Part shown: positions 1-64,000 of the stretch, piece by piece
Position numbering within the stretch: the first letter of the stretch is position 1
Layout: every line of letters starts with the position of its first letter
NCBI RefSeq assembly: GCF_013315695.1
Contig: NZ_CP054354.1
From: Escherichia coli
GTDB lineage: Bacteria; Pseudomonadota; Gammaproteobacteria; Enterobacterales; Enterobacteriaceae
Reading direction: 5' to 3' (one strand)
Length of the DNA stretch: 64,000 nucleotides
The notes under the pieces: model-generated
Database searches by the model: none
Seen by the model: only the letters and a program-made list of their open reading frames with translations
What the model was told of the DNA's origin: nothing
Position numbers and translations under genes: made by a program

Positions 1-36
1 CCCCGCCGGAGACGGGGCGGCAGCAAGGGAGATACC

Positions 37-474
37 GTGATGAAAACTGAACTGACCCTGAATGCCCTGCAGTCCATGAACGCACAGGAATATGAAGATA
101 TCCGTGCTGCGGGAAGCGATATGCGCCGTAATCTCACTCACGAGGTGATGCGTGAAGTGGACGCACCGGCTAACTGGGTGATGAACGGAGAGTATGGCAG
201 TGAGTTCGGGGGCTTTTTCCCCGTCCAGGTTCGTTTCACGCCAGCCCACGAACGTTTCCACCTGGCATTATGTTCGCCGGGAGACGTCTCTCAGCTCTGG
301 ATGCTGGTTCTGGTGAATGGTGGTGGACAGCCTTTCGCCGTCGTTCAGGTGCAACATATCTTCACGCCTGTCGCGATCAGTCACACGCTGGCGCTTGCCG
401 CGACACTGGATGCGCAGGGATACAGTGTTAACGACATCATCCATATCCTGATGGCAGAAGGAGGTCAGGCATGA
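37..474 (+). CDS. psiB: PsiB-like plasmid SOS-inhibition protein
   Basis: 145 aa; N-terminus MKTELTLN... matches PsiB as I recall it; GGAGG RBS; stop overlaps start of following 239-aa ORF (ATGA), the classic psiB-psiA arrangement; leading-region context. Confidence 0.6.
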
Positions 475-1190
475 GCGCACGTTCACGGGCACTGATCCCC
501 CTCAGCGCAGAACAACAGGCCGCCATGCAGGCGGTGGCTGTCACAGAACAACGTCGTCGTCAGGGACGCACACTTTCAGCATGGCCTTATGCCACCGCTT
601 TCTTTCGCTGCCTGAATGGCAGTCGCCGGATTTCGCTGACCGATCTCCGCTTTTTTGCCCCTGCGCTGACGAAGGAGGAATTTCATGGCAACCGTCTCCT
701 GTGGCTGGCTGCCGTGGATAAACTGATTGAAAGTTTTGGGGAAGTCTGTGTTCTTCCCCTGCCATCCGATGCGGGGCACCGTCTGTTCCCGTCCGTGCCT
801 TTTCGTGAAGGTGAGCGTCGTCGTCAGAAAACCACGCTGACAGAGCAGAAATACAGCCGCCAGCGGGAACGTGAGGCAGAACGACGGGAACTGGAATACC
901 AGACATGTTTTGCTCAGGCGCAGATTGACCTTGCGTTTCATACTCCCGCCACGGTCGGAAGCTGGTTGTCCCGCTGGTCTGGTGTTGTTGAGGAGCATGA
1001 TCTGGAAACGATTTTCTGGGGGTGGTGCGGGCGTTTTCCATCACTGTCATCATTTGACCGGTTTTTCTGGCAGGAGGAACCACTCTGGCGGCTGATTTTT
1101 GAAGCCGGTGAGGCCGGTCGTGGTGCACCGGTACAGGTACGTGCACTTGAGCAGTGGATGATCCCGAACAAGCTGGAGAACGTAATATGA
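471..1190 (+). CDS. psiA: PsiA-like protein
   Basis: 239 aa (same length as F PsiA); translationally coupled to psiB; GGAGG 6 nt upstream of ATG 471. Confidence 0.55.
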
Positions 1191-1783
1191 TGAAATCAGA
1201 CGAAAAATACCAGGTTCCCGCGTGGATGCGACCTCTGTTGCCGTTGCTCTGCAACACCGGGGGGAACGATCCGGAAGAACTGCTGAATGATACAGAAACC
1301 ACTGCCAGTGCGAATGTTGTCCGTTATGTACTGATAGTTGCTGTGCGGTCGCAGGTTGATCTGCTGCAGCTTCTGTACAGGAAAGGGCTGTTGCGCACAG
1401 AGATACCAGGTGGCTTTTCACCGGAAGAAGCGCAGGCACTCCTGGATAATCTGGTGCGCAGCCATATCAGCAAGGCGCTGTCGGGCGAGCGAATGGCAGC
1501 CCGTGACAGAAATGCCGATCTGGCCTGGATTGGACAGCAACTGGTCGATGCCGCCTGGTTTGTCCGTGCCACACTGGAAGCGCATGGGATGAGCGTCGGA
1601 AATGAGAGTCCCCCTGCTCCGCCGGAGACAATGCCGGACATACAGACACGGGAACTGGTGATGTTGATCAAGCGACTGGCATCATCGCTGAAAGCGGTGA
1701 AACCGGACAGTTGTGTGGTGCGTGAAGCGCAGGACTGGCTGCGCGACAGAAAACTTGTGGATATCACAGATATTCTCCGGTGA
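1187..1783 (+). CDS. hypothetical leading-region protein
   Basis: ORF 1154..1783; likely start ATG 1187 (MMKSDEKYQ) after GGAGA; no recognisable motif. Confidence 0.45.
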   Translation: MMKSDEKYQVPAWMRPLLPLLCNTGGNDPEELLNDTETTASANVVRYVLIVAVRSQVDLLQLLYRKGLLRTEIPGGFSPEEAQALLDNLVRSHISKALSGERMAARDRNADLAWIGQQLVDAAWFVRATLEAHGMSVGNESPPAPPETMPDIQTRELVMLIKRLASSLKAVKPDSCVVREAQDWLRDRKLVDITDILR

Positions 1784-2244
1784 ACCAGGCATGTATATTT
1801 TACGCAGGGACATGCCGGTCATGATCGTTTCGTTCCAGGGGTGGTCTGGAGATCATGCGGTGTGCTCCCTGCTCTCGCCGGAATAAGGACGTCGCCGCCG
1901 GCTCCGCTTTTACCCGGCCATGCGGGGCATGGCCTTGTGGGTTTTCAGTTATGTGGCCGCCGTGTCGTGTGCGGGCTGTGCCGTGCCTCCATCGTAGCCG
2001 GGCTTCTGCGGGCGGGATGCAAGGTAAGATGAACCGCTGCGGTCACCCGGTCCCTCCTTCCCGTCTGCCGTGATTTTCCGGTCGTTCACCCGCTCAGATT
2101 TCGCGGTCTCACCCTCCAACTCCCGCCAGCCGTGTGCGTCAGGCTGCGGCTTCCCTTGCGCCCTTGCATCCCTGCAGGCCCGGCAAAGATGGAGGCACGG
2201 CACCGCCCGGTGTCGCAGAACATGTGACTATGGAGGATTCGGGA

Positions 2245-2745
2245 ATGTCTGTTGTTGCACCTGCTGTATACGTTGGAACCTGGCACAAATACAACTGTGG
2301 AAGCATCGCTGGCCGCTGGTTTGACCTGACAACGTTTGATGATGAACGCGACTTTTTCGCCGCCTGCCGTGCCCTTCACCAGGATGAAACCGACCCGGAA
2401 CTGATGTTTCAGGATTATGAGGGATTCCCGGGGAATATGGCCTCTGAATGCCATATCAACTGGGCCTGGGTTGAAGGCTTCCGCCAGGCGCGGGATGAAG
2501 GCTGCGAAGAGGCTTATCGTCTCTGGGTGGATGATACCGGTGAGACGGATTTTGACAGCTTCCGCGATGCCTGGTGGGGCGAGGCTGACAGTGAGGAGGC
2601 TTTTGCGGTTGAGTTCGTCAGTGATACCGGCCTGCTGGCTGACGTGCCGGAGACGGTGGCGCTCTATTTTGACTATGAGGCGTATGCGCGGGATTTATTC
2701 CTGGACTCCTTCACCTTTATTGACGGTCATGTGTTCCGTCGGTGA
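2245..2745 (+). CDS. ardA: ArdA-family antirestriction protein
   Basis: MSVVAPAVYVGTWHKYNCGSIAGRWF... and C-terminal YFDYEAYARDLFLDSFTFI match ArdA hallmark motifs; acidic; start chosen at ATG 2245 after GGAGG (ORF track start 2134 is probably an N-terminal over-extension). Confidence 0.8.
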   Translation: MSVVAPAVYVGTWHKYNCGSIAGRWFDLTTFDDERDFFAACRALHQDETDPELMFQDYEGFPGNMASECHINWAWVEGFRQARDEGCEEAYRLWVDDTGETDFDSFRDAWWGEADSEEAFAVEFVSDTGLLADVPETVALYFDYEAYARDLFLDSFTFIDGHVFRR

Positions 2746-3112
2746 TTTACTCCCCGCTCCGGCGGGGGGATGGCCTGCCAGGCCCCCGGAAAACCCTGGC
2801 AGGCTTACGCCTGCCTGAAATACAGGAGGGCCGCGCCTGCGGCGCTACCCTTCCTGCCTGTCATAGTGTGAGGCATTTTTCTGTTTTGTCGTTTCTGTTG
2901 TTCTGACTCCCGGGGGCGGGGACACCCTTCGGCTCCCGGCTGCCTGGCGGCATCCGGTCGTCAGGCCCGACTCCGACAGGCAGCTGCTGGCGCACCCGCC
3001 AGTCTCCGCCGAACCCGCTGGCGCGGTTTCGGGCTGCCGCTACGGTCCGATGTCTGAAAAACCAGGCTTGCAGCGACCGTTCCGGTCGCGCCGCCTCTGT
3101 CGCGCCGTGACC

Positions 3113-3433
3113 TGCGCTCCCTGCACACCTGACGGTGTGTAAGGAAACTGCGCCTGATGGCGCAGTTGTCTGCCCTTCCGCCGCCCCCCCTGCGGCCTGT
3201 TTCCCCGCTGTGGACTTTCCGGGGGCTGAAGCGGCCACAACACGTTTCAGCCGTCCAGGGGAGAGATGTACCAGCCACAAAACTTTTTGCCGCAAGCGTC
3301 AAAAACTTTTGCGTCTGCCCCCGGACAACTGCCCCGTGCCGTGGCAGTCGCTGCCCCATCGGAAAGGTCCACTGCGGGGAGAAACCCCGAAGAAGTGGAC
3401 GGCAGAAGGGGCTTTCGCCCCTCCGGGGGAGCA
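3113..3433. repeat. copy A of ~320-bp GC-rich noncoding repeat (candidate ssDNA promoter or leader element)
   Basis: High nucleotide identity by eye to 6481..6795; similarity does not respect reading frame (ORFs drawn in the two copies diverge after a shared MYQPQNFLPQASKTFASAPGQLPR); lies directly upstream of a + strand gene. Confidence 0.7.
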
Positions 3434-3477
3434 ACCGGTCGGCCCGGCGACCTGATTCAGCAGAAGGAGACGTTTTC

Positions 3478-3912
3478 ATGACAGTCAGCAGCACGATTTC
3501 CGTTTTTTGCCGCGACGGGGTGTTCCGTACCGTTTACTGCCACCTGCACGGTGAGCCGACCTGGAACGGTCGCATCCTGCATACCCACTATGCCACCGGT
3601 CAGCAGGCCGAAGCCCTGGTTGAACACGGTGATATCCGTTGCCTCGGTCCCCGTTGCGACAAACCCGCCGGGCATACGCTTCAGAACCCGGTGGACGGTG
3701 TGACGGCTTATTACGGACGTGACAGTGGTTTCCGGATGGACAGTGAGGCGCGTGAGTACCGTTCTTTCAGGGAGGCCATCGCCACGGAAAGCACTGAAGA
3801 GGTGCGCTTCCATTATGTGTTCATCGACGGCTACTGGAAGGTGATGTACCGCACGCCGGAAGGCTGGAAGATGAAAGCGCTCGCGCTGGCACTGCGTCGC
3901 TGTCCGGAATGA
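3478..3912 (+). CDS. hypothetical protein, 144 aa, Cys/His-containing
   Basis: Internal ATG 3478 of ORF 3157..3912 (MTVSSTISVF...); upstream part of the track ORF lies in repeat A; followed by a hairpin. Confidence 0.5.
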   Translation: MTVSSTISVFCRDGVFRTVYCHLHGEPTWNGRILHTHYATGQQAEALVEHGDIRCLGPRCDKPAGHTLQNPVDGVTAYYGRDSGFRMDSEAREYRSFREAIATESTEEVRFHYVFIDGYWKVMYRTPEGWKMKALALALRRCPE

Positions 3913-3917
3913 AAAAA

Positions 3918-3945
3918 AGCAGGGCGATAAACCCTGCCTTTCTCC
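3918..3945 (+). terminator. putative hairpin terminator
   Basis: agcaggg-cgataaa-ccctgc stem-loop followed by a T-rich tract, just after the stop at 3910-3912. Confidence 0.35.
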
Positions 3946-4004
3946 GCTGGCGCTTCCCCGTACGGAAGTCCGGCATCTCATTCACTAACTATGGAGATTA
4001 TGCC

Positions 4005-4271
4005 ATGAGACCATCAATTATCTTCGCAACCGCCGAGTATGTAAAGCGTCTGCGAGAAGAGTGCCTGCGGGAGAACAAACCCCTGCACCGCCATACCCGC
4101 TTCAGACGCCAGGAACTGGCACCGGATGAGATTAACCCGGACGTCCTGGCGATGGGCGGTCATATCGCCAGACGCTGCAGTGAGCAGAAGCGGGTACGTA
4201 TCCCCGCCATGAAAGTCAGCGAATGGGGCCACCTGCTCCGCGCGCTTGAAATTGAACGGGTCTGTCACTGA
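4005..4271 (+). CDS. hypothetical protein, 88 aa
   Basis: ATG 4005 with GGAGA 7 nt upstream (MRPSIIFATAEY...); ORF 3909..4271. Confidence 0.4.
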   Translation: MRPSIIFATAEYVKRLREECLRENKPLHRHTRFRRQELAPDEINPDVLAMGGHIARRCSEQKRVRIPAMKVSEWGHLLRALEIERVCH

Positions 4272-4447
4272 TTAACCCCTGCCGTCTGCCTGTGCAGGTG
4301 GCAGGATGTGTTCAGGTACTTTACCAGGAGGAACCGTGAGCAAGATGAAAAACATCACGACGTCTGTGTTGCATGGTGTCTCCACAAAAAACAGAAAAGG
4401 GAAACAGATTCTCTTTCATTCAGGGCCCGGGAGGGCTGGAGATAACA

Positions 4448-4837
4448 ATGAAGTCTTGTTTTGATACTGACAAAGCTTTTCATATGTCTTTTGATGAAGT
4501 CACTTTCAACGCTGACAGAATTCGCTCAAAACTGGAACTATTATCCGAAGAACTAATGCCCCGTTGTGGTCTTGTTTATGAGCTATATCAGCGACGTTTG
4601 AGTGCTGCTATTGATAATTTTGTGGCCACATTGCCGACAGAACAACATCTACTGGTCCTGGAACTGGCCCGTGAGGAGTTTGATTACCTTTCCGCAGAAG
4701 AGATTGCTGAAGAAATACGCCGTGACTCAGAACGCGGCTATTGTTGTCATGGCTTTGAACGCAATTGCTGTCCTCTCGGTTGTGGGGATTTGGGCGATGA
4801 TTGCTGCGATGCTGCTGATTTGATGGAGGAACCGTGA
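4448..4837 (+). CDS. acidic protein with Cys-rich C-terminus, 129 aa
   Basis: ATG 4448 after GGAG (MKSCFDTDKAF...); many D/E; C-terminal CCHGFERNCCPLGCGDLGDDCCDAAD; stop TGA overlaps GTG start of rpn (GTGA). Confidence 0.5.
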   Translation: MKSCFDTDKAFHMSFDEVTFNADRIRSKLELLSEELMPRCGLVYELYQRRLSAAIDNFVATLPTEQHLLVLELAREEFDYLSAEEIAEEIRRDSERGYCCHGFERNCCPLGCGDLGDDCCDAADLMEEP

Positions 4838-5748
4838 GTAAGAAGAAAAACACCACAACGCCCACGCCGCATGATGCCGCGTTCCGGTCGTTCCTGGCGA
4901 ATCCCGACGTCGCCAGAGATTTTCTGGAACTGCATCTTCCTGCGGAGTACCGGCAGTTGTGCGACCTGTCCACGCTGAAGCTGGAACCCGCCACCTTTGT
5001 AGAGCCGGACCTGCATCAGTACGCCAGCGATATCCTCTGGAGCGTGAAAACCACCGGGGGTGAAGACGGCTATGTTTATACGCTCATCGAGCACCAGAGC
5101 ACAGAAAATCTGTACATGCCTTTTCGCATGTTACGCTACAGTGTGGCGGCGATGCAGAGACATCTGGAGCAGCACAAAACGTTGCCACTGGTGATTCCGG
5201 TGCTGTTCTATCACGGTGAGCGCAGCCCGTACCCGTACAGCATGAACTGGCTGGACTGTTTTGAGAATCCGGCACTTGCGGCTAAAATATACACAAAACC
5301 GTTTCCGCTGGTTGATATCACTGTCGTTGATGACAATGAAATCATGAATCATCGCCGGATGGCCGCACTGACGCTGCTGATGAAGCATATCCGCCATCGT
5401 GACATGATGGAGCTGCTGGACAAACTCCCGCAGGTCATGGTGGAAATTTCAGACGAGCAGGTGCGTGTTCTGATTCATTACATCGTTAACGCAGGGGACT
5501 CTGTATCACCGGAATTTATGCGGGCGCTGGCTGAGCGTCTGCCGCAGCATGAGGATAAACTGATGACTATCGCAGAACGTCTTGAGCAAAAAGGTCGCCA
5601 GGAAGGCAGGATGGAAGGACGCATGGAAGGAGCGCTTGAAAAAGCCCTGGCTATTGCGTGCCAGCTTCAGAAAATGGGGATGACGCCGGAGCAGATTAAG
5701 CAGGCTACCGGACTTTCCGATGACGAACTGAAGAAAATCACTCACTGA
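4834..5748 (+). CDS. rpn: Rpn-family recombination-promoting nuclease (YhgA-like, PD-(D/E)xK)
   Basis: 304 aa; N-terminal and core match the Rpn/YhgA-like family; C-terminal tail MTIAERLEQKGRQEGRMEGRMEG...; GTG start after GGAGG. Confidence 0.75.
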   Translation: MSKKKNTTTPTPHDAAFRSFLANPDVARDFLELHLPAEYRQLCDLSTLKLEPATFVEPDLHQYASDILWSVKTTGGEDGYVYTLIEHQSTENLYMPFRMLRYSVAAMQRHLEQHKTLPLVIPVLFYHGERSPYPYSMNWLDCFENPALAAKIYTKPFPLVDITVVDDNEIMNHRRMAALTLLMKHIRHRDMMELLDKLPQVMVEISDEQVRVLIHYIVNAGDSVSPEFMRALAERLPQHEDKLMTIAERLEQKGRQEGRMEGRMEGALEKALAIACQLQKMGMTPEQIKQATGLSDDELKKITH

Positions 5749-5761
5749 TGAGAACCGCAAA

Positions 5762-5786
5762 GCCCGGCAAAATCCCGGGCTTTTTT
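5762..5786 (+). terminator. rho-independent terminator after rpn
   Basis: gcccgg-caaaatc-ccgggc stem-loop followed by TTTTTT. Confidence 0.65.
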
Positions 5787-5810
5787 GCCTGCAGGAGCAG
5801 AGCAAACAGC

Positions 5811-5981
5811 ATGACGATTGCAGAACGTCTTATACAGAAAGGTTTTGAAAAAGGTGCTCTTGAAGTGGCGCGGGAAATAGCCTGCCGGCTGCGGGATATG
5901 GGCTGGACGCCGGAACGGATTCAGGAGGCGACCGGACTTTCCGGTGAAGAACTGAAAAAGCTGTTTCCTGATGAGCAGTAG
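5811..5981 (+). CDS. standalone Rpn C-terminal-tail-like small protein (RpnS-like)
   Basis: 56 aa from ATG 5811: MTIAERLIQKGFEKGALEVAREIACRLRDMGWTPERIQEATGLSGEELKKL closely parallels the last ~60 aa of the upstream Rpn. Confidence 0.55.
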   Translation: MTIAERLIQKGFEKGALEVAREIACRLRDMGWTPERIQEATGLSGEELKKLFPDEQ

Positions 5982-6011
5982 CCTGGCATTCTGCCAGGCT
6001 GTGAATCACGC

Positions 6012-6263
6012 TCACACATCCTCTGCCGTTTCCCCCAGTTCATTTTCCAGTCGCCTGATGATATCTGCCTTACGCATCCCCTGCATGTGAGGCAGCAGGT
6101 CACGGACTGAAAGTGCCTGGGTGGTCCTCCAGACGGTGACATCCACCTGCTCCGCATTTTCCCAGGCGTGCCATGTTCTCTGTGTCACGCCAAATTCTCT
6201 GGCCGCTTTTTCGCGTGACCAGAGCATGCTTTTTCGCCAGATTCGCAGTTCCCAGCCGGTCAT
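6012..6263 (-). CDS. XRE-like helix-turn-helix regulator
   Basis: 83 aa; ...REKAAREFGVTQRTWHAWEN... resembles an HTH DNA-binding motif; AT-rich promoter region with palindromes upstream. Confidence 0.55.
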   Translation of the reverse strand: MTGWELRIWRKSMLWSREKAAREFGVTQRTWHAWENAEQVDVTVWRTTQALSVRDLLPHMQGMRKADIIRRLENELGETAEDV

Positions 6264-6277
6264 AAAATACCTTTTAA

Positions 6278-6298
6278 AAAGTGAAAAAACTTCACTTT
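6278..6298. promoter_or_regulatory. palindromic operator-like site AAAGTGAA-N5-TTCACTTT
   Basis: Perfect 8-bp inverted arms with 5-nt spacer, just upstream of the minus-strand HTH gene start. Confidence 0.4.
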
Positions 6299-6344
6299 AT
6301 TTTATCACCATAATCACCAAATCAGCGCGAAAAATAAATGTGAA

Positions 6345-6365
6345 AAAGTGAAGAAATTTCACTTT
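6345..6365. promoter_or_regulatory. second palindromic operator-like site AAAGTGAA-N5-TTCACTTT
   Basis: Same arms as 6278..6298, 67 bp away. Confidence 0.4.
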
Positions 6366-6480
6366 TTTTAGTTGTAGATGTCGTGCTGTTTTCTCTGTTT
6401 TCACCTGTGCGGGAGTGGGTGTCAGTGACCACCACATGCCATTGTTGTGCCGTCGTTTTTCTTCAGTCGCGCCGGATGCA

Positions 6481-6795
6481 GCGCTCCCTGCACACCTTAC
6501 GGTGTGTAAGGCCACTGCGCCTGATGGCGCAGCTGTCTCTGCCTGTCTGCCGCCGCACTGCGGCCTGTTCTCCGCAGACGGACTTTCCGGGGAACATACA
6601 CGACCACATCCCGTTTCAGTTATCCAGGGGAGAGATGTACCAGCCACAAAACTTTTTGCCGCAGGCGTCAAAAACTTTTGCGTCTGCCCCCGGACAACTG
6701 CCCCGTGACGTGGTGAGCATCCCCCGTCGGAAAGGTCCACTGCGGGGAAATCCCCGAAGACCCGGACGGCAGAAGGAGCTTCGCTCCTCCGGGAA
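6481..6795. repeat. copy B of ~320-bp GC-rich noncoding repeat
   Basis: See copy A; lies directly upstream of the gene starting at 6841. Confidence 0.7.
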
Positions 6796-6840
6796 ATGAC
6801 CTGGCTGACCCGGCAGTCGTGACGATGAGGAGACAATGTG

Positions 6841-7689
6841 ATGAATCAGACTTTACCCACTGCTGACCTGAATACTGCCGGCACGACAGATGTTATTCCG
6901 TCTGTAGCTATCGACCGCATCATCGCGCAGCGTAACGAAGGTATTGCACTGTTCATGCAGGCGATGGAATGCCTGGCGACAGCGCGCAAGATTCTGCTCG
7001 ATGCGTCAGGTGATATTTTTCTTTACGGGTTTGAAGACTGCGTGACTGATTCCGTTCGTCGCATGGATAAGACGGAAGAAGCGAAAAGGAATATCACCCG
7101 TCTTGCCGACCGGAAAATCTGGGACCGCCTGATGACAGATACGGGCATGTACACCTTCATGAGTTCATGCCAGCGTGATGAGTGGAACAGCCAGCTGATG
7201 AGCGACACCTGTCCTGAAATCACCCTGGACAATGTACTGGCAACATTCCGCCATCTTAATGCCAGCAAGATGCAGACGTTTGAACAGGGGCTGATTGATG
7301 TCTACCGGAAATTGTCATGGGATTACAGAACCAATAATCCCTGCCGTCTGGGTAAGAAAATCATTATTGAAAACCTACTGTACCGCTGGAGTAACGGGCG
7401 TGTGACGCTGGACTGCAGCGGACGGGAGGCACTGGATGACCTGGTACGTCCGTTTTATCTGCTGGAGGGGCGCAACGTTCCTGACTTCAGGAACAGCATC
7501 GGGGCGCAGTATGGTGAATTTCTCGGGAACGGTGACAATGTCGGTAAGCTGTTAGAAGGGGAATATTTTACGGTGCGTGGCTACCAGAAAGGGACCGTAC
7601 ACATTGTCTTTAAGCGTTCTGACCTTGTTGAAAAACTGAATGATATTATTGCACGGCATTATCCTGGTGCATTGCCGCCACGAGTCTGA
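6841..7689 (+). CDS. hypothetical leading-region protein, ~282 aa
   Basis: ORF 6838..7689; ATG 6841 with GAGGAG 8 nt upstream; no recognisable motif. Confidence 0.55.
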   Translation: MNQTLPTADLNTAGTTDVIPSVAIDRIIAQRNEGIALFMQAMECLATARKILLDASGDIFLYGFEDCVTDSVRRMDKTEEAKRNITRLADRKIWDRLMTDTGMYTFMSSCQRDEWNSQLMSDTCPEITLDNVLATFRHLNASKMQTFEQGLIDVYRKLSWDYRTNNPCRLGKKIIIENLLYRWSNGRVTLDCSGREALDDLVRPFYLLEGRNVPDFRNSIGAQYGEFLGNGDNVGKLLEGEYFTVRGYQKGTVHIVFKRSDLVEKLNDIIARHYPGALPPRV

Positions 7690-7755
7690 TTAAACAGAAA
7701 AGCCCAGGTATTTATGCCGGGGCTTTTTTTTCTGTAATCATCATAATCTCAGAAC

Positions 7756-7774
7756 ACAATGTGACATTGTCACA
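7756..7774. promoter_or_regulatory. overlapping perfect palindromes ACAATGT-G-ACATTGT / TGTGACA-T-TGTCACA
   Basis: Read directly from sequence between two convergent genes. Confidence 0.3.
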
Positions 7775-8110
7775 TCAATTGTTGTTCATATCGATGCCAT
7801 CTTTCCTGCCTGAATCTGTCTTTTTAGGTGCTGTTTTAGAGGAAGAACGGCGGGATGGTTTTTTCGATTCTGCTTCCCGAATAATGTCACGAAGTGCTTT
7901 CTCTCCTACTTCATATCCTGCATTTTTGAGCGTGTCACGAACATCTGTCAGTGTATAACCCTTTGTCCTTACCAGGATAATGATGTCATCACGAATGGCA
8001 TCAAGAAAATCACGCAATGTTTTCCGTTGAGCGGTGAGGTCTGGCAATTCCGATAAAGCAGCTTTTGCCAGCTGGATGTCATCATCTGAGTAAAATTTTT
8101 TAGACGCCAT
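7775..8110 (-). CDS. hypothetical basic protein next to oriT, possibly DNA-binding
   Basis: ORF 7775..8116; ATG at 8110 with GGAGA upstream; Lys/Arg-rich C-terminus; divergent from nikA. Confidence 0.45.
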   Translation of the reverse strand: MASKKFYSDDDIQLAKAALSELPDLTAQRKTLRDFLDAIRDDIIILVRTKGYTLTDVRDTLKNAGYEVGEKALRDIIREAESKKPSRRSSSKTAPKKTDSGRKDGIDMNNN

Positions 8111-8116
8111 TGGCAC

Positions 8117-8342
8117 TTTCTCTCCGTTTAATGTTGAAGCCTGATTTTATCATCAAAAACTGCCTCCTGGCAGGGCTGCGCCCTGCCTCTGCCGTCTGCA
8201 TAAGACTATGATGCACAAAAATAACAGGCTATAATGGACTGAAAAACGGGACAGGATGTGTAATCGTATAACCGCGCACGCACGGCTATACGATTACCAC
8301 CTGGTCAGGGCTTAGCCCCGACACCCCGGTAAGGAGCAGACC
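8117..8342. other. candidate origin of transfer (oriT)
   Basis: Intergenic region upstream of nikA; perfect 11-bp inverted repeat GTAATCGTATA (8260..8270) / TATACGATTAC (8287..8297); on the minus strand the repeat is followed 2 nt later by ATCCTG (8252..8258), resembling the MobP nick motif ATCCTG|C; second inverted repeat CAGGGC-TGC-GCCCTG nearby. Confidence 0.55.
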
Positions 8343-8675
8343 ATGAGTGAGAAGAAAACCCGAAGTGGCAGTGAGAAACGGCAAAAGAATGTCCTCATTG
8401 CTGTTCGTTTTTCACCAGAAGAGGCTGAGATTGTTAAAGAAAAGGCAGAAAAAAACGGACTGACAGTTTCAACTCTGATAAGAAAAACTGTGCTGGGAAA
8501 ACAGATAAATGCCCGCATTGACGAAGATTTTTTGAAAGAGCTGATGCGTCTTGGTCGCCTGCAGAAGCATCTGTTTGTGGAAGGAAAACGCACGGGAGAT
8601 AAAGAGTATGCAGAGGTTCTCGTTGCTATTACAGAGCTTGCTAATACTCTGCGAAGAAATTTAATGGGACGCTGA
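8343..8675 (+). CDS. nikA: NikA-like relaxosome accessory protein (ribbon-helix-helix)
   Basis: 110 aa, same size as R64 NikA; AGGAG RBS; directly upstream of the relaxase. Confidence 0.65.
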   Translation: MSEKKTRSGSEKRQKNVLIAVRFSPEEAEIVKEKAEKNGLTVSTLIRKTVLGKQINARIDEDFLKELMRLGRLQKHLFVEGKRTGDKEYAEVLVAITELANTLRRNLMGR

Positions 8676-8686
8676 GATAATCGCTG

Positions 8687-11407
8687 ATGAATGCCATCAT
8701 TCCGAAAAAAAGACGTGACGGAAAGTCTTCTTTTGAAGACCTGATTGCGTACACCTCAGTGCGGGATGATGTGCCGGAAGATGAACTCAGGCCTGACACG
8801 GAAATGAAAGCTGAGATTCCGCACCGGAACCGCTTCAGACGTCTTGTTGATTATGCAACACGTCTGCGTAATGAAAAATTTGTTTCCCTGATTGATGTGA
8901 TGAAAGACGGCAGTCAGTGGGTGAATTTCTATGGTGTGACCTGCTTTCATAACTGTTTGTCTCTTGAATCTGCGGCTGAAGAAATGCAGAAAGCAGCAGA
9001 GCTTGCTCATTTTTCCAAAGATGATACAGACCCTGTTTTTCACTATATTCTCTCCTGGCCTGCGCACGAAAGTCCGCGTTCTGAGCAGCTTTTTGACTGT
9101 GTGCGTCACACCCTGAAATCCCTTGAGCTGTCAAAACATCAGTATGTGGCAGCCGTTCATACAGACACGGATAACCTGCATGTACATGTTGCAGTGAATC
9201 GTGTCCACCCTGAAACCGGCTATATCAATTGCCTTCCGTGGAGCCAGGAAAAACTCAGTCGTGCATGCCGTGAACTTGAACTTAAGCACGGATTCGCGCC
9301 GGATAATGGTTGCTTTGTACATGCACCGGGCAATCGTATTGTGCGCAAAACAGCGCTGGTACGTGAGCGCCGTAATGCCTGGCGACGCGGGAAAAAGCAG
9401 ACGTTCAGGGAATATATTGATCAGATGTCGATTGCCGGGCTGCGTGAAGAGCCAGCACAGGACTGGTTATCTTTGCATAAACGGCTGGCCAGTGATGGTC
9501 TGTATATCACGATGCAGGAAGGGGAACTGGTGGTGAAGGATGGCTGGGACAAAGCGCGGGAAGGTATTGCACTCAGTTCGTTCGGACCGTCATGGACAGC
9601 TGAAAAACTGGGGCGGAAACTGGGGGAATATCAGCCTGTACCGACAGATATTTTCAGTCAGGTGGGGACACCCGGTCGTTATGATCCGGAAGCCATAAAC
9701 GTTGATATCCGGCCGGAAAAAGTGGCAGAAACGGAGAGTCTGAAACAGTACGCCTGCCGTCATTTTGCCGAACGCTTACTGGCAATGGCGCGCAATGGTG
9801 AACTGAAAAGCTGCCTGGCTGTACACCGTACTCTGGCAGAGGCGGGATTATGGATGGGGATTCAACACGGGCATCTGGTACTGCATGATGGATTTGATAA
9901 ACAACAGACACCAGTACGTGCAGACAGTGTGTGGCCGTTAATGACGCTGGATTACATGCAGGATCTGGATGGTGGATGGCAGCCTGTACCGAAGGATATT
10001 TTTACTCAGGTCGTTCCCGGAGAACGATTCCGGGGACACAGTATTGGCTCTCAGCCTGTCAGTGATTACGAATGGTATCGCATGAGGATGGGCACAGGTC
10101 CGCAGGGGGCTATAAAGCGTGAACTGTTTTCTGATAAGGAAAGTCTGTGGGGATACGGCCTTATTCAGTGCAGGAGCCTGATTGAAGAGATGATAGCTGA
10201 CGGGGATTTCAGCTGGCAGGCATGTCATGAGATGTTTGCACGTAAAGGGCTTATGCTGCAGAAACAGCATCATGGTCTTGTGATTGTGGATGCGTTTAAT
10301 CATGAGCTGACACCGGTGAAGGCCAGCAGTATCCATCCTGATTTGACGTTATCCCGTGCCGAGCCTCAGGCCGGGCCATTTGAAATTGCGGCTGCAGATA
10401 TTTTCGAACGGGTGAAGCCTGAATGTCGTTACAATCCGGAACTTGCTGCCAGTGATGAAGTGGAACCCGGCTTCCGGCGCGATCCTGAGATTCGTCGTGA
10501 GCGCCGTGAAGCCCGTGCAGCTGCGCGGGAAGATTTGCGTGCGCGTTATCTTGCATGGAAGGAGCACTGGCGTAAACCCGACTTACGTTACGGAGAACGG
10601 TTACGGGAAATTCATGCTGCCTGCCGTCGGCGCAAGGCGTATATCCGTGTGCAGTTCCGGGATCCACAATTGCGTAAGCTGCATTACCATATTGCGGAAG
10701 TGCAGCGTATGCAGGCGCTGATCAGGCTGAAGGAGAGTGTGAAGGAAGAGCGGTTGTCACTGATTGCGGAGGGTAAGTGGTATCCTTTGTCCTACCGGCA
10801 GTGGGTGGAACAACAGGCGGCTCAGGGAGACAGGGCTGCAGTATCGCAGTTACGTGGCTGGGATTATCGTGATCGTCGCTCGCGTAATAAGGATAAAAGA
10901 CGCACAACTAATGTTGATCGTTGTGTCGTACTCTGCGAACCCGGAGGAACGCCACTTTTTAATAATGTTGCAAAACTTGAAGCTCGTCTTCAGAAAAATG
11001 GAAGTGTTCATTTCAGGGATACGCGGACAGGAAAAAATGTCTGTACGGATTACGGAGATCGGGTTGTTTTCTACCATCACACGGACCGAAATGAACTGGC
11101 AGAGAAGCTTGATTTAATTGCGCCAGTTCTGTTCAGCCGCAACGGAAAGCTTGGTTTTGAGCCGGAAGGTTCATACCAGCAGTTTAATGATGTGTTTGCA
11201 GAAATGGTGGCCTGGCACAATGCAGCGGGAATAACCGGAAACGGACACTTCACCATTACTCGTCCGGACGTGGATTTGCACCGTCAACGCAGTGAGCAGT
11301 ATTACCGGGAATATATCAGACAGCAGACCCGTTTATCGGAGAGCCATGATGATAATTATACGTTACGGCAGGAGAAAACATGGGAGCCACCATCACCTGG
11401 AATGTAA
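8687..11407 (+). CDS. nikB: NikB-like MobP-family relaxase
   Basis: 906 aa; HTDTDNLHVHVAVNRV fits the relaxase HxDxxxxHxHxxxN histidine motif; size close to R64 NikB. Confidence 0.75.
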   Translation: MNAIIPKKRRDGKSSFEDLIAYTSVRDDVPEDELRPDTEMKAEIPHRNRFRRLVDYATRLRNEKFVSLIDVMKDGSQWVNFYGVTCFHNCLSLESAAEEMQKAAELAHFSKDDTDPVFHYILSWPAHESPRSEQLFDCVRHTLKSLELSKHQYVAAVHTDTDNLHVHVAVNRVHPETGYINCLPWSQEKLSRACRELELKHGFAPDNGCFVHAPGNRIVRKTALVRERRNAWRRGKKQTFREYIDQMSIAGLREEPAQDWLSLHKRLASDGLYITMQEGELVVKDGWDKAREGIALSSFGPSWTAEKLGRKLGEYQPVPTDIFSQVGTPGRYDPEAINVDIRPEKVAETESLKQYACRHFAERLLAMARNGELKSCLAVHRTLAEAGLWMGIQHGHLVLHDGFDKQQTPVRADSVWPLMTLDYMQDLDGGWQPVPKDIFTQVVPGERFRGHSIGSQPVSDYEWYRMRMGTGPQGAIKRELFSDKESLWGYGLIQCRSLIEEMIADGDFSWQACHEMFARKGLMLQKQHHGLVIVDAFNHELTPVKASSIHPDLTLSRAEPQAGPFEIAAADIFERVKPECRYNPELAASDEVEPGFRRDPEIRRERREARAAAREDLRARYLAWKEHWRKPDLRYGERLREIHAACRRRKAYIRVQFRDPQLRKLHYHIAEVQRMQALIRLKESVKEERLSLIAEGKWYPLSYRQWVEQQAAQGDRAAVSQLRGWDYRDRRSRNKDKRRTTNVDRCVVLCEPGGTPLFNNVAKLEARLQKNGSVHFRDTRTGKNVCTDYGDRVVFYHHTDRNELAEKLDLIAPVLFSRNGKLGFEPEGSYQQFNDVFAEMVAWHNAAGITGNGHFTITRPDVDLHRQRSEQYYREYIRQQTRLSESHDDNYTLRQEKTWEPPSPGM

Positions 11408-11515
11408 GCCCGGATAAGTGATGGTGCAAAGATTCAGCCCAAAAACGGCAGGAATCTTCGTCAATAAGGGCGGGAGTAGTCACTGAATTGAGTTTATACC
11501 CGGTTAACTCTGAAT

Positions 11516-11539
11516 TAAGGGCCGTGTCTGCGGCCCTTA
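11516..11539. terminator. hairpin between convergent nikB and trbC
   Basis: Perfect 9-bp stem TAAGGGCCG / CGGCCCTTA with 6-nt loop. Confidence 0.5.
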
Positions 11540-11627
11540 TCCAGTGCGCCGTAAAACCCCGGACTTAGTGAACAGGGTTTTACAGTCTGATTGACAGATA
11601 TGGTCACCAGAAAATATTTGTATTCCT

Positions 11628-13928
11628 TCAGTATTTTTCGTCAGTTGTTGGTTGTGCTCCACATGATTTCTGGGGATGATCATTATTTATTGTCTTCGAT
11701 TTATTATTTTCAGCGACCGGTAACAGTATCTCCAGGGGGAGCAGGGTATTCAGAATCGCCTTCACTGAAGGTATATCTTCAGGACCGGAGTGTTCCTCTT
11801 CCGGACGATTCAGTGTGATATAACATACCCGGCGTTCTTCCCTGGTTGTGTTATTGATAGTGTGCACAGCCTTTTTCCACAGTTCGTTTGCCCGGGATTC
11901 GATATCTGTATCATATTGCGGAAGCAGATCCAGTGATGTCTGCGCTGTTGCCAACCGGCGCTGGAATGTATCAATGATACGGTAAGGCTCTGTACGGTTT
12001 TTACGACGTTTACGGGATGGTTTTGCTGTCAGTACACCGATGATGCTGCTGACATGCTCCGGTGTGGGGAGCCTGCGCTGCACTGTCCTGGGGACGAGAC
12101 GGCGGAGACGCTCCAGCCGGGGGGCTTCAACGGAAATATAGCGGTTGATGACCACCGGATCACTGTCGCAACTTTTCTCGCTGTCCGGAATATACACAGA
12201 GGCTGACGGCACCACATCCCCCTGGAAAACGGTAAAGAACTCACCGGCATTCAGTCTGATCAAATCCTGCACGTCGATTTTGCTTTCCATCTGGATGGTG
12301 ATCTGGTTACCGTCCACCCAGGACTCACCCATCACACCATCGTGGCGCTGCAGGCTGCCCATTCTGGCCCGTGCCTCTTCACCGGCGGCATTTTTCACCG
12401 TTCTTGCCGTTTTGTCGTCACTGACAATGCGTCCGGCGAATTTGGTGCCGGCGTTCTGCATCAGTGTGGCGGTGTTGGTGGCGGAGGTCTGCCCTTCAAT
12501 TCGCTCCTGATCCTGCGCCATCATTATCAGGGAAAACTCCAGTGAACGTACCTGGGTGGCCTCCACAGCAATGCGGTCTGTGTAGTAGGCACCGACTTCG
12601 TCAAGGATACAGATATAGGGGAAGCTGCCTTTGTATTTTTTGACTTCCAGGGTCTGTGCATCTGTGCCTTCCAGGCGGTAGCCCAGGTCACGGGCGAGGA
12701 GCATGCTCTGCTGGGTGACGAACATACGACCGAGTGCCGACGTGGTATGGGCCGATGTGTCCAGTGCAGGGATCATCACAATCAGAATGCGGTCGCTGTG
12801 AATACTGTCGCGAATATCGATATCGCCGGCATCTGCCGCAAAGACGTCCCCGAAGGTTTCGGCAAAGGTTGTGAACGTTTCCGAGAACTGACCGGAGAGA
12901 TAAGCATGCTGTTTACGGGGCTCCTCAGTCCAGGCTGACGGCGTTCTCACCAGTGACATATCGAATCCCGGGACATCCTGCAGGTAGTTTCGCAGTGGTG
13001 CGATAGCTTCTTCCGGCCACTGGTCATCAAGGCCACGGCAATAGAGTTTTGCCATCCCTTCCAGCGTCATATGTTCCCGTAACATCTGCAGGGACATGGT
13101 TTTACCTTCCCGGACGCACCAGAATTTTGTGCCAAAGACCAGGGCTTTGTTCATGGCTATCGCCCGTGACTGCCATTCACCGCCCTGAACGTTCTGGGGC
13201 AGCATGGACTGCATGGTTTCGGCGGTGAAGGCTTCGGTGCTGAATGCGAACGGGTTCCAGGTGTTTGACTGTGGGCGGGATTTATCGCCACTCTGAATGA
13301 CTTCACTGCGGGATTTTCCGCCGTTCATGAAGTTGATGACTTCGATATCATCCTCCCTGCCAAAACGTCGGGAGAGATACCAGATTGTCCTCGTGGTATC
13401 GTTCTGTGCCTTGCCGTCAACAAAGGTAAAGCCTCTTCCCCAGCAGAGCGGGTTGAGCAGCCAGGCAAAGGTGGTTTCTGTTTTACCGCCACCGGTGGTG
13501 GCAAAAAACATGACATGCCGGGTGAGGTCATCCATGCTCAGCCAGAGTTCGCGACCGATATCGTTGATACGGCGGTAACCGACATAAAAAATCCCCCGGG
13601 CGGGGAATGTTTCATCCGCTTCATACTGAAACAGGGTGGGCCAGAAGCTGAAGAGGCTTCTCCTGACCTTTCTGTCCTGGGAGGGGTCATCAAGGCTGAG
13701 TGTCATGGGCATACGCAGGGGGCATCGCCAGCGTTGCAGCATGAATATCACGGAGGTGACCAGGGTGAACAGCAGGCAGACAGGAAGGGCCAGTGGCCAT
13801 ATCAGCGCCGTAATGATACTGCCGGCCAGACACAGACCAGTGATGTTCAGGTTATGCAGTGCATTCCACAACGGGTTTCCCCAGGCCGTGCGGTGTATGA
13901 GGTCAGGATTAACGTGGTGCTGGCTCAT
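11628..13928 (-). CDS. trbC: TrbC-like type IV coupling protein (DotL/IcmO-like)
   Basis: 766 aa; N-terminal TM segments; Walker A FATTGGGKTE; size and position match R64 TrbC. Confidence 0.75.
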   Translation of the reverse strand: MSQHHVNPDLIHRTAWGNPLWNALHNLNITGLCLAGSIITALIWPLALPVCLLFTLVTSVIFMLQRWRCPLRMPMTLSLDDPSQDRKVRRSLFSFWPTLFQYEADETFPARGIFYVGYRRINDIGRELWLSMDDLTRHVMFFATTGGGKTETTFAWLLNPLCWGRGFTFVDGKAQNDTTRTIWYLSRRFGREDDIEVINFMNGGKSRSEVIQSGDKSRPQSNTWNPFAFSTEAFTAETMQSMLPQNVQGGEWQSRAIAMNKALVFGTKFWCVREGKTMSLQMLREHMTLEGMAKLYCRGLDDQWPEEAIAPLRNYLQDVPGFDMSLVRTPSAWTEEPRKQHAYLSGQFSETFTTFAETFGDVFAADAGDIDIRDSIHSDRILIVMIPALDTSAHTTSALGRMFVTQQSMLLARDLGYRLEGTDAQTLEVKKYKGSFPYICILDEVGAYYTDRIAVEATQVRSLEFSLIMMAQDQERIEGQTSATNTATLMQNAGTKFAGRIVSDDKTARTVKNAAGEEARARMGSLQRHDGVMGESWVDGNQITIQMESKIDVQDLIRLNAGEFFTVFQGDVVPSASVYIPDSEKSCDSDPVVINRYISVEAPRLERLRRLVPRTVQRRLPTPEHVSSIIGVLTAKPSRKRRKNRTEPYRIIDTFQRRLATAQTSLDLLPQYDTDIESRANELWKKAVHTINNTTREERRVCYITLNRPEEEHSGPEDIPSVKAILNTLLPLEILLPVAENNKSKTINNDHPQKSCGAQPTTDEKY

Positions 13929-15033
13929 TGTGATACTCCTCGCTATCTGTTGCTTTCAGGAAGAGGCGAACGGAAGTGGCGTCTTTCAGGATGCCGGACG
14001 GCAGGTGCCAGCCGGTATCTGATAACACCCAGGGGGTTCCGCCAAAACCGAACTGGCGGAAAGCCTGGTTATTGACATCGATGGCAGCACGTGCGGCGGT
14101 CAGACACTGTCCATCCTGTGCGGCCGGTGCATCGCCGGTGGGGGCCATACCACTGTCAGCGGAATACAGCTGATGCCATCCGGTCGCCCGTTTTTGTGAG
14201 TCCGGTTCACACAGCAGCGGAGCAGTCCGCTTTGTACTGGACTCCCCGCCAATCACGGAGACCGGATAAATCACCACGCTGAATTCCCGGGCCAGTTGCT
14301 TAAGCGCGGGTTCCAGCAGACGGCAGTTGATGCATGCGGGGTCAAGGAAGGCGTACAGCGTGCGTTCATGACCAGTGGACAGGTTAATGGTGAACATCCC
14401 CCGGTCTGCGTTGCGTTTAAGTACTGTGGCCAGATTACGGCGGGCCTCAGCGGCCTGAACGTGTTGTTCTTCCGTCACTGCCGTCGGGGCGGGGGCAGAA
14501 GAAGGTTCCTGCTGTGTGGGAGCCGGGCGGACCGGGATGCTGTTAACATGATGTTCCGTATGTGGGCGTGGTGTCTCTGTGTCGGTTACTGGTTCAGCTC
14601 TCCATTCCTGAGATGTAGGGTAAGCCAGCGTGGAAGGGGACTCTGCCTTCATCCAGTGGTAACCTGCAACTGTCGCCGGCAGAGCAATTCCGGCGATAAA
14701 GCCACACATCAGTGTCCGCCAGAAGCCATTTTTCCGGGAGGGATGTTTTCCTTTTCCGGCATATTCGGCATCCAGGCAGGCATCAATCGCTGAGAGCATT
14801 CTGCCGATGTGATGTCCGGGACGTTCTGCATCAACGGTATCAACAAGCACCGTTTCGGTTATTTCGCGAAAAGGGGAACTGAAGGACAGGTGCATCAGCC
14901 TGTTATTACGGTTAATCAGTGCGCCCAGTTCTGTGACTGGCAGGATGGCAATCACCTCCCGATTACCGTCAGGGTACAGGGCGGTCAGGGACAGGTGTTT
15001 ATTATTCAGTGTTGCAGTGTAGTGGATGGTCAT
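13909..15033 (-). CDS. trbB: TrbB-like thioredoxin-fold (DsbC-like) protein
   Basis: 374 aa; CxxC motif in FLDPACINC; start overlaps trbA stop (ATGA). Confidence 0.6.
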   Translation of the reverse strand: MTIHYTATLNNKHLSLTALYPDGNREVIAILPVTELGALINRNNRLMHLSFSSPFREITETVLVDTVDAERPGHHIGRMLSAIDACLDAEYAGKGKHPSRKNGFWRTLMCGFIAGIALPATVAGYHWMKAESPSTLAYPTSQEWRAEPVTDTETPRPHTEHHVNSIPVRPAPTQQEPSSAPAPTAVTEEQHVQAAEARRNLATVLKRNADRGMFTINLSTGHERTLYAFLDPACINCRLLEPALKQLAREFSVVIYPVSVIGGESSTKRTAPLLCEPDSQKRATGWHQLYSADSGMAPTGDAPAAQDGQCLTAARAAIDVNNQAFRQFGFGGTPWVLSDTGWHLPSGILKDATSVRLFLKATDSEEYHNEPAPR

Positions 15034-16373
15034 TGTTCTTTTTCCTTGTCGGCGGGATGCTGTTTTTCGGTGGTTTCGGTGGTTTCGGTGGTTTCGGTGG
15101 TTTCGGTGGTTTCGGTGGTTTCGGTGGTTTCGGTGGTTTCGGTGGTTTCGGTGGTTTCACCAGTGTCAGTGTCTTCGTCGTTATCATGGCGGCGGGGTAT
15201 CACGTCATCCGTGAGTGACCAGCGGGTTCTGATCTGACGTTTACGATCGCGATCTGGCTGAGGTTCGTCCCATATCAGGCCCAGCCCCAGCATGTCCCGT
15301 CGAAGCCCTTCAATGGCCTCTTCCACACAGGGTTCCGGGCAGGGGAGGCCGAGACGGCTGGCTTCATTTTCTGCCCGGGCAACGGCCACCACGCCGGCCC
15401 CTTCGATGAAGCCTTTTGTGGTGTTTGCCCGGTGAAGGGCATAGAAGAGCGTCCGGTCAACGCCCTTGAGCCACAGCCAGTTGGGGGGCGTCAGGCGCAA
15501 ATCATGTGCGTAAAGCCAGACCAGACCGCTGCGAACGTAACGGTGCTGCCTGAGCCACTGTTGTGCACCTTCTGTTTTTATGACCCGGATAAAGGCGTTT
15601 CTGGCCAGTGAATACACTGGCGTGCTGAAACGCCCCTGGTCCCGCTTGCTTTTGAGTCTGCAGGAGAGGTTGAGGTTATTCATCAGGGAAACAGCCGCTT
15701 TCCGGTCCCCGAGGAAGAACTGCAGGCCAAAGACGGCAAAGAGCGCTTTTTCATGTGGAGCCATGTCTTTCCAGGTGGTCAGAGGCTGGCCCAGCTGCGC
15801 CATAAAGCGCTGGCGCGTGGCCGCAACATCGAGCTGCATGTTGCGGATAAGGTTGTTCTGCGCCACAAAGACTTCCGGGGTTAGAGCGACACGGCGCTCG
15901 GGACGTTTTTGTCCGTGGAAGAGTCTGTTGCTGTCTCCGTCAGCCAGAACGGGGGCGATCGCCGGTGACAGTGATGAAAACAGATGTGGCAGCGTGTGGA
16001 TATTCAGTGGTCTGCGGGTGAAGCGGGGCTGGGCCGGATGCTGAAACCACATCCACAGAAAGCCGATCGTCATGGGAAGCAGAATCAGCCAGAGGATCCC
16101 CACGGTCTGTGACATGACATCCAGCCACTGGCTGAAAGTGATCGTTGCAGCGTTGTTGGCGGTGTTGGCCAGCAGGTTATAACGGGGGGCGGCAAAATGG
16201 TGAAAAGGCCCCCAGTCAGTCATCCCCCACATTGTGTGCAGGATCAGGCAGGTGGCAAAGACGATGTCGGGTAAAAAGAGCCAGATGAGAAGCGCAAAGA
16301 GCAGACATATGGTGCCAACGATATACCATATGTTCATCGGGTCTTCTGTTGTGGGGGAGTGTTGGTAAGACAC
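15030..16373 (-). CDS. trbA: TrbA-like protein (DotM/IcmP-like) with C-terminal (TTE)n repeat
   Basis: 447 aa; N-terminal TM segments; gene order trbA-trbB-trbC as in R64. Confidence 0.55.
   Translation of the reverse strand: MSYQHSPTTEDPMNIWYIVGTICLLFALLIWLFLPDIVFATCLILHTMWGMTDWGPFHHFAAPRYNLLANTANNAATITFSQWLDVMSQTVGILWLILLPMTIGFLWMWFQHPAQPRFTRRPLNIHTLPHLFSSLSPAIAPVLADGDSNRLFHGQKRPERRVALTPEVFVAQNNLIRNMQLDVAATRQRFMAQLGQPLTTWKDMAPHEKALFAVFGLQFFLGDRKAAVSLMNNLNLSCRLKSKRDQGRFSTPVYSLARNAFIRVIKTEGAQQWLRQHRYVRSGLVWLYAHDLRLTPPNWLWLKGVDRTLFYALHRANTTKGFIEGAGVVAVARAENEASRLGLPCPEPCVEEAIEGLRRDMLGLGLIWDEPQPDRDRKRQIRTRWSLTDDVIPRRHDNDEDTDTGETTETTETTETTETTETTETTETTETTETTEKQHPADKEKEQ
15063..15160. repeat. 9-bp tandem repeat (GGTTTCGGT unit, about 10 copies) inside the trbA 3' end
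   Basis: Direct tandem array in sequence; in-frame, encodes TETTETTE... on the minus strand. Confidence 0.9.
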
Positions 16374-16515
16374 GAGGATTCCTCCATCGATAAATAGATA
16401 AATTTCGGGATGAGGCTGAGTGGAATTAATGCGAACAATCGCCGGTAATGACCGGGCAGGGCTGAATTCAGCAGGGCATTTTCACAGGAACAACAGAAGG
16501 TGGTGAGAGACAGGC

Positions 16516-16547
16516 ACAAAAAAGCCGACTGGTGAGGCCGGCTTTTT
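16516..16547. terminator. bidirectional terminator-like hairpin flanked by A- and T-runs
   Basis: aaaaaagccgactggtgaggccggctttttt; near-identical copy at 17246..17277. Confidence 0.5.
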
Positions 16548-16909
16548 TGCGATCCCAGGGAGAGTGGGTGGCTCTGGCCCGGAGGAAGTCTCTTTTCAAC
16601 TAACGTTACCAGAATATCGTTATATTCACCTGATCGCAATCTGTTCGTTACAGTCTATTGTTCCGGGAGTAGCGATATCGCCTGAAACAAGTATAATCAG
16701 CAAGTTAGCCTTGTCTGGAGACTTACCTTCGCATCAATCCATCGGGACTATGGATCTGTGCTATTCAAAGACCTGGGCGGACAAACAGGTGGTGCTGCGT
16801 CTGGTGCTCTGGCCGGAGGAAGTCTCTTTTCAGCTAACAATGAAAGAGCTGTTGTGACAGGCAATGTAAGAGTAAACAACAGTGATTTCCTCCATTGATG
16901 GAGAAACGG

Positions 16910-17005
16910 ATGATTAACCTGTTAATCATCGTTCTCAGGGCGGTTGTTGCTGTGGCTAACGCAGTGATAGCTCTCCTGGAACTGATCCGGGAACTGGTTG
17001 ACTGA
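16910..17005 (+). CDS. small hydrophobic peptide, 31 aa; candidate type I toxin (DinQ/TisB-like)
   Basis: MINLLIIVLRAVVAVANAVIALLELIRELVD; GGAG RBS lies inside the palindrome CTCCAT-TG-ATGGAG; strong terminator follows; tandem duplicate at 17594..17689. Confidence 0.4.
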   Translation: MINLLIIVLRAVVAVANAVIALLELIRELVD

Positions 17006-17026
17006 TAATCCCGGAAACGTACTTAA

Positions 17027-17056
17027 GGGCAGAGGGTCACCGCCCTCTGCCCTTTA
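17027..17056 (+). terminator. rho-independent terminator
   Basis: Perfect 10-bp stem GGGCAGAGGG / CCCTCTGCCC, loop TCACCG, then TTT. Confidence 0.65.
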
Positions 17057-17245
17057 ATAATCTACGGACAGATTACTTTCTGTACTTCCAGAGCCTGTTT
17101 CTGTGAGTCAAACATGAGCTGGTTTTTACCGACTACACCCAAGTAAATATATTCGATATCTCCCATTTGCCGTATTTTCGTAAAATTCAACAGGAAATAT
17201 TCAACGGGAGTGAGAGAACTGCTGTCCGGGGAGGAGGTACAGACG

Positions 17246-17277
17246 CAAAAAAACCGACTGGTGAGGCCGGTTTTTTT
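17246..17277. terminator. bidirectional terminator-like hairpin (copy 2)
   Basis: aaaaaaaccgactggtgaggccggttttttt. Confidence 0.5.
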
Positions 17278-17593
17278 GCGATTCCGGATCGAAGTTGGTA
17301 GCCCTGACCGGAAGATAACTGCCTATAACTGACTATGAAATAATACGGCTGAAATAATATTTCTGCAAGCACAGTATAAGTATATACTCGGTGTGTCAGC
17401 TTTGAGGCACGTTCTTTCCGGCATATCGTTCACCGGGATGAACAGGTTGCAAGTCCTGGCCAAAACATCAGGTGGTGCTGGTTTTGGTGCTCTGGCCGGA
17501 GAAGAACTGTCTATAACTGACACTATAGAAAACGTGGCGACAGGCAATGTAAGGGCAAACCACGGTGTTCTTTCTCCATTGATGGAGAAGCGG

Positions 17594-17689
17594 ATGATTA
17601 ACCTGTTAATCATCGTTCTCAGGGCGGTTGTTGCTGTGGCTAACGCAGTGATAGCAATCCTGGAACTGATCCGGGAACTGGTTGACTGA
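17594..17689 (+). CDS. small hydrophobic peptide, 31 aa; candidate type I toxin (copy 2)
   Basis: MINLLIIVLRAVVAVANAVIAILELIRELVD; same RBS palindrome and terminator; the track ORF 17393..17689 is an in-frame upstream extension. Confidence 0.4.
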   Translation: MINLLIIVLRAVVAVANAVIAILELIRELVD

Positions 17690-17710
17690 TAATCCCGGAA
17701 ACGTACTTAA

Positions 17711-17740
17711 GGGCAGAGGGTCACCGCCTTCTGCCCTTTA
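17711..17740 (+). terminator. rho-independent terminator (copy 2)
   Basis: GGGCAGAGGG-TCACCG-CCTTCTGCCC then TTT. Confidence 0.6.
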
Positions 17741-18078
17741 ACAAAATATGCTCAGGTTAAAAATCGAAAACCTTCCTGCACTTCCTGTGCCTGTTCCCGT
17801 GAGTCAAACATGAGCCGGCTTTTACCCGGAACTCCCCAGGAAATATATTCTACATCCACCCACCATTTTCCGTATTCTTCATACGGTCCGGATATCACTT
17901 TAGTGACAAATGCATCAACCAGGTTCATTTTTACACCTTTCTGTTATTCTGCTTATTACGACCAGCAGACAGCAAATATTAAAAATAACGCGGCGGTAAA
18001 AATGGCAATTTTTTTCCATGCTGTATTTTTGCCATTTATTTTCTTTGAAATGGTTTTTTTCTTCATATCAGCAAATAA

Positions 18079-18546
18079 TTATTTCTTATTCTGTTTTCTC
18101 CAGGTCCATGGTGGTACCGGATTTTTATCTGCCCATAATCCCCGCTTCAGGGCGCGGGCATCACGCTGGAGCGGCGGGAGAGTATAGTCATTATTGTAGT
18201 CCGGGTACACCCAGGCAGCGCCGTTACGGACCTGCCAGCGATTTGCTTCTGTGCCGTCAGCGGTATAGACCCGGCCGAGAATACGGCCATACCTGTCTGT
18301 CTGCGCGTATTGCACGGTTACGGGCTTTCCGGCCACCAGGTCCTTCAGCTGAGTGGCTGACCAGCGTCCAAAGGGCTGTTTCTTTTCCGGTGCATCAATA
18401 TTAGCCAGACGGACCCTGACAGGCTTTTTGTCCTGTAATATTTCCAGCGTATCACCATCAAGAACGCGGATGACGTGCCCCTGAATCTGTGCAGCACAGA
18501 GAGAAGCGGAAAAAATAATGGTGAGTGAAAAGATATATTTTATCAT
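18079..18546 (-). CDS. nuc: secreted thermonuclease (staphylococcal nuclease-like)
   Basis: 155 aa; signal peptide MIKYIFSLTIIFSASLCAA; VIRVLDGDTLEI and RLANIDAPE motifs typical of SNase-fold nucleases. Confidence 0.7.
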   Translation of the reverse strand: MIKYIFSLTIIFSASLCAAQIQGHVIRVLDGDTLEILQDKKPVRVRLANIDAPEKKQPFGRWSATQLKDLVAGKPVTVQYAQTDRYGRILGRVYTADGTEANRWQVRNGAAWVYPDYNNDYTLPPLQRDARALKRGLWADKNPVPPWTWRKQNKK

Positions 18547-18648
18547 TTCATCGTCTCCTTTTTATTTATGAAAACAGGTGCAATTAATATTGCGAAATAA
18601 TAACGTTCAGGTGTGTTTTTTTTGGCAGTGTGATACTTCACGCAGGGC

Positions 18649-19329
18649 ATGAATTCCAGTACGCTGATATCCGTGATGATACGGCAACAGATATCCGGTG
18701 ACGGTATGCAGGAACATATTGATTATCAGATTGAGAAATATCAGTTCAGGGCCAGGAATGAGTCACCGCGACTGATGCGCCAGTGGGAAGATGTCATGCG
18801 TGAATGCCGTGATACCGGAGCAGGAGCCAGGGAGCGGCTGCGGATTGCCTTACTTAATGTTGATTATGTGACCAGTTTTGAACTGCCGTTTCGTCTGCTG
18901 TTAACCCGGACACCGCAGATGATTGACAGCGTGCGGCGGGAATGGCAGCTCAGCCAGAAAAAAGTTGTATTCAATGAGCGGCAGCGGGGATGTGTATACA
19001 GTCTGCAGAATGACTTATCCGGCGTGCCGGATAGCTTCAGTTACAGTCTTGCGACGCGAATACGGCGGGCGGACAGCTATGGCATGACGACGCGTTGTTT
19101 CACTGATATAGCCGGGCAGGTTAAAGCCCCGACAGCACGGCTGAAACTGGCGCTGGAAAGCGGGTTAATTGTCACCGCGCTGGATGGTCTGTTCTGGCTT
19201 GGTATTCAACGTATTGCCGCAGATGTGCAGCGGCTGCGTCAGTCCGGAATGACAATCATCACCCGGGATGTTGAGGTCTCAGACTCGCTGACCGGAACCA
19301 CACGGGTTGTTTCCGGGTACAGCCTTTGA
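18649..19329 (+). CDS. hypothetical protein, up to 226 aa
   Basis: ORF only; true start may be internal; no confident motif. Confidence 0.35.
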   Translation: MNSSTLISVMIRQQISGDGMQEHIDYQIEKYQFRARNESPRLMRQWEDVMRECRDTGAGARERLRIALLNVDYVTSFELPFRLLLTRTPQMIDSVRREWQLSQKKVVFNERQRGCVYSLQNDLSGVPDSFSYSLATRIRRADSYGMTTRCFTDIAGQVKAPTARLKLALESGLIVTALDGLFWLGIQRIAADVQRLRQSGMTIITRDVEVSDSLTGTTRVVSGYSL

Positions 19330-19530
19330 TTTATGCAACAAAGTATCGCAGCGTCGAATATGAGCTATGGCCAGATTTTTGTTAATCGTGGTTGTTGCAA
19401 CATGTAAGGCGAATGACCACACTATTCTGGCACGCTCGTAATCATGCTGAAATTCTGCTTCCTGTCCTGCCGTGATGAGTTCCGACCAGGACATACGGCG
19501 AAGTGTATGTCTGTCAGTAATATCCGTCAT
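19279..19530 (-). CDS. hypothetical small protein, 83 aa
   Basis: Last gene of four overlapping minus-strand ORFs (ATGA-type junctions). Confidence 0.35.
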   Translation of the reverse strand: MTDITDRHTLRRMSWSELITAGQEAEFQHDYERARIVWSFALHVATTTINKNLAIAHIRRCDTLLHKSKAVPGNNPCGSGQRV

Positions 19531-19742
19531 GAGCTCTCAGCCTCCTCCTTCGTATTTCCGTCAGAAACACAAACGCCCCGCAGAGAAAATTCGCCAACAT
19601 TCTCCTTTTTAATGGCGCGCAATGCATCGCGGCAGGCCCGTTCGGTATGAAAGGCCTGGCTGTGCACCGCCAGTGTGGGCTGACGGGCATCACCGGAAGA
19701 GACATTAAAGGGCGATGAAAGCCAGAAAATCAGTAGCCACAT
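19527..19742 (-). CDS. hypothetical small protein with hydrophobic N-terminus, 71 aa
   Basis: Overlapping-ORF operon member; MWLLIFWLSSPF... looks like a signal or TM segment. Confidence 0.35.
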   Translation of the reverse strand: MWLLIFWLSSPFNVSSGDARQPTLAVHSQAFHTERACRDALRAIKKENVGEFSLRGVCVSDGNTKEEAESS

Positions 19743-19745
19743 GCG

Positions 19746-20129
19746 TCACACCTCGTCCTTTTTATGCGGGTATCTGGACAGAATATTGAGCGCCTGTAAT
19801 GGCGCTTCATGCATTTCACGGATACAACGGGCATCGGTGATATTTTCCCGGTAATGTGTGGTTTCCAGCATCATATGATGCATATGGAGCATCCGGGCCA
19901 GGGCTGCGCGGAGTTCTTCAATATGTTGTTCATGGGAATGCTGGCGGGGCTGTATCCGGCAGAGAGGGATAACCTCCACATCATCCGGGTGCGCGCGAAG
20001 CCACGCGTCAGTGACTGCAATGTCGTCAGTGTAAAACCATGTGCCGGATGTCCCGTTGGCCAGAAAACGCATTTTCCAGGCTTCTGGGGTGGCGGTTGTG
20101 TTGTTATCTTTCATGGTGCCACCACTCAT
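19746..20129 (-). CDS. hypothetical protein, ~127 aa
   Basis: Overlapping-ORF operon member. Confidence 0.35.
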   Translation of the reverse strand: MSGGTMKDNNTTATPEAWKMRFLANGTSGTWFYTDDIAVTDAWLRAHPDDVEVIPLCRIQPRQHSHEQHIEELRAALARMLHMHHMMLETTHYRENITDARCIREMHEAPLQALNILSRYPHKKDEV

Positions 20130-20317
20130 TCAACAGGCTTAATGCTGTCCAGGCGCAGTCTGCTCAGACTGTCGTGGCTGCCACAGCGGCGTCCAGTGCT
20201 TTTGCTGTAGCACTCCTGCCCCCTGATACACCATGCCGTTGGCGTTTCGTAGAGGCTGACACGTCGGGTTTTATCTTTAATGATGAGAAGCCCGGTGTGA
20301 GTTTTTGTCTTTTTCAT
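20126..20317 (-). CDS. hypothetical small basic protein, 63 aa
   Basis: First gene of the overlapping-ORF operon. Confidence 0.3.
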   Translation of the reverse strand: MKKTKTHTGLLIIKDKTRRVSLYETPTAWCIRGQECYSKSTGRRCGSHDSLSRLRLDSIKPVE

Positions 20318-20413
20318 CGGTGGGGTACAAACGCAGAAATTTTGTTGTCATTACATCATCAGTTTTAGCCTGCAGAGACGCTGAAAAATCAGCGTTTTCA
20401 GACCCTGTTCAGG

Positions 20414-20734
20414 TTAGTGAATATTCTTGCCTGGCCTTTCGGCAATATCAATCCCCTGAAGTTGCATGGATATCCCATGCCCATTGAGCATCTGGCTGTC
20501 CATGGAATGGATACCGCATGTCATCATCAGGTTGTAACAAAGCGTACTCAGCATGGCGAGTGCCTCTTCTGAGGATTTACAATGTGTGTTCATAAGGGCC
20601 AGAAACTGCTCAACAACATCCGGGTTAATGCTGGTACTGTGTATTTCATCCTTCATGATGTGTCCTTGTTTTTTATTATTTTGCATTTCAGAAAATAACA
20701 CGATGCCTGCAGCCCGGAAAACAGATGTGTGCAC
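20414..20734 (-). CDS. hypothetical small protein
   Basis: ORF only; likely start at the internal MKDEIHS. Confidence 0.3.
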   Translation of the reverse strand: MHTSVFRAAGIVLFSEMQNNKKQGHIMKDEIHSTSINPDVVEQFLALMNTHCKSSEEALAMLSTLCYNLMMTCGIHSMDSQMLNGHGISMQLQGIDIAERPGKNIH

Positions 20735-20985
20735 ACGTAGTCACTTTCCGGCTTTATTTCTGTCCCTGACACAAAATACGTGGTGGCATGAAAAGGATTG
20801 TGGCGGACTGGAAAACGATTAGAATAGCGGCGGGCGCTTGAGGCTGTATGCCGAAAGCGTTTTGTGGACGGCATGTAGCAGAAAGCCCCAGGCGATTTTT
20901 TTATCAATCAACCCAGGGCCCACTGTAATGCCTCAACAACATTATAGTAGCCCGATGACGGCCGAAAGGCAATGGAGGGGCTGCG

Positions 20986-21138
20986 ATGCCACAACGAACG
21001 TTTTTAATGATGTTAATCGTCGTCTGTGTGACGATACTGTGTTTTGTCTGGATGGTGAGGGATTCGCTTTGCGGATTTCGTATCGAGCAGGGAAATACGG
21101 TGCTTGTGGCAACGTTAGCCTACGAAGTTAAACGTTAA
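20986..21138 (+). CDS. hok: Hok/Gef-family type I toxin (PndA/Hok-like), 50 aa
   Basis: Not in ORF track (<60 aa). MPQRTFLMMLIVVCVTILCFVWMVRDSLCGFRIEQGNTVLVATLAYEVKR matches the Hok/PndA pattern; overlapped in another frame by ORF 20838..21131 (mok-like). Confidence 0.7.
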   Translation: MPQRTFLMMLIVVCVTILCFVWMVRDSLCGFRIEQGNTVLVATLAYEVKR

Positions 21139-21275
21139 CGGGCAACACGGCGGTAGAGAATCTGCCGCCGGATTGTTGCGAAGGCTGACCTCAATGCGCC
21201 TTGTTTGTCTTTTTTACCGGACGACTGCTGGTTGCTGCTGTCCGGCAGCTATTATTTTTTCCGTCCTGTGCGTCA

Positions 21276-22862
21276 TCAATTATGACAGTCGCTCTCATTT
21301 AGTTGTCTCTGGTTAGATGTATTATTAGATATTTTCGGGGTAATTCGATAAAAGTTATCCACTTCAGCACCAGACTGAATGATATATGCAATAAGATCTA
21401 AACGATGAATCTCGTATCGTGTACGTAACTCCATCATTTCACGCCATGCTAAAATCCTTGATGTTTTCAGTTCAGCCTCTATAAGTTTCCATGTGTTTGT
21501 TGAGATGGCATGTTCTTCCAGCTGACGTAACGAGAACCTATCACTAATGACCAACCATCCCCATCCTCGAGTATGTGCCCATTTGCGACCTGCATTACTT
21601 TTTATTCTCGTGAGACTCAAGGTCATTCGGTCTGTTGGCTTCACTTCCATAAGTAGGCACCGACCATCAACTGTCGCAATGAGTAAATCTGGATAGTATT
21701 TTTTTGATTTGTTTTTAAAACAATATGGAATAGAAAATGGTTGTTCTTGATAGAAAAGAACCTGATCGCAACATTCTAATAGATTCATTATTTTAAACTC
21801 AAGCCCTGATTCGTACTGGACTGTACGACCTAATTTTTGAGAGTAAAAGAATCCAGATATGTCAGTATCATTAACCGCTCTCTGTGAACATAGCTGTTCT
21901 ACGGGGGGAGGAGGTGCGATATATTTTGGCCAATGTGTATTGTCTAGCCATTTACTGAATATGAACTCAACTCTTTCTTTCTTGATTCGGGCTCTTTCCT
22001 GAGCGCGAGCGTGTGCTAATTCTGCTCTTCGTTCACGTAACCTCTGCTTTTGTAATTGTGATATTAATGAGAGCGAACTTTTTATTTCATCTCGTCTTGC
22101 TTTAGGAATGCCTGCGGTAAAAATAATGAATTTGGCGGCTAAGTCAGAGGATGTAACGAAATCCCGATGAACAATACGATAAATCCATACTGCTATATCA
22201 TATGGTGAATTACCTATTGAGTTAATAAGGGCTTTAAGGCAAGCTCCAGGTGTCCCTTCATAGCGAGATTTAGCAGCTAGTAAGCCAAGGGCTCGTTCCT
22301 GAAGTTGTCTTACCCTTTCACGGGAAATTCCTAATTTGACGGCAATATCTGCCAGAGAATGAGGTGAATCATCTGTGCCGAGTCGCATTAGAAGAATATA
22401 TTGATGTCGTTTATTAGATAAACTTTCGATAGCAGAATGAATTAGCATAATGACATCATGTTCATCGGCTATATAATCTTTAAAATCTGTATTGGGTTGG
22501 CAGAGGGGGAGTGGGGTATTTTGTTTAAAACTATTCTTTTGTATTTCAACTTTATCATGAGCAATTGTTTTTGCAGTGCTCAATGATATTAAATTATTGA
22601 TGATACTATTGTGTTCTTGGCGAGGAATCTTGTTGAAGTAATTGCTGAGATCATTCACCGTGTTTATATCGTTGAACTCAAGAAACTCAGAAGGAAGCAG
22701 GCGTTTGATTGCTCCACGTATTCCCCCGGACGATCGTTGATGTGTTTGAGTAAGTTTTTTTAGCGAGACGCCCTCCGCTATGGATACGAGAAGACGCTGT
22801 AACTCTTCAGTATTCCATGGAGTACCATGTCGTGCTGGAAAATTGCTGCGGGATTCAGACAT
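21276..22862 (-). CDS. sigma-70 region-4-like HTH fused to PD-(D/E)xK (TnsA-like) nuclease motif; unknown function
   Basis: 528 aa; HQYILLMRLGTDDSPHSLADIAVKLGISRERVRQLQERALGLL fits sigma-70 region 4.2; C-terminal YYPDLLIATVDGRCLLMEVKP fits PD...EVK; lies in a visibly AT-rich segment. Confidence 0.55.
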   Translation of the reverse strand: MSESRSNFPARHGTPWNTEELQRLLVSIAEGVSLKKLTQTHQRSSGGIRGAIKRLLPSEFLEFNDINTVNDLSNYFNKIPRQEHNSIINNLISLSTAKTIAHDKVEIQKNSFKQNTPLPLCQPNTDFKDYIADEHDVIMLIHSAIESLSNKRHQYILLMRLGTDDSPHSLADIAVKLGISRERVRQLQERALGLLAAKSRYEGTPGACLKALINSIGNSPYDIAVWIYRIVHRDFVTSSDLAAKFIIFTAGIPKARRDEIKSSLSLISQLQKQRLRERRAELAHARAQERARIKKERVEFIFSKWLDNTHWPKYIAPPPPVEQLCSQRAVNDTDISGFFYSQKLGRTVQYESGLEFKIMNLLECCDQVLFYQEQPFSIPYCFKNKSKKYYPDLLIATVDGRCLLMEVKPTDRMTLSLTRIKSNAGRKWAHTRGWGWLVISDRFSLRQLEEHAISTNTWKLIEAELKTSRILAWREMMELRTRYEIHRLDLIAYIIQSGAEVDNFYRITPKISNNTSNQRQLNESDCHN

Positions 22863-23135
22863 GATTTTATCTTTATGTTTTCTAGGTACTGCCTTGAGTG
22901 TGTGGATATGATAATTATTTGTAATGATATTGTTATCTTTTATAGATAACTGATATGCAGAATTGTATTGATTTTGTCTACAGTGGGCAAGACAGTGCTA
23001 AGAATTTGTGGGGAAAACATAGAGACTCCATGCGGCGTCCTGAGATAGACGGCAGACAGGCATTCTGCCTGAAAAGAAAAAGCCGGTTCAGAGAAAACCG
23101 GCTGACGGATTATCGTCTAACAGTTGATAGCTACC

Positions 23136-23789
23136 TCAAAATACTTCTGCAACAGGAACACCGGCAACTTTTTCCCACTCTTTAACCCGATACCGGATCA
23201 TCTGTGGGAAACGTTCCTTGTACTCATATCCACGTGCAGCCATGGTGTGCATGGTGTTGGCCAGCGTCCTTGCTGAGATGCCGGAGATCTCAAGAGGAAT
23301 CATCGGCAGACTCACATAGGTGGTGTGGATTTCCAGCTTGCCGTCTTCAGCAACCGTGCGGGTAAAGTTGTGAATATCCAGACCAATCACATCCATCACA
23401 TTGTTTGGATAAATACGCACATACAGCATGGTGCCGTTTTTAATGTCGATCCCGAAATAACAACTCTTCGAGAATGACAGTTGCTCATAATCGCTGGTCG
23501 GCGCAAAGGGACTGCTTTCTTTTATCTGCTGAACAACCTGCTGGACTTTCTTTTTCTTCGCTCTGGTTTTCATATATAGCCAGAGTGATGGGAGTATTAA
23601 TAGGAGCCAACTGCCATAAGTATATAGATATGCTTGAATATCTGTTTCTATATATGGTTCTGTAAGCATCATACCGGTAAATCCTAGAGAACATAGTAAT
23701 AAAAAAGGAACACCAAATATAAAATAAGCAGTGCGGATAAGGTAATAATATGCCCACCAGGAAGGATATCTGCTTTTTGTTGTGTTCAT
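23136..23789 (-). CDS. excA: ExcA-like entry-exclusion inner-membrane protein
   Basis: 217 aa; N-terminal TM segments; immediately downstream of traY as in R64; AT-rich. Confidence 0.45.
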   Translation of the reverse strand: MNTTKSRYPSWWAYYYLIRTAYFIFGVPFLLLCSLGFTGMMLTEPYIETDIQAYLYTYGSWLLLILPSLWLYMKTRAKKKKVQQVVQQIKESSPFAPTSDYEQLSFSKSCYFGIDIKNGTMLYVRIYPNNVMDVIGLDIHNFTRTVAEDGKLEIHTTYVSLPMIPLEISGISARTLANTMHTMAARGYEYKERFPQMIRYRVKEWEKVAGVPVAEVF

Positions 23790-23800
23790 AATAAACCTCC

Positions 23801-23841
23801 ATATTCACCTGAATGTATTTTAATCTCTTCAGGTGAATATG
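23801..23841 (-). promoter_or_regulatory. perfect 13-bp inverted repeat between traY and excA
   Basis: ATATTCACCTGAA ... TTCAGGTGAATAT with 15-nt loop, just upstream of the excA RBS. Confidence 0.4.
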
Positions 23842-23876
23842 GCAATGGTGTTTTAGTGGTTTTTCGATATTTTCAT

Positions 23877-26042
23877 TTATTGTTTTATTCCGTCTTTATC
23901 ATCTCTATTAATATTTTTCAGTTTTTCTTCACGAACGCCAGGTGTTCTGCGCATATTGGTATTACCTCCGGCAATAATATCTTTGACTGAAGAAACCATA
24001 TTCCCCAGCATATTAACACCGTCACGTCCGCCCAGAAAATTAATTACATGGTCAGGCAGATAAGCCTGAAGCGCAAAAACGGCTGCAACCAGTGTGGTAC
24101 AGGCGCGGGCATAAATCATCAAAAATCCCGCCATGCTGAACACACCCGTCACAGAGTTTATCTGGACATTCATCAGTGCAGCAGCATACAGCGCATTCAG
24201 GATTGTGCCGCCGGCCACGATGGCGACTGATGCAAAAAAGAACCCGAACACCATCAGCAGCGGTCTGATCATGCTGTCTATCAGGTAGATGTAACCGTAA
24301 GCGGCTCGGCTTCCCCGGTCCTGACTTGTTCCCAGATGGGTGGCGGCCCACAGGGGGCCAGCAGCACATCCAATCAGTACGCTGACTATCCAGTTGCCGA
24401 TGCCGGTCATCCAGAAGATAAACGGGATAAACGGCAGGTAAATGGATAACGAAAAACCGGCACAAAACAGCAAAAACAGCAGGAAGTAGAGTGGTGGTGC
24501 GGATGCTTCCAGAAAAGCCTTTGCGGCGTCAGATAATCCGCTGACGGCATTGACCAGTCGACCAAAAACGGAGTTGCTGCCGGCCGTGGAAAGTACCCTG
24601 ACGGTGGTATAACCCGCCCAGATGGTTTCGGTCGTAACCATGGTGTAATCGCCAATGTTTTTCATTTTTATCAACGGATTTAGTTGATTAGTTGTGGTAC
24701 CTGTACCGCTCAGATAAGTGGCTGTCCAGTTAGTCATTCTTGTTAGGTTAAACCCAATCAATTTTAAGATTGCTGATTGAGGGTCTTGAGTTTTAGATGC
24801 GTGGTATTCACTGGCAGAGGTGGCGGTTCCCAGTGCAGGAGTATACGCTGAGTTCTGCAGCTGTGCCTGGTAAGCCCCCTTGACTTCCTTCAGGAATTCC
24901 GTATCCCCGGCTTCGCCCAGTGACGAGACGCCACTCACTGTAGGAGCACGGTCGGCCAGTTCAGCCAGTCGCTGGTTGGCGGTGGCAAAGGTCTGGTACC
25001 AGGCGCCCAGGGCAACCCAGCCGTAGGTGGTCAGGTAGGATTTCAGCTGCTCCCTGCGCTCAGTTTCTGCGTTATCTGCCGGCAACGCCTTCTGCACCGT
25101 TTCTTCATACCGGTTGGCTGCCTTCTGAATACGGCTTTCAATATCCGGCAGGTTGCCGTTACCCGTGTCGCGCCGGGTCCGGTATGCCGACACAAATTCC
25201 TGCGCCGCGCTGTCCAGGTCACGGAGCATGGTATCCATGGCGGAGCGCTGTGCCGTCAGAACCCCCTGATATTCCGTTTCAATGAAGGGATTGAAAAAAT
25301 GGGCCAGCGCGGACTGCTTGTTACTGCCGTTTCCTTTCACGGAGAGACTCACACTCCCGCAGGTGGCGCTGCCATTTGAGACGGTGACGGTATATCTGCC
25401 ATTCTCTGTCCGTGAGGATTCGCTCATGGGCGGCGTTGATGAACGTGCGGTACGGTTAAAGTCATCGAGGCCCGTATTCATGGCGTGTTTGCACAGTTCC
25501 ATCTCCAGAATTCCCCGTGCTGCCGTGCGGGTGGAGACATGTACTGGCTGTACGGTCATTGAATAGCCTTCAGCAATGTTTTCTGCCGCTGTCTGAACCA
25601 TGATATTGGCGGAACCGATGCCCATGATGGATGCGCCCCACAGCATGACCAGTTGCGCCAGACTCCAGCCGGAAGCGGTGGGCACAATCATCAAAAATCC
25701 ACTCACGACACTGAGTATGCCGACGACGTCCCGTCCGTTGTTAAAGACACTGCCCTGGTGTCCCGTGCGGACAGCATGACGGATACCAATAAACAGAAAC
25801 CAGACTATCCCCATCGTGGCGATAATTGCGTTAAACACCATGAACAGGTTGCCAATGATGGTGTTGCTGCTGGCTGTCAGGGGATTTGTGACCACATCAC
25901 CAAAAATGGTGACCAGTGCCTGGCGCGACAGGTCATCCGGATTGGTGGCGGCACTCACAATGTCCTGATAGGTGACGAAAGCCTGTGCAGGTACGGCAGC
26001 CAGCGCCAGACCTGCACTCAGTGCTCTGGGTATGATTTTCAC
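23877..26042 (-). CDS. traY: TraY-like integral membrane protein
   Basis: 721 aa; multiple TM segments; size and position as R64 TraY. Confidence 0.65.
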   Translation of the reverse strand: MKIIPRALSAGLALAAVPAQAFVTYQDIVSAATNPDDLSRQALVTIFGDVVTNPLTASSNTIIGNLFMVFNAIIATMGIVWFLFIGIRHAVRTGHQGSVFNNGRDVVGILSVVSGFLMIVPTASGWSLAQLVMLWGASIMGIGSANIMVQTAAENIAEGYSMTVQPVHVSTRTAARGILEMELCKHAMNTGLDDFNRTARSSTPPMSESSRTENGRYTVTVSNGSATCGSVSLSVKGNGSNKQSALAHFFNPFIETEYQGVLTAQRSAMDTMLRDLDSAAQEFVSAYRTRRDTGNGNLPDIESRIQKAANRYEETVQKALPADNAETERREQLKSYLTTYGWVALGAWYQTFATANQRLAELADRAPTVSGVSSLGEAGDTEFLKEVKGAYQAQLQNSAYTPALGTATSASEYHASKTQDPQSAILKLIGFNLTRMTNWTATYLSGTGTTTNQLNPLIKMKNIGDYTMVTTETIWAGYTTVRVLSTAGSNSVFGRLVNAVSGLSDAAKAFLEASAPPLYFLLFLLFCAGFSLSIYLPFIPFIFWMTGIGNWIVSVLIGCAAGPLWAATHLGTSQDRGSRAAYGYIYLIDSMIRPLLMVFGFFFASVAIVAGGTILNALYAAALMNVQINSVTGVFSMAGFLMIYARACTTLVAAVFALQAYLPDHVINFLGGRDGVNMLGNMVSSVKDIIAGGNTNMRRTPGVREEKLKNINRDDKDGIKQ

Positions 26043-26116
26043 GGTAACTCCGGAACCGAAGGGGATGCCCGGGCATCAGCCCCCGGAATGAGGAAAAGAA
26101 ATTGCAGACCGGACAG

Positions 26117-26686
26117 TCAGTACTGCCGGTGGGTAATGGCCAGCCATGTGGCCTGTTTCCAGCCGTGCCGGGCCTGCAGGTAATCGGGGAATGTGCCCTG
26201 TTCGTCCTCGCTGACCCGACGTTCATTCAGCTGCCAGAGGCGGTATGACGCAATCAGGGCTTTTGAGGCACACAGTGCTGCAATGGTGCTCATCAGTAAC
26301 AGGCAGACCAGGATACGTATCAGGGTGATGACCGGCAGTGCGGTGGCCGCAAGGGCCATACCACACAGCAGAAGTACCGGTATCATCATCAGCCAGAATC
26401 CTGTCCGCCAGAACATCCTGCGACGTCGCAGACGCCGGTCCAGTTCGTCGACCGTCAGTCCGCTGGCCCTGACCGCTTCCTCCCAGGTCATACAGACCGG
26501 ACTCTCCGGTTGCCGGTCGGGCATGAGGCGCTTCAGGCGCGTTTTATGCTGGTCCAGCATATGGCGGCAGCTGCGCAGCATCCAGCGGGTTTCGGCCAGT
26601 GGTGCGAACAGATTTATCCCTATATCACCGATGCGGCGGAGACGGGGGGCCGGTTTTTTTTCGTCGATGCTGTTGTCGTCTTTCAT
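26117..26686 (-). CDS. traX: TraX-like membrane protein
   Basis: 189 aa; TM segments; position in operon. Confidence 0.5.
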   Translation of the reverse strand: MKDDNSIDEKKPAPRLRRIGDIGINLFAPLAETRWMLRSCRHMLDQHKTRLKRLMPDRQPESPVCMTWEEAVRASGLTVDELDRRLRRRRMFWRTGFWLMMIPVLLLCGMALAATALPVITLIRILVCLLLMSTIAALCASKALIASYRLWQLNERRVSEDEQGTFPDYLQARHGWKQATWLAITHRQY

Positions 26687-27888
26687 CTTACGCTCCCCTG
26701 GCTCATGGCCTGTGACAGTTCGCCAAGGCGCTGTCCGTAATACTGCCGTGCGGCCAGCGCAAGTTGCTGCCCGGCGATAACGTTACCCTGACGAATCTGC
26801 TCTTTCAGATCGTTCATCTGCCAGTTCAGCAGGGCGGTGGTGCGCAGCAGCTCACGGAGAAGGTTATCGCCTTCCATGCCCTGCAGATCCTGCTGCCAGT
26901 CGGTGTTGGCATACCGTCTGCCGGCTTCAAAGGCCTCAAACTCCCGCTGGCTCATGTGGCCACGGGTGCGGGCTTCTGATGATGCGGTCCGGTCAAAATA
27001 TGCCGCAGCTGACGGTGACTGCAGGGCTTCAGTCAGTGCCCCACGGGTGGCTTCATTAGGGGTACTGTCAGCAATCAGTGACAGCTGCGGATGAGAGGCG
27101 GCATCGATGATGCCGTTGTATTCATTCTGCAGGCCCACATACGTGCGCCCGGTCTGTGTGCCCACTTCTCCTTTCCCCGGGGCACGACCCGCTGACGGTC
27201 TGGCGGTGTTTTTCATATAAGCCGTCGCGGCATCAATCTGTTTCTGATCCCAGGTGAGAGCGGCCGGGGTATCTGCTGTGCCTGCGCCCTGATAGAGCGA
27301 TCGTACCTGGCTGTCTCCGCCCGGCAGATCGCCCACGGCAGGGCAGACATCAGTTCCGCCAAAGCGGGCATACTCCGCTTCCGTGCAGTAACCGGCGTGG
27401 ATGCCGGCACTGTCATACGCCTCGCGGACCGGGGAGTCCGCAGCCCGGGAGAGACGTTCCCGGATGGGTTTACTGCTGACCCCTCCCCCCTGACTCAGAC
27501 GTGCCGCTGCAGACGCTGCTGCCCGGCGGCTTTCTGCTGCAATGCCGGACGCGGATTCACTGCAGATGGAGTCCGGCACGCTGAAGCTTTTCCTGGCCTC
27601 CTCGAGGCGGTGTGTTTCATTACTGAATATCATCTGCTGACGGGTGGCCTGCCCGTCCTGGGCAATGACGGTGGCCAGTTTTTCTGAGTTCTGGGTGATG
27701 GCTGTGCCGGTGGCCGTCTGCATACGGACCATTTCCTCCATGATGCCCTGTATGGTGGCCAGCTCCGGCATGATCTGTCGGGTGACGGGCTGACTGGACA
27801 CAACATTCACAGAGTAGGCATGGGTGGCAGGGATAACCGCACAGCCTACAAGGAGTGCAAGCAGTGTGGTTGCAGATTGTCTTTGCAT
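26683..27888 (-). CDS. traW: TraW-like lipoprotein
   Basis: Start moved to internal ATG 27888 giving MQRQSATTLLALLVGC (lipobox); ~401 aa; ORF track 26683..27993. Confidence 0.55.
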   Translation of the reverse strand: MQRQSATTLLALLVGCAVIPATHAYSVNVVSSQPVTRQIMPELATIQGIMEEMVRMQTATGTAITQNSEKLATVIAQDGQATRQQMIFSNETHRLEEARKSFSVPDSICSESASGIAAESRRAAASAAARLSQGGGVSSKPIRERLSRAADSPVREAYDSAGIHAGYCTEAEYARFGGTDVCPAVGDLPGGDSQVRSLYQGAGTADTPAALTWDQKQIDAATAYMKNTARPSAGRAPGKGEVGTQTGRTYVGLQNEYNGIIDAASHPQLSLIADSTPNEATRGALTEALQSPSAAAYFDRTASSEARTRGHMSQREFEAFEAGRRYANTDWQQDLQGMEGDNLLRELLRTTALLNWQMNDLKEQIRQGNVIAGQQLALAARQYYGQRLGELSQAMSQGSVR

Positions 27889-28466
27889 TCTTTTTTCTCC
27901 GTTTTCGGGGGATACAGGATGTCTGGTACGCGATGACTGAGTGATTCCGGCAGCGGAGCCAGCGGGAAACACTGGAAGCGGCGCGTGATCCATCCCTGAC
28001 GGTTACGGTTATCGATGAGCGTGAAGGTACGACGCTTCACGCGTTTCAGTGTCGGGGTGTCGCTTTCCATGACCGGCCAGTCTCCGGCTGTGAGTGCCGG
28101 TGTGCCGGGGACATCCGGCCACAGCCAGGTGTTGTCAGACATCAGCGCAGTGAGTGGTGCGGGCAGAAGCCAGTGAATGACATGCTGTATATCAAAAGGC
28201 GGTCGCTCCGGCACGTTAACCTGCCAGGTGGCCGTTGTTATCAGCGTGCCTGTCTCTCCGGGCAGGGCCAGGCGAATACCACTCATCTCCCCGTCAGCCC
28301 GTCTGTCACTGGCAAAAATGACCCGGGGATTAGGGGACGGTCGCAGTGTGAAGCAGGCGGACGGCAGGGTGAAGCTGAAACTGTCACCGTCCACGCGCAG
28401 TGTTTTCAGGAAGACCTGTCCCCGGGCAGGACGCCGGCAGCGGGGGGTGATATGAATGCTGTACAT
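27846..28466 (-). CDS. traV: TraV-like protein
   Basis: 206 aa; position in operon. Confidence 0.45.
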   Translation of the reverse strand: MYSIHITPRCRRPARGQVFLKTLRVDGDSFSFTLPSACFTLRPSPNPRVIFASDRRADGEMSGIRLALPGETGTLITTATWQVNVPERPPFDIQHVIHWLLPAPLTALMSDNTWLWPDVPGTPALTAGDWPVMESDTPTLKRVKRRTFTLIDNRNRQGWITRRFQCFPLAPLPESLSHRVPDILYPPKTEKKECKDNLQPHCLHSL

Positions 28467-31400
28467 CAGAGGTTATATCCCTGCTTACGGATGAGTTCTG
28501 CTGCCAGCTCATGGATGACGTTTTCACTGTCATGTGTACGGGCGCGGTGTTCTATCAGTGAGGTGGCTGAACCCCGGGGAAAGTGTTCGGCCAGGATCTG
28601 GCGTGCCCGCAGTGACCCCACCTCCTGCGTCAGCGCACGTCGCAGGGCGCTGTCTTTAGGAGAGGAGTTCAGTGCCCACAGCTCCAGTGGACCGAGGGTG
28701 AATTTCAGGATCCGGGCCAGCGTGCCGTTTTTTACACGGAACACAGCCAGTACCGGGACACCACTGCCGTCCGGTGCGGCCCCTTCCGGCATTTTCAGGA
28801 AGCGCCGCAGTGTGACTTCCGGGACGCCAAAGTTATCCCGCAGGAACGGAATTTCGTCAGGGCGGTAACGCAGCAGCCACAGGGTGTTGGCGGATTTGAG
28901 CACGGCCGGAGGATAATGCTGCAGCAGCTGGGTGCTCAGCACCGTGCGTATCCCGAACTTACGCTGCTCCAGCTCCTGGGTGTCCAGGGCTTCCCAGATG
29001 AAGTTGATCCCTTTTGCATTGTGCAGTTCGTCATAGACTTTGGTCTTGACCTCCTGATCAAGCTGTTCAATGCGGCGGAAAATCACCTCATGGTAGCGTG
29101 GGTCGAGATTTTTCCGTATTTCCTCCTGATACTGCGGCAGGACAAAATCCCCGCCGGCGATCTGCCCGGCCAGCAGATACATGATACCGGTGCGCAGACG
29201 TCCGGCAGGTGTCTTGTCCCCGGCCACATTGTTCAGATCAACGGCGACCACGCGGGTGTCGGGGCTGAGCATAAACCGGGTACAGCCGGACATCATCGGG
29301 TAGTCACTGTGTCCCTGATCGAGGGCACGGCGGATGTAGTCCAGCAACCGCTCTTCCGAGTTATCACGCTGAACGGTGCCGAACACATCCCGGATGGACG
29401 GCTGTCCCAGCAGGGCGGACATTTCAGCCAGCAGGGGCATGGCCTGGTAGTGTGCCCGCTGGGCGGCGGGGATATTCCCTGCAATATGCAGCATGTCCCT
29501 GATTTCAAACCAGGTGGCGGCATTCCACCATCCGGCATCATGTTGTTCAGCGATGCCGCTCTCTTCCAGGGCGAGATCCACCAGGGGTTCCGTACCTGCG
29601 CGGTAAAGTCTGGGGTTATTCTCGCCATATTCCCGGAAGGCCAGGTCCACCAGGCTGCTGATGATTTGCCGGGTGTCGCCGGGATTACAGGGCTGACCGG
29701 TGCCGGTATCCACACACAATGCACAGAGGACGGAGACCATGAAGTTCTTTTCCGGTGTGACGGGTTTTCTGGCCCCGTACATCACATCAAACAGGTTGCG
29801 GGTGTGGTCCGGGTCATTACTCAGAATGATCCCCACGGCTTCGTCCTTTCTCTGCTCAGGCAGGCTGTCACGGATAAGCTGTACCAGTCCCTGTGCACTG
29901 AATCCCTTGTCGATATAGGCAATGAAAGGGAGATTCTTCTGGGCTGAGGCTATCTGGATCTCCGACAGTGCGTTGATGAGTACCGATTTGCCCAGACCGG
30001 GTGCGCCGGGTGTCAGCTCCGTGTGCTTGTTCTGTTGTGATGACGCCAGCGCCACCTCCCATGCAGAGCCGTCTTCGGTGTGCATCATCAGATTTCCCTG
30101 TCCCCGCCAGACAGAGCCTGCCCTGTTCAGGGGAAACAGGGAAAGGGCGTGTGAAAGGGGCGGGTAAAGGGGGATCGGGCCGGAGCTGTGGGAGGCTGCC
30201 AGAACCGTGTTCACCCAGGCACGTCTCGGATCACCGAAGGTTGTGGTGGTGCCGCATACCCCCCAGCCTTCCAGCGCAGATTTCAGGAGAGCCTGGTTAC
30301 GGGTACAGACTTCCCGGCTGTTTCCCCATGTGGTGGCAACAATGGTCATGATACAGACCGGATCATGCTTGTTGATGTCATTCAGCATCATTACCGAGTC
30401 ATACATGGGCCGGAGAGGAGGAATAAAGCTGCTGTAGGTCAGCAGGGTTTTCTTGACCCCCAGCGCCTTCATGCCGTCGGGCATCAGATCCATCCGGATA
30501 CGCCAGGGGATTGCACGGGGCACATCCCTGACCAGCTGGTTGAATGTCCGCAGATTCTGAGGGGGCAGGGTAATGGCGACCATACCGTGCCAGAGCTCAC
30601 CGGCCTGAATCAGGCTGCCGTGTGTTTCAGGCTGTGTGGTGAATAACTGCAGATTCAGCGACGGTGCGTGGAATACAGAGGTATCCCCGCCCTGTCGCCA
30701 GCCGGCAGGACGGGCATCTTCAGGCAGATGAGGCTGCCATACTGCCGGTGTACTGTTGCGCTCCAGCTGGCGGCGGATTTCCCGTCCCACTTCATGGATA
30801 TCCATCAGGCGAATCAGCAGGCCATCAGAATCATGTGTCAGGGCCTGCTCCAGCGTGTCCAGTAAGGCGTCATGCCGTATTTTGAGGGCGGAAAGTGTCC
30901 AGCGCCAGGGATCCTGCGCAAAACGGGCTGGCGGAGCGTGTTCAGCGAGTTTCCTGACACGGGTCTGATGGTCCTTGCGATCGGTCCGGCTCAGCAGTTC
31001 TTCAGAGCTCCAGACGGTCAGCCAGCAGCGCTCCCGGACAAGCCAGGGGGTGAGTGTGGTGACTTTTTCATCCAGGACGTCCTGAAGCAGGATCCCCGTG
31101 CGTGCGATGGATTTTCGCTGGGGTAAGAGCATGGCTTCGATTTCATCCCTTCCACGCTCCGGATCGCGTTCGAAAACAAAACTGATTTTGTGGCCGGAAT
31201 TTTTCCAGGCCGTGTTCATTCGCTCAGCCAGTGCTGCAATCAGTGACTCCAGTGTCCCGGGGGCCGTCTGGTCCGGGTTTTCATCCATTTCTTTCAGGGC
31301 ACCGCTGATTTCAAAGACGGAAAGGTAATACCCCTGTTTTGTGGTGGCAATGTAGGGGGCTTTCAGCCAGGGGCGGCGTTCGCGGTCCTGCTGGTCCAGA

Positions 31401-31522
31401 CCGATGACGGTGTGCAGATCACAGTAATCGGGGAAGAATGCGGAAACGGAATACCGTGACAGGGTACTGATACAGTCTTCAATGGCAAAAATAATGCGGT
31501 TGATATTCATGGCATGGGGCAC
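28466..31522 (-). CDS. traU: TraU-like ATPase (DotO/IcmB-like)
   Basis: 1018 aa (R64 TraU is of similar size); Walker A GAPGLGKS. Confidence 0.75.
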   Translation of the reverse strand: MPHAMNINRIIFAIEDCISTLSRYSVSAFFPDYCDLHTVIGLDQQDRERRPWLKAPYIATTKQGYYLSVFEISGALKEMDENPDQTAPGTLESLIAALAERMNTAWKNSGHKISFVFERDPERGRDEIEAMLLPQRKSIARTGILLQDVLDEKVTTLTPWLVRERCWLTVWSSEELLSRTDRKDHQTRVRKLAEHAPPARFAQDPWRWTLSALKIRHDALLDTLEQALTHDSDGLLIRLMDIHEVGREIRRQLERNSTPAVWQPHLPEDARPAGWRQGGDTSVFHAPSLNLQLFTTQPETHGSLIQAGELWHGMVAITLPPQNLRTFNQLVRDVPRAIPWRIRMDLMPDGMKALGVKKTLLTYSSFIPPLRPMYDSVMMLNDINKHDPVCIMTIVATTWGNSREVCTRNQALLKSALEGWGVCGTTTTFGDPRRAWVNTVLAASHSSGPIPLYPPLSHALSLFPLNRAGSVWRGQGNLMMHTEDGSAWEVALASSQQNKHTELTPGAPGLGKSVLINALSEIQIASAQKNLPFIAYIDKGFSAQGLVQLIRDSLPEQRKDEAVGIILSNDPDHTRNLFDVMYGARKPVTPEKNFMVSVLCALCVDTGTGQPCNPGDTRQIISSLVDLAFREYGENNPRLYRAGTEPLVDLALEESGIAEQHDAGWWNAATWFEIRDMLHIAGNIPAAQRAHYQAMPLLAEMSALLGQPSIRDVFGTVQRDNSEERLLDYIRRALDQGHSDYPMMSGCTRFMLSPDTRVVAVDLNNVAGDKTPAGRLRTGIMYLLAGQIAGGDFVLPQYQEEIRKNLDPRYHEVIFRRIEQLDQEVKTKVYDELHNAKGINFIWEALDTQELEQRKFGIRTVLSTQLLQHYPPAVLKSANTLWLLRYRPDEIPFLRDNFGVPEVTLRRFLKMPEGAAPDGSGVPVLAVFRVKNGTLARILKFTLGPLELWALNSSPKDSALRRALTQEVGSLRARQILAEHFPRGSATSLIEHRARTHDSENVIHELAAELIRKQGYNL

Positions 31523-31804
31523 TCCGGTAAGGATGAATCATCACGGTCTTATATTTTTTGATGCCACAGCAGGGGATGTGGCATGAAAAAACAGCAGAGA
31601 AGATAAATAATCTGTTGAGGGGCAGGGGCGTATTTCTGTGTGATTACACCCGGATAAATAAACTGCTGGCGGCGAATGAACCGGGCAATCTCTTTTTCAT
31701 CTCCGTCAGGCGGAATATCGTCAGTCAGCGACCGGATAATAAAGTGCCGGAATGCATCTGCGGAGAACTGATATCCGGCAGAACGTCACCGGCACCGGTG
31801 TGTG

Positions 31805-32623
31805 TCACATGACGTACTTTTTGTCAGGAAACGAATCCGGCAGCAGAATGAGCGCCACCCCGTCCATTTTCTCCCTCAACGTTTTACGCTGTGCCGGCGG
31901 CCAGCGGCGCAGGGCATCAGCAAAATCCGCCGGACGCCAGGTGCGGAATTTCTCCTCAACGGCCAGACGGTTCTGTACCAGGGCATTCAGGACTGCCCGT
32001 CCCTGCCTGACCCGCTGACGGTTATCGCTGAAAATCTCCTGCAGTGCCCGCGCATTGAGGGCAACCACCGAGGCCGGATGCAAATCGGGGAGCCAGACCA
32101 TCACTCCCTGTGCGGCAGCGTAGCCGTTCAGACAGTGCCAGGCGTGGCAGAAGGCACAGAGATGAAAGGGCGGGCCTTCCGGCTGCAGCAGGTCACTTTC
32201 ATTTTCGCTGAGTGCATCCGTTGTGACGATTTGCGACTTTTCCACATGACGCAGGGCCAGTCGCCTGGCCGACAGGCGGGCCTGTGCCAGGGACCGCTCC
32301 GCATCCTGCAGGGTTCGGGTGTGTTTCTTTTTTTCGTCAGCGTTTTCCGGTACCGGACGTTTTTTCAGGCGCATCACCCGGGTGAGGTTTTTTTCCAGCA
32401 GGACGATCGTATCCCGGCAGGTGTCAGCCATCTGCTGTAATGGCCATGAATCTTCCAGAATGAAGCGGTGAGTGACGGTTCTGCGACAGCAGGGGCAGCG
32501 TCCCTCTGTTGAGAGCACTGGCGGTGGTAACAGGGCTTCACCGCTGAATACCGTGTCCGGTTGCGGGAGCGGGAAAAGCCATCGTTCCCGGACCGGGGCG
32601 ATGAGTGGCGGGGTCTTTTTCAT
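31805..32623 (-). CDS. traT: TraT-like protein (DotN/IcmJ-like, Cys-rich)
   Basis: 272 aa; CPCC and CAFCHAWHC cysteine clusters; position in operon. Confidence 0.5.
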   Translation of the reverse strand: MKKTPPLIAPVRERWLFPLPQPDTVFSGEALLPPPVLSTEGRCPCCRRTVTHRFILEDSWPLQQMADTCRDTIVLLEKNLTRVMRLKKRPVPENADEKKKHTRTLQDAERSLAQARLSARRLALRHVEKSQIVTTDALSENESDLLQPEGPPFHLCAFCHAWHCLNGYAAAQGVMVWLPDLHPASVVALNARALQEIFSDNRQRVRQGRAVLNALVQNRLAVEEKFRTWRPADFADALRRWPPAQRKTLREKMDGVALILLPDSFPDKKYVM

Positions 32624-32822
32624 ACGCTTTTCTCTCTGTATACAGGGTGACGGCAGCCAGAATCAGTGCTGCTATAGCGGTGGAGTAACACTCTGCAAAC
32701 ACAAACTCCTGATTATCCCGGTTGTCGCGGGCAATCACGTTGCCGTGCTCTGTTCTGAGCAGGGTGAAAGGGGGTAGCTCACAGGACATGGTCTGGTCCT
32801 CCTCATTGTGTGAAGACGGCAC
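32538..32822 (-). CDS. possible TraS-position small ORF
   Basis: 94-aa ORF overlapping the traT 5' end by ~86 nt; may be spurious. Confidence 0.2.
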   Translation of the reverse strand: MPSSHNEEDQTMSCELPPFTLLRTEHGNVIARDNRDNQEFVFAECYSTAIAALILAAVTLYTERKAYEKDPATHRPGPGTMAFPAPATGHGIQR

Positions 32823-32845
32823 CGGTTTCCCGGTGCCTTTGCGGA

Positions 32846-33244
32846 TTAACTGATTGAAACCGGAGAAAGACCGAGCGTTTTCTGTCCGCTGCCCATCAGT
32901 TCCGGTACGACGGCAAGGCAGACGCCGACCAGAATTGACAGCAGGCAGGCCAGCCCTGCACCGGGTTTTTTACCGATTTGTTTGAGGCCAAGCAGTCCGC
33001 CGATAAAGAGCACCAGGCCAATAACCTGACCGATAGCCACAAACGAACTGCTGGAGCCTCTGGCACCATCGCCAACGGTTTTAATCATATCGAAGAGGGT
33101 ATTTGCCATTGCGGTGTGGGGCAGCAGCATCACGGGAAGCAGCAGTAACAGGCGTACCAGCCGGTCACGGCAGGCCATCAGGCATAACTGAACATAAACA
33201 GATGCAGCGCGCAGACGCGCCGCCATGGCACGAAGTCGTGACAT
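32846..33244 (-). CDS. traR: TraR-like small membrane protein
   Basis: ORF 32846..33397; start placed at internal MSRLRAMA to limit overlap with traQ; hydrophobic. Confidence 0.4.
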   Translation of the reverse strand: MSRLRAMAARLRAASVYVQLCLMACRDRLVRLLLLLPVMLLPHTAMANTLFDMIKTVGDGARGSSSSFVAIGQVIGLVLFIGGLLGLKQIGKKPGAGLACLLSILVGVCLAVVPELMGSGQKTLGLSPVSIS

Positions 33245-33290
33245 AGTGTCTCCTTTATTAACAGATTGATTTACTGAAAAAATACAGGGG

Positions 33291-33821
33291 TCAGAAGGCG
33301 ATACCGAGGCTTGCCAGAGTGGCATCGATAACCCGGTCGTTGAAAACCAGCAGAACGCCGGCCACAAACTTGACGTTCCCTTTACTGATGGATTCACTGG
33401 CGCTCAGGGCGGTGTGCCCGTCCAGCAGTGATTTGCGCCAGATGGATATGCCGTTCATGACAAAACCGACGCCGGCCAGTTTTGCCAGTGAGAGAATGGC
33501 ATTGACGGCACCGGCAGCGGCACCAAAGGAGCCCGGCTGCACGTATGCGATGGGGGCGAAAGAATCTGCCCTGAAGCCCATCTGGGTACCACCGGCATTG
33601 ATCATTGAGGGCAGACTGACCAGCATGCCGCAGATGAAGATACCGGCAATAAATTTTCCCGGTCCCATACTGTGACGTCCTTCTGCCCGGGCGCGCATCA
33701 GATGACCGATAAGGCCGATAATCCCCAGCAGCTCTCCCCAGGTAAAGAGAAACTCCATGCCTGCACTGAAAATACCGCTGGCAAAGTTCTCTATGGCTGT
33801 CAGGGCATCAATGCTCATCAT
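33291..33821 (-). CDS. traQ: TraQ-like membrane protein
   Basis: 176 aa; TM-rich; position in operon. Confidence 0.5.
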   Translation of the reverse strand: MMSIDALTAIENFASGIFSAGMEFLFTWGELLGIIGLIGHLMRARAEGRHSMGPGKFIAGIFICGMLVSLPSMINAGGTQMGFRADSFAPIAYVQPGSFGAAAGAVNAILSLAKLAGVGFVMNGISIWRKSLLDGHTALSASESISKGNVKFVAGVLLVFNDRVIDATLASLGIAF

Positions 33822-34531
33822 CGTAATGTACCGGCAGAGGTGATGACTGCCCGGCTGGACGGGTCAATCCGAGTGATGGTGATGTTTCCCAGACTGTCGC
33901 CTTCCCGTACTGCCCAGGCACTGCCCTGCCAGCGGATCCAGGCCATGCCTTTCTCCACCGACATGATTTTCATGCCCTGCAGAGGTGAAGGCAGGGTTTT
34001 CGCAGGCTGTCTGTTATTCCCGGTCGGGGCTGGCAGTGCTCCCTGCATCTGCAGGGTATGCACCTGCTTACGGGTCTCCTCAAGCAACTGACGGGTTTCC
34101 TGTGCCCAGGCCTCATCCTTCTGAATGGCGTTACTGAGGGTGGTGATACTGTCCTTCAGCATGGTCAGGGTGCGCCGGATTTCCTCATCCCGTCTGTCCA
34201 GCTCTGCTTTCAGATCACGGGCAAGTTGCTGCATGTCTGCCTGTGGGGTAACCGGCGGTGCGGGCATGTTGTTTCCGCTCCCGGACTCCGTCATGGTCAT
34301 GGGCTCTGCCCAGCTCTCAGCAGCGGGCGGTGTGACAGCAAAGCCTGCATCTGCAGGGGGCTCTGAGGGTGTCCGCAGAAACTTGTACCAGATGGCGACC
34401 AGGATGATGAGGGCACAGCCGGCCCAGACCGGCAGGCTGTATCCCATATACTGGCGTTTCAGGAAGGATTTGCCGGATGCCGGTGCCGTCGTTTCGCCAA
34501 AGCTGCCGGGATCTTCATGTTCGTTTTTCAT
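33818..34531 (-). CDS. traP: TraP-like protein (DotF/IcmG-like)
   Basis: 237 aa; single TM then coiled-coil-like region; position. Confidence 0.5.
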   Translation of the reverse strand: MKNEHEDPGSFGETTAPASGKSFLKRQYMGYSLPVWAGCALIILVAIWYKFLRTPSEPPADAGFAVTPPAAESWAEPMTMTESGSGNNMPAPPVTPQADMQQLARDLKAELDRRDEEIRRTLTMLKDSITTLSNAIQKDEAWAQETRQLLEETRKQVHTLQMQGALPAPTGNNRQPAKTLPSPLQGMKIMSVEKGMAWIRWQGSAWAVREGDSLGNITITRIDPSSRAVITSAGTLR

Positions 34532-35865
34532 GGATAACTTTCCTGTTGTATGCCGTAGCGTTGCTGCATTTCATTCTGTTTACGGAGGACCGCCGCCCGG
34601 ATCCTGTCAGAGGCCTGGTGCTCTGCCTCCGCCTGGGTGAGCGGACGTCCGGAGGAGGGGGACTCAGAAGGGGCAGTGCCGGAGGACGGCGTACTGATAT
34701 CGTTGCTCATGACCGGCTCAACAAACAGAATGGAGACGACCTCGCCCCGTGATACTGTCACCTGACGGTAAGGTTCGCTCTCTGCCTGGCGGGTCAGCAG
34801 CTGGCTGCCCCGTTCGGCCATGCCACCTGCAATGACGCCGGCCAGCGCCTCTCCATCAGGCATTCCCACCCTGCCGGTAATACTGCCGTAGTTTCCCTGA
34901 AGGATCTGTGTGTTGGCGTCTTTGTAAAGACTTCCGACATTGCCCACCCCGCCAAGTACGGACGGCAGAACGATGTGCTTAAACCAGCGGTGGTTCACGT
35001 CGCTGGCCACGGTTGACATTCCTGTTCGTTCATTCAGGGCATATGCATTCACCTTCAGAAACATGCCCCTCCACATCATCCGGTCAAAGTGGATATCCAT
35101 TCCCTGACCTGCGAGTCTGGCGTCCTGGCTGTAGAGGACGGCCCCGGCCCATGGGCCGGCAGGTACGGAGGCCACCACACGGGAGACCGCATTGTCAGAG
35201 TCCACTTCGGTATCAATGTAGGCCGGTACGCGGGTCAGTGCCGGTATCAGCTGGATCCCCGGACGTGCTGCCGGGGTTGCCAGACTCGTCTCCTGCAGAC
35301 GGGGATGTTGTGATGTAACGGTACCGGGCGGTGACGCATGTGGGGCTGTCCCGGGAGTGCCGGTGGTGCTCCACATGGCTGCTGCCACTACCGGTGGCCG
35401 GGCATCCTGATGCTGTGTATTGATACGGGCAAGCAGTTTCTGTAATGCCTCACGCCGTTTTTCCCGGGCAGTCTGATCTTCCTGAGGGGGGGATGCGTTT
35501 TGCCCGGAAGTGCCTGACTGATCATCGGGGGGATTATCCCTTTTCTGATCGTTTCCGGTATCGGTATCCAGTCCCCGGGGCAGACTGGCGATAAACGTCT
35601 CGTTATTACGTAACGCTTCTGCAGCACCACGTTCATTGTCAGCCCGCAGTAAATCCCGGTAGTGCTGTGTCTCCATCACGTTCCGTCCGCCGCCGGACGT
35701 TGTGCTGTTGATATTGACTGACGAGAGCGATGCAGCGTTTTCGGGGGACAGCCAGGTGAGCAGCAGGTATCCGCCCCCGATGATAATCACGCCCCCCATA
35801 ACCAGCAGGGCTGACAGCTTTTTGCCGGATTTTGCGGCTGTGTCCTGTTCTTGTTCTGCGCTCAT
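34528..35865 (-). CDS. traO: TraO-like protein (DotG/IcmE-like)
   Basis: 445 aa; N-terminal TM, Pro/Thr-rich linker; position. Confidence 0.6.
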   Translation of the reverse strand: MSAEQEQDTAAKSGKKLSALLVMGGVIIIGGGYLLLTWLSPENAASLSSVNINSTTSGGGRNVMETQHYRDLLRADNERGAAEALRNNETFIASLPRGLDTDTGNDQKRDNPPDDQSGTSGQNASPPQEDQTAREKRREALQKLLARINTQHQDARPPVVAAAMWSTTGTPGTAPHASPPGTVTSQHPRLQETSLATPAARPGIQLIPALTRVPAYIDTEVDSDNAVSRVVASVPAGPWAGAVLYSQDARLAGQGMDIHFDRMMWRGMFLKVNAYALNERTGMSTVASDVNHRWFKHIVLPSVLGGVGNVGSLYKDANTQILQGNYGSITGRVGMPDGEALAGVIAGGMAERGSQLLTRQAESEPYRQVTVSRGEVVSILFVEPVMSNDISTPSSGTAPSESPSSGRPLTQAEAEHQASDRIRAAVLRKQNEMQQRYGIQQESYP

Positions 35866-35868
35866 GAT

Positions 35869-36843
35869 TTACTCCAGTTCCGGGGTGACGTGAACGGACT
35901 GACCATTCACGGAGAAGGTGAGTAAGGGGGTCACCGGCAGTTTCCACAGCCGCGTACCATCAGCCGATGCCAGCGTCTGTTCAAATTCATCCCGCAGCAT
36001 GGCCCGTGAGCGCACGAGAAGATCATCGCCGTGTTGCCAGATGGTGGTGTCCGGGACGTTACCGGAGAATTTCAGGCGGCGGATGGCGGGATCATCCGGT
36101 GGCACACCGTCCAGAAAGGCCTGCAGAGTGGCGTCATGCAGGGCAATTTTTTCTGACGGTATGGACACCACCGGGCTGGCAGGTCCCTGCCGGGGAATGC
36201 GCAGATCCAGACGACTGTCGATTTCCTGACTCAGGGTAGTGGTGTCCGTTTCACCACTGGTGATATTCAGGATGACCGGTACAGACAATCCTTTGAGATA
36301 GACCGTCACATTCCCGGCAGCCCAGGCGCGCAGGGGGGTGACGGACACCATATTGCCGTTGAACTGCACGTCAAAGTGACCGGGCGCAGCGTTATAGGGC
36401 GGATCCGACTGTGGCCACGGACTGCCGTTGACGTCCGTGAAGGTCACCACGCTGACGTTATGCAGAGCGGTACGGACAAGGGGCAGGCTGGCCCCCGGAG
36501 ACAGATTCACCGTGAGGGAACTGATACGGGGCACCACACTGGTGAGCGGGGCACTGATGGCCCGTTCGTTATCGGCCATTATCCCACGGAGTTCACGAAT
36601 TTCACTGGCATTCAGGGGAGAATCCAGCGATGCGCCTTCCTGTACAAGAGCAGCGCCGGGAGGCGGCAGGTTTCCCGGGAGTTGTGCGGCTGGCGGGGGA
36701 CCGCCTGCCGGGGTGTTCCCGGTTGCCTGTGCGGTCTTTCCGCCGGTCTGCGGGCTTCGTGCATTTTTCCAGCCCGGGTTATCTGCAGCTGTGACAGTGC
36801 CGCACACAATAAGCAGTGCGCCAATAAGATGATGTATGTGCAT
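35869..36843 (-). CDS. traN: TraN-like secreted protein (DotH/IcmK-like)
   Basis: Start moved to ATG 36843 giving signal peptide MHIHHLIGALLIVCGTVTAA; ~325 aa. Confidence 0.55.
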   Translation of the reverse strand: MHIHHLIGALLIVCGTVTAADNPGWKNARSPQTGGKTAQATGNTPAGGPPPAAQLPGNLPPPGAALVQEGASLDSPLNASEIRELRGIMADNERAISAPLTSVVPRISSLTVNLSPGASLPLVRTALHNVSVVTFTDVNGSPWPQSDPPYNAAPGHFDVQFNGNMVSVTPLRAWAAGNVTVYLKGLSVPVILNITSGETDTTTLSQEIDSRLDLRIPRQGPASPVVSIPSEKIALHDATLQAFLDGVPPDDPAIRRLKFSGNVPDTTIWQHGDDLLVRSRAMLRDEFEQTLASADGTRLWKLPVTPLLTFSVNGQSVHVTPELE

Positions 36844-36853
36844 GATATGAGTC

Positions 36854-37549
36854 TCAGATTCCTGCTGCGGCGTTACGGGAAACCATCTGGCTGATTTCCA
36901 TGCCGCCGGGTTTGATGCGGGGGTCAACGCGCCGGACAGTGATTTCAAAGGTGAAGGCCTGTTCGGGGCGGGTGCTGGTCTGACCGACCAGGCGCATCCT
37001 GACCGGATACTGGAATTTCCAGAACCAGACGCCGTTCTCCATCTGTCCCTGGTTGACCAGGGTACCTGCCCCGATAGTGGTTGTGAGGTTAAATTTCTCC
37101 TTTTTAATAGTGTCGAGAATGTTCGAGGCCTGAAGGGCATTCACATAGCCGGCAAAGCCGGCTTCGGAAAAGCGGGGGGCCTGTGTCGTGATTTGTTTTC
37201 GGTAGTGGACAAAATCGAGATTGAAGGCTTCGCTCAGCGTCATGCTGCCAAAGTTCATGACGTCGCTCTGACTCCAGGCCGGCTGGCTGGTTGGTGCCAG
37301 ACGGACCAGTCGGCCATTGTCAGTGGCAAAGTATTCGCGCGTCACGCCGGTGGCATGCCAGTACTGTATGCCATTAGCCACCAGGCTGATGCAGAGTGCT
37401 GCGCCGCTGTACAGCAACGCCCTGACCAGACCGGGTACCAGCGCGGCCCGTTGTTCTGACTGTGCGATGGTTCTGAGCACGGGGTTATAAATATCTCCGC
37501 TGTTATCCGCTTCCGGTGAGACAGGGGAGGTGGGTTGTGCTTCGCTCAT
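36854..37549 (-). CDS. traM: TraM-like protein (DotI/IcmL-like)
   Basis: 231 aa; one TM segment; position. Confidence 0.55.
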   Translation of the reverse strand: MSEAQPTSPVSPEADNSGDIYNPVLRTIAQSEQRAALVPGLVRALLYSGAALCISLVANGIQYWHATGVTREYFATDNGRLVRLAPTSQPAWSQSDVMNFGSMTLSEAFNLDFVHYRKQITTQAPRFSEAGFAGYVNALQASNILDTIKKEKFNLTTTIGAGTLVNQGQMENGVWFWKFQYPVRMRLVGQTSTRPEQAFTFEITVRRVDPRIKPGGMEISQMVSRNAAAGI

Positions 37550-37560
37550 GGTGCTCCTGT

Positions 37561-37911
37561 TCAGAGGTTGTAGTCTTTCCAGGGGTCGATATTCCCCGGA
37601 AGATGGTCATTCACCCGATCCACGACGGCATCACAGACCTGGTTTTCCAGGTCGCGGAGGAGCTTGTCCAGGCTGGGGAACTGCGGAAGAGTGATACTGA
37701 TGTCCTTGATGCGGGACAGGCAGGACTGCAGGGAGGAGGCGACGTCATTCTCCCGCTGTGACCATGCCTGGCTGGCTGTGCGCGCCCGCTCCCAGGCGGC
37801 TCTGCTGCCGGCTTCGGCAGCGGCCCCCGCCCGGCAGGTGGCGGCACCTGCCACCGGTGATGCCAGGGTGATGCCGGTCAGTATGACCAGCAGCGTTTTT
37901 TTCATGTTCAT
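37561..37911 (-). CDS. traL: TraL-like small secreted protein
   Basis: Start moved to internal MNMKKTLLVILTGITLASPVAGA (signal peptide); ORF track 37561..38082. Confidence 0.45.
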   Translation of the reverse strand: MNMKKTLLVILTGITLASPVAGAATCRAGAAAEAGSRAAWERARTASQAWSQRENDVASSLQSCLSRIKDISITLPQFPSLDKLLRDLENQVCDAVVDRVNDHLPGNIDPWKDYNL

Positions 37912-37927
37912 GGTCGTCCTTACCGGC

Positions 37928-47464: not shown

Positions 47465-48850
47465 CTAGCTGGCTTTAACAATGTAGTTGAATGCAATGTT
47501 TTTGGGACGCATTTCTGTGGTACTCCCCTGTGCCCAGTATGGCATACCACTATGATGCCCTTTCAGCCATCCGCCACGTTCGTGATAGACGCCTGATTGA
47601 TCGGCCTGATAACTCAGGAGCTGTCTGTTCCGATCACCATCAAGTCCCTTCCCGTTATCCCAGCCACGGATAAAAACACCGCGCAGATCGGGTAACTTAC
47701 AGCTAGGATAAGCACGGGCAAGCTGAGGATACCGGGAACAGGAAAACGACTGGCCGTTCATCAACAGATAGCCTTGTGGAGGAGTGGCAGATGGCCACGG
47801 GATAGGGCTTCCCACAGGGTAGGATTCAAAGCCAACCCACACACCGGATTGGCACGAAAGTATTGCCCCTTTGCTGTCGCGGCCTACAAGTCCATCTGGT
47901 GAACACTTTGTATTTGCTACGGCTGTTTTATCCAGCTGTAAATACTCACCTGTGGAAAGGCGACCGTCAGACCGGACTGTCCCCCCACTGACTTTTCCTC
48001 CTTTGATTTCCCCTGTGGTTATAATTCCTTTACCACCGACTGCGCGTATCCACTGGCTGTCTGTCATCGTAAAACCGCCACCATAGGTGATGTTCTTCCA
48101 GCCTTTATCATTTTTGGTGATTAACCAGCCGTTTTCGCTTGTAACATCACCTTTCAGTGTTGCACTTTGTCCATTGACGTTTCCTGCATTGTTCAGGTTG
48201 TTCCCTCCCATATTGATGGCCGTGTTCATCTGGTTCAGCTCCGGTCGTCCCGGTACCTGAAAGCGATACAGGCGATCGCTTTCCTGCAGGTCATCCCCCA
48301 TCATTACGATGGCGATGTGCCCGCCATTGCAGCTGAGTCCATAGTCGCCGGGTTTATCTGTCCATCCACCAAAAACACCGGTTGCTGTGCCATTTTTTCC
48401 TATAAATCCGCCCAGACCGGGGAGCAGGCTGGCGATACTGCGCAGGGCATCGTCTTTGATATTCTCCCCTCCGGTGGAGCAGGTCAGGGCCTCCAGACGA
48501 CCGGTACTCGTGTTACGACGGATGCCGGTGGTATAACTCTGCCCAAAGGGCGAGCGGTTAAGACCCTTCAGATATCCTTTCCGGATTAACTCATCCGCCG
48601 TGAAGGTGGCAGGAAGCGTTCCGCTATGCAGGCGGGCATTGTTATCGGCGATGTAGGTCCTGGCTGCAGTATTGTAGGCATCTGCATGAAATGCGGCGCT
48701 CTGGTTGCGCATTTCATTCAGGTAGTCTTCAATGTAAGACCAGAACAGCGGCATGAGCAGGCTGATGACAACCAGTCCTCCCAGAATTTCAAGAAGTGCA
48801 AAACCTTTATCGTTGTCTTTTTGCATAGTCGTTCCCTCCGGTATTACCAA
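47465..48850 (-). CDS. pilV: PilV-like minor pilin / tip adhesin
   Basis: 461 aa; prepilin-like KG|FALLEILGG with Glu at +5; Gly-rich; C-terminal region resembles a phage tail-collar/fibre-type domain. Confidence 0.7.
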   Translation of the reverse strand: MVIPEGTTMQKDNDKGFALLEILGGLVVISLLMPLFWSYIEDYLNEMRNQSAAFHADAYNTAARTYIADNNARLHSGTLPATFTADELIRKGYLKGLNRSPFGQSYTTGIRRNTSTGRLEALTCSTGGENIKDDALRSIASLLPGLGGFIGKNGTATGVFGGWTDKPGDYGLSCNGGHIAIVMMGDDLQESDRLYRFQVPGRPELNQMNTAINMGGNNLNNAGNVNGQSATLKGDVTSENGWLITKNDKGWKNITYGGGFTMTDSQWIRAVGGKGIITTGEIKGGKVSGGTVRSDGRLSTGEYLQLDKTAVANTKCSPDGLVGRDSKGAILSCQSGVWVGFESYPVGSPIPWPSATPPQGYLLMNGQSFSCSRYPQLARAYPSCKLPDLRGVFIRGWDNGKGLDGDRNRQLLSYQADQSGVYHERGGWLKGHHSGMPYWAQGSTTEMRPKNIAFNYIVKAS

Positions 48851-49470
48851 AGGCCACCGGGATAAAAAGTAAATGCGTACTGTGACGCGCAGAGAAACGG
48901 CCCAAAGGGAAGTTCTCTGGTAATGCGTCGTTGTCTGTTACACCACAGATAAAGTAAGGCTCCGCCTGCTGCCGTTGCGACAATCCAGGGGATGTCTCCC
49001 GGCGGGGACCAGATGGCAATACCGGCAATCAGAAAAACATCGCCCAGGCCTATGGTTTCTGTTTTCCTGCGGTAAGAGGTGTATTGCCTGAACAGAAGCA
49101 ACAGCAGGAACCAGAACCCTGCACTGCACAGGCCTGTCAGCCAGTCTCCCTGCCAGAGACGAAATGCGCTGCCGCTTATCAGATACATGATGGTGAAGGG
49201 CCGGGGAAGACGGCAGGATGCAGCATCCGTCAGGGTCATCAGTGTCATACATCCGGTCATTATCGTCATAAACAGCACCCCGACAGCGCTGTCATTCTGA
49301 TAAAGACGCAGGATAATGGCGGCAGCTGCAAGCATCCCGCTCATCAGCGCCAGCCCATGGTGAGGGGGGCGGGCATTCATCCGGGAGAGTCGATAGCGAC
49401 TCATCTGAACGGCCAGACACTGTATTACCACGGTTATGGCGACCAGCAGTGCCGGGATTATCTGGAGCAT
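48844..49470 (-). CDS. pilU: PilU-like prepilin peptidase
   Basis: 208 aa; polytopic membrane protein; position after pilT. Confidence 0.7.
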   Translation of the reverse strand: MLQIIPALLVAITVVIQCLAVQMSRYRLSRMNARPPHHGLALMSGMLAAAAIILRLYQNDSAVGVLFMTIMTGCMTLMTLTDAASCRLPRPFTIMYLISGSAFRLWQGDWLTGLCSAGFWFLLLLLFRQYTSYRRKTETIGLGDVFLIAGIAIWSPPGDIPWIVATAAGGALLYLWCNRQRRITRELPFGPFLCASQYAFTFYPGGLW

Positions 49471-49485
49471 GGCAGTTCTCCCGGA

Positions 49486-49971
49486 CTAACGTCCCTGCAT
49501 GTAAGCGCTGTAAATCTGCCGGGCGTATTTCATCCGGCGGTGAGTGTTACTTTTACTGAAGCCGGCGTTATAACTGCCGAGGCATTCCCAGTTTACGCCG
49601 CATCGCTGAAAATGCCGGGCGAGGATCCATGCTCCGGTCTGAATATTCAGGCAGACATTATTCAACAGATCTTTCTCACTCCGGATAATGCCCATTTTTT
49701 TCAGCCCGGGAATATGTGTGGAGTTAATCTGCATTATCCCGTAATCGGTACTGATAATTTTCCCACTGTCATTCCTGTTATGATTAATGGCCCGGGGATT
49801 CAGACTGCTTTCCCTGCGGGCAATAATTTTGAGTAATCCTGGATCAATGGAATAACGTTTTCCGGCGGTAATAAAACAACGATCATATTGTTTGTCCTGT
49901 GGGGATGCCTGTGCGGAAGGAAGTGAGCATAACAGTGAAAAAATCACTGTCAGGATAAATAACCTGTTCAT
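49486..49971 (-). CDS. pilT: PilT-like lytic transglycosylase
   Basis: 161 aa; signal peptide; SLT-like ...ARRESSLNPRAIN... and GIMQIN. Confidence 0.75.
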   Translation of the reverse strand: MNRLFILTVIFSLLCSLPSAQASPQDKQYDRCFITAGKRYSIDPGLLKIIARRESSLNPRAINHNRNDSGKIISTDYGIMQINSTHIPGLKKMGIIRSEKDLLNNVCLNIQTGAWILARHFQRCGVNWECLGSYNAGFSKSNTHRRMKYARQIYSAYMQGR

Positions 49972-50015
49972 ACAGTGACCTTAAATAAAGCGCCCGGGCG
50001 GGCGCTGATGAATGA

Positions 50016-50552
50016 TTAACTGTTGGTTTCCAGTTTGATAGTAGTTTTATCTGCGTTACATACTGTAGACGGGTCAACTTTATTCGTCACATTGCCGTTG
50101 ATTTTTGTAAACATGGATGAACTGCGCAGGCTGGTGACCAGATCAATACAGTTTTTCTTCGGCACATTGCTGGATTCAATAACGTAGGAGTATTTATCTG
50201 AACTGACTTTGATGGTTACCGCACCACCCCAGGCATTTTTCGCCTTATTACCACCGGCGATCATATCGGCAGGCAGGCCACCACTTTCGGTCAGGATTTT
50301 GACGTAGTCAGTACCTGTATACTGCCCCTGGAATTTTTGGGCTTTCATTTTGGTGGCGATTGTCTGCAGGTTTTTGAGTTCCTTCTGGTTGTCTGAAGAG
50401 GACAGGGTATCGGACATCAGTCCCATCACGGCACCAATAACAATGGCAGCGACGACCAGAACACCGAGAACTTCCAGCAGGGTCATGCCTTTATCATCGT
50501 TCTGAAGGTGACGAATATTATGTTCTGAATACGAAGAGGTTATGACGCTCAT
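50016..50552 (-). CDS. pilS: PilS-like type IVb major prepilin
   Basis: 178 aa; long leader then G|MTLLEVLGVLVV with Glu at +5. Confidence 0.8.
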   Translation of the reverse strand: MSVITSSYSEHNIRHLQNDDKGMTLLEVLGVLVVAAIVIGAVMGLMSDTLSSSDNQKELKNLQTIATKMKAQKFQGQYTGTDYVKILTESGGLPADMIAGGNKAKNAWGGAVTIKVSSDKYSYVIESSNVPKKNCIDLVTSLRSSSMFTKINGNVTNKVDPSTVCNADKTTIKLETNS

Positions 50553-50613
50553 ATTAGCTCCTGAGATTGGTAAAACAGAATTTGGATCGAGGGGAATATA
50601 AAGGATGCTGTGT

Positions 50614-51708
50614 TTACTGCTTCAGCATGTCACTGATGCCGTAAATGGCACTGACCATATTGATGATGAAGAGAAATACCAGCAGACCTGATATAGCAGT
50701 AATAATAATGCCGCTTTTTCTGACATTCTTTTTTGCTTCTTCCAGCCAGCGGTCTGCATAAAGCGCCATACTGGCAACACTGTCCTCCCTTTCTGAATTT
50801 AAAAGAAGATTATTCACACAGGATTTTGACGGAAAGTCATAACCACAGTTTTTCATGGCCAGTGCCAGTGACTGACCGGATAAGACATTTTTTCTGATAG
50901 CACTTATTCGTGATTTTAACCATCGGTTATGTTCTGCATGTTTTTCTATTCTGGTAAGGGCATGAGATAAAGGAATATTTATCTGCAGCATGGATGAAAT
51001 ATTAAAAAGGTAATTCACGCCATGGAAAGTCTGATACAGGGACCATGGCGGGATGCGATCAAGATACCGTCGTCGGGGACCGGTATACAGACTGAATGAC
51101 ATCCTGATGAGAATTGCCAGCAGCAGCAGTCCTGCCAGCAGCCACAAACCATAACCGATAACCAGTCCGGAGGATTTGGCCAGAATGACCATCTGTACTG
51201 ACCAGCGTTCTTCCGGTGCAAAGGCGCTGATCATCGGAATAACCCGGGTATGAACGTTATACATATTCACCACACAGAGTGTCAGCAGGATGAGCGGATA
51301 GAGGCAGACACTCACCAGACTGCTAATCATCTCCTGTCGTCCTTTTGCCGTTTTGACGACCTGAAACATGGCTTCAGCGATATCACCTCGTTCTTCACCG
51401 TTACGGATCAGGGCAATTTCATCTTTGGGTACCCAGTCCTTCAGGGCCGGAGAGAGCTGACCACTGCTGCGTATGCTGGCGATACAGTCTGTCGCCAGAA
51501 AATACAGGCCGGACTGCCCTTTCTTTTTACCAAAATCCGTTTCCACATCGCAGATGAACTCCAGTGCCCGCATAACCGGTGTGCCGTCCCGGATCATGCC
51601 TGCAAGGGACTCGTAAAACGTAGTCCGCCTGAACGTCTTTTTGCCCAGCCAGCGGTTAAGGCCGGACAGTTCCAGTTCCGTATTGTTGAGTCTTTCCAGA
51701 ATTTTCAT
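50614..51708 (-). CDS. pilR: PilR-like inner-membrane platform protein (GspF/PilC family)
   Basis: 364 aa; polytopic; follows the ATPase gene. Confidence 0.75.
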   Translation of the reverse strand: MKILERLNNTELELSGLNRWLGKKTFRRTTFYESLAGMIRDGTPVMRALEFICDVETDFGKKKGQSGLYFLATDCIASIRSSGQLSPALKDWVPKDEIALIRNGEERGDIAEAMFQVVKTAKGRQEMISSLVSVCLYPLILLTLCVVNMYNVHTRVIPMISAFAPEERWSVQMVILAKSSGLVIGYGLWLLAGLLLLAILIRMSFSLYTGPRRRYLDRIPPWSLYQTFHGVNYLFNISSMLQINIPLSHALTRIEKHAEHNRWLKSRISAIRKNVLSGQSLALAMKNCGYDFPSKSCVNNLLLNSEREDSVASMALYADRWLEEAKKNVRKSGIIITAISGLLVFLFIINMVSAIYGISDMLKQ

Positions 51709-51709
51709 A

Positions 51710-53218
51710 TCAGTGCAGCAGCGTATAGCTGTCCTCGTCTACAGGGGATATGTAATGCGCAGCCAGCGGATCGACCTGACCACTGTTGATTTTGCCCAGC
51801 AGGTGCTGATTTCGTGTCATACCGCCGAGCTCCCGGTGCCAGTAGGTTTTTGCCTCAATCCGGCCTTTTTCCCGGTAAATCTGGAAAAACTTCGCATCCG
51901 GGGAAATCACTTCTGCAATGACGGTCCGGCCGTTCACTCCACGCCAGCAGTGTGGGCAGCCGTTATGGTTACGAAGATACACGGCATCGGGCTGGCAGAA
52001 GTTTTCCACCAGGCGTCGTTCTTCATCCGTCCGGGAGCTCTCCACCTCATGCCAGGGGAGGCGGCAGTGGGGACATATCACCTGAACCAGACGCTGGCTG
52101 AGCAGGCCGATAAATAACTGCGGATCTGCAATCATCCTTGCCTGAACGCCCTCCATTTCCAGACGCTCAAGAATATTTATCGGGTCGTTAGCATGAAGGG
52201 TGGTCAGCATCAGGTGACCGGTCATGGCGGCTTTTATCGCCGTGATGGCGGAGGCATGGTCACGTATCTCCCCGTTCAGGATAGCGTCAGGATCAAGGCG
52301 CAGGGCGGACTTAACAGAATCGACCCAGCCCTGAGCGGTATCCATAACGGCCGTCTGAATTGCACCGGGGATACGCCCCTCTGGTGGTGATTCTATTGTG
52401 AACAGACGTCGCCGGGGGAGCAGGATCCCTCCGGTATCGTTGAAGCCATACTGTTCCAGATAGGCGGCAGAAGCCGTCCTCAGCGTGGTGGATTTTCCGG
52501 AACCGGTGGGGCCAGAGAGGATCACGATGCCCTCCGGTCGCTGCAGCATCCTTCGGACAGCGCGCTCCTGCTCAGGGTGATACCCCAGCATACTGAATGT
52601 CGGTATATGCTGACTGTCATCCTTGATCAGACGCAGTACGGCATAGAGTCCGCCCACACACGGATAGTGGGAGTAGCGCGCACCAAACAGTCCGGCCAGT
52701 TTCAGGAATCTTTCAGCCAGACGGGCATCCTGGGGGACACCGGGATCAAACTGTGTTCCCTTTATGACGTCAGTCATTCCGGAATAGGTGGCCCCCAGTA
52801 ATTCCAGCCCCTCATCTTTTCTGACGATATCGAGCAGCTCCAGCTCTCCGTGGACACGGGCCTCCAGATACGTGAAATCCGTACTGTCACGCCCCGGCGT
52901 GATGTGAAGATCTGAGGCGCTGAGGGTGGCCGCATGGCTGATATACCCGAGCATTTTTTGCTGTACGGGGTTAATTCCGTTTTCCACCCCGGAAATGACC
53001 GTCTCCTGCCTGAGTCGGGCGATCACATCAAGTGTGGTGAACTCAAACGGGGATACTTTACCCGGATAACGGGAGCACAGGCGGGTCAGATAATCCTGGA
53101 CGGCACGAAGGTGTTTTTTTCCTTCCACCACTCTGACATGAATTTGTCCTGTTTTATCTGTATCAACAACCACGTATTCCAGAATGTCATCAGGTGGCTG
53201 GTCTGCAGGTGCCAGCAT
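51710..53218 (-). CDS. pilQ: PilQ-like pilus assembly ATPase (GspE family)
   Basis: 502 aa; Walker A SGPTGSGKST; tetracysteine CPHC...CPHC. Confidence 0.85.
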   Translation of the reverse strand: MLAPADQPPDDILEYVVVDTDKTGQIHVRVVEGKKHLRAVQDYLTRLCSRYPGKVSPFEFTTLDVIARLRQETVISGVENGINPVQQKMLGYISHAATLSASDLHITPGRDSTDFTYLEARVHGELELLDIVRKDEGLELLGATYSGMTDVIKGTQFDPGVPQDARLAERFLKLAGLFGARYSHYPCVGGLYAVLRLIKDDSQHIPTFSMLGYHPEQERAVRRMLQRPEGIVILSGPTGSGKSTTLRTASAAYLEQYGFNDTGGILLPRRRLFTIESPPEGRIPGAIQTAVMDTAQGWVDSVKSALRLDPDAILNGEIRDHASAITAIKAAMTGHLMLTTLHANDPINILERLEMEGVQARMIADPQLFIGLLSQRLVQVICPHCRLPWHEVESSRTDEERRLVENFCQPDAVYLRNHNGCPHCWRGVNGRTVIAEVISPDAKFFQIYREKGRIEAKTYWHRELGGMTRNQHLLGKINSGQVDPLAAHYISPVDEDSYTLLH

Positions 53219-53320
53219 AAAATCTCCTTACGGGCAGCGGTACCCGGAAACGTTTTTTTTGTGATTAAGGGCCGGGGGAATAATCTGTTCCGACAGCCGG
53301 CTGTAAATGGCGGCACTGAG

Positions 53321-53779
53321 TCAGGGTTGTAGTGTTGTTCTGATACCATTTTGTTCAAGGACAACACTGTCAGTGGTGATCTTTTCCACGCGGAATGTGG
53401 TGCCGGGAATGTGTTGCCCTTCTTTTACATCAGCAGTTTGTCCGCCCGGCAGTTGTATCCTGGCGGTTATCTGGGGGTGAACTCCGGATATCTCTGTCAG
53501 CCGGGGAATACCGGTAATGGGGGCAGGGGTATCTGTCGTGACGGCTGAACTGCTTTCCTGTGAATGCACAGGCTCAGCTGGTTCTCCCTGCTCCAGGGTT
53601 CTGAGTTCATGTCGCACCTTTTCTCTTGCCAGCATGGCTTCATACAGTGCAGTTTCTTCCTGAATCTGTTCCACCTGGAGTTGCCGGTTATTCTGTTGCA
53701 TGTTGCTGATGGTGCTGGCCGCGACCGTTGTCGGCAGGATCAGGACGGAAAGCAGAAGAGCTTTTGTTTTACTGGACAT
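53321..53779 (-). CDS. pilP: PilP-like protein
   Basis: 152 aa; signal peptide; position. Confidence 0.55.
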   Translation of the reverse strand: MSSKTKALLLSVLILPTTVAASTISNMQQNNRQLQVEQIQEETALYEAMLAREKVRHELRTLEQGEPAEPVHSQESSSAVTTDTPAPITGIPRLTEISGVHPQITARIQLPGGQTADVKEGQHIPGTTFRVEKITTDSVVLEQNGIRTTLQP

Positions 53780-55064
53780 AATATTTACCTGTGAATTGAT
53801 AACGGAAACGACCCTCTTCCAGTTGCCTTGTTACGGAGATAAAACGGACGGAGGGTTCACTGAAATGCTCTGCCACCTGGTGCGCCGGAAGTGTCGTCAG
53901 TATCTGCAGGTCATACTCCTTCCAGGGGGGCTGGATGGTATTTCCGTCTTCATCGGTGAAGCTGTTGCTGACTTCCTGCCAGTCCATTTTCAGCTGCATC
54001 GACCGGGCGAGTGTGGTCAGCCGTTCCTGCAGGAGGGTGTTTTCCGGTAATGCCTCAACGGCAACGGGAGTTTCAGGCATACTGAAGGTGACCGGCAGGG
54101 CAAAACCACCGCTATTCCCGTCCGGCATAACCATAAACGGCCGGATGCTGAAAATTTCCCTGACCCGCTGGCTGAATGCGGTCACTGTCGTCCCGGCGAT
54201 GTTTGTATATGATGCACGCAGATTGCCGCTGTTCCCGGTGGCAGCACACTCGGCGAGTGAATATCGCCAGCCGGCGACCGACACCGGCAGGCGTGACCAT
54301 ACGTCACTGCATCCCCGGATAAAATCTCCGGTTTCCGGCATACTCAGCCACGGTGGTGTGATCCGTTCCTCTGCGGCTTTTTGTGCCGCTTCAGCAAGTG
54401 CTGCTTTTTCTGCCTTCAGGCGTTCATAGTACTGCCAGCCATACCATGCAGTACCCAGAAGGGTGAGTATGAGTAATACCGGAATAAGCTGTGGCCCACG
54501 GGATACGGGGTGAAGGCGTGCTTCTGCCGGATATTTCCCTGCACCTGTCAGGGTTTCCAGTGGCAGGGGACCTCTGCCGTCAGGCCCGTTAAACGAGGGC
54601 GGTTCATAACATGTCCAGCCGTGTTCAGGCGCGCTGTTAATGGTGAGGAATATTTCCCGGGCCTCCCTGATTTCCTCCCGGGTTCCCACCAGGTCACTGA
54701 CCAGGATGCCGTCAACAGCAGAAACAAAACCATAAAGTTCTGTATCGTTTGCCTGTGACAGTTCAACGATAGCGTATCCTCCTGGCTCGAGCAGAGGCAG
54801 GATAAGCATGGCGAGAGAGAAATACCTGCGGCTGCCTTTGGGGAGTGTATTCTGGCTGACGGCTGCAACCATGATGTGACGATCGGTATCTTCCGTACTG
54901 AGATACTCACAGGAAATATAGCGTACTGCCCCCAGACTGCGGGCAAACGTCCGGGGGTTTTTATGGCTTGCGGGCAGTGTTTTCCAGTCCATTCCGGCAA
55001 GAAATACATTCCGTCCTGCCGTCAGCGGAAACACCTGTCGCTCTGTCGGTGAAATATCTGTCAC
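53769..55064 (-). CDS. pilO: PilO-like protein
   Basis: 431 aa; position between secretin gene and pilP. Confidence 0.6.
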   Translation of the reverse strand: MTDISPTERQVFPLTAGRNVFLAGMDWKTLPASHKNPRTFARSLGAVRYISCEYLSTEDTDRHIMVAAVSQNTLPKGSRRYFSLAMLILPLLEPGGYAIVELSQANDTELYGFVSAVDGILVSDLVGTREEIREAREIFLTINSAPEHGWTCYEPPSFNGPDGRGPLPLETLTGAGKYPAEARLHPVSRGPQLIPVLLILTLLGTAWYGWQYYERLKAEKAALAEAAQKAAEERITPPWLSMPETGDFIRGCSDVWSRLPVSVAGWRYSLAECAATGNSGNLRASYTNIAGTTVTAFSQRVREIFSIRPFMVMPDGNSGGFALPVTFSMPETPVAVEALPENTLLQERLTTLARSMQLKMDWQEVSNSFTDEDGNTIQPPWKEYDLQILTTLPAHQVAEHFSEPSVRFISVTRQLEEGRFRYQFTGKYYVQ

Positions 55065-55084
55065 GATAGTCCTCCTTCTGCAAA

Positions 55085-56704
55085 TCAGATGATATTGGGC
55101 GTGATCAGCACCACGAGAATGGTGTCGTCGTTTTCACTGTTGATCCCACCGCCAAGACCGAAGAATCCCGGTGTGCCGACACCCTGTTTTCCACTGCGAC
55201 GCCCTGACTGCTGGAAGCCACTGATAATGACTGTCTGCCCGGATTTCAGGTCCACTGTCTGGTTGATGGTTTTCAGATCCACATTCGGCAGCTGGGCTTT
55301 GCTTCCACCACTCTCGTAATTCTCAATAACCGGTTTGTCGGAGAGACTCATGGAATAGAGCAGCTGCAGTGTCTGTGAGTCCGGGAGAATGAACGGCAGA
55401 AGGGTCATATTAAAACCGGTGGTGATGGTGGCCGCATTCAGGGAGGTGGATGAGCCGACATTGGCGGTGGTATCCGTCGTCACACTCTCAATGTAGCTCT
55501 GCTGATTGGCAATCTGCATCGGTACCGGGGTCAGGTTTTTGGTCACGGCGGAATTCCGGGTTACCACACTGACATCTCCCTGGGAAGAGAGTGCTTTCAG
55601 GAAGGCTTTTGAACCGGTGAGTTTCCCGTTCACAATGGAAACACCACCAGTGACGGTATCGCTGGCTGCACTGGTGAATGTGCTGCCGAGGCTCAGTCCC
55701 AGCGTTCTGTCGCTGAAGACTGCGTTCCAGTCGATACCTGCCTGCTCATTACGGGTTTTCCGGATACTCAGAATTTCCACATTCAGCACCACCTGGCGCT
55801 TCATTTCTTCATTGCGTTTTTCAATGAACGTCCGGACCGTTTCCAGTACCTGTGGGGTGTCCGTGACGGTGATAAAGCCCGTCGACATGAACATGCGACC
55901 AATACCCGGCGTCAGCATTGATGAGACAGCATTTTTCACATCCTGATACAGCGCAGATTTCATATCCACGGTGGTGGTCTGGGTATTACTGGCATCACCG
56001 GAAATGGCATCCGATGCTGTTCCACCTGATGAGCCATTTGATGACATGGTACCGCTGACCACGGTGGCATTATAGGCAACCTGGCTGTCCATATAGGTCA
56101 CCGGGAAGGTCCGGGTATCAAGATAATAGAACGTGATATGTGAACCATCATAACGCCAGGAAATCCCGAGACGGGAAGCGACCGCATTCAGCAGTGATGT
56201 CAGTCCTGAAGCCTTCAGTTCAGGAAGTGACGCCGTATTTCCCTGCAGGCGGGGAAGTGTCGTGTCAGAACTGCCTATGGCGGCCAGTGGAACCATACCG
56301 CCGGTATCCGGCGGTGGTACTGTGCCCTGGATTTGCTGCGTACTGCCGGAGGTGGTCACGCTCAGATACGCCTGTACATCAGGGGTGATCCTTACAGGAA
56401 TATGACAGTTTTGCGAGATCCGCTGGGCCACCTGCTGAAGGGTGATGCTCTGCCGGGTGTTAATGATAATCGGACAGCCGGGCACCGCATTACCGGGGTT
56501 TTTATCCGTGACCGGACGGGGATTGATCCACTGACGTGGGGATTCCTTTACAACCGGTGTCCGGTTTCGCAGCTCAGCGATCATTTCCCGGGCCCGTTGT
56601 TGTTCAGCAACGGCGTCTTTTCTGGTGTTCTCTGCCTGTCGGAAACTGGTACAGCCCTGCAGCAGAGTGGCTGCAATCATAATAGCAAGAAGTTTTTTGT
56701 TCAT
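55085..56704 (-). CDS. pilN: PilN-like secretin lipoprotein
   Basis: 539 aa; lipobox LLQGC; C-terminal secretin-like domain. Confidence 0.75.
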   Translation of the reverse strand: MNKKLLAIMIAATLLQGCTSFRQAENTRKDAVAEQQRAREMIAELRNRTPVVKESPRQWINPRPVTDKNPGNAVPGCPIIINTRQSITLQQVAQRISQNCHIPVRITPDVQAYLSVTTSGSTQQIQGTVPPPDTGGMVPLAAIGSSDTTLPRLQGNTASLPELKASGLTSLLNAVASRLGISWRYDGSHITFYYLDTRTFPVTYMDSQVAYNATVVSGTMSSNGSSGGTASDAISGDASNTQTTTVDMKSALYQDVKNAVSSMLTPGIGRMFMSTGFITVTDTPQVLETVRTFIEKRNEEMKRQVVLNVEILSIRKTRNEQAGIDWNAVFSDRTLGLSLGSTFTSAASDTVTGGVSIVNGKLTGSKAFLKALSSQGDVSVVTRNSAVTKNLTPVPMQIANQQSYIESVTTDTTANVGSSTSLNAATITTGFNMTLLPFILPDSQTLQLLYSMSLSDKPVIENYESGGSKAQLPNVDLKTINQTVDLKSGQTVIISGFQQSGRRSGKQGVGTPGFFGLGGGINSENDDTILVVLITPNII

Positions 56705-56735
56705 AGATAAATCCGTGAGTTATTCAGAGTCCGGC

Positions 56736-57173
56736 CTAATTCATCCAGATGATGACCTGATCGGGGATCACAGCAGGGAGCGTGATGGAAATACGCCGCC
56801 CACGGGTGTCCAGGAGGCGACCGTTTTCCACTCTGGCAAGCAGGGCCGAATCACCACTTTGTTCCAGGAGGGCACCCATAAGGCCGGGTTTTTCTTTTGC
56901 CCAGACAAAAACGCGCTGCTGACTGATGAGGTGGCTGACGTTTTTCGTGGCGGGCAGACCGAGCTGTGCTGACGTGAGCTGACCACCGGCAGCACGTCGT
57001 TCAGGGTGCTGATACAGGTAATCGTTGATGGCATTCATATAACGAATAAAGTCTGCAGCCTGCTGTGTGATTTCAGCGGTCTGCTGATGGTGCACAGTAC
57101 GGCTGAGGTGACTGTGGAACCAGAAATTACCAATGGCCATAATGACCATAATGAAACCCGTAACCCATCCCAT
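56736..57173 (-). CDS. pilM: PilM-like inner-membrane protein
   Basis: 145 aa; single N-terminal TM segment. Confidence 0.55.
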   Translation of the reverse strand: MGWVTGFIMVIMAIGNFWFHSHLSRTVHHQQTAEITQQAADFIRYMNAINDYLYQHPERRAAGGQLTSAQLGLPATKNVSHLISQQRVFVWAKEKPGLMGALLEQSGDSALLARVENGRLLDTRGRRISITLPAVIPDQVIIWMN

Positions 57174-57176
57174 AGG

Positions 57177-58247
57177 TTATTCCTGCGGGCGGTCTGTCAC
57201 ACGGAGCAGGCATTGTGCAGTGCTGGTCCGGGCATACAGCGGTTTTTCAGCCGGGGTATAGAGTGCAAAGAGCTGCTCCAGCGCCTGGCGGAAACTGCCG
57301 GTGAAAACCAGAGGGGCATCGATGCTGTAGTTGACAGGTGTTTCCCAGCGCAGTGTCCATGTGCCGTGCGGGCATTTTTCGGATGATGTCCAGCGGGCCA
57401 GTCCGTCTTTCAGGGTGGTCCCCTTTTCCATTTTCCACTGCCGTGGCGGTATGACCTTCTGCTGTGGTGGCACTACCGGTTTCGTGGCCACCGGGGCTGG
57501 CGTGGTTGTTCTGCTCTCTGGAGTTCCGGATCTCCCGGTGGTGGTCTGAGCCCGGGAAACGCTGACGGCAGGTGTCACTGGTGTCGGGCCTGCCGGCGTT
57601 GCGGCGCTGCCCCTGAACGGATTACGCGGTGTATCAGCAGCTTTCTGTGAACCCTGCGGTGCCGTGACGTCGACCGGCGGTGTTGCAGAGGTCGTGACAG
57701 TCAGTATTTTCCTGTTCCAGTCCATATGTCCGTAAAGCTGCTGGCCGGCCAGCAGCGCATTCAGTGCCCGGTGCCACTGGTCATTAACGGACCAGACGGG
57801 GAGGCGTTTGTTCAGTGCCGGTATGGCAGCGTTCTGTTGCCGGAACTGCCAGCCGGGTGGTAGCAACTGGCGTATCCAGTCACTGACGGAGCGCTGATGT
57901 GCCTCACGTAAATAAACGACGGATGACTGACCGGGTTTACCGGTCATAACCAGTGCGGGCAGCTGTGTGGCCTGAAGGAGCGGACGGGGAGGCAGTGCGG
58001 TACTCTGGCTGCTGACTGCGGTTGTGGGCGTCGCTGTTGTTGTCGGGCGGGGCGGCGTCACAGGGCGGGTCACCGGTGGCGGAAGCAGACGTTTTTGCGT
58101 ATGGGCGATAATGGCAGCGCTTTCGCGAATTTGTCCGTCGACGAACACCAGAGCCGGAGGCGTGGTGTCAGGAACAGGCGTGGCATTAAATGCCGTACAG
58201 CCGCTGAGTAATGACGGCAGAAGGAGTGTAAGTGATTTCTTTTTCAT
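57177..58247 (-). CDS. pilL: PilL-like lipoprotein (TcpQ-like C-terminal domain)
   Basis: 356 aa; lipobox LLSGC; Pro/Thr-rich linker; first gene of pil operon. Confidence 0.7.
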   Translation of the reverse strand: MKKKSLTLLLPSLLSGCTAFNATPVPDTTPPALVFVDGQIRESAAIIAHTQKRLLPPPVTRPVTPPRPTTTATPTTAVSSQSTALPPRPLLQATQLPALVMTGKPGQSSVVYLREAHQRSVSDWIRQLLPPGWQFRQQNAAIPALNKRLPVWSVNDQWHRALNALLAGQQLYGHMDWNRKILTVTTSATPPVDVTAPQGSQKAADTPRNPFRGSAATPAGPTPVTPAVSVSRAQTTTGRSGTPESRTTTPAPVATKPVVPPQQKVIPPRQWKMEKGTTLKDGLARWTSSEKCPHGTWTLRWETPVNYSIDAPLVFTGSFRQALEQLFALYTPAEKPLYARTSTAQCLLRVTDRPQE

Positions 58248-58473
58248 AGAATAAATCCGGTATGTATCGGGTTACGGTATAAGACAGGTGGCTGGTAACA
58301 GGTCTTCAGATAAATATAATTTCATCAGGATATTGATGATGAACATTCATGTTCGGGGTGATTATGAAAACTAAAATATTCCGGTTCCGGAAATATAAAA
58401 AGAAAAACGTCCTGCTGCAAATGATAGTTTCCAGAAAACAAGTGATATTGTTTTTCAGAACTGGAACATTATT

Positions 58474-58809
58474 TTATTTCTTGCCTGTTATTGAAACATG
58501 TCCGGTTATGATCTCCGAATGGCAGGTATCAATAAAATCACTTTTCCCCGATTGTGTGTCAAAGTCAACGTGGGTGAATCTGTGTACATCCTGCCATATG
58601 GTGAAACAGACAGGACAGGTAACAGGTAGTTTACCTTCAGCTATTTTTTCGCAGCTTTCAACCAGTTGCTGCGCCTTGTTGTATCTGACGTTATAGCCAT
58701 TTGTGCAAAGCGTTTCATACCCATGAGCTCCTGTAACTATATGTGTGGCGATTCTTTCGTGGACTCTCCCATTAATTAATAATTGTTCACGTGTTGTGAT
58801 TGTTCTCAT
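58474..58809 (-). CDS. hypothetical protein with CxxC motif, 111 aa
   Basis: ORF in AT-rich stretch; ...CPVCFTIW... Confidence 0.35.
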   Translation of the reverse strand: MRTITTREQLLINGRVHERIATHIVTGAHGYETLCTNGYNVRYNKAQQLVESCEKIAEGKLPVTCPVCFTIWQDVHRFTHVDFDTQSGKSDFIDTCHSEIITGHVSITGKK

Positions 58810-58924
58810 GCCTGTTTCTCAATTGGTCATAACAGAAAATAATCTGCATTCCTGAAAAATATCGCGGTTGTGAAATATTTAATTTTTACCCCCTTTTATG
58901 GGGGATGAAAAGCAGGCTGTCAGG

Positions 58925-59167
58925 CTATAACTGAACGCGGTTTCTGGATTTTGGTGCTAATGTCACATCTTTCCATTCACAGCTGCTTCCGGGAATACGC
59001 TCTTTGCGTCGTATTATACGGGAGTTCTGACACACAATAATTAAGCCATTGTCTGCCGTCTGAAATGGCATTATAGCGATGTTTATATCTTCTGTTGCAG
59101 GAATATAACTGACTTTCTTTTCACATGTATTGGTGTATATGACAACTCTGAATTTTTCTGCGGACAT
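58925..59167 (-). CDS. hypothetical small protein
   Basis: Internal start MSAEKFRVVIY... of ORF 58925..59242; AT-rich stretch. Confidence 0.3.
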   Translation of the reverse strand: MSAEKFRVVIYTNTCEKKVSYIPATEDINIAIMPFQTADNGLIIVCQNSRIIRRKERIPGSSCEWKDVTLAPKSRNRVQL

Positions 59168-59247
59168 TTTCAATCCTCTTTTAAACCAGAATATCCCGTG
59201 AGGGCATTCTTTGTGAAAAAGATGCCGGAAAAATTCCGGCACGGGGA

Positions 59248-60942
59248 TTAAACCTGTTGTGGTTCTGAGTTATCCGGAGCGGTTACCGGTTCGCTGACAT
59301 CCGGAACCTTTTCCGGGGCAGGCATGACCAGTGGACGTGTCAGGGCTGTAAGTCCTTCACCGGATAAACCCACCTCTTTCAGCAGGGAGTCGATGAGCGG
59401 AGCCTGTGTACGGTAAGCCAGAGCGGCGGTTACTGCCTGTTCAGCGAGATTTCCGCCACTTATGTCGGTTGTTGCTGTTTTACCGCGGGTAACACCGCCA
59501 TTCAGACCATCCACCTGAATGATTTTAATACCGTCAATGGATTTCATTGGTTCTGTGGACTTCTCTATGACGGCAGGTAATGCATCCAGCAGGGCAAGAC
59601 GGAAGCGGAGGCTGGTCTGCTCATCCGAAAGCACGTTAATGGCATCGTTCAGTGCGCGCTGTGCTTCTGCTTCTGCCAGACCTTTCTGACGGGTGGCCTC
59701 CGCCAGTTCAATAATTGCTGCTGCCTGGAGTTCGGCTGCTTCTTTTTCAGCCTGTGCGCGAACCGTCAGTTCAACCGCTTTCGTTTCAGCTTCCTGAGCA
59801 GCAGCAATCAGGGCAACCTGTTTGGTACGGTCGGCCTCCGCAGTCTGGCGGGTGGTTTCCACATCCTGCTGGGCCTGTACGGCCTCAGCCAGTGCTTTAC
59901 TTGCCCGGGCTTCTGCCTGTGACTGCTCTTCCGATTTTGCCGCCACGGCAATGGCTCTGGCCTGGCTGGCGATTTCGGTTGCCTGCTGTTGCTCAATTTC
60001 CCGTATGGCCACTTCCCGTTCGGCTTCGACCTGGCGGGTACGCACTATCTGCTGTCGTTCGATTTCGGCTTCCTCTATCTTACGTTCAGCCAGAATTCGC
60101 GCGGATTCTGCTTCACGACGTCGTTCAGCTTCAATAGCAGCAATACTGGCACTCTGCTCTGCCGTACGGGTTTTTACCCGTTGTTGTTGCTCCAGAGTCA
60201 TGAAGGCTTCCTGCTGTTCAATCTCCAGACGTCGGGAGAGTGCATCCCGGTTTTTTTCCCTGATGGCCACTTCAACATCCTGCTCAACTTCGTTGCGTTC
60301 GCGACGACGACGTTCTGTTTCCTGGGTCAGAAGGGTCAGGCCTTCAGCATCAAAGGCATTGTCAGGATTAAAATGTACCCGTGCAGTCTGGTTGAAACTT
60401 GTCAGCGACACACTTTCAAGCTCCAGACCGTTTTTGGATAAGTCTTCCGCAACGGTGTTCTGCACACCCTGAACAAAGTTCTCGCGGGCATCCTGTAAAT
60501 CCTGCATGCTCATTCTGGCCGCCGTGGCCCGTAGGGCATCAACAAATTTATCCTCGACCAGACTACGCAGATCTTCAGGTGTGAGCGTGCGTTGTCCCAG
60601 CGTCTGGGCTGCAGTGGATATTCCTTCGGCTGATGGTTTTACCCGAAGAAAAAAGGCAACGGCAACATCAACACGCATGCGGTCGCGGGTTATGAGACTT
60701 TCAGCCGCTGCACGACTGACTTCCAGCTTCAGGGTGTTCATGTTGACGGGAATTGTTTCGTGAAAAATGGGCATAACAATTGCACCGCCACTCATTACCA
60801 CTTTTTGGCCTCCCAGACCTGTGCGGACAAAGGCCTGCTCTGCCGATGCCCGGCGGTACAGGCGGGCAAATATCAGCCCGATAACGAACAGGGTGAGGAC
60901 CAGCGCTATAACGGTAAACAACCATCCCGGAAGATTAAACAT
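59248..60942 (-). CDS. yqiK: flotillin-like SPFH-domain protein (YqiK-like)
   Basis: 564 aa; N-terminal TM, SPFH region, long Ala/Glu/Gln/Arg coiled coil. Confidence 0.7.
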   Translation of the reverse strand: MFNLPGWLFTVIALVLTLFVIGLIFARLYRRASAEQAFVRTGLGGQKVVMSGGAIVMPIFHETIPVNMNTLKLEVSRAAAESLITRDRMRVDVAVAFFLRVKPSAEGISTAAQTLGQRTLTPEDLRSLVEDKFVDALRATAARMSMQDLQDARENFVQGVQNTVAEDLSKNGLELESVSLTSFNQTARVHFNPDNAFDAEGLTLLTQETERRRRERNEVEQDVEVAIREKNRDALSRRLEIEQQEAFMTLEQQQRVKTRTAEQSASIAAIEAERRREAESARILAERKIEEAEIERQQIVRTRQVEAEREVAIREIEQQQATEIASQARAIAVAAKSEEQSQAEARASKALAEAVQAQQDVETTRQTAEADRTKQVALIAAAQEAETKAVELTVRAQAEKEAAELQAAAIIELAEATRQKGLAEAEAQRALNDAINVLSDEQTSLRFRLALLDALPAVIEKSTEPMKSIDGIKIIQVDGLNGGVTRGKTATTDISGGNLAEQAVTAALAYRTQAPLIDSLLKEVGLSGEGLTALTRPLVMPAPEKVPDVSEPVTAPDNSEPQQV

Positions 60943-60968
60943 AGTGAGAACCTCTGTATATGTCGGGA

Positions 60969-61589
60969 TTAAAGAACATCCGGCCAGGGATTCAGTTCGC
61001 CCAGCCAGCGGGAACCGGAAAGACGGCAGACAATAATCACTTTGTCTCCTCGTCTGAATTCTTTCCCGGCCTCCGGCTCCAGCAACAGGTAATGAACCTG
61101 CCCGAAGCGGTCTGTGAAGCGACCTTCACAGGGGGAACCCGCCACTGCGTGATAACCAGTGATGGTGGCCATACAGCCGATGAATGCCTCCTCGGTGAGC
61201 GCCGTTGTTTCATCACGGGGTAACCAGGGGGCAATCAGTCTGCCGGTGCGGTGTACGAGAGGACATGTCAGCAGCAGGCAAAGTGGTGCAAGGAGAATGT
61301 TCGGAGCAGGAGCCTGCAGCAGATGAATAATAAGACCCTGCAGGAGAATGCCGGATATACCAAAAAAACCTGCCAGCATACAGAGGACGATCAGCAGGGG
61401 GATCCGTCCGATGTTCAGCCAGTCCAGCGCCTCTCCTGTCAGACCCTCCGGTAAATCAGGTGTATCCATAGCTGAAGAGAGGGAGTGTCCGCAGAGCAGG
61501 GCGATAAGTTCAGCGATACCAGTAAGCAGAACAAAAGTCAGGGCTGCCAGATAGGGTGCGTTATACGCGGTAAGTAACGTCAGTGTCAT
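60969..61589 (-). CDS. yqiJ: NfeD-like membrane protein (YqiJ-like)
   Basis: 206 aa; multiple TM segments; immediately upstream of the flotillin gene, the conserved NfeD-SPFH pairing. Confidence 0.6.
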   Translation of the reverse strand: MTLTLLTAYNAPYLAALTFVLLTGIAELIALLCGHSLSSAMDTPDLPEGLTGEALDWLNIGRIPLLIVLCMLAGFFGISGILLQGLIIHLLQAPAPNILLAPLCLLLTCPLVHRTGRLIAPWLPRDETTALTEEAFIGCMATITGYHAVAGSPCEGRFTDRFGQVHYLLLEPEAGKEFRRGDKVIIVCRLSGSRWLGELNPWPDVL

Positions 61590-61855
61590 TTTTCCTCCTG
61601 TGGCAGGTCAGTCAAACAACATTATGGCGTGAAGCTTCCGCTTCTTTAATTGTCAGAAGAAGCATATCGTCAGTCATCAGAAGACAAGGGGATGTCTGCA
61701 GGAGGGGATGATAACAACAGAAGCCTCACGCCGGAATGCGCTTTATGACAACCGGAGAGGACGGATAATCAAAAATGGGACATCCACATCAGCAAACCGC
61801 GATTTGCGAAAAAAAGTCAGCGGAGAGTGGCTGCCGTTGTGGCTGTCCCGGTATT

Positions 61856-62518
61856 TCAGTGTAAAAGCAGACTGTTGTCCATGCCCCATTCCTCTTCCGC
61901 TAAACCTGAATGGCCCACATGAAGAATGCGTGACAGCATATTTCTGCCGCTGCCGTTCAGACTGCATTCGCGCCCGTGTGCGAGCATAAAACCTTCATCC
62001 CGGAATATCTCTTCAACCTCAGACGTGTTGATGGTGGCCGGATGGATTAATGAAAATGCCACCGGTCTGATCATTCTGCCCGTGGTGGAAAAGGTGTCCC
62101 CGGTGCTGTTCAGCTGCAGGATATGACGTTTCCCGGTCTGTGCGCGGGAAAGTGTCTCACTCAGTAACTGGTCATTCCATGCGCACGTGCCAATCTGCCA
62201 TCCCAGACTCCTGCACGTGGCAAGAGCCGAGCGGAAGCGGTACAGGTCGTATAATGCTGCGTTATTGCCACTTTCCAGCAGTGATTTCAGGGTGTTTGCT
62301 ACCGGTATGTCTGAATTGGTGGCCAGCAGTTTTCGCAGGGTAGTGAACTCTTCAGCCATTCCTCTGAACTCGCGCATCTGACGGGCAGTGTCAAGCCAGT
62401 TCAGCAGGTAACGCCGGCGACGCCGTTCGTTGTTTATGTTGTCCGGGGCGGTGGAGAGTGCTTCGAGCATATTCTCCAGTAACAGAATGACAGGGTTTTC
62501 CTGGGATAGAATGGTCAT
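61856..62518 (-). CDS. hypothetical protein, 220 aa
   Basis: ORF only. Confidence 0.4.
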   Translation of the reverse strand: MTILSQENPVILLLENMLEALSTAPDNINNERRRRRYLLNWLDTARQMREFRGMAEEFTTLRKLLATNSDIPVANTLKSLLESGNNAALYDLYRFRSALATCRSLGWQIGTCAWNDQLLSETLSRAQTGKRHILQLNSTGDTFSTTGRMIRPVAFSLIHPATINTSEVEEIFRDEGFMLAHGRECSLNGSGRNMLSRILHVGHSGLAEEEWGMDNSLLLH

Positions 62519-62658
62519 AAAGGCGTCCTGAAAAAATGCCCGACAGCCGCTCTCCGTACACCCTCAGGTGTCACCGGTGCCGGGCATTGTGGAAACAGAA
62601 GGGAAAAAAATCCCGGCCATAAAGGCCGGGAAAAGTCGTCAAATTAAGACAGCAATTT

Positions 62659-63300
62659 TCATGTCAACGCTCCGTCATCAGATACCAGGTGCAGGAGCAG
62701 GGCGATCCTCGACTCCGGCAGAGGCTGTGCATCAAGCCGGAGGAGGTACTGGTAACGCGCTTTTGTCAGCCAGAGGGTGGAGGCAGCATCCAGCTCCTCC
62801 CTGGCTGCCGGATTGAGCGCAGGATCCGGGTACACTTTCATCAAAGACTGAACGATATCCTCCCTGACGGTTTTGATTTCACCGGCCATTTTCACGAAGT
62901 CCAGAAAGGCACTGTGACGGCGAAGGTGAGTGAAGCTGTGGCTTTCGGGGTCTGCTTTCAGGAAAAAGTAACCGGGAAACACGGCGTGTATATGTCGACG
63001 GTAACCACAGACTTTATCCGTGCGGCGGACCTTTTTCAGTATCAGGGGTGTCCAGGGAAGGACGTGTTGTTCGGAAAGCCAGGAAAAGAGATGTTCGCGG
63101 TTTTTGCCGGCAGGGATGTACTGTGCCAGATACCAGTTGCGTTGATGTAATTCACTGATATTCAAAATCCGGAACGCTCCGCGAAAATCGATCCCCGCAG
63201 GGGGGCTTCGATGTTGTTGTGAACGGCGAATACATAAAGCATGTGTCGGAAACAGCGGCTGACCCACGTTCAGCCTGGCCTGCAGTTCTGACAGGCACAT
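62659..63300 (-). CDS. NusG/RfaH-family (NGN-domain) protein, ActX-like candidate
   Basis: 213 aa; WYLAQYIPAGKNREHLFSWLSEQ...HAVFPGYFFLKADPE resembles the NGN domain; lies at the head of the long minus-strand transfer block. Confidence 0.45.
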   Translation of the reverse strand: MCLSELQARLNVGQPLFPTHALCIRRSQQHRSPPAGIDFRGAFRILNISELHQRNWYLAQYIPAGKNREHLFSWLSEQHVLPWTPLILKKVRRTDKVCGYRRHIHAVFPGYFFLKADPESHSFTHLRRHSAFLDFVKMAGEIKTVREDIVQSLMKVYPDPALNPAAREELDAASTLWLTKARYQYLLRLDAQPLPESRIALLLHLVSDDGALT

Positions 63301-63437
63301 GATTTACGCACTCTTGTAAGCCTTGTGGACGGTTTCGAGGCGGGCGAAAACCGACAACTCCTGCAAACAGGATTAATGGCTGGAAAATATATCACATAAG
63401 GATGTATCTGTGGCAAGAGCGAAGATAAGCAGTTGAA

Positions 63438-63700
63438 TAGATCGTTATATTTGATAAGACAGAATATTATTCTGTATTTGATGTTGTGTGCGGGATATTA
63501 GATCGTTTAAAAAAATTCGGCGATCTCTTCTACTGGAAAAGAAGAAAAAAGCAGCATAAAAGATCGTTTGTGAAATTGTTCATTTTTTTGACAGAGTTCA
63601 AAAAAACGACGCTTTTTAGGGGGTTAAAGAGGGCAACTGTAACTCTGAGAAATCGTGTCGGCTTTTCAAAGCGGTGGAAAAGGGGTATATTGCGGATCGT
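63438..63700. promoter_or_regulatory. four (A/G)GATCGTT motifs, the first three spaced 60-61 bp apart
   Basis: GATC at 63440, 63501, 63561 and 63695 each followed by GTT; AT-rich region upstream of the NusG-like gene. Confidence 0.3.
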
Positions 63701-64000
63701 TATTCAGTGGCTTTTGGGATCCTCGCGGTCCGGAAAGCCAGAAAACGGCAGAATGCGCCATAAGGCATTCAGGACGTATGGCAGAAACGACGGCAGTTTG
63801 CCGGTGCCGGAAGGCTGAAAAAAGTTTCAGAAGACCATAAAGGAAAACCCCCACTATTTTTCCTCGAACTTGGCGGAACGCAGAAAAATAATGGGGGCCT
63901 CACAGAATACGGGATAAGTATATATGAAACCGTACCAGAGATTCAACCCTGTGCAGTGTATAAATACACGGCACAATCGCTCCGCCATAAGCGACAGCTT

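Follow-up and report, generated by a model that had tools for sequence, protein, structure and literature searches.

TraB of IncI-complex conjugative plasmids as a predicted RfaH-like elongation factor with a likely opsX-like loading site in its own leader

A NusG-like gene stands at the head of a long run of pilus and transfer genes on the minus strand of the 64,000-nucleotide Escherichia coli window analysed here (contig NZ_CP054354.1), which raises the question of whether its product is an elongation factor dedicated to the genes behind it and, if so, where it would be loaded onto RNA polymerase. The preliminary description assigned the gene to 62659..63300 (minus strand), and this open reading frame of 213 residues is indeed present and contains the quoted NGN-like segment (WYLAQY...FPGYFFLKADPE). 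The start at 63300 is wrong, however: the conserved start is a TTG at 63165 and the product has 168 residues, as in the RefSeq CDS WP_001335626.1 (NusG-family protein, 168 aa, TTG at 63165, end 62659, minus strand). On sequence evidence, the 135 nt at 63166..63300 (minus strand) that had been read as 45 N-terminal codons are the non-coding leader of the gene, because the starts of the homologues all align to one M-N-I position, whether encoded by ATG, GTG or TTG, because an in-frame stop lies 9-69 nt 5' of the homologous start in nine of the 12 other lineages, and because gene callers translate the conserved upstream DNA in differing frames (GIDSGGTL as against GDRFWWNV). The coding sequence is thereby placed at 62659..63165 (minus strand), an extent and an RfaH-like identity for which RefSeq, the homologue starts, Pfam, NCBIfam and PDB searches, and AlphaFold and Foldseek analyses provide the evidence. 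The start codons of this gene are weak, being TTG in the window and GTG in pCol1B9.

The homologue of pCol1B9 (Salmonella SL1344), like that of a pESI-like plasmid, sits between annotated traA and traC, which identifies the window gene as traB of an I-complex (IncI1/B/O-type) conjugative plasmid. The protein is 64-65% identical to its counterparts in those two plasmids with traB-traC-pil synteny kept, and orthology together with this synteny, beside the replicon of an MPF_I/MOBP plasmid, places it among the IncI-complex TraB proteins. Searches with tblastn found TraB homologues in 2,419 plasmid records, approximately 546 of which have at least 95% protein identity (the lineage of the window) and approximately 1,441 of which lie near 65% (classical IncI1), while smaller groups extend down to 25-30% identity (IncX and others). 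The segment 61400..64000 is 100% identical to many plasmids from E. coli, Shigella, Klebsiella and Citrobacter, and 1,882 plasmid records of types IncI1/B/O, MOBP and MPF_I match it. Rfam places the repZ leader pseudoknot (PK-repZ) at 63840..63988 on the plus strand; traB thus lies in the divergent region between replicon and transfer genes. From 63165 an unbroken run of minus-strand genes headed by traB extends for approximately 42 kb to about 21276, in the order NusG-family gene, 220-aa gene, YqiJ-like/flotillin pair, pilI, pilL-pilV, shufflon and tra genes. The I-complex plasmids examined also encode a ProQ/FinO-family protein.

The gene traB and its resemblance to NusG are both recorded in earlier publications and in RefSeq, and the finding itself is not new. 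The original description (Kim et al. 1993), as rendered by the papers that cite it, speaks of "positive regulators". TraB of pESI has been noted as NusG-like, and its deletion lowers pilV approximately 4-fold, also lowers pilS and pilT, and renders transfer undetectable (PMC5013300); transposon-directed sequencing (TraDIS) of an I-complex plasmid found traBC to be required for conjugation (PMC10286972). Taken together, work on the R64, pESI and pMS7163B orthologues shows that TraB is needed for pil/tra expression and for conjugation (PMC5013300, PMC10286972, PMC4288162). Plasmid NusG paralogues were proposed as tra-operon antiterminators in 2020 (PMC7593976), and the 2025 paper on IncX3 PrfaH names R64 TraB as a PrfaH homologue and reports that, among 3,212 plasmids in which nusG-family genes are annotated, 45% belong to the IncI-complex (PMC11880322).

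Pfam, NCBIfam, PDB sequence searches and structure prediction all uphold the claim of an NGN domain. The Pfam NusG model (PF02357) matches TraB with an i-E value of 8.8e-5 over model positions 2-92 of 93, and the NCBIfam RfaH model TIGR01955 with an E value of 7.6e-10. The score of the latter (39 bits against a cutoff of 144.5), like that for NF006534 (38.9 bits against 124), lies well below the curated whole-protein cutoffs, so that TraB is not an RfaH equivalog by this measure; the match to LoaP is weak (22 bits against a cutoff of 125). Searching the PDB by sequence gave PrfaH (9ik0, E 1.8e-7) as best match, followed by RfaH (E 4.5e-4). Lack of an NGN fold on structure prediction had been named as grounds for abandoning the proposal, and the fold is predicted: AlphaFold, given 31 homologues, returns a model (pLDDT 82, pTM 0.79) in which three C-terminal helices come after an NGN alpha/beta domain. 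Foldseek ranks RfaH and PrfaH first for this model (RfaH 5ond, E 7.8e-10), gives probability 1.0 against the RfaH and NusG NGN domains, and aligns it with autoinhibited RfaH (5ond, 2oug, 8pib) over 154 columns at TM 0.73-0.78, a fit that concerns a predicted structure. The remark that the C-terminus does not look like a canonical KOW domain also holds. Pfam finds no KOW match in TraB, the KOW glycines are missing from the alignment, and TraB ends approximately 12 residues short of the end of RfaH, so that of the two features of the NusG/Spt5 superfamily TraB has the NGN domain and lacks the C-terminal KOW beta-barrel. The model instead suggests a short, all-helical C-terminal domain, spanning residues ~113-168 and resembling that of autoinhibited RfaH. 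The hydrophobic NGN surface motif of RfaH and NusG that corresponds to FPGYFF binds the beta' clamp helices, and in TraB FPGYFF, as well as W11/Y12, is invariant or nearly so across the 31 homologues. The RfaH gate-loop motif HTT, on the other hand, is not kept in these homologues, and the ops-contacting residues K10, R16, H20, T72 and R73 of RfaH correspond to P18, H25, W29, H84 and S85 in the PDB-search alignment; DNA recognition by TraB must therefore differ from that by RfaH. Fold, position and the genetics of the orthologues together support the view, advanced in the preliminary description, that this is a dedicated NusG/RfaH-like factor at the head of the pil/tra block.

If TraB were recruited as RfaH is, a target leader should carry the 12-nt ops element on its sense strand, and no such leader is present in the window. 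The canonical ops sequence GGCGGTAGnnTG has zero exact matches in the window, and allowing up to two mismatches yields 80 matches, as against approximately 54 expected, none of them within a minus-strand leader; the sole match with one mismatch (939..950, minus strand) falls in the leading region among plus-strand genes, outside the tra leaders. Three leader regions had been proposed for an ops scan, and terminators or hairpins were found at two of them but an ops-like site at none. Region 62520..62660 contains a terminator and, besides it, another hairpin that is weak and has a T-run, but no ops-like composite, and nothing resembling an ops-like element was found in 58250..58470. A hairpin in 61590..61860 (GAAGC-GGAA-GCTTC, containing GCGGAAGC) was set aside as a likely chance occurrence that is missing an HP1-like partner. 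The preliminary description reported no convincing ops-like element by eye; a candidate does exist, 9-19 nt 5' of the true start codon, within the DNA that had been read as protein.

This candidate emerged from an alignment of leader DNA from lineages whose TraB proteins share only 48-65% identity, in which the conservation of the DNA upstream of traB peaks in the stretch abutting the start codon. The conserved stretch has two parts. The first, which we call HP1, is a hairpin at 63187..63212 (minus strand; AUCGAAGCCCCCCUGCGGGGAUCGAU) that occupies the homologous place in 12 lineages and is a candidate pause hairpin or upstream-duplex contact. Its stem comprises 8-12 bp, its arms covary, with 3-4 pair types at several stem positions, and its 3' arm carries an invariant GGAT that goes beyond what pairing requires. 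Native arms fold at -10.9 kcal/mol compared to -7.1 kcal/mol for swapped arms, and 0 of 20000 permutations did as well. The second part, picked out by conservation, is an ops-like 12-mer at 63173..63184 (minus strand; TCGCGGAGCGTT), a candidate non-template DNA mini-hairpin and TraB loading or pause site, for which the non-template-strand oligonucleotide sequence is TTTCGCGGAGCGTTCC. Its core CGCGGAGCG at 63183..63175 (minus strand), which can be written C-GCG-G-AGC-G, fits YGCGNAGCR and begins 2-4 nt after HP1. Eleven of the 12 lineages keep the pattern GCG-N(1-2)-AGC at a distance of 3-13 nt ahead of the start codon, and in the window the motif is followed by GTT. The twelfth lineage has the variant GTGGAAC, in which complementarity is kept and a stable DNA fold is not predicted; given this predicted instability, we dropped it as an instance of strong covariation.

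The sequence GCGG-AGCGT of the window equals RfaH ops GCGGTAGCGT minus T6, a single loop base, and the end of HP1 in the traB leaders lies 10-14 nt ahead of the T matching the ops pause position. Folding with DNA parameters gives the motif a stability at least equal to that of the E. coli and Bacteroides ops sequences. In single-sequence folding the window hairpin is as stable as shuffled sequence (z = 0.02), and support for the leader structure is comparative only because such folding does no better than shuffles. These comparisons of sequence make HP1 plus CGCGGAGCG the likely loading site of TraB. A description of the opsX-like leader or of the conserved terminator for IncI plasmids was not found in the searchable literature.

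Conservation of the leader reaches approximately 170 nt upstream of traB and takes in a longer stem-loop of approximately 86 nt at 63228..63313 (minus strand), in which ACAAGAG..CATG pairs with CATG..TATGTTCG. The ATG from which the 213-residue frame was read falls within one of the two conserved CATG blocks, which pair with one another. RNAalifold on five leaders retains 19 of 47 pairs through two-sided changes; 85% of cells are paired, a share that drops to 33-40% on sliding the partners by 1-3 columns, and the covariation score was matched by 0 of 500 shuffles. When the leaders are folded independently, 9-10 of 13 are predicted to adopt this topology. RNAalifold on a 13-sequence MAFFT alignment, in which the arms are misaligned, returned no structure, and the leader structure is based on the five-sequence alignment, the independent folds and the arm-swap test. 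Rfam contains zero family matches to the leader at gathering thresholds and at E<=5. A profile of the leader finds a single copy in the window, and no further copy was found on the other approximately 31 kb of a related plasmid, whereas in IncI1-type plasmids the copy before traB is joined by a second, upstream of traA, with a start codon 10 nt after the motif. A consensus promoter scan of 63166-63840 (minus strand) found none; a putative extended -10 element seen by eye (TGATATATT, 63394..63386) is not conserved.

Directly 3' of traB lies the best terminator-like site of our scan, a predicted intrinsic terminator at 62604..62631 (minus strand) with the structure TCCCGGCC-TTTAT-GGCCGGGA plus T7 (hairpin 62631..62611). 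A GC-rich hairpin with a T-run occurs 3' of traB in 11 of 13 loci, with stems that are unrelated in sequence (CCCGGCC, CCCCCG, GCCCCT, CCTCCCG and others); it is therefore the feature that is conserved and not its sequence. The terminator is followed by traC (61856..62518, minus strand), which encodes a 220-aa distant relative of DUF2913 and comes directly after traB in all loci examined. Although 33 of 50 sequences in a wider TraC alignment match Pfam DUF2913, these are mostly distant relatives of approximately 200 aa; among 11 plasmid TraC proteins, one reaches DUF2913 at E<=0.001 and three at E<=0.1, and TraC of the window has zero Pfam matches at E<=10 and zero NCBIfam matches at E<=1. AlphaFold predicts two domains with confidence (pLDDT 92), and comparison with the PDB yielded no informative neighbour. 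On the basis of the ORF map and the annotation of an identical plasmid, the presumed target block occupies 21276..61589 (minus strand) and comprises the YqiJ-like/flotillin pair, pilI-pilV, the shufflon and the tra genes. Its GC content (48-60%) is unlike that of typical H-NS-silenced DNA. Further minus-strand terminator-like sites lie within it at 59242..59222, 50006..49989 and 23103..23081. The R64 transfer region comprises several operons, and a single 42-kb transcript is therefore unlikely.

The reading that we prefer, with a probability of roughly 0.6, is that TraB is an operon-specific elongation factor of the RfaH type that loads at the site in its own leader and reads through the terminator behind its own gene. 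The fold, the orthology and the conserved terminator were computed here, as were the conservation and covariation of the leader. Transcription would start somewhere upstream of 63313 and yield a structured leader of approximately 170 nt. On reaching the composite site, HP1 and then CGCGGAGCG on the non-template strand, RNA polymerase would pause, and TraB would dock on it through its NGN domain, just as RfaH, PrfaH and UpxY do at ops, the ops-like site of IncX3 and opsX, respectively. Polymerase modified in this manner would pass the intrinsic terminator, and the readthrough would switch on traC and, to some extent, the downstream pil/tra genes. Because traB precedes the terminator and its targets follow it, downstream expression would be gated by accumulated TraB. 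Binding at the site, pausing and readthrough would be expected of such a factor, as perhaps would persistence over 42 kb, and its processive action might extend over all of the approximately 30 genes. Against this reading, the main targets of RfaH itself are pausing and Rho-dependent termination and not strong intrinsic terminators.

The competing explanation that survives best is a two-step cascade in which TraB gates only traC, and TraC activates separate promoters for pil, tra, trb and nik. What separates traB from traC is precisely the conserved terminator, traC invariably comes next and is itself required for conjugation (PMC10286972), and in pESBL hyper-transfer mutants nikB, which is encoded on the other strand, goes up along with traU and traC (PMC4288162), all of which fits a cascade. 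So do the single leader element of the window, with none found in the rest of the related plasmid, and the additional terminator-like sites and intergenic gaps inside the block. For TraC, however, neither a DNA-binding domain nor a structural neighbour that is informative could be recognised, and RfaH-type factors, as is established for RfaH, normally ride the polymerase to the end of the operon. The fall in pilV, pilS and pilT in the pESI deletion mutant fits this model and the preferred one alike. We consider a cascade possible but doubtful. A variant in which the two proteins form one antitermination module that differs from RfaH, with TraB, whose C-terminus is perhaps permanently helical, loading at the opsX-like site and TraC serving as a cofactor or downstream effector, is put forward equally tentatively.

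The position of the leader element also allows for an explanation in which the leader serves post-transcriptional control of traB, through translation, mRNA stability or as a target of antisense RNA or ProQ/FinO, with TraB recruited elsewhere or non-specifically. The motif overlaps the expected Shine-Dalgarno position, ends 3-13 nt before the start and reads GGAG in many lineages, so that it may be conserved for translation. Moreover, traB starts are weak (TTG, GTG), each duplicated copy of the leader immediately precedes a start codon, the leader is a long covarying RNA structure, and these plasmids encode a ProQ/FinO-family protein. Nevertheless, several lineages have GCGAAGC and no good Shine-Dalgarno sequence, and still keep the hairpin pattern; the loop varies in length while the GCG/AGC stem stays; the invariant GGAT exceeds pairing needs; Rfam has no match; and in two other NusG paralogue systems, non-template hairpins established by experiment show the same pattern. 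We therefore regard this explanation as rather unlikely. That TraB is a degenerate NusG relative, inactive on elongating polymerase, which activates promoters together with TraC is very improbable, since the truncated C-terminal domain, the lost HTT motif and the original label, merely "positive regulators" as passed on by citing papers, have to be set against the near-invariant FPGYFF surface, a predicted fold that fits autoinhibited RfaH over 154 columns, and the fact that promoter activation was tested and excluded for the homologue PrfaH (PMC11880322).

In E. coli, Salmonella and Shigella, I-complex plasmids rank among the most frequent carriers of resistance genes, those for ESBLs included, and traB is a master switch for the transfer of these plasmids. 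What is added here to the known regulator is a testable map of cis-elements, namely the true start, the structured leader, the opsX-like site and the conserved terminator, that turns a "positive regulator" into a specific mechanism and ties enterobacterial plasmid regulators to the recruitment logic of Bacteroides UpxY. If the two-protein module were correct, multipartite recruitment of the opsX type would not be confined to Bacteroides, and a major family of resistance plasmids would offer a precise point at which its transfer could be blocked.

Among known systems, the TraB loci of IncI1 R64/ColIb-P9 and of pESI are closest, sharing with the window both the traB-terminator-traC-pil order and the elements of the leader; IncI1-type plasmids differ from the lineage of the window in having traA and the second leader copy, and the YqiJ-like/flotillin pair of the window occupies the place of IncI1 traD. 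PrfaH of IncX3 and ActX of R6K (IncX2) are likewise plasmid RfaH paralogues encoded by the first gene of a transfer operon, and PrfaH is an ops-dependent antiterminator (PMC11880322). Its site lies in its own 5'UTR near the start, and a terminator hairpin precedes the first target gene; disruption of the stem-loop before virB1 removes PrfaH dependence (PMC11880322). Our search recovered the published IncX3 site at -42..-25 of prfaH, the same relative place as the traB site; a candidate leader site and a putative terminator, the two features of the PrfaH/ActX type, are present at traB loci and conserved there in sequence. PrfaH and TraB are, however, only approximately 28-30% identical over the NGN domain, their sites differ (TCGGGGTCATCCGAGTCG in IncX3 compared to a hairpin plus CGCGGAGCG in the window), and the IncX system has an H-NS-like silencer as partner, whereas a TraC/DUF2913-like gene is not annotated in the IncX3 locus examined. 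RfaH resembles TraB, as predicted, in combining an NGN domain with a packed helical C-terminal domain, and both activate long horizontally acquired operons; traB lies inside its own target locus and rfaH stands alone.

LoaP of Bacillota, another NusG paralogue, depends on a hairpin in the leader and carries polymerase past intrinsic terminators within long operons; it differs in binding a UNCG RNA hairpin with both domains and in having a basic KOW domain. The composite site itself finds its best parallel in Bacteroides opsX, an element of approximately 40 nt in which a pause-hairpin-encoding region reaching -12..-9 is followed by a YGCGNAGCR non-template hairpin (PMC11685472). The traB site has both of these parts, a likeness that concerns the site and not membership of a protein family: NCBIfam (E<=1) matches TraB to RfaH, LoaP and NusG only, and Pfam to NusG alone, in databases that we assume to hold UpxY/UpxZ models. 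UpxY belongs to another phylum and has a different C-terminal domain, and its partner UpxZ is an inhibitor whereas TraC is required for activity. Both loci nevertheless share one arrangement, with the site in the paralogue's own leader, the paralogue first and a small partner gene second.

Two RNA matches returned by Rfam at 63840..63988, a PK-repZ pseudoknot on the plus strand (189 bits) and a CopA-like antisense RNA in the same region on the minus strand (41.6 bits, which is below the gathering score of 60 bits), are the IncI replication-control region, and they lie directly 5' of the promoter region of traB, the RfaH-like gene. About 300 nt 5' of traB, we identified the perfect palindrome ACAGAATAATATTCTGT (63477..63461, minus strand), which the window has in common with the other traA-less lineages, being present in related plasmid loci L003 and L005 and, in part, in L011. 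Its half-site, CAGAAT/ATTCTG, is also the base of the leader hairpin HP1 in L009-L011. Three nearby repeats of AACGATCT (63440..63600), in AT-rich surroundings, hold Dam GATC sites. This palindrome and repeat area could be an operator for some regulator.

Elements of the traB leader also occur in additional copies elsewhere. IncI1-type plasmids have a second full copy of the leader 5' of traA (188..370 in L002), which is followed by a 43-codon ORF, and HP1 and the ops-like motif are duplicated in tandem in L012 (3832..3851), upstream of a 20-codon ORF. Within the window, a second hairpin with a T6 tract (62585..62531, minus strand), weaker than the main terminator between traB and traC, is located past that terminator and just 5' of the traC start codon. 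The GAAGC-GGAA-GCTTC hairpin at 61644..61631 (minus strand), approximately 45 nt 5' of the YqiJ-like gene, includes GCGGAAGC and superficially fits the 2-nt-loop form of the motif; given that no HP1-like partner is found at this hairpin, the resemblance is probably due to chance. The same probably holds for GGCGGGAGTATG at 939..950 (minus strand), the sole match in the window to the RfaH ops consensus with one mismatch; it belongs to the leading region, where the psi/ard-type genes occupy the opposite, plus strand.

Rfam also gives a match to the sok antitoxin RNA of a hok/sok or pnd-type killer system (20832..20988, plus strand; 125 bits) and a weaker one to the AgrB antisense RNA (17245..17332, minus strand; 47.7 bits), both inside the plus-strand interruption that closes the 42-kb run of minus-strand genes.

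Separate DUF2913 genes are present close to the replicon in two related plasmids, L008 (358..1447), where the gene adjoins one of the ProQ/FinO family, and L011 (281..868). This distribution suggests that DUF2913 proteins form a wider plasmid-regulatory family of which TraC is a diverged member. A flotillin (Band_7) gene adjoins the second DUF2913 gene in L011, also close to the replicon. In the window, genes for a YqiJ-like/OB-fold membrane protein and a flotillin-family protein lie between traC and pilI (59248..61589, minus strand) and are followed by a strong terminator-like site (59242..59222), whereas IncI1 plasmids have traD in the place of this pair.

Follow-up and report, generated by a model that had tools for sequence, protein, structure and literature searches.

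The IncI-complex resistance plasmids carry a deeply conserved and apparently undescribed control region upstream of their replication initiator gene, in which a palindromic match to the Lrp consensus is surrounded by helically phased GATC sites. We favor, with moderate confidence, the explanation that this region represents a methylation-sensitive array that would be read by host Lrp and Dam and would control either or both of the rep and traB promoters; Lrp binding, methylation sensitivity, and the responding promoter are all features that we infer from sequence and by analogy to described switches. IncI1, IncB/O/K/Z, and IncI2 plasmids rank among the main vehicles of ESBL, AmpC, and mcr-1 genes, and their replication control is textbook antisense-RNA biology; to our knowledge, nothing has been described upstream of the rep promoter in these plasmids, and little is understood of how their transfer regulators are controlled. 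Within the searchable literature, we found no report linking Lrp, Dam, or SeqA to rep or tra control in the I-complex. If the favored explanation is correct, plasmid copy number, conjugation, or both would be linked to the nutritional state of the host as well as to the replication and entry history of the plasmid.

Plasmid setting and GATCGTT motifs

The window, i.e., the whole 64,000-nucleotide stretch of DNA that was analysed, shows 100% identity over its last 1.4 kb to many conjugative plasmids of E. coli, Klebsiella, and Shigella; these plasmids are typed as IncI1/B/O or IncK2/Z and have an MPF_I transfer system, and the window classifies, at the sequence level, as part of an IncB/O/K/Z (I-complex) plasmid. 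The first-pass annotation had described a series of GATCGTT motifs in an AT-rich stretch upstream of a NusG-like gene and had raised the question of whether a replication initiator or regulator gene follows past 64 kb. The annotation of the identical plasmids bears this out, as the replication initiator gene repA starts at base 64001, the first base past the window end, and the NusG-like gene is traB, which encodes a NusG-family transfer activator (Table 1) and, because it is located on the minus strand, has the motifs upstream of it; the stretch is also AT-rich, with a GC content of 0.36 as compared to 0.53 for the window. With traB on the left (minus strand) and repA running from base 64001, the motifs are thus located in a 700-bp divergent region. 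In related plasmids, transfer requires TraB (PMC5013300, PMC10286972). The true start of traB is probably near 63166, and homology to other TraB proteins begins at approximately residue 45 of the traB product. Between the array and repA, we found the rep control elements that characterize the I-complex (IncI1/B/O/K/Z/Igamma), including a leader peptide, a pseudoknot, and an antisense RNAI in front of the RepA/RepZ initiator; the replicon is of the RepA type that is under antisense-RNA/pseudoknot control. A promoter scan also predicted an RNAI promoter on the minus strand. An ORF of 110 aa at 63486-63818 was rejected as a coding sequence, as relatives show insertions of 7 bp and a deletion of 1 bp within this ORF.

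Table 1. Features of the traB-repA divergent region, in order of position in the window
Feature	Position	Strand	Basis or remark
traB, NusG-family transfer activator	62659..63300	-	annotation of identical plasmids; Pfam NusG E = 6e-5
Candidate extended -10 (TGaTATATT) of leftward traB promoter	63386..63394	-	by eye; without a promoter-scan call
GATC box 1 (AGATCGTT; wider context GAATAGATCGTTATATT)	63439..63446	+	12/17 to pap 17-bp box
17-bp perfect palindrome ACAGAATATTATTCTGT, array centre	63459..63475		predicted high-affinity Lrp site
GATC box 2 (TATTAGATCGTTTAAAA), pap-type, GTTTA element flanking GATC	63496..63512	+	14/17 to pap box
Weaker inverted GATC box (GCGATCTC on + strand)	63514..63530 (GATC 63522-63525)	-	12/17 to pap box
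GATC box 3 (CAGCATAAAAGATCGTTTGTGA), A4 tract immediately 5' of GATC	63552..63573	+	13/17 to pap box
Predicted promoter of rep (repB/repA, RNAII) mRNA: TTTTCA, 17-nt spacer, TATATT	63663..63691	+	promoter scan
GATC box 4 (GGATCGTT)	63694..63701	+	at about +1 of predicted rep promoter
repZ-type pseudoknot leader	63840..63988	+	Rfam PK-repZ, 188.9 bits (gathering score 44)
CopA-like antisense RNAI	63840-63925	-	Rfam CopA-like, 41.6 bits, under its gathering score
Leader peptide ATG	63924	+	within rep control elements, downstream of array

GATCGTT is found at 63440, 63501, 63562, and 63695, each time on the plus strand; with the preceding purine, the motif reads AGATCGTT in three cases and GGATCGTT in one, with starts at 63439, 63500, 63561, and 63694. 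While the four (A/G)GATCGTT motifs reported in the first-pass annotation are all present, the spacing of 60-61 bp given there for the first three requires correction, as the spacings are exactly 61, 61, and 133 bp. The window contains 14 copies of GATCGTT on both strands, as compared to 7.3 expected. Simulating the window 300 times with a first-order Markov model gave at most two same-strand copies per 262 bp, as compared to four observed, and with a model trained on the sequence of the intergenic region, none of 3000 simulations reached four or more copies, placing the motif frequency above the expectation for the local composition. GATC as such is under-represented over the whole window (167 observed versus 274 +/- 15 expected); among all 300-bp stretches of the window, the one from approximately 63421-63431 to 63730 has the highest GATC density, with 6 sites versus about 0.9 expected locally; these 6 comprise the four motifs and two further GATCs at 63522 and 63718. 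Both simulation sets as well as the local GATC density rule out chance or an artefact of composition as the source of the array.

The initial suggestion that the motifs may be iteron-like binding sites did not hold up. Iterons, or a second origin that resembles the GATC heptamer repeats in P1 oriR and is recognized by RepA or DnaA, would be consistent with the AT-rich region, with an array that adjoins the rep gene, and with the two to three tandem TAGATCG heptamers that some relatives carry at box 2; among seven B/O/K/Z/Igamma plasmids with 85-100% identity, all of which keep the motifs even though the DNA between the motifs varies, two show two or three such heptamers at motif 2. We nevertheless regard this explanation as extremely improbable. 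Replicons of the antisense/pseudoknot RepA type have their origin downstream of repA and are not known to carry iterons, and the replicon here is of this type; in addition, AGATCGT was found nowhere else in the 13.4-kb locus and is hence absent from the DNA downstream of repA. Finally, the repeat unit is 8-9 bp with unrelated spacers, and the 17-22 bp direct repeats matching origin Rep-binding repeats that would define an iteron array are lacking.

Predicted Lrp palindrome and GATC boxes across plasmid classes

The palindrome at the centre of the array is located between motifs 1 and 2, and its inner 15 nt (CAGAATATTATTCTG, 63460-63474) match the E. coli Lrp consensus YAGHAWATTWTDCTR at 15 of 15 positions and also fit AGAATwwwATTCT in full (the Lrp consensus sequences yAGhAwATTwTdCTr and AGAATwwwATTCT were taken from PMC5554404). 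This palindrome is the sole Lrp-consensus match with one or no mismatch in the 64-kb window, and weaker Lrp-like sites showed no excess in the array as compared to other AT-rich parts of the window. That only the central site is significant as an Lrp match is an observation that counts against the Lrp/Dam model.

When metagenome contigs were searched for a 20-mer that is conserved in the rep leader, 110 loci were recovered with 85 distinct upstream sequences, which represent at least five classes; class A, the class of the window, comprises 42 of these sequences, and the other classes include IncI1 proper. Across the 85 unique related sequences, the Lrp 15-mer is found with no mismatch in 55 and with one mismatch in 22, and the variation mostly affects degenerate consensus positions. 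A symmetric A>C / T>G variant that seemed compensatory raised the possibility that the palindrome represents an RNA or DNA hairpin; a protein site is preferred over a hairpin because half-changed intermediates exist and because the changes are located at degenerate Lrp positions. The upstream DNA of the other classes yielded no BLAST alignment with the window; these classes contain 7-10 GATCs each and, mostly, the Lrp site. The module was also identified upstream of repA in an IncI2 plasmid (RepA 74% identical, module inverted) and in a Salmonella Inverness plasmid (RepA 71% identical). It is absent from five checked relatives with an upstream regulator gene, including four in which this gene is annotated as "replication regulatory protein RepA" (in our reading, a CopB-type gene) and one IncL/M plasmid with repC, as well as from one Enterobacter IncFII plasmid without an annotated upstream regulator gene. 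A scan of species-representative genomes for the module gave 25 matches, most of them in distant non-enterobacterial genomes, where they are probably due to chance; two IncI1-type loci and one chromosomal locus of Klebsiella oxytoca were also among these 25 matches.

When eight class representatives were anchored ungapped on the palindrome, identity across the flanks ranged from 0.28 to 0.64 and was mostly near the random level, while GATC was found 46 times in the anchored sequences versus 4.7 expected (an approximately 10-fold enrichment) and same-base permutations that do not overlap GATC occurred 1-6 times each. Several GATC offsets from the palindrome centre recur across the eight classes, including -66.5 in 5/8 classes and -26.5 and -35.5 in four classes each. 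The offsets are phased at 10.5 bp, a half turn from the dyad (R = 0.77); for the 13 distinct positions, R is 0.65 (p = 0.0007, with the period chosen in advance). The 61-bp period of the motifs corresponds to offsets of -25.5, +35.5, and +96.5 in the class of the window, where the 61/61 spacing is found in 35 of 37 class-A sequences. The 61-bp period is therefore particular to the class of the window, with helical phasing at 10.5 bp as the general rule. A 31-bp Lrp lattice was considered as the cause of the 61-bp spacing and was not supported (R = 0.23-0.27).

With regard to the individual GATC sites, the 17-mer TAAAAGATCGTYTAAAT, which is the pap GATC box (PMC4417163), was compared with the whole 64-kb window, and a papI-papB region (L018), in which two GATCs are 102 bp apart, was compared against the window as well. 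The window contains 17 hits with at least 12/17 identity to the pap box, and four of these, namely boxes 1-3 and the inverted box, are located within 140 bp of one another. Box 2, with its GATC centre at +35.5, has the best score of the whole window, shares a 12-mer with pap GATCprox (on the opposite strand), and is kept in 42/42 class-A sequences; a GATC is present at this position in 7/8 diverged classes. Box 3 (GATC centre at +96.5; present in 42/42 class-A sequences) includes a 16-nt run, CAGCATAAAAGATCGT (63552-63567), that is identical to the context of pap GATCdist (Lrp site 5), and this box also shares a 13-mer with pap GATCprox on the other strand. The GATC of the inverted box is 21 bp from that of box 2, with its centre at +56.5, and is found in 42/42 class-A sequences, with a GATC at +57.5 or +56.5 in 7/8 classes. 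The GATC centre of box 1 is 25.5 bp left of the palindrome centre; this box is present in 35/42 unique class-A sequences, plus two in which a heptamer insertion shifts it, and an equivalent GATC is located at -26.5 in 4/8 classes. Finally, box 4 is found in 40/42 class-A sequences, and a further GATC at 63718-63721 is 23 bp downstream of the box 4 GATC, at approximately +24 of the predicted rep promoter. The first-pass annotation had proposed a methylation-sensitive array in the style of SeqA, Lrp, or OxyR; at the level of sequence this proposal stands, specifically in its Lrp form, given the perfect Lrp consensus inside the array, the closeness of motifs 2 and 3 to the pap box, and the conserved GATC core.

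The preferred flanks of the GATC sites are TA or AC before and GT or TA after the core, i.e., TAGATCGT / ACGATCTA, and this conserved motif, TAGATCGT(T), thus reaches past GATC, which would be expected if the sites were recognized by a plasmid-encoded regulator (e.g., TraC or another backbone protein) and GATC were incidental, with methylation having no role. The same-strand direct repeats in the window, as well as a site upstream of a transfer regulator operon, as would fit an autoregulatory operator, are also in line with such a regulator. However, the flanks differ between classes (CGATCG, TGATCT, AGATCT, and others), whereas the GATC core and its position persist; the observed likeness, moreover, is to a site for a host factor (pap). 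The module is also kept in IncI2 despite a different backbone and regulator, and retention across different plasmid backbones disfavors a plasmid protein, which we consider very unlikely. Selection appears to act on the palindrome and on GATC and not on the flanks, and the reader of the array would be a host factor rather than a plasmid factor, because the module stays beside rep in plasmids with different left-hand regulators.

Candidate responding promoters and proposed mode of control

All classes retain the rep -10 (GGTATATT), and in four of them it is 218-220 bp away from the palindrome centre; in class D, this distance is 197-198 bp, i.e., 21 bp less, corresponding to two helical turns. 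The interval from +100 to +185, between the palindrome and the rep -10, nevertheless shows random identity (0.21-0.46), and the array is thus tied to the rep promoter by a constraint on length and phase. One to two GATCs also adjoin the rep promoter in every class, at varying places. Because the array is locked to the rep promoter in both distance and helical phase, the rep promoter has the strongest support as a target. A second likely target is the traB promoter, which is less well supported than rep because its extended -10 was proposed only by eye. The window, class C, class E, and the Salmonella plasmid all have a TraB homologue (50-56% identity) as the divergent neighbour, and the left neighbour in IncI2 is a regulator of the CaiF/GrlA family; the traB start is at variable distances from the array, ranging from approximately 170-300 bp to more than 1000 bp. 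The candidate extended -10, a guess at the traB promoter, would place the Lrp palindrome near -88, with the Lrp consensus approximately 88 bp upstream of the candidate traB start, and sequences of the IncI1 type and of L012 have a -10-like hexamer at a similar offset, which class C lacks.

A fixed distance between the array and the rep promoter is also what would be expected for sequestration by SeqA, in which phased hemimethylated GATCs would bind SeqA after passage of the replication fork and transiently silence the rep promoter, creating a refractory period for re-initiation, with Lrp being secondary or irrelevant. SeqA needs at least two hemimethylated GATCs on one helix face and within about three turns. 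The enrichment of GATC and its helical phasing at 10.5 bp, the GATC pairs 21-23 bp apart at 63501/63522 and 63695/63718, and the presence of GATCs at approximately +1 and +24 relative to the predicted rep promoter could all be explained in this way. On the other hand, SeqA leaves unexplained the invariant Lrp palindrome, the conserved flanks TA/AC-GATC-GT, and the 13-16-nt identities with pap Lrp sites; in the window, two pairs of neighbours, 21 and 23 bp apart, are within SeqA range (up to about 31 bp), and the spacings of 40, 61, and 133 bp are beyond pairing range. We thus consider SeqA sequestration unlikely as the explanation for the array, yet as a partly compatible rival it could coexist with control by Lrp.

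Under the favored Lrp/Dam explanation, which is drawn by analogy to the pap pilus switch and to the Lrp/Dam control of traJ in pSLT, Lrp would nucleate on the palindrome (63460-63474) and would spread cooperatively onto the flanking pap-like GATC boxes as long as these carry no methylation or are hemimethylated. Occupancy by Lrp and full methylation of the boxes by Dam would be mutually exclusive, and the activity of the flanking promoters would therefore depend on two inputs. One input would be methylation, which would be full in an established plasmid, with hemimethylated DNA right after replication or conjugative entry, and the second would be the Lrp level, which would follow the nutrient state. 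The resulting state would tune transcription of the rep mRNA and probably that of traB as well. For an IncI1 plasmid, fresh transconjugants unexpectedly contained less repZ mRNA than donors did (PMC12672017), a finding that may bear on this model. Evidence against the model includes that deletion of lrp left pilV mRNA unchanged in pESI (data not shown in PMC5013300), a plasmid with IncI1-like tra genes and a different replicon. The lack of a PapI/FaeA homologue in the window, the arrangement of the boxes as 61-bp direct repeats instead of a 102-bp inverted pair, and the lack of support for a 31-bp Lrp lattice count against the model as well.

We also considered, as a tentative and rather doubtful extension, that Lrp and Dam, in the absence of PapI, form an epigenetic switch in the I-complex and IncI2 that couples expression of rep and of the transfer activator to the methylation history of the plasmid. 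If so, newly replicated or transferred copies, being hemimethylated, would enter a heritable and differently expressed state. A transient high-frequency-transfer state of newly infected cells has long been known for ColI-type plasmids, and a switch of this type would provide a molecular basis for this state as well as for heterogeneity among donors. It would also represent a copy-number rescue input in replicons without CopB.

Comparison with known Lrp, Dam, and SeqA systems

The phase-variation switch of the pap operon (P pilus) in uropathogenic E. coli, which has sfa, daa, fae, clp, and pef as relatives, uses Lrp, Dam, PapI, and PapB, with ACGATC as the PapI/Lrp response element. The array resembles pap in that both represent an AT-rich divergent control region with GATC located in the box TAAAAGATCGTYTAAAT; as described above, boxes in the window reach 14/17 and 13/17 identity, and a run of 16 nt is identical to the context of site 5. 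Inverted ACGATC boxes (at -66.5 and +35.5) that are 102 bp apart, as in pap, are found in sequences of the IncI1 type, class C, and class E; in the window, by contrast, boxes 1-3 form direct repeats at a spacing of 61 bp rather than inverted boxes at 102-103 bp. As in pap, GATC is flanked by an A4 tract and a GTTTA element; Dam is slowed by an A4 tract that precedes GATC and is bound by GTYTA beside GATC (PMC4417163). Further differences from pap include that the array has no fimbrial operon under its control, that it contains more GATCs (6-10), which are helically phased, and that it has a single central palindromic consensus Lrp site (predicted to be of high affinity), which is absent in pap. 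Moreover, a tblastn search identified no homologue of PapI/FaeA in the window (best E = 0.38), and the array is flanked by traB and repA rather than by a PapI/FaeA co-regulator gene.

Lrp and Dam reportedly also control traJ in the Salmonella virulence plasmid pSLT and in F-like plasmids, according to Camacho and Casadesus. In common with the traJ system, the array would have host Lrp site(s), here predicted, upstream of a transfer-activator promoter, here a candidate, together with a GATC whose methylation state would gate the action of Lrp, and by analogy transfer may be coupled to replication or to the entry of DNA. The context of the site in pSLT, TGATCTA, reads TAGATCA on the reverse complement and thus has the TAGATC half in common with the motif. 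The activator in pSLT, however, is TraJ, whereas the activator here is the NusG-like TraB, and the plasmid families differ; only one GATC is found in the pSLT stretch that was compared, as opposed to an array, and the array is phase-locked to the rep promoter and not to a tra promoter.

The array also shares with the Hft region of IncI1 pESBL and R64 drd-11, where alterations change transfer frequency and copy number (Yamaichi 2015; Poidevin 2018), its location in a non-coding region between tra regulators and repZ. Conversion of pESBL coordinates to coordinates of the IncI1 locus L009 ruled out that the array and Hft are identical, as Hft is located beside traA, approximately 250 bp left of the IncI1 GATC array; in addition, Hft and traA are absent from the plasmid class of the window. 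Known IncI1 derepressing mutations map to the Hft region beside traA and not to the array, an observation against the Lrp/Dam model.

With regions that are controlled by SeqA and Dam (oriC, the dnaA promoter, and P1 oriR), the array has in common dense, phased GATCs beside a promoter for replication control and, in some relatives, tandem GATC heptamers like those of P1 oriR. It differs from these regions in that it is not located at an origin and in that it contains an Lrp consensus and pap-type flanks; its GATC density is also lower than that of oriC, which has 11 GATC sites in 245 bp. As compared to known Lrp/Dam switches, the proposed array would be new with regard to its location, which is in the replication and transfer control region of I-complex and IncI2 plasmids, and with regard to its predicted build, which combines one consensus palindrome with phased GATC boxes and a phase lock to the rep promoter, without a PapI-type partner. 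If the favored explanation is correct, the pap-type epigenetic switch would thus extend from fimbriae to plasmid maintenance and spread.

Variation within the GATC array

In some plasmids typed as Igamma/K1, the heptamer TAGATCG is present at motif 2 of the (A/G)GATCGTT array in two or three perfect tandem copies, and the extra copies create additional GATC sites 7 bp apart. In these same plasmids, the inverted GCGATCTC is changed to AAGATCGA. The pattern looks like a slipped-strand expansion of the methylation box. Among the divergent groups of upstream sequences, class D (L076, L083, and L090) shows RepA identity of 72-91%, an IncI2-like upstream flank, and a single change in the core of the predicted Lrp site (AGAATAAAATTCT or AGTATAATATTCT); the distance from the array to the predicted rep -10 hexamer is exactly 21 bp shorter than in the other classes; no TraB match was found in the class D DNA examined.

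The sequence ACAGAATTATATTCTG was observed in an AT-rich chromosomal intergenic region on a contig of Klebsiella oxytoca NBRC 105695. GATC sites are centered here at +27.5, +35.5, and +57.5 bp from the palindrome center, offsets that equal those of the plasmid arrays, with the match partly forced by the search pattern; GATCGT or ACGATC forms the context of two of the three sites. The vicinity contains neither a rep nor a traB gene, and the adjoining 125-aa ORF has no Pfam match.

Sequence features beyond the array motifs

GATC is strongly depleted across the whole 64-kb window (167 sites vs. 274 ± 15 in dinucleotide-preserving shuffles), which makes the local GATC cluster more conspicuous; this depletion may reflect avoidance by the plasmid of restriction or of Dam sites. 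Within the array region, a run in which A-rich DNA (TTCATTTTTTTGACAGAGTTCAAAAAAACG) comes directly after TTTTTTTGAC(A/G) is common to the window class and IncI1, in surroundings that are otherwise unalignable between the two. This run, which includes a TTGACA hexamer without a good -10 partner, may represent a bend, an UP-like element, or the binding site of another factor.

Separately, in the transfer region the 9-bp unit TTTCGGTGG is repeated perfectly in tandem, at 10.4 copies; the repeat codes for approximately ten TTE/ETT tripeptide repeats close to the C-terminus of an ORF and is likely a site of length variation.

Coordinates of features in the window and in related sequences
Feature	Sequence	Position	Strand	Remark
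Tandem TAGATCG	L003	1700-1720		equivalent to window 63499-63506
Tandem TAGATCG	L004	1700-1713		equivalent to window 63499-63506
Tandem TAGATCG	L043			equivalent to window 63499-63506
ACAGAATTATATTCTG region	L154 (K. oxytoca)	2700-2800
Run shared with IncI1	window	63584-63612
TTTCGGTGG repeat	window	15065-15158
ORF with TTTCGGTGG repeat	window	15030-16373	minus	447 aa; transfer region
traB leader	window	within 63166-63437	minus	~210-270 nt; nearly invariant; upstream of likely TTG start
Leader copies	L009 (IncI1-type)	1380-1520 and 2440-2580

The traB leader and the IncI1 layout

The annotated TraB ORF comprises 213 aa; because homology to relatives starts only at approximately residue 45, translation probably begins at a TTG near 63166. 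The leader that would then lie upstream of this codon includes AACGCTCCGCG...CTGCAGTTCTGACAGGCA. IncI1-type plasmids have two copies of this leader, one immediately upstream of traB and the other a remnant adjoining the GATC array, with Hft (a non-coding region) and traA between them. This layout suggests that the IncI1 arrangement originated by insertion into an ancestral traB-array-rep order.
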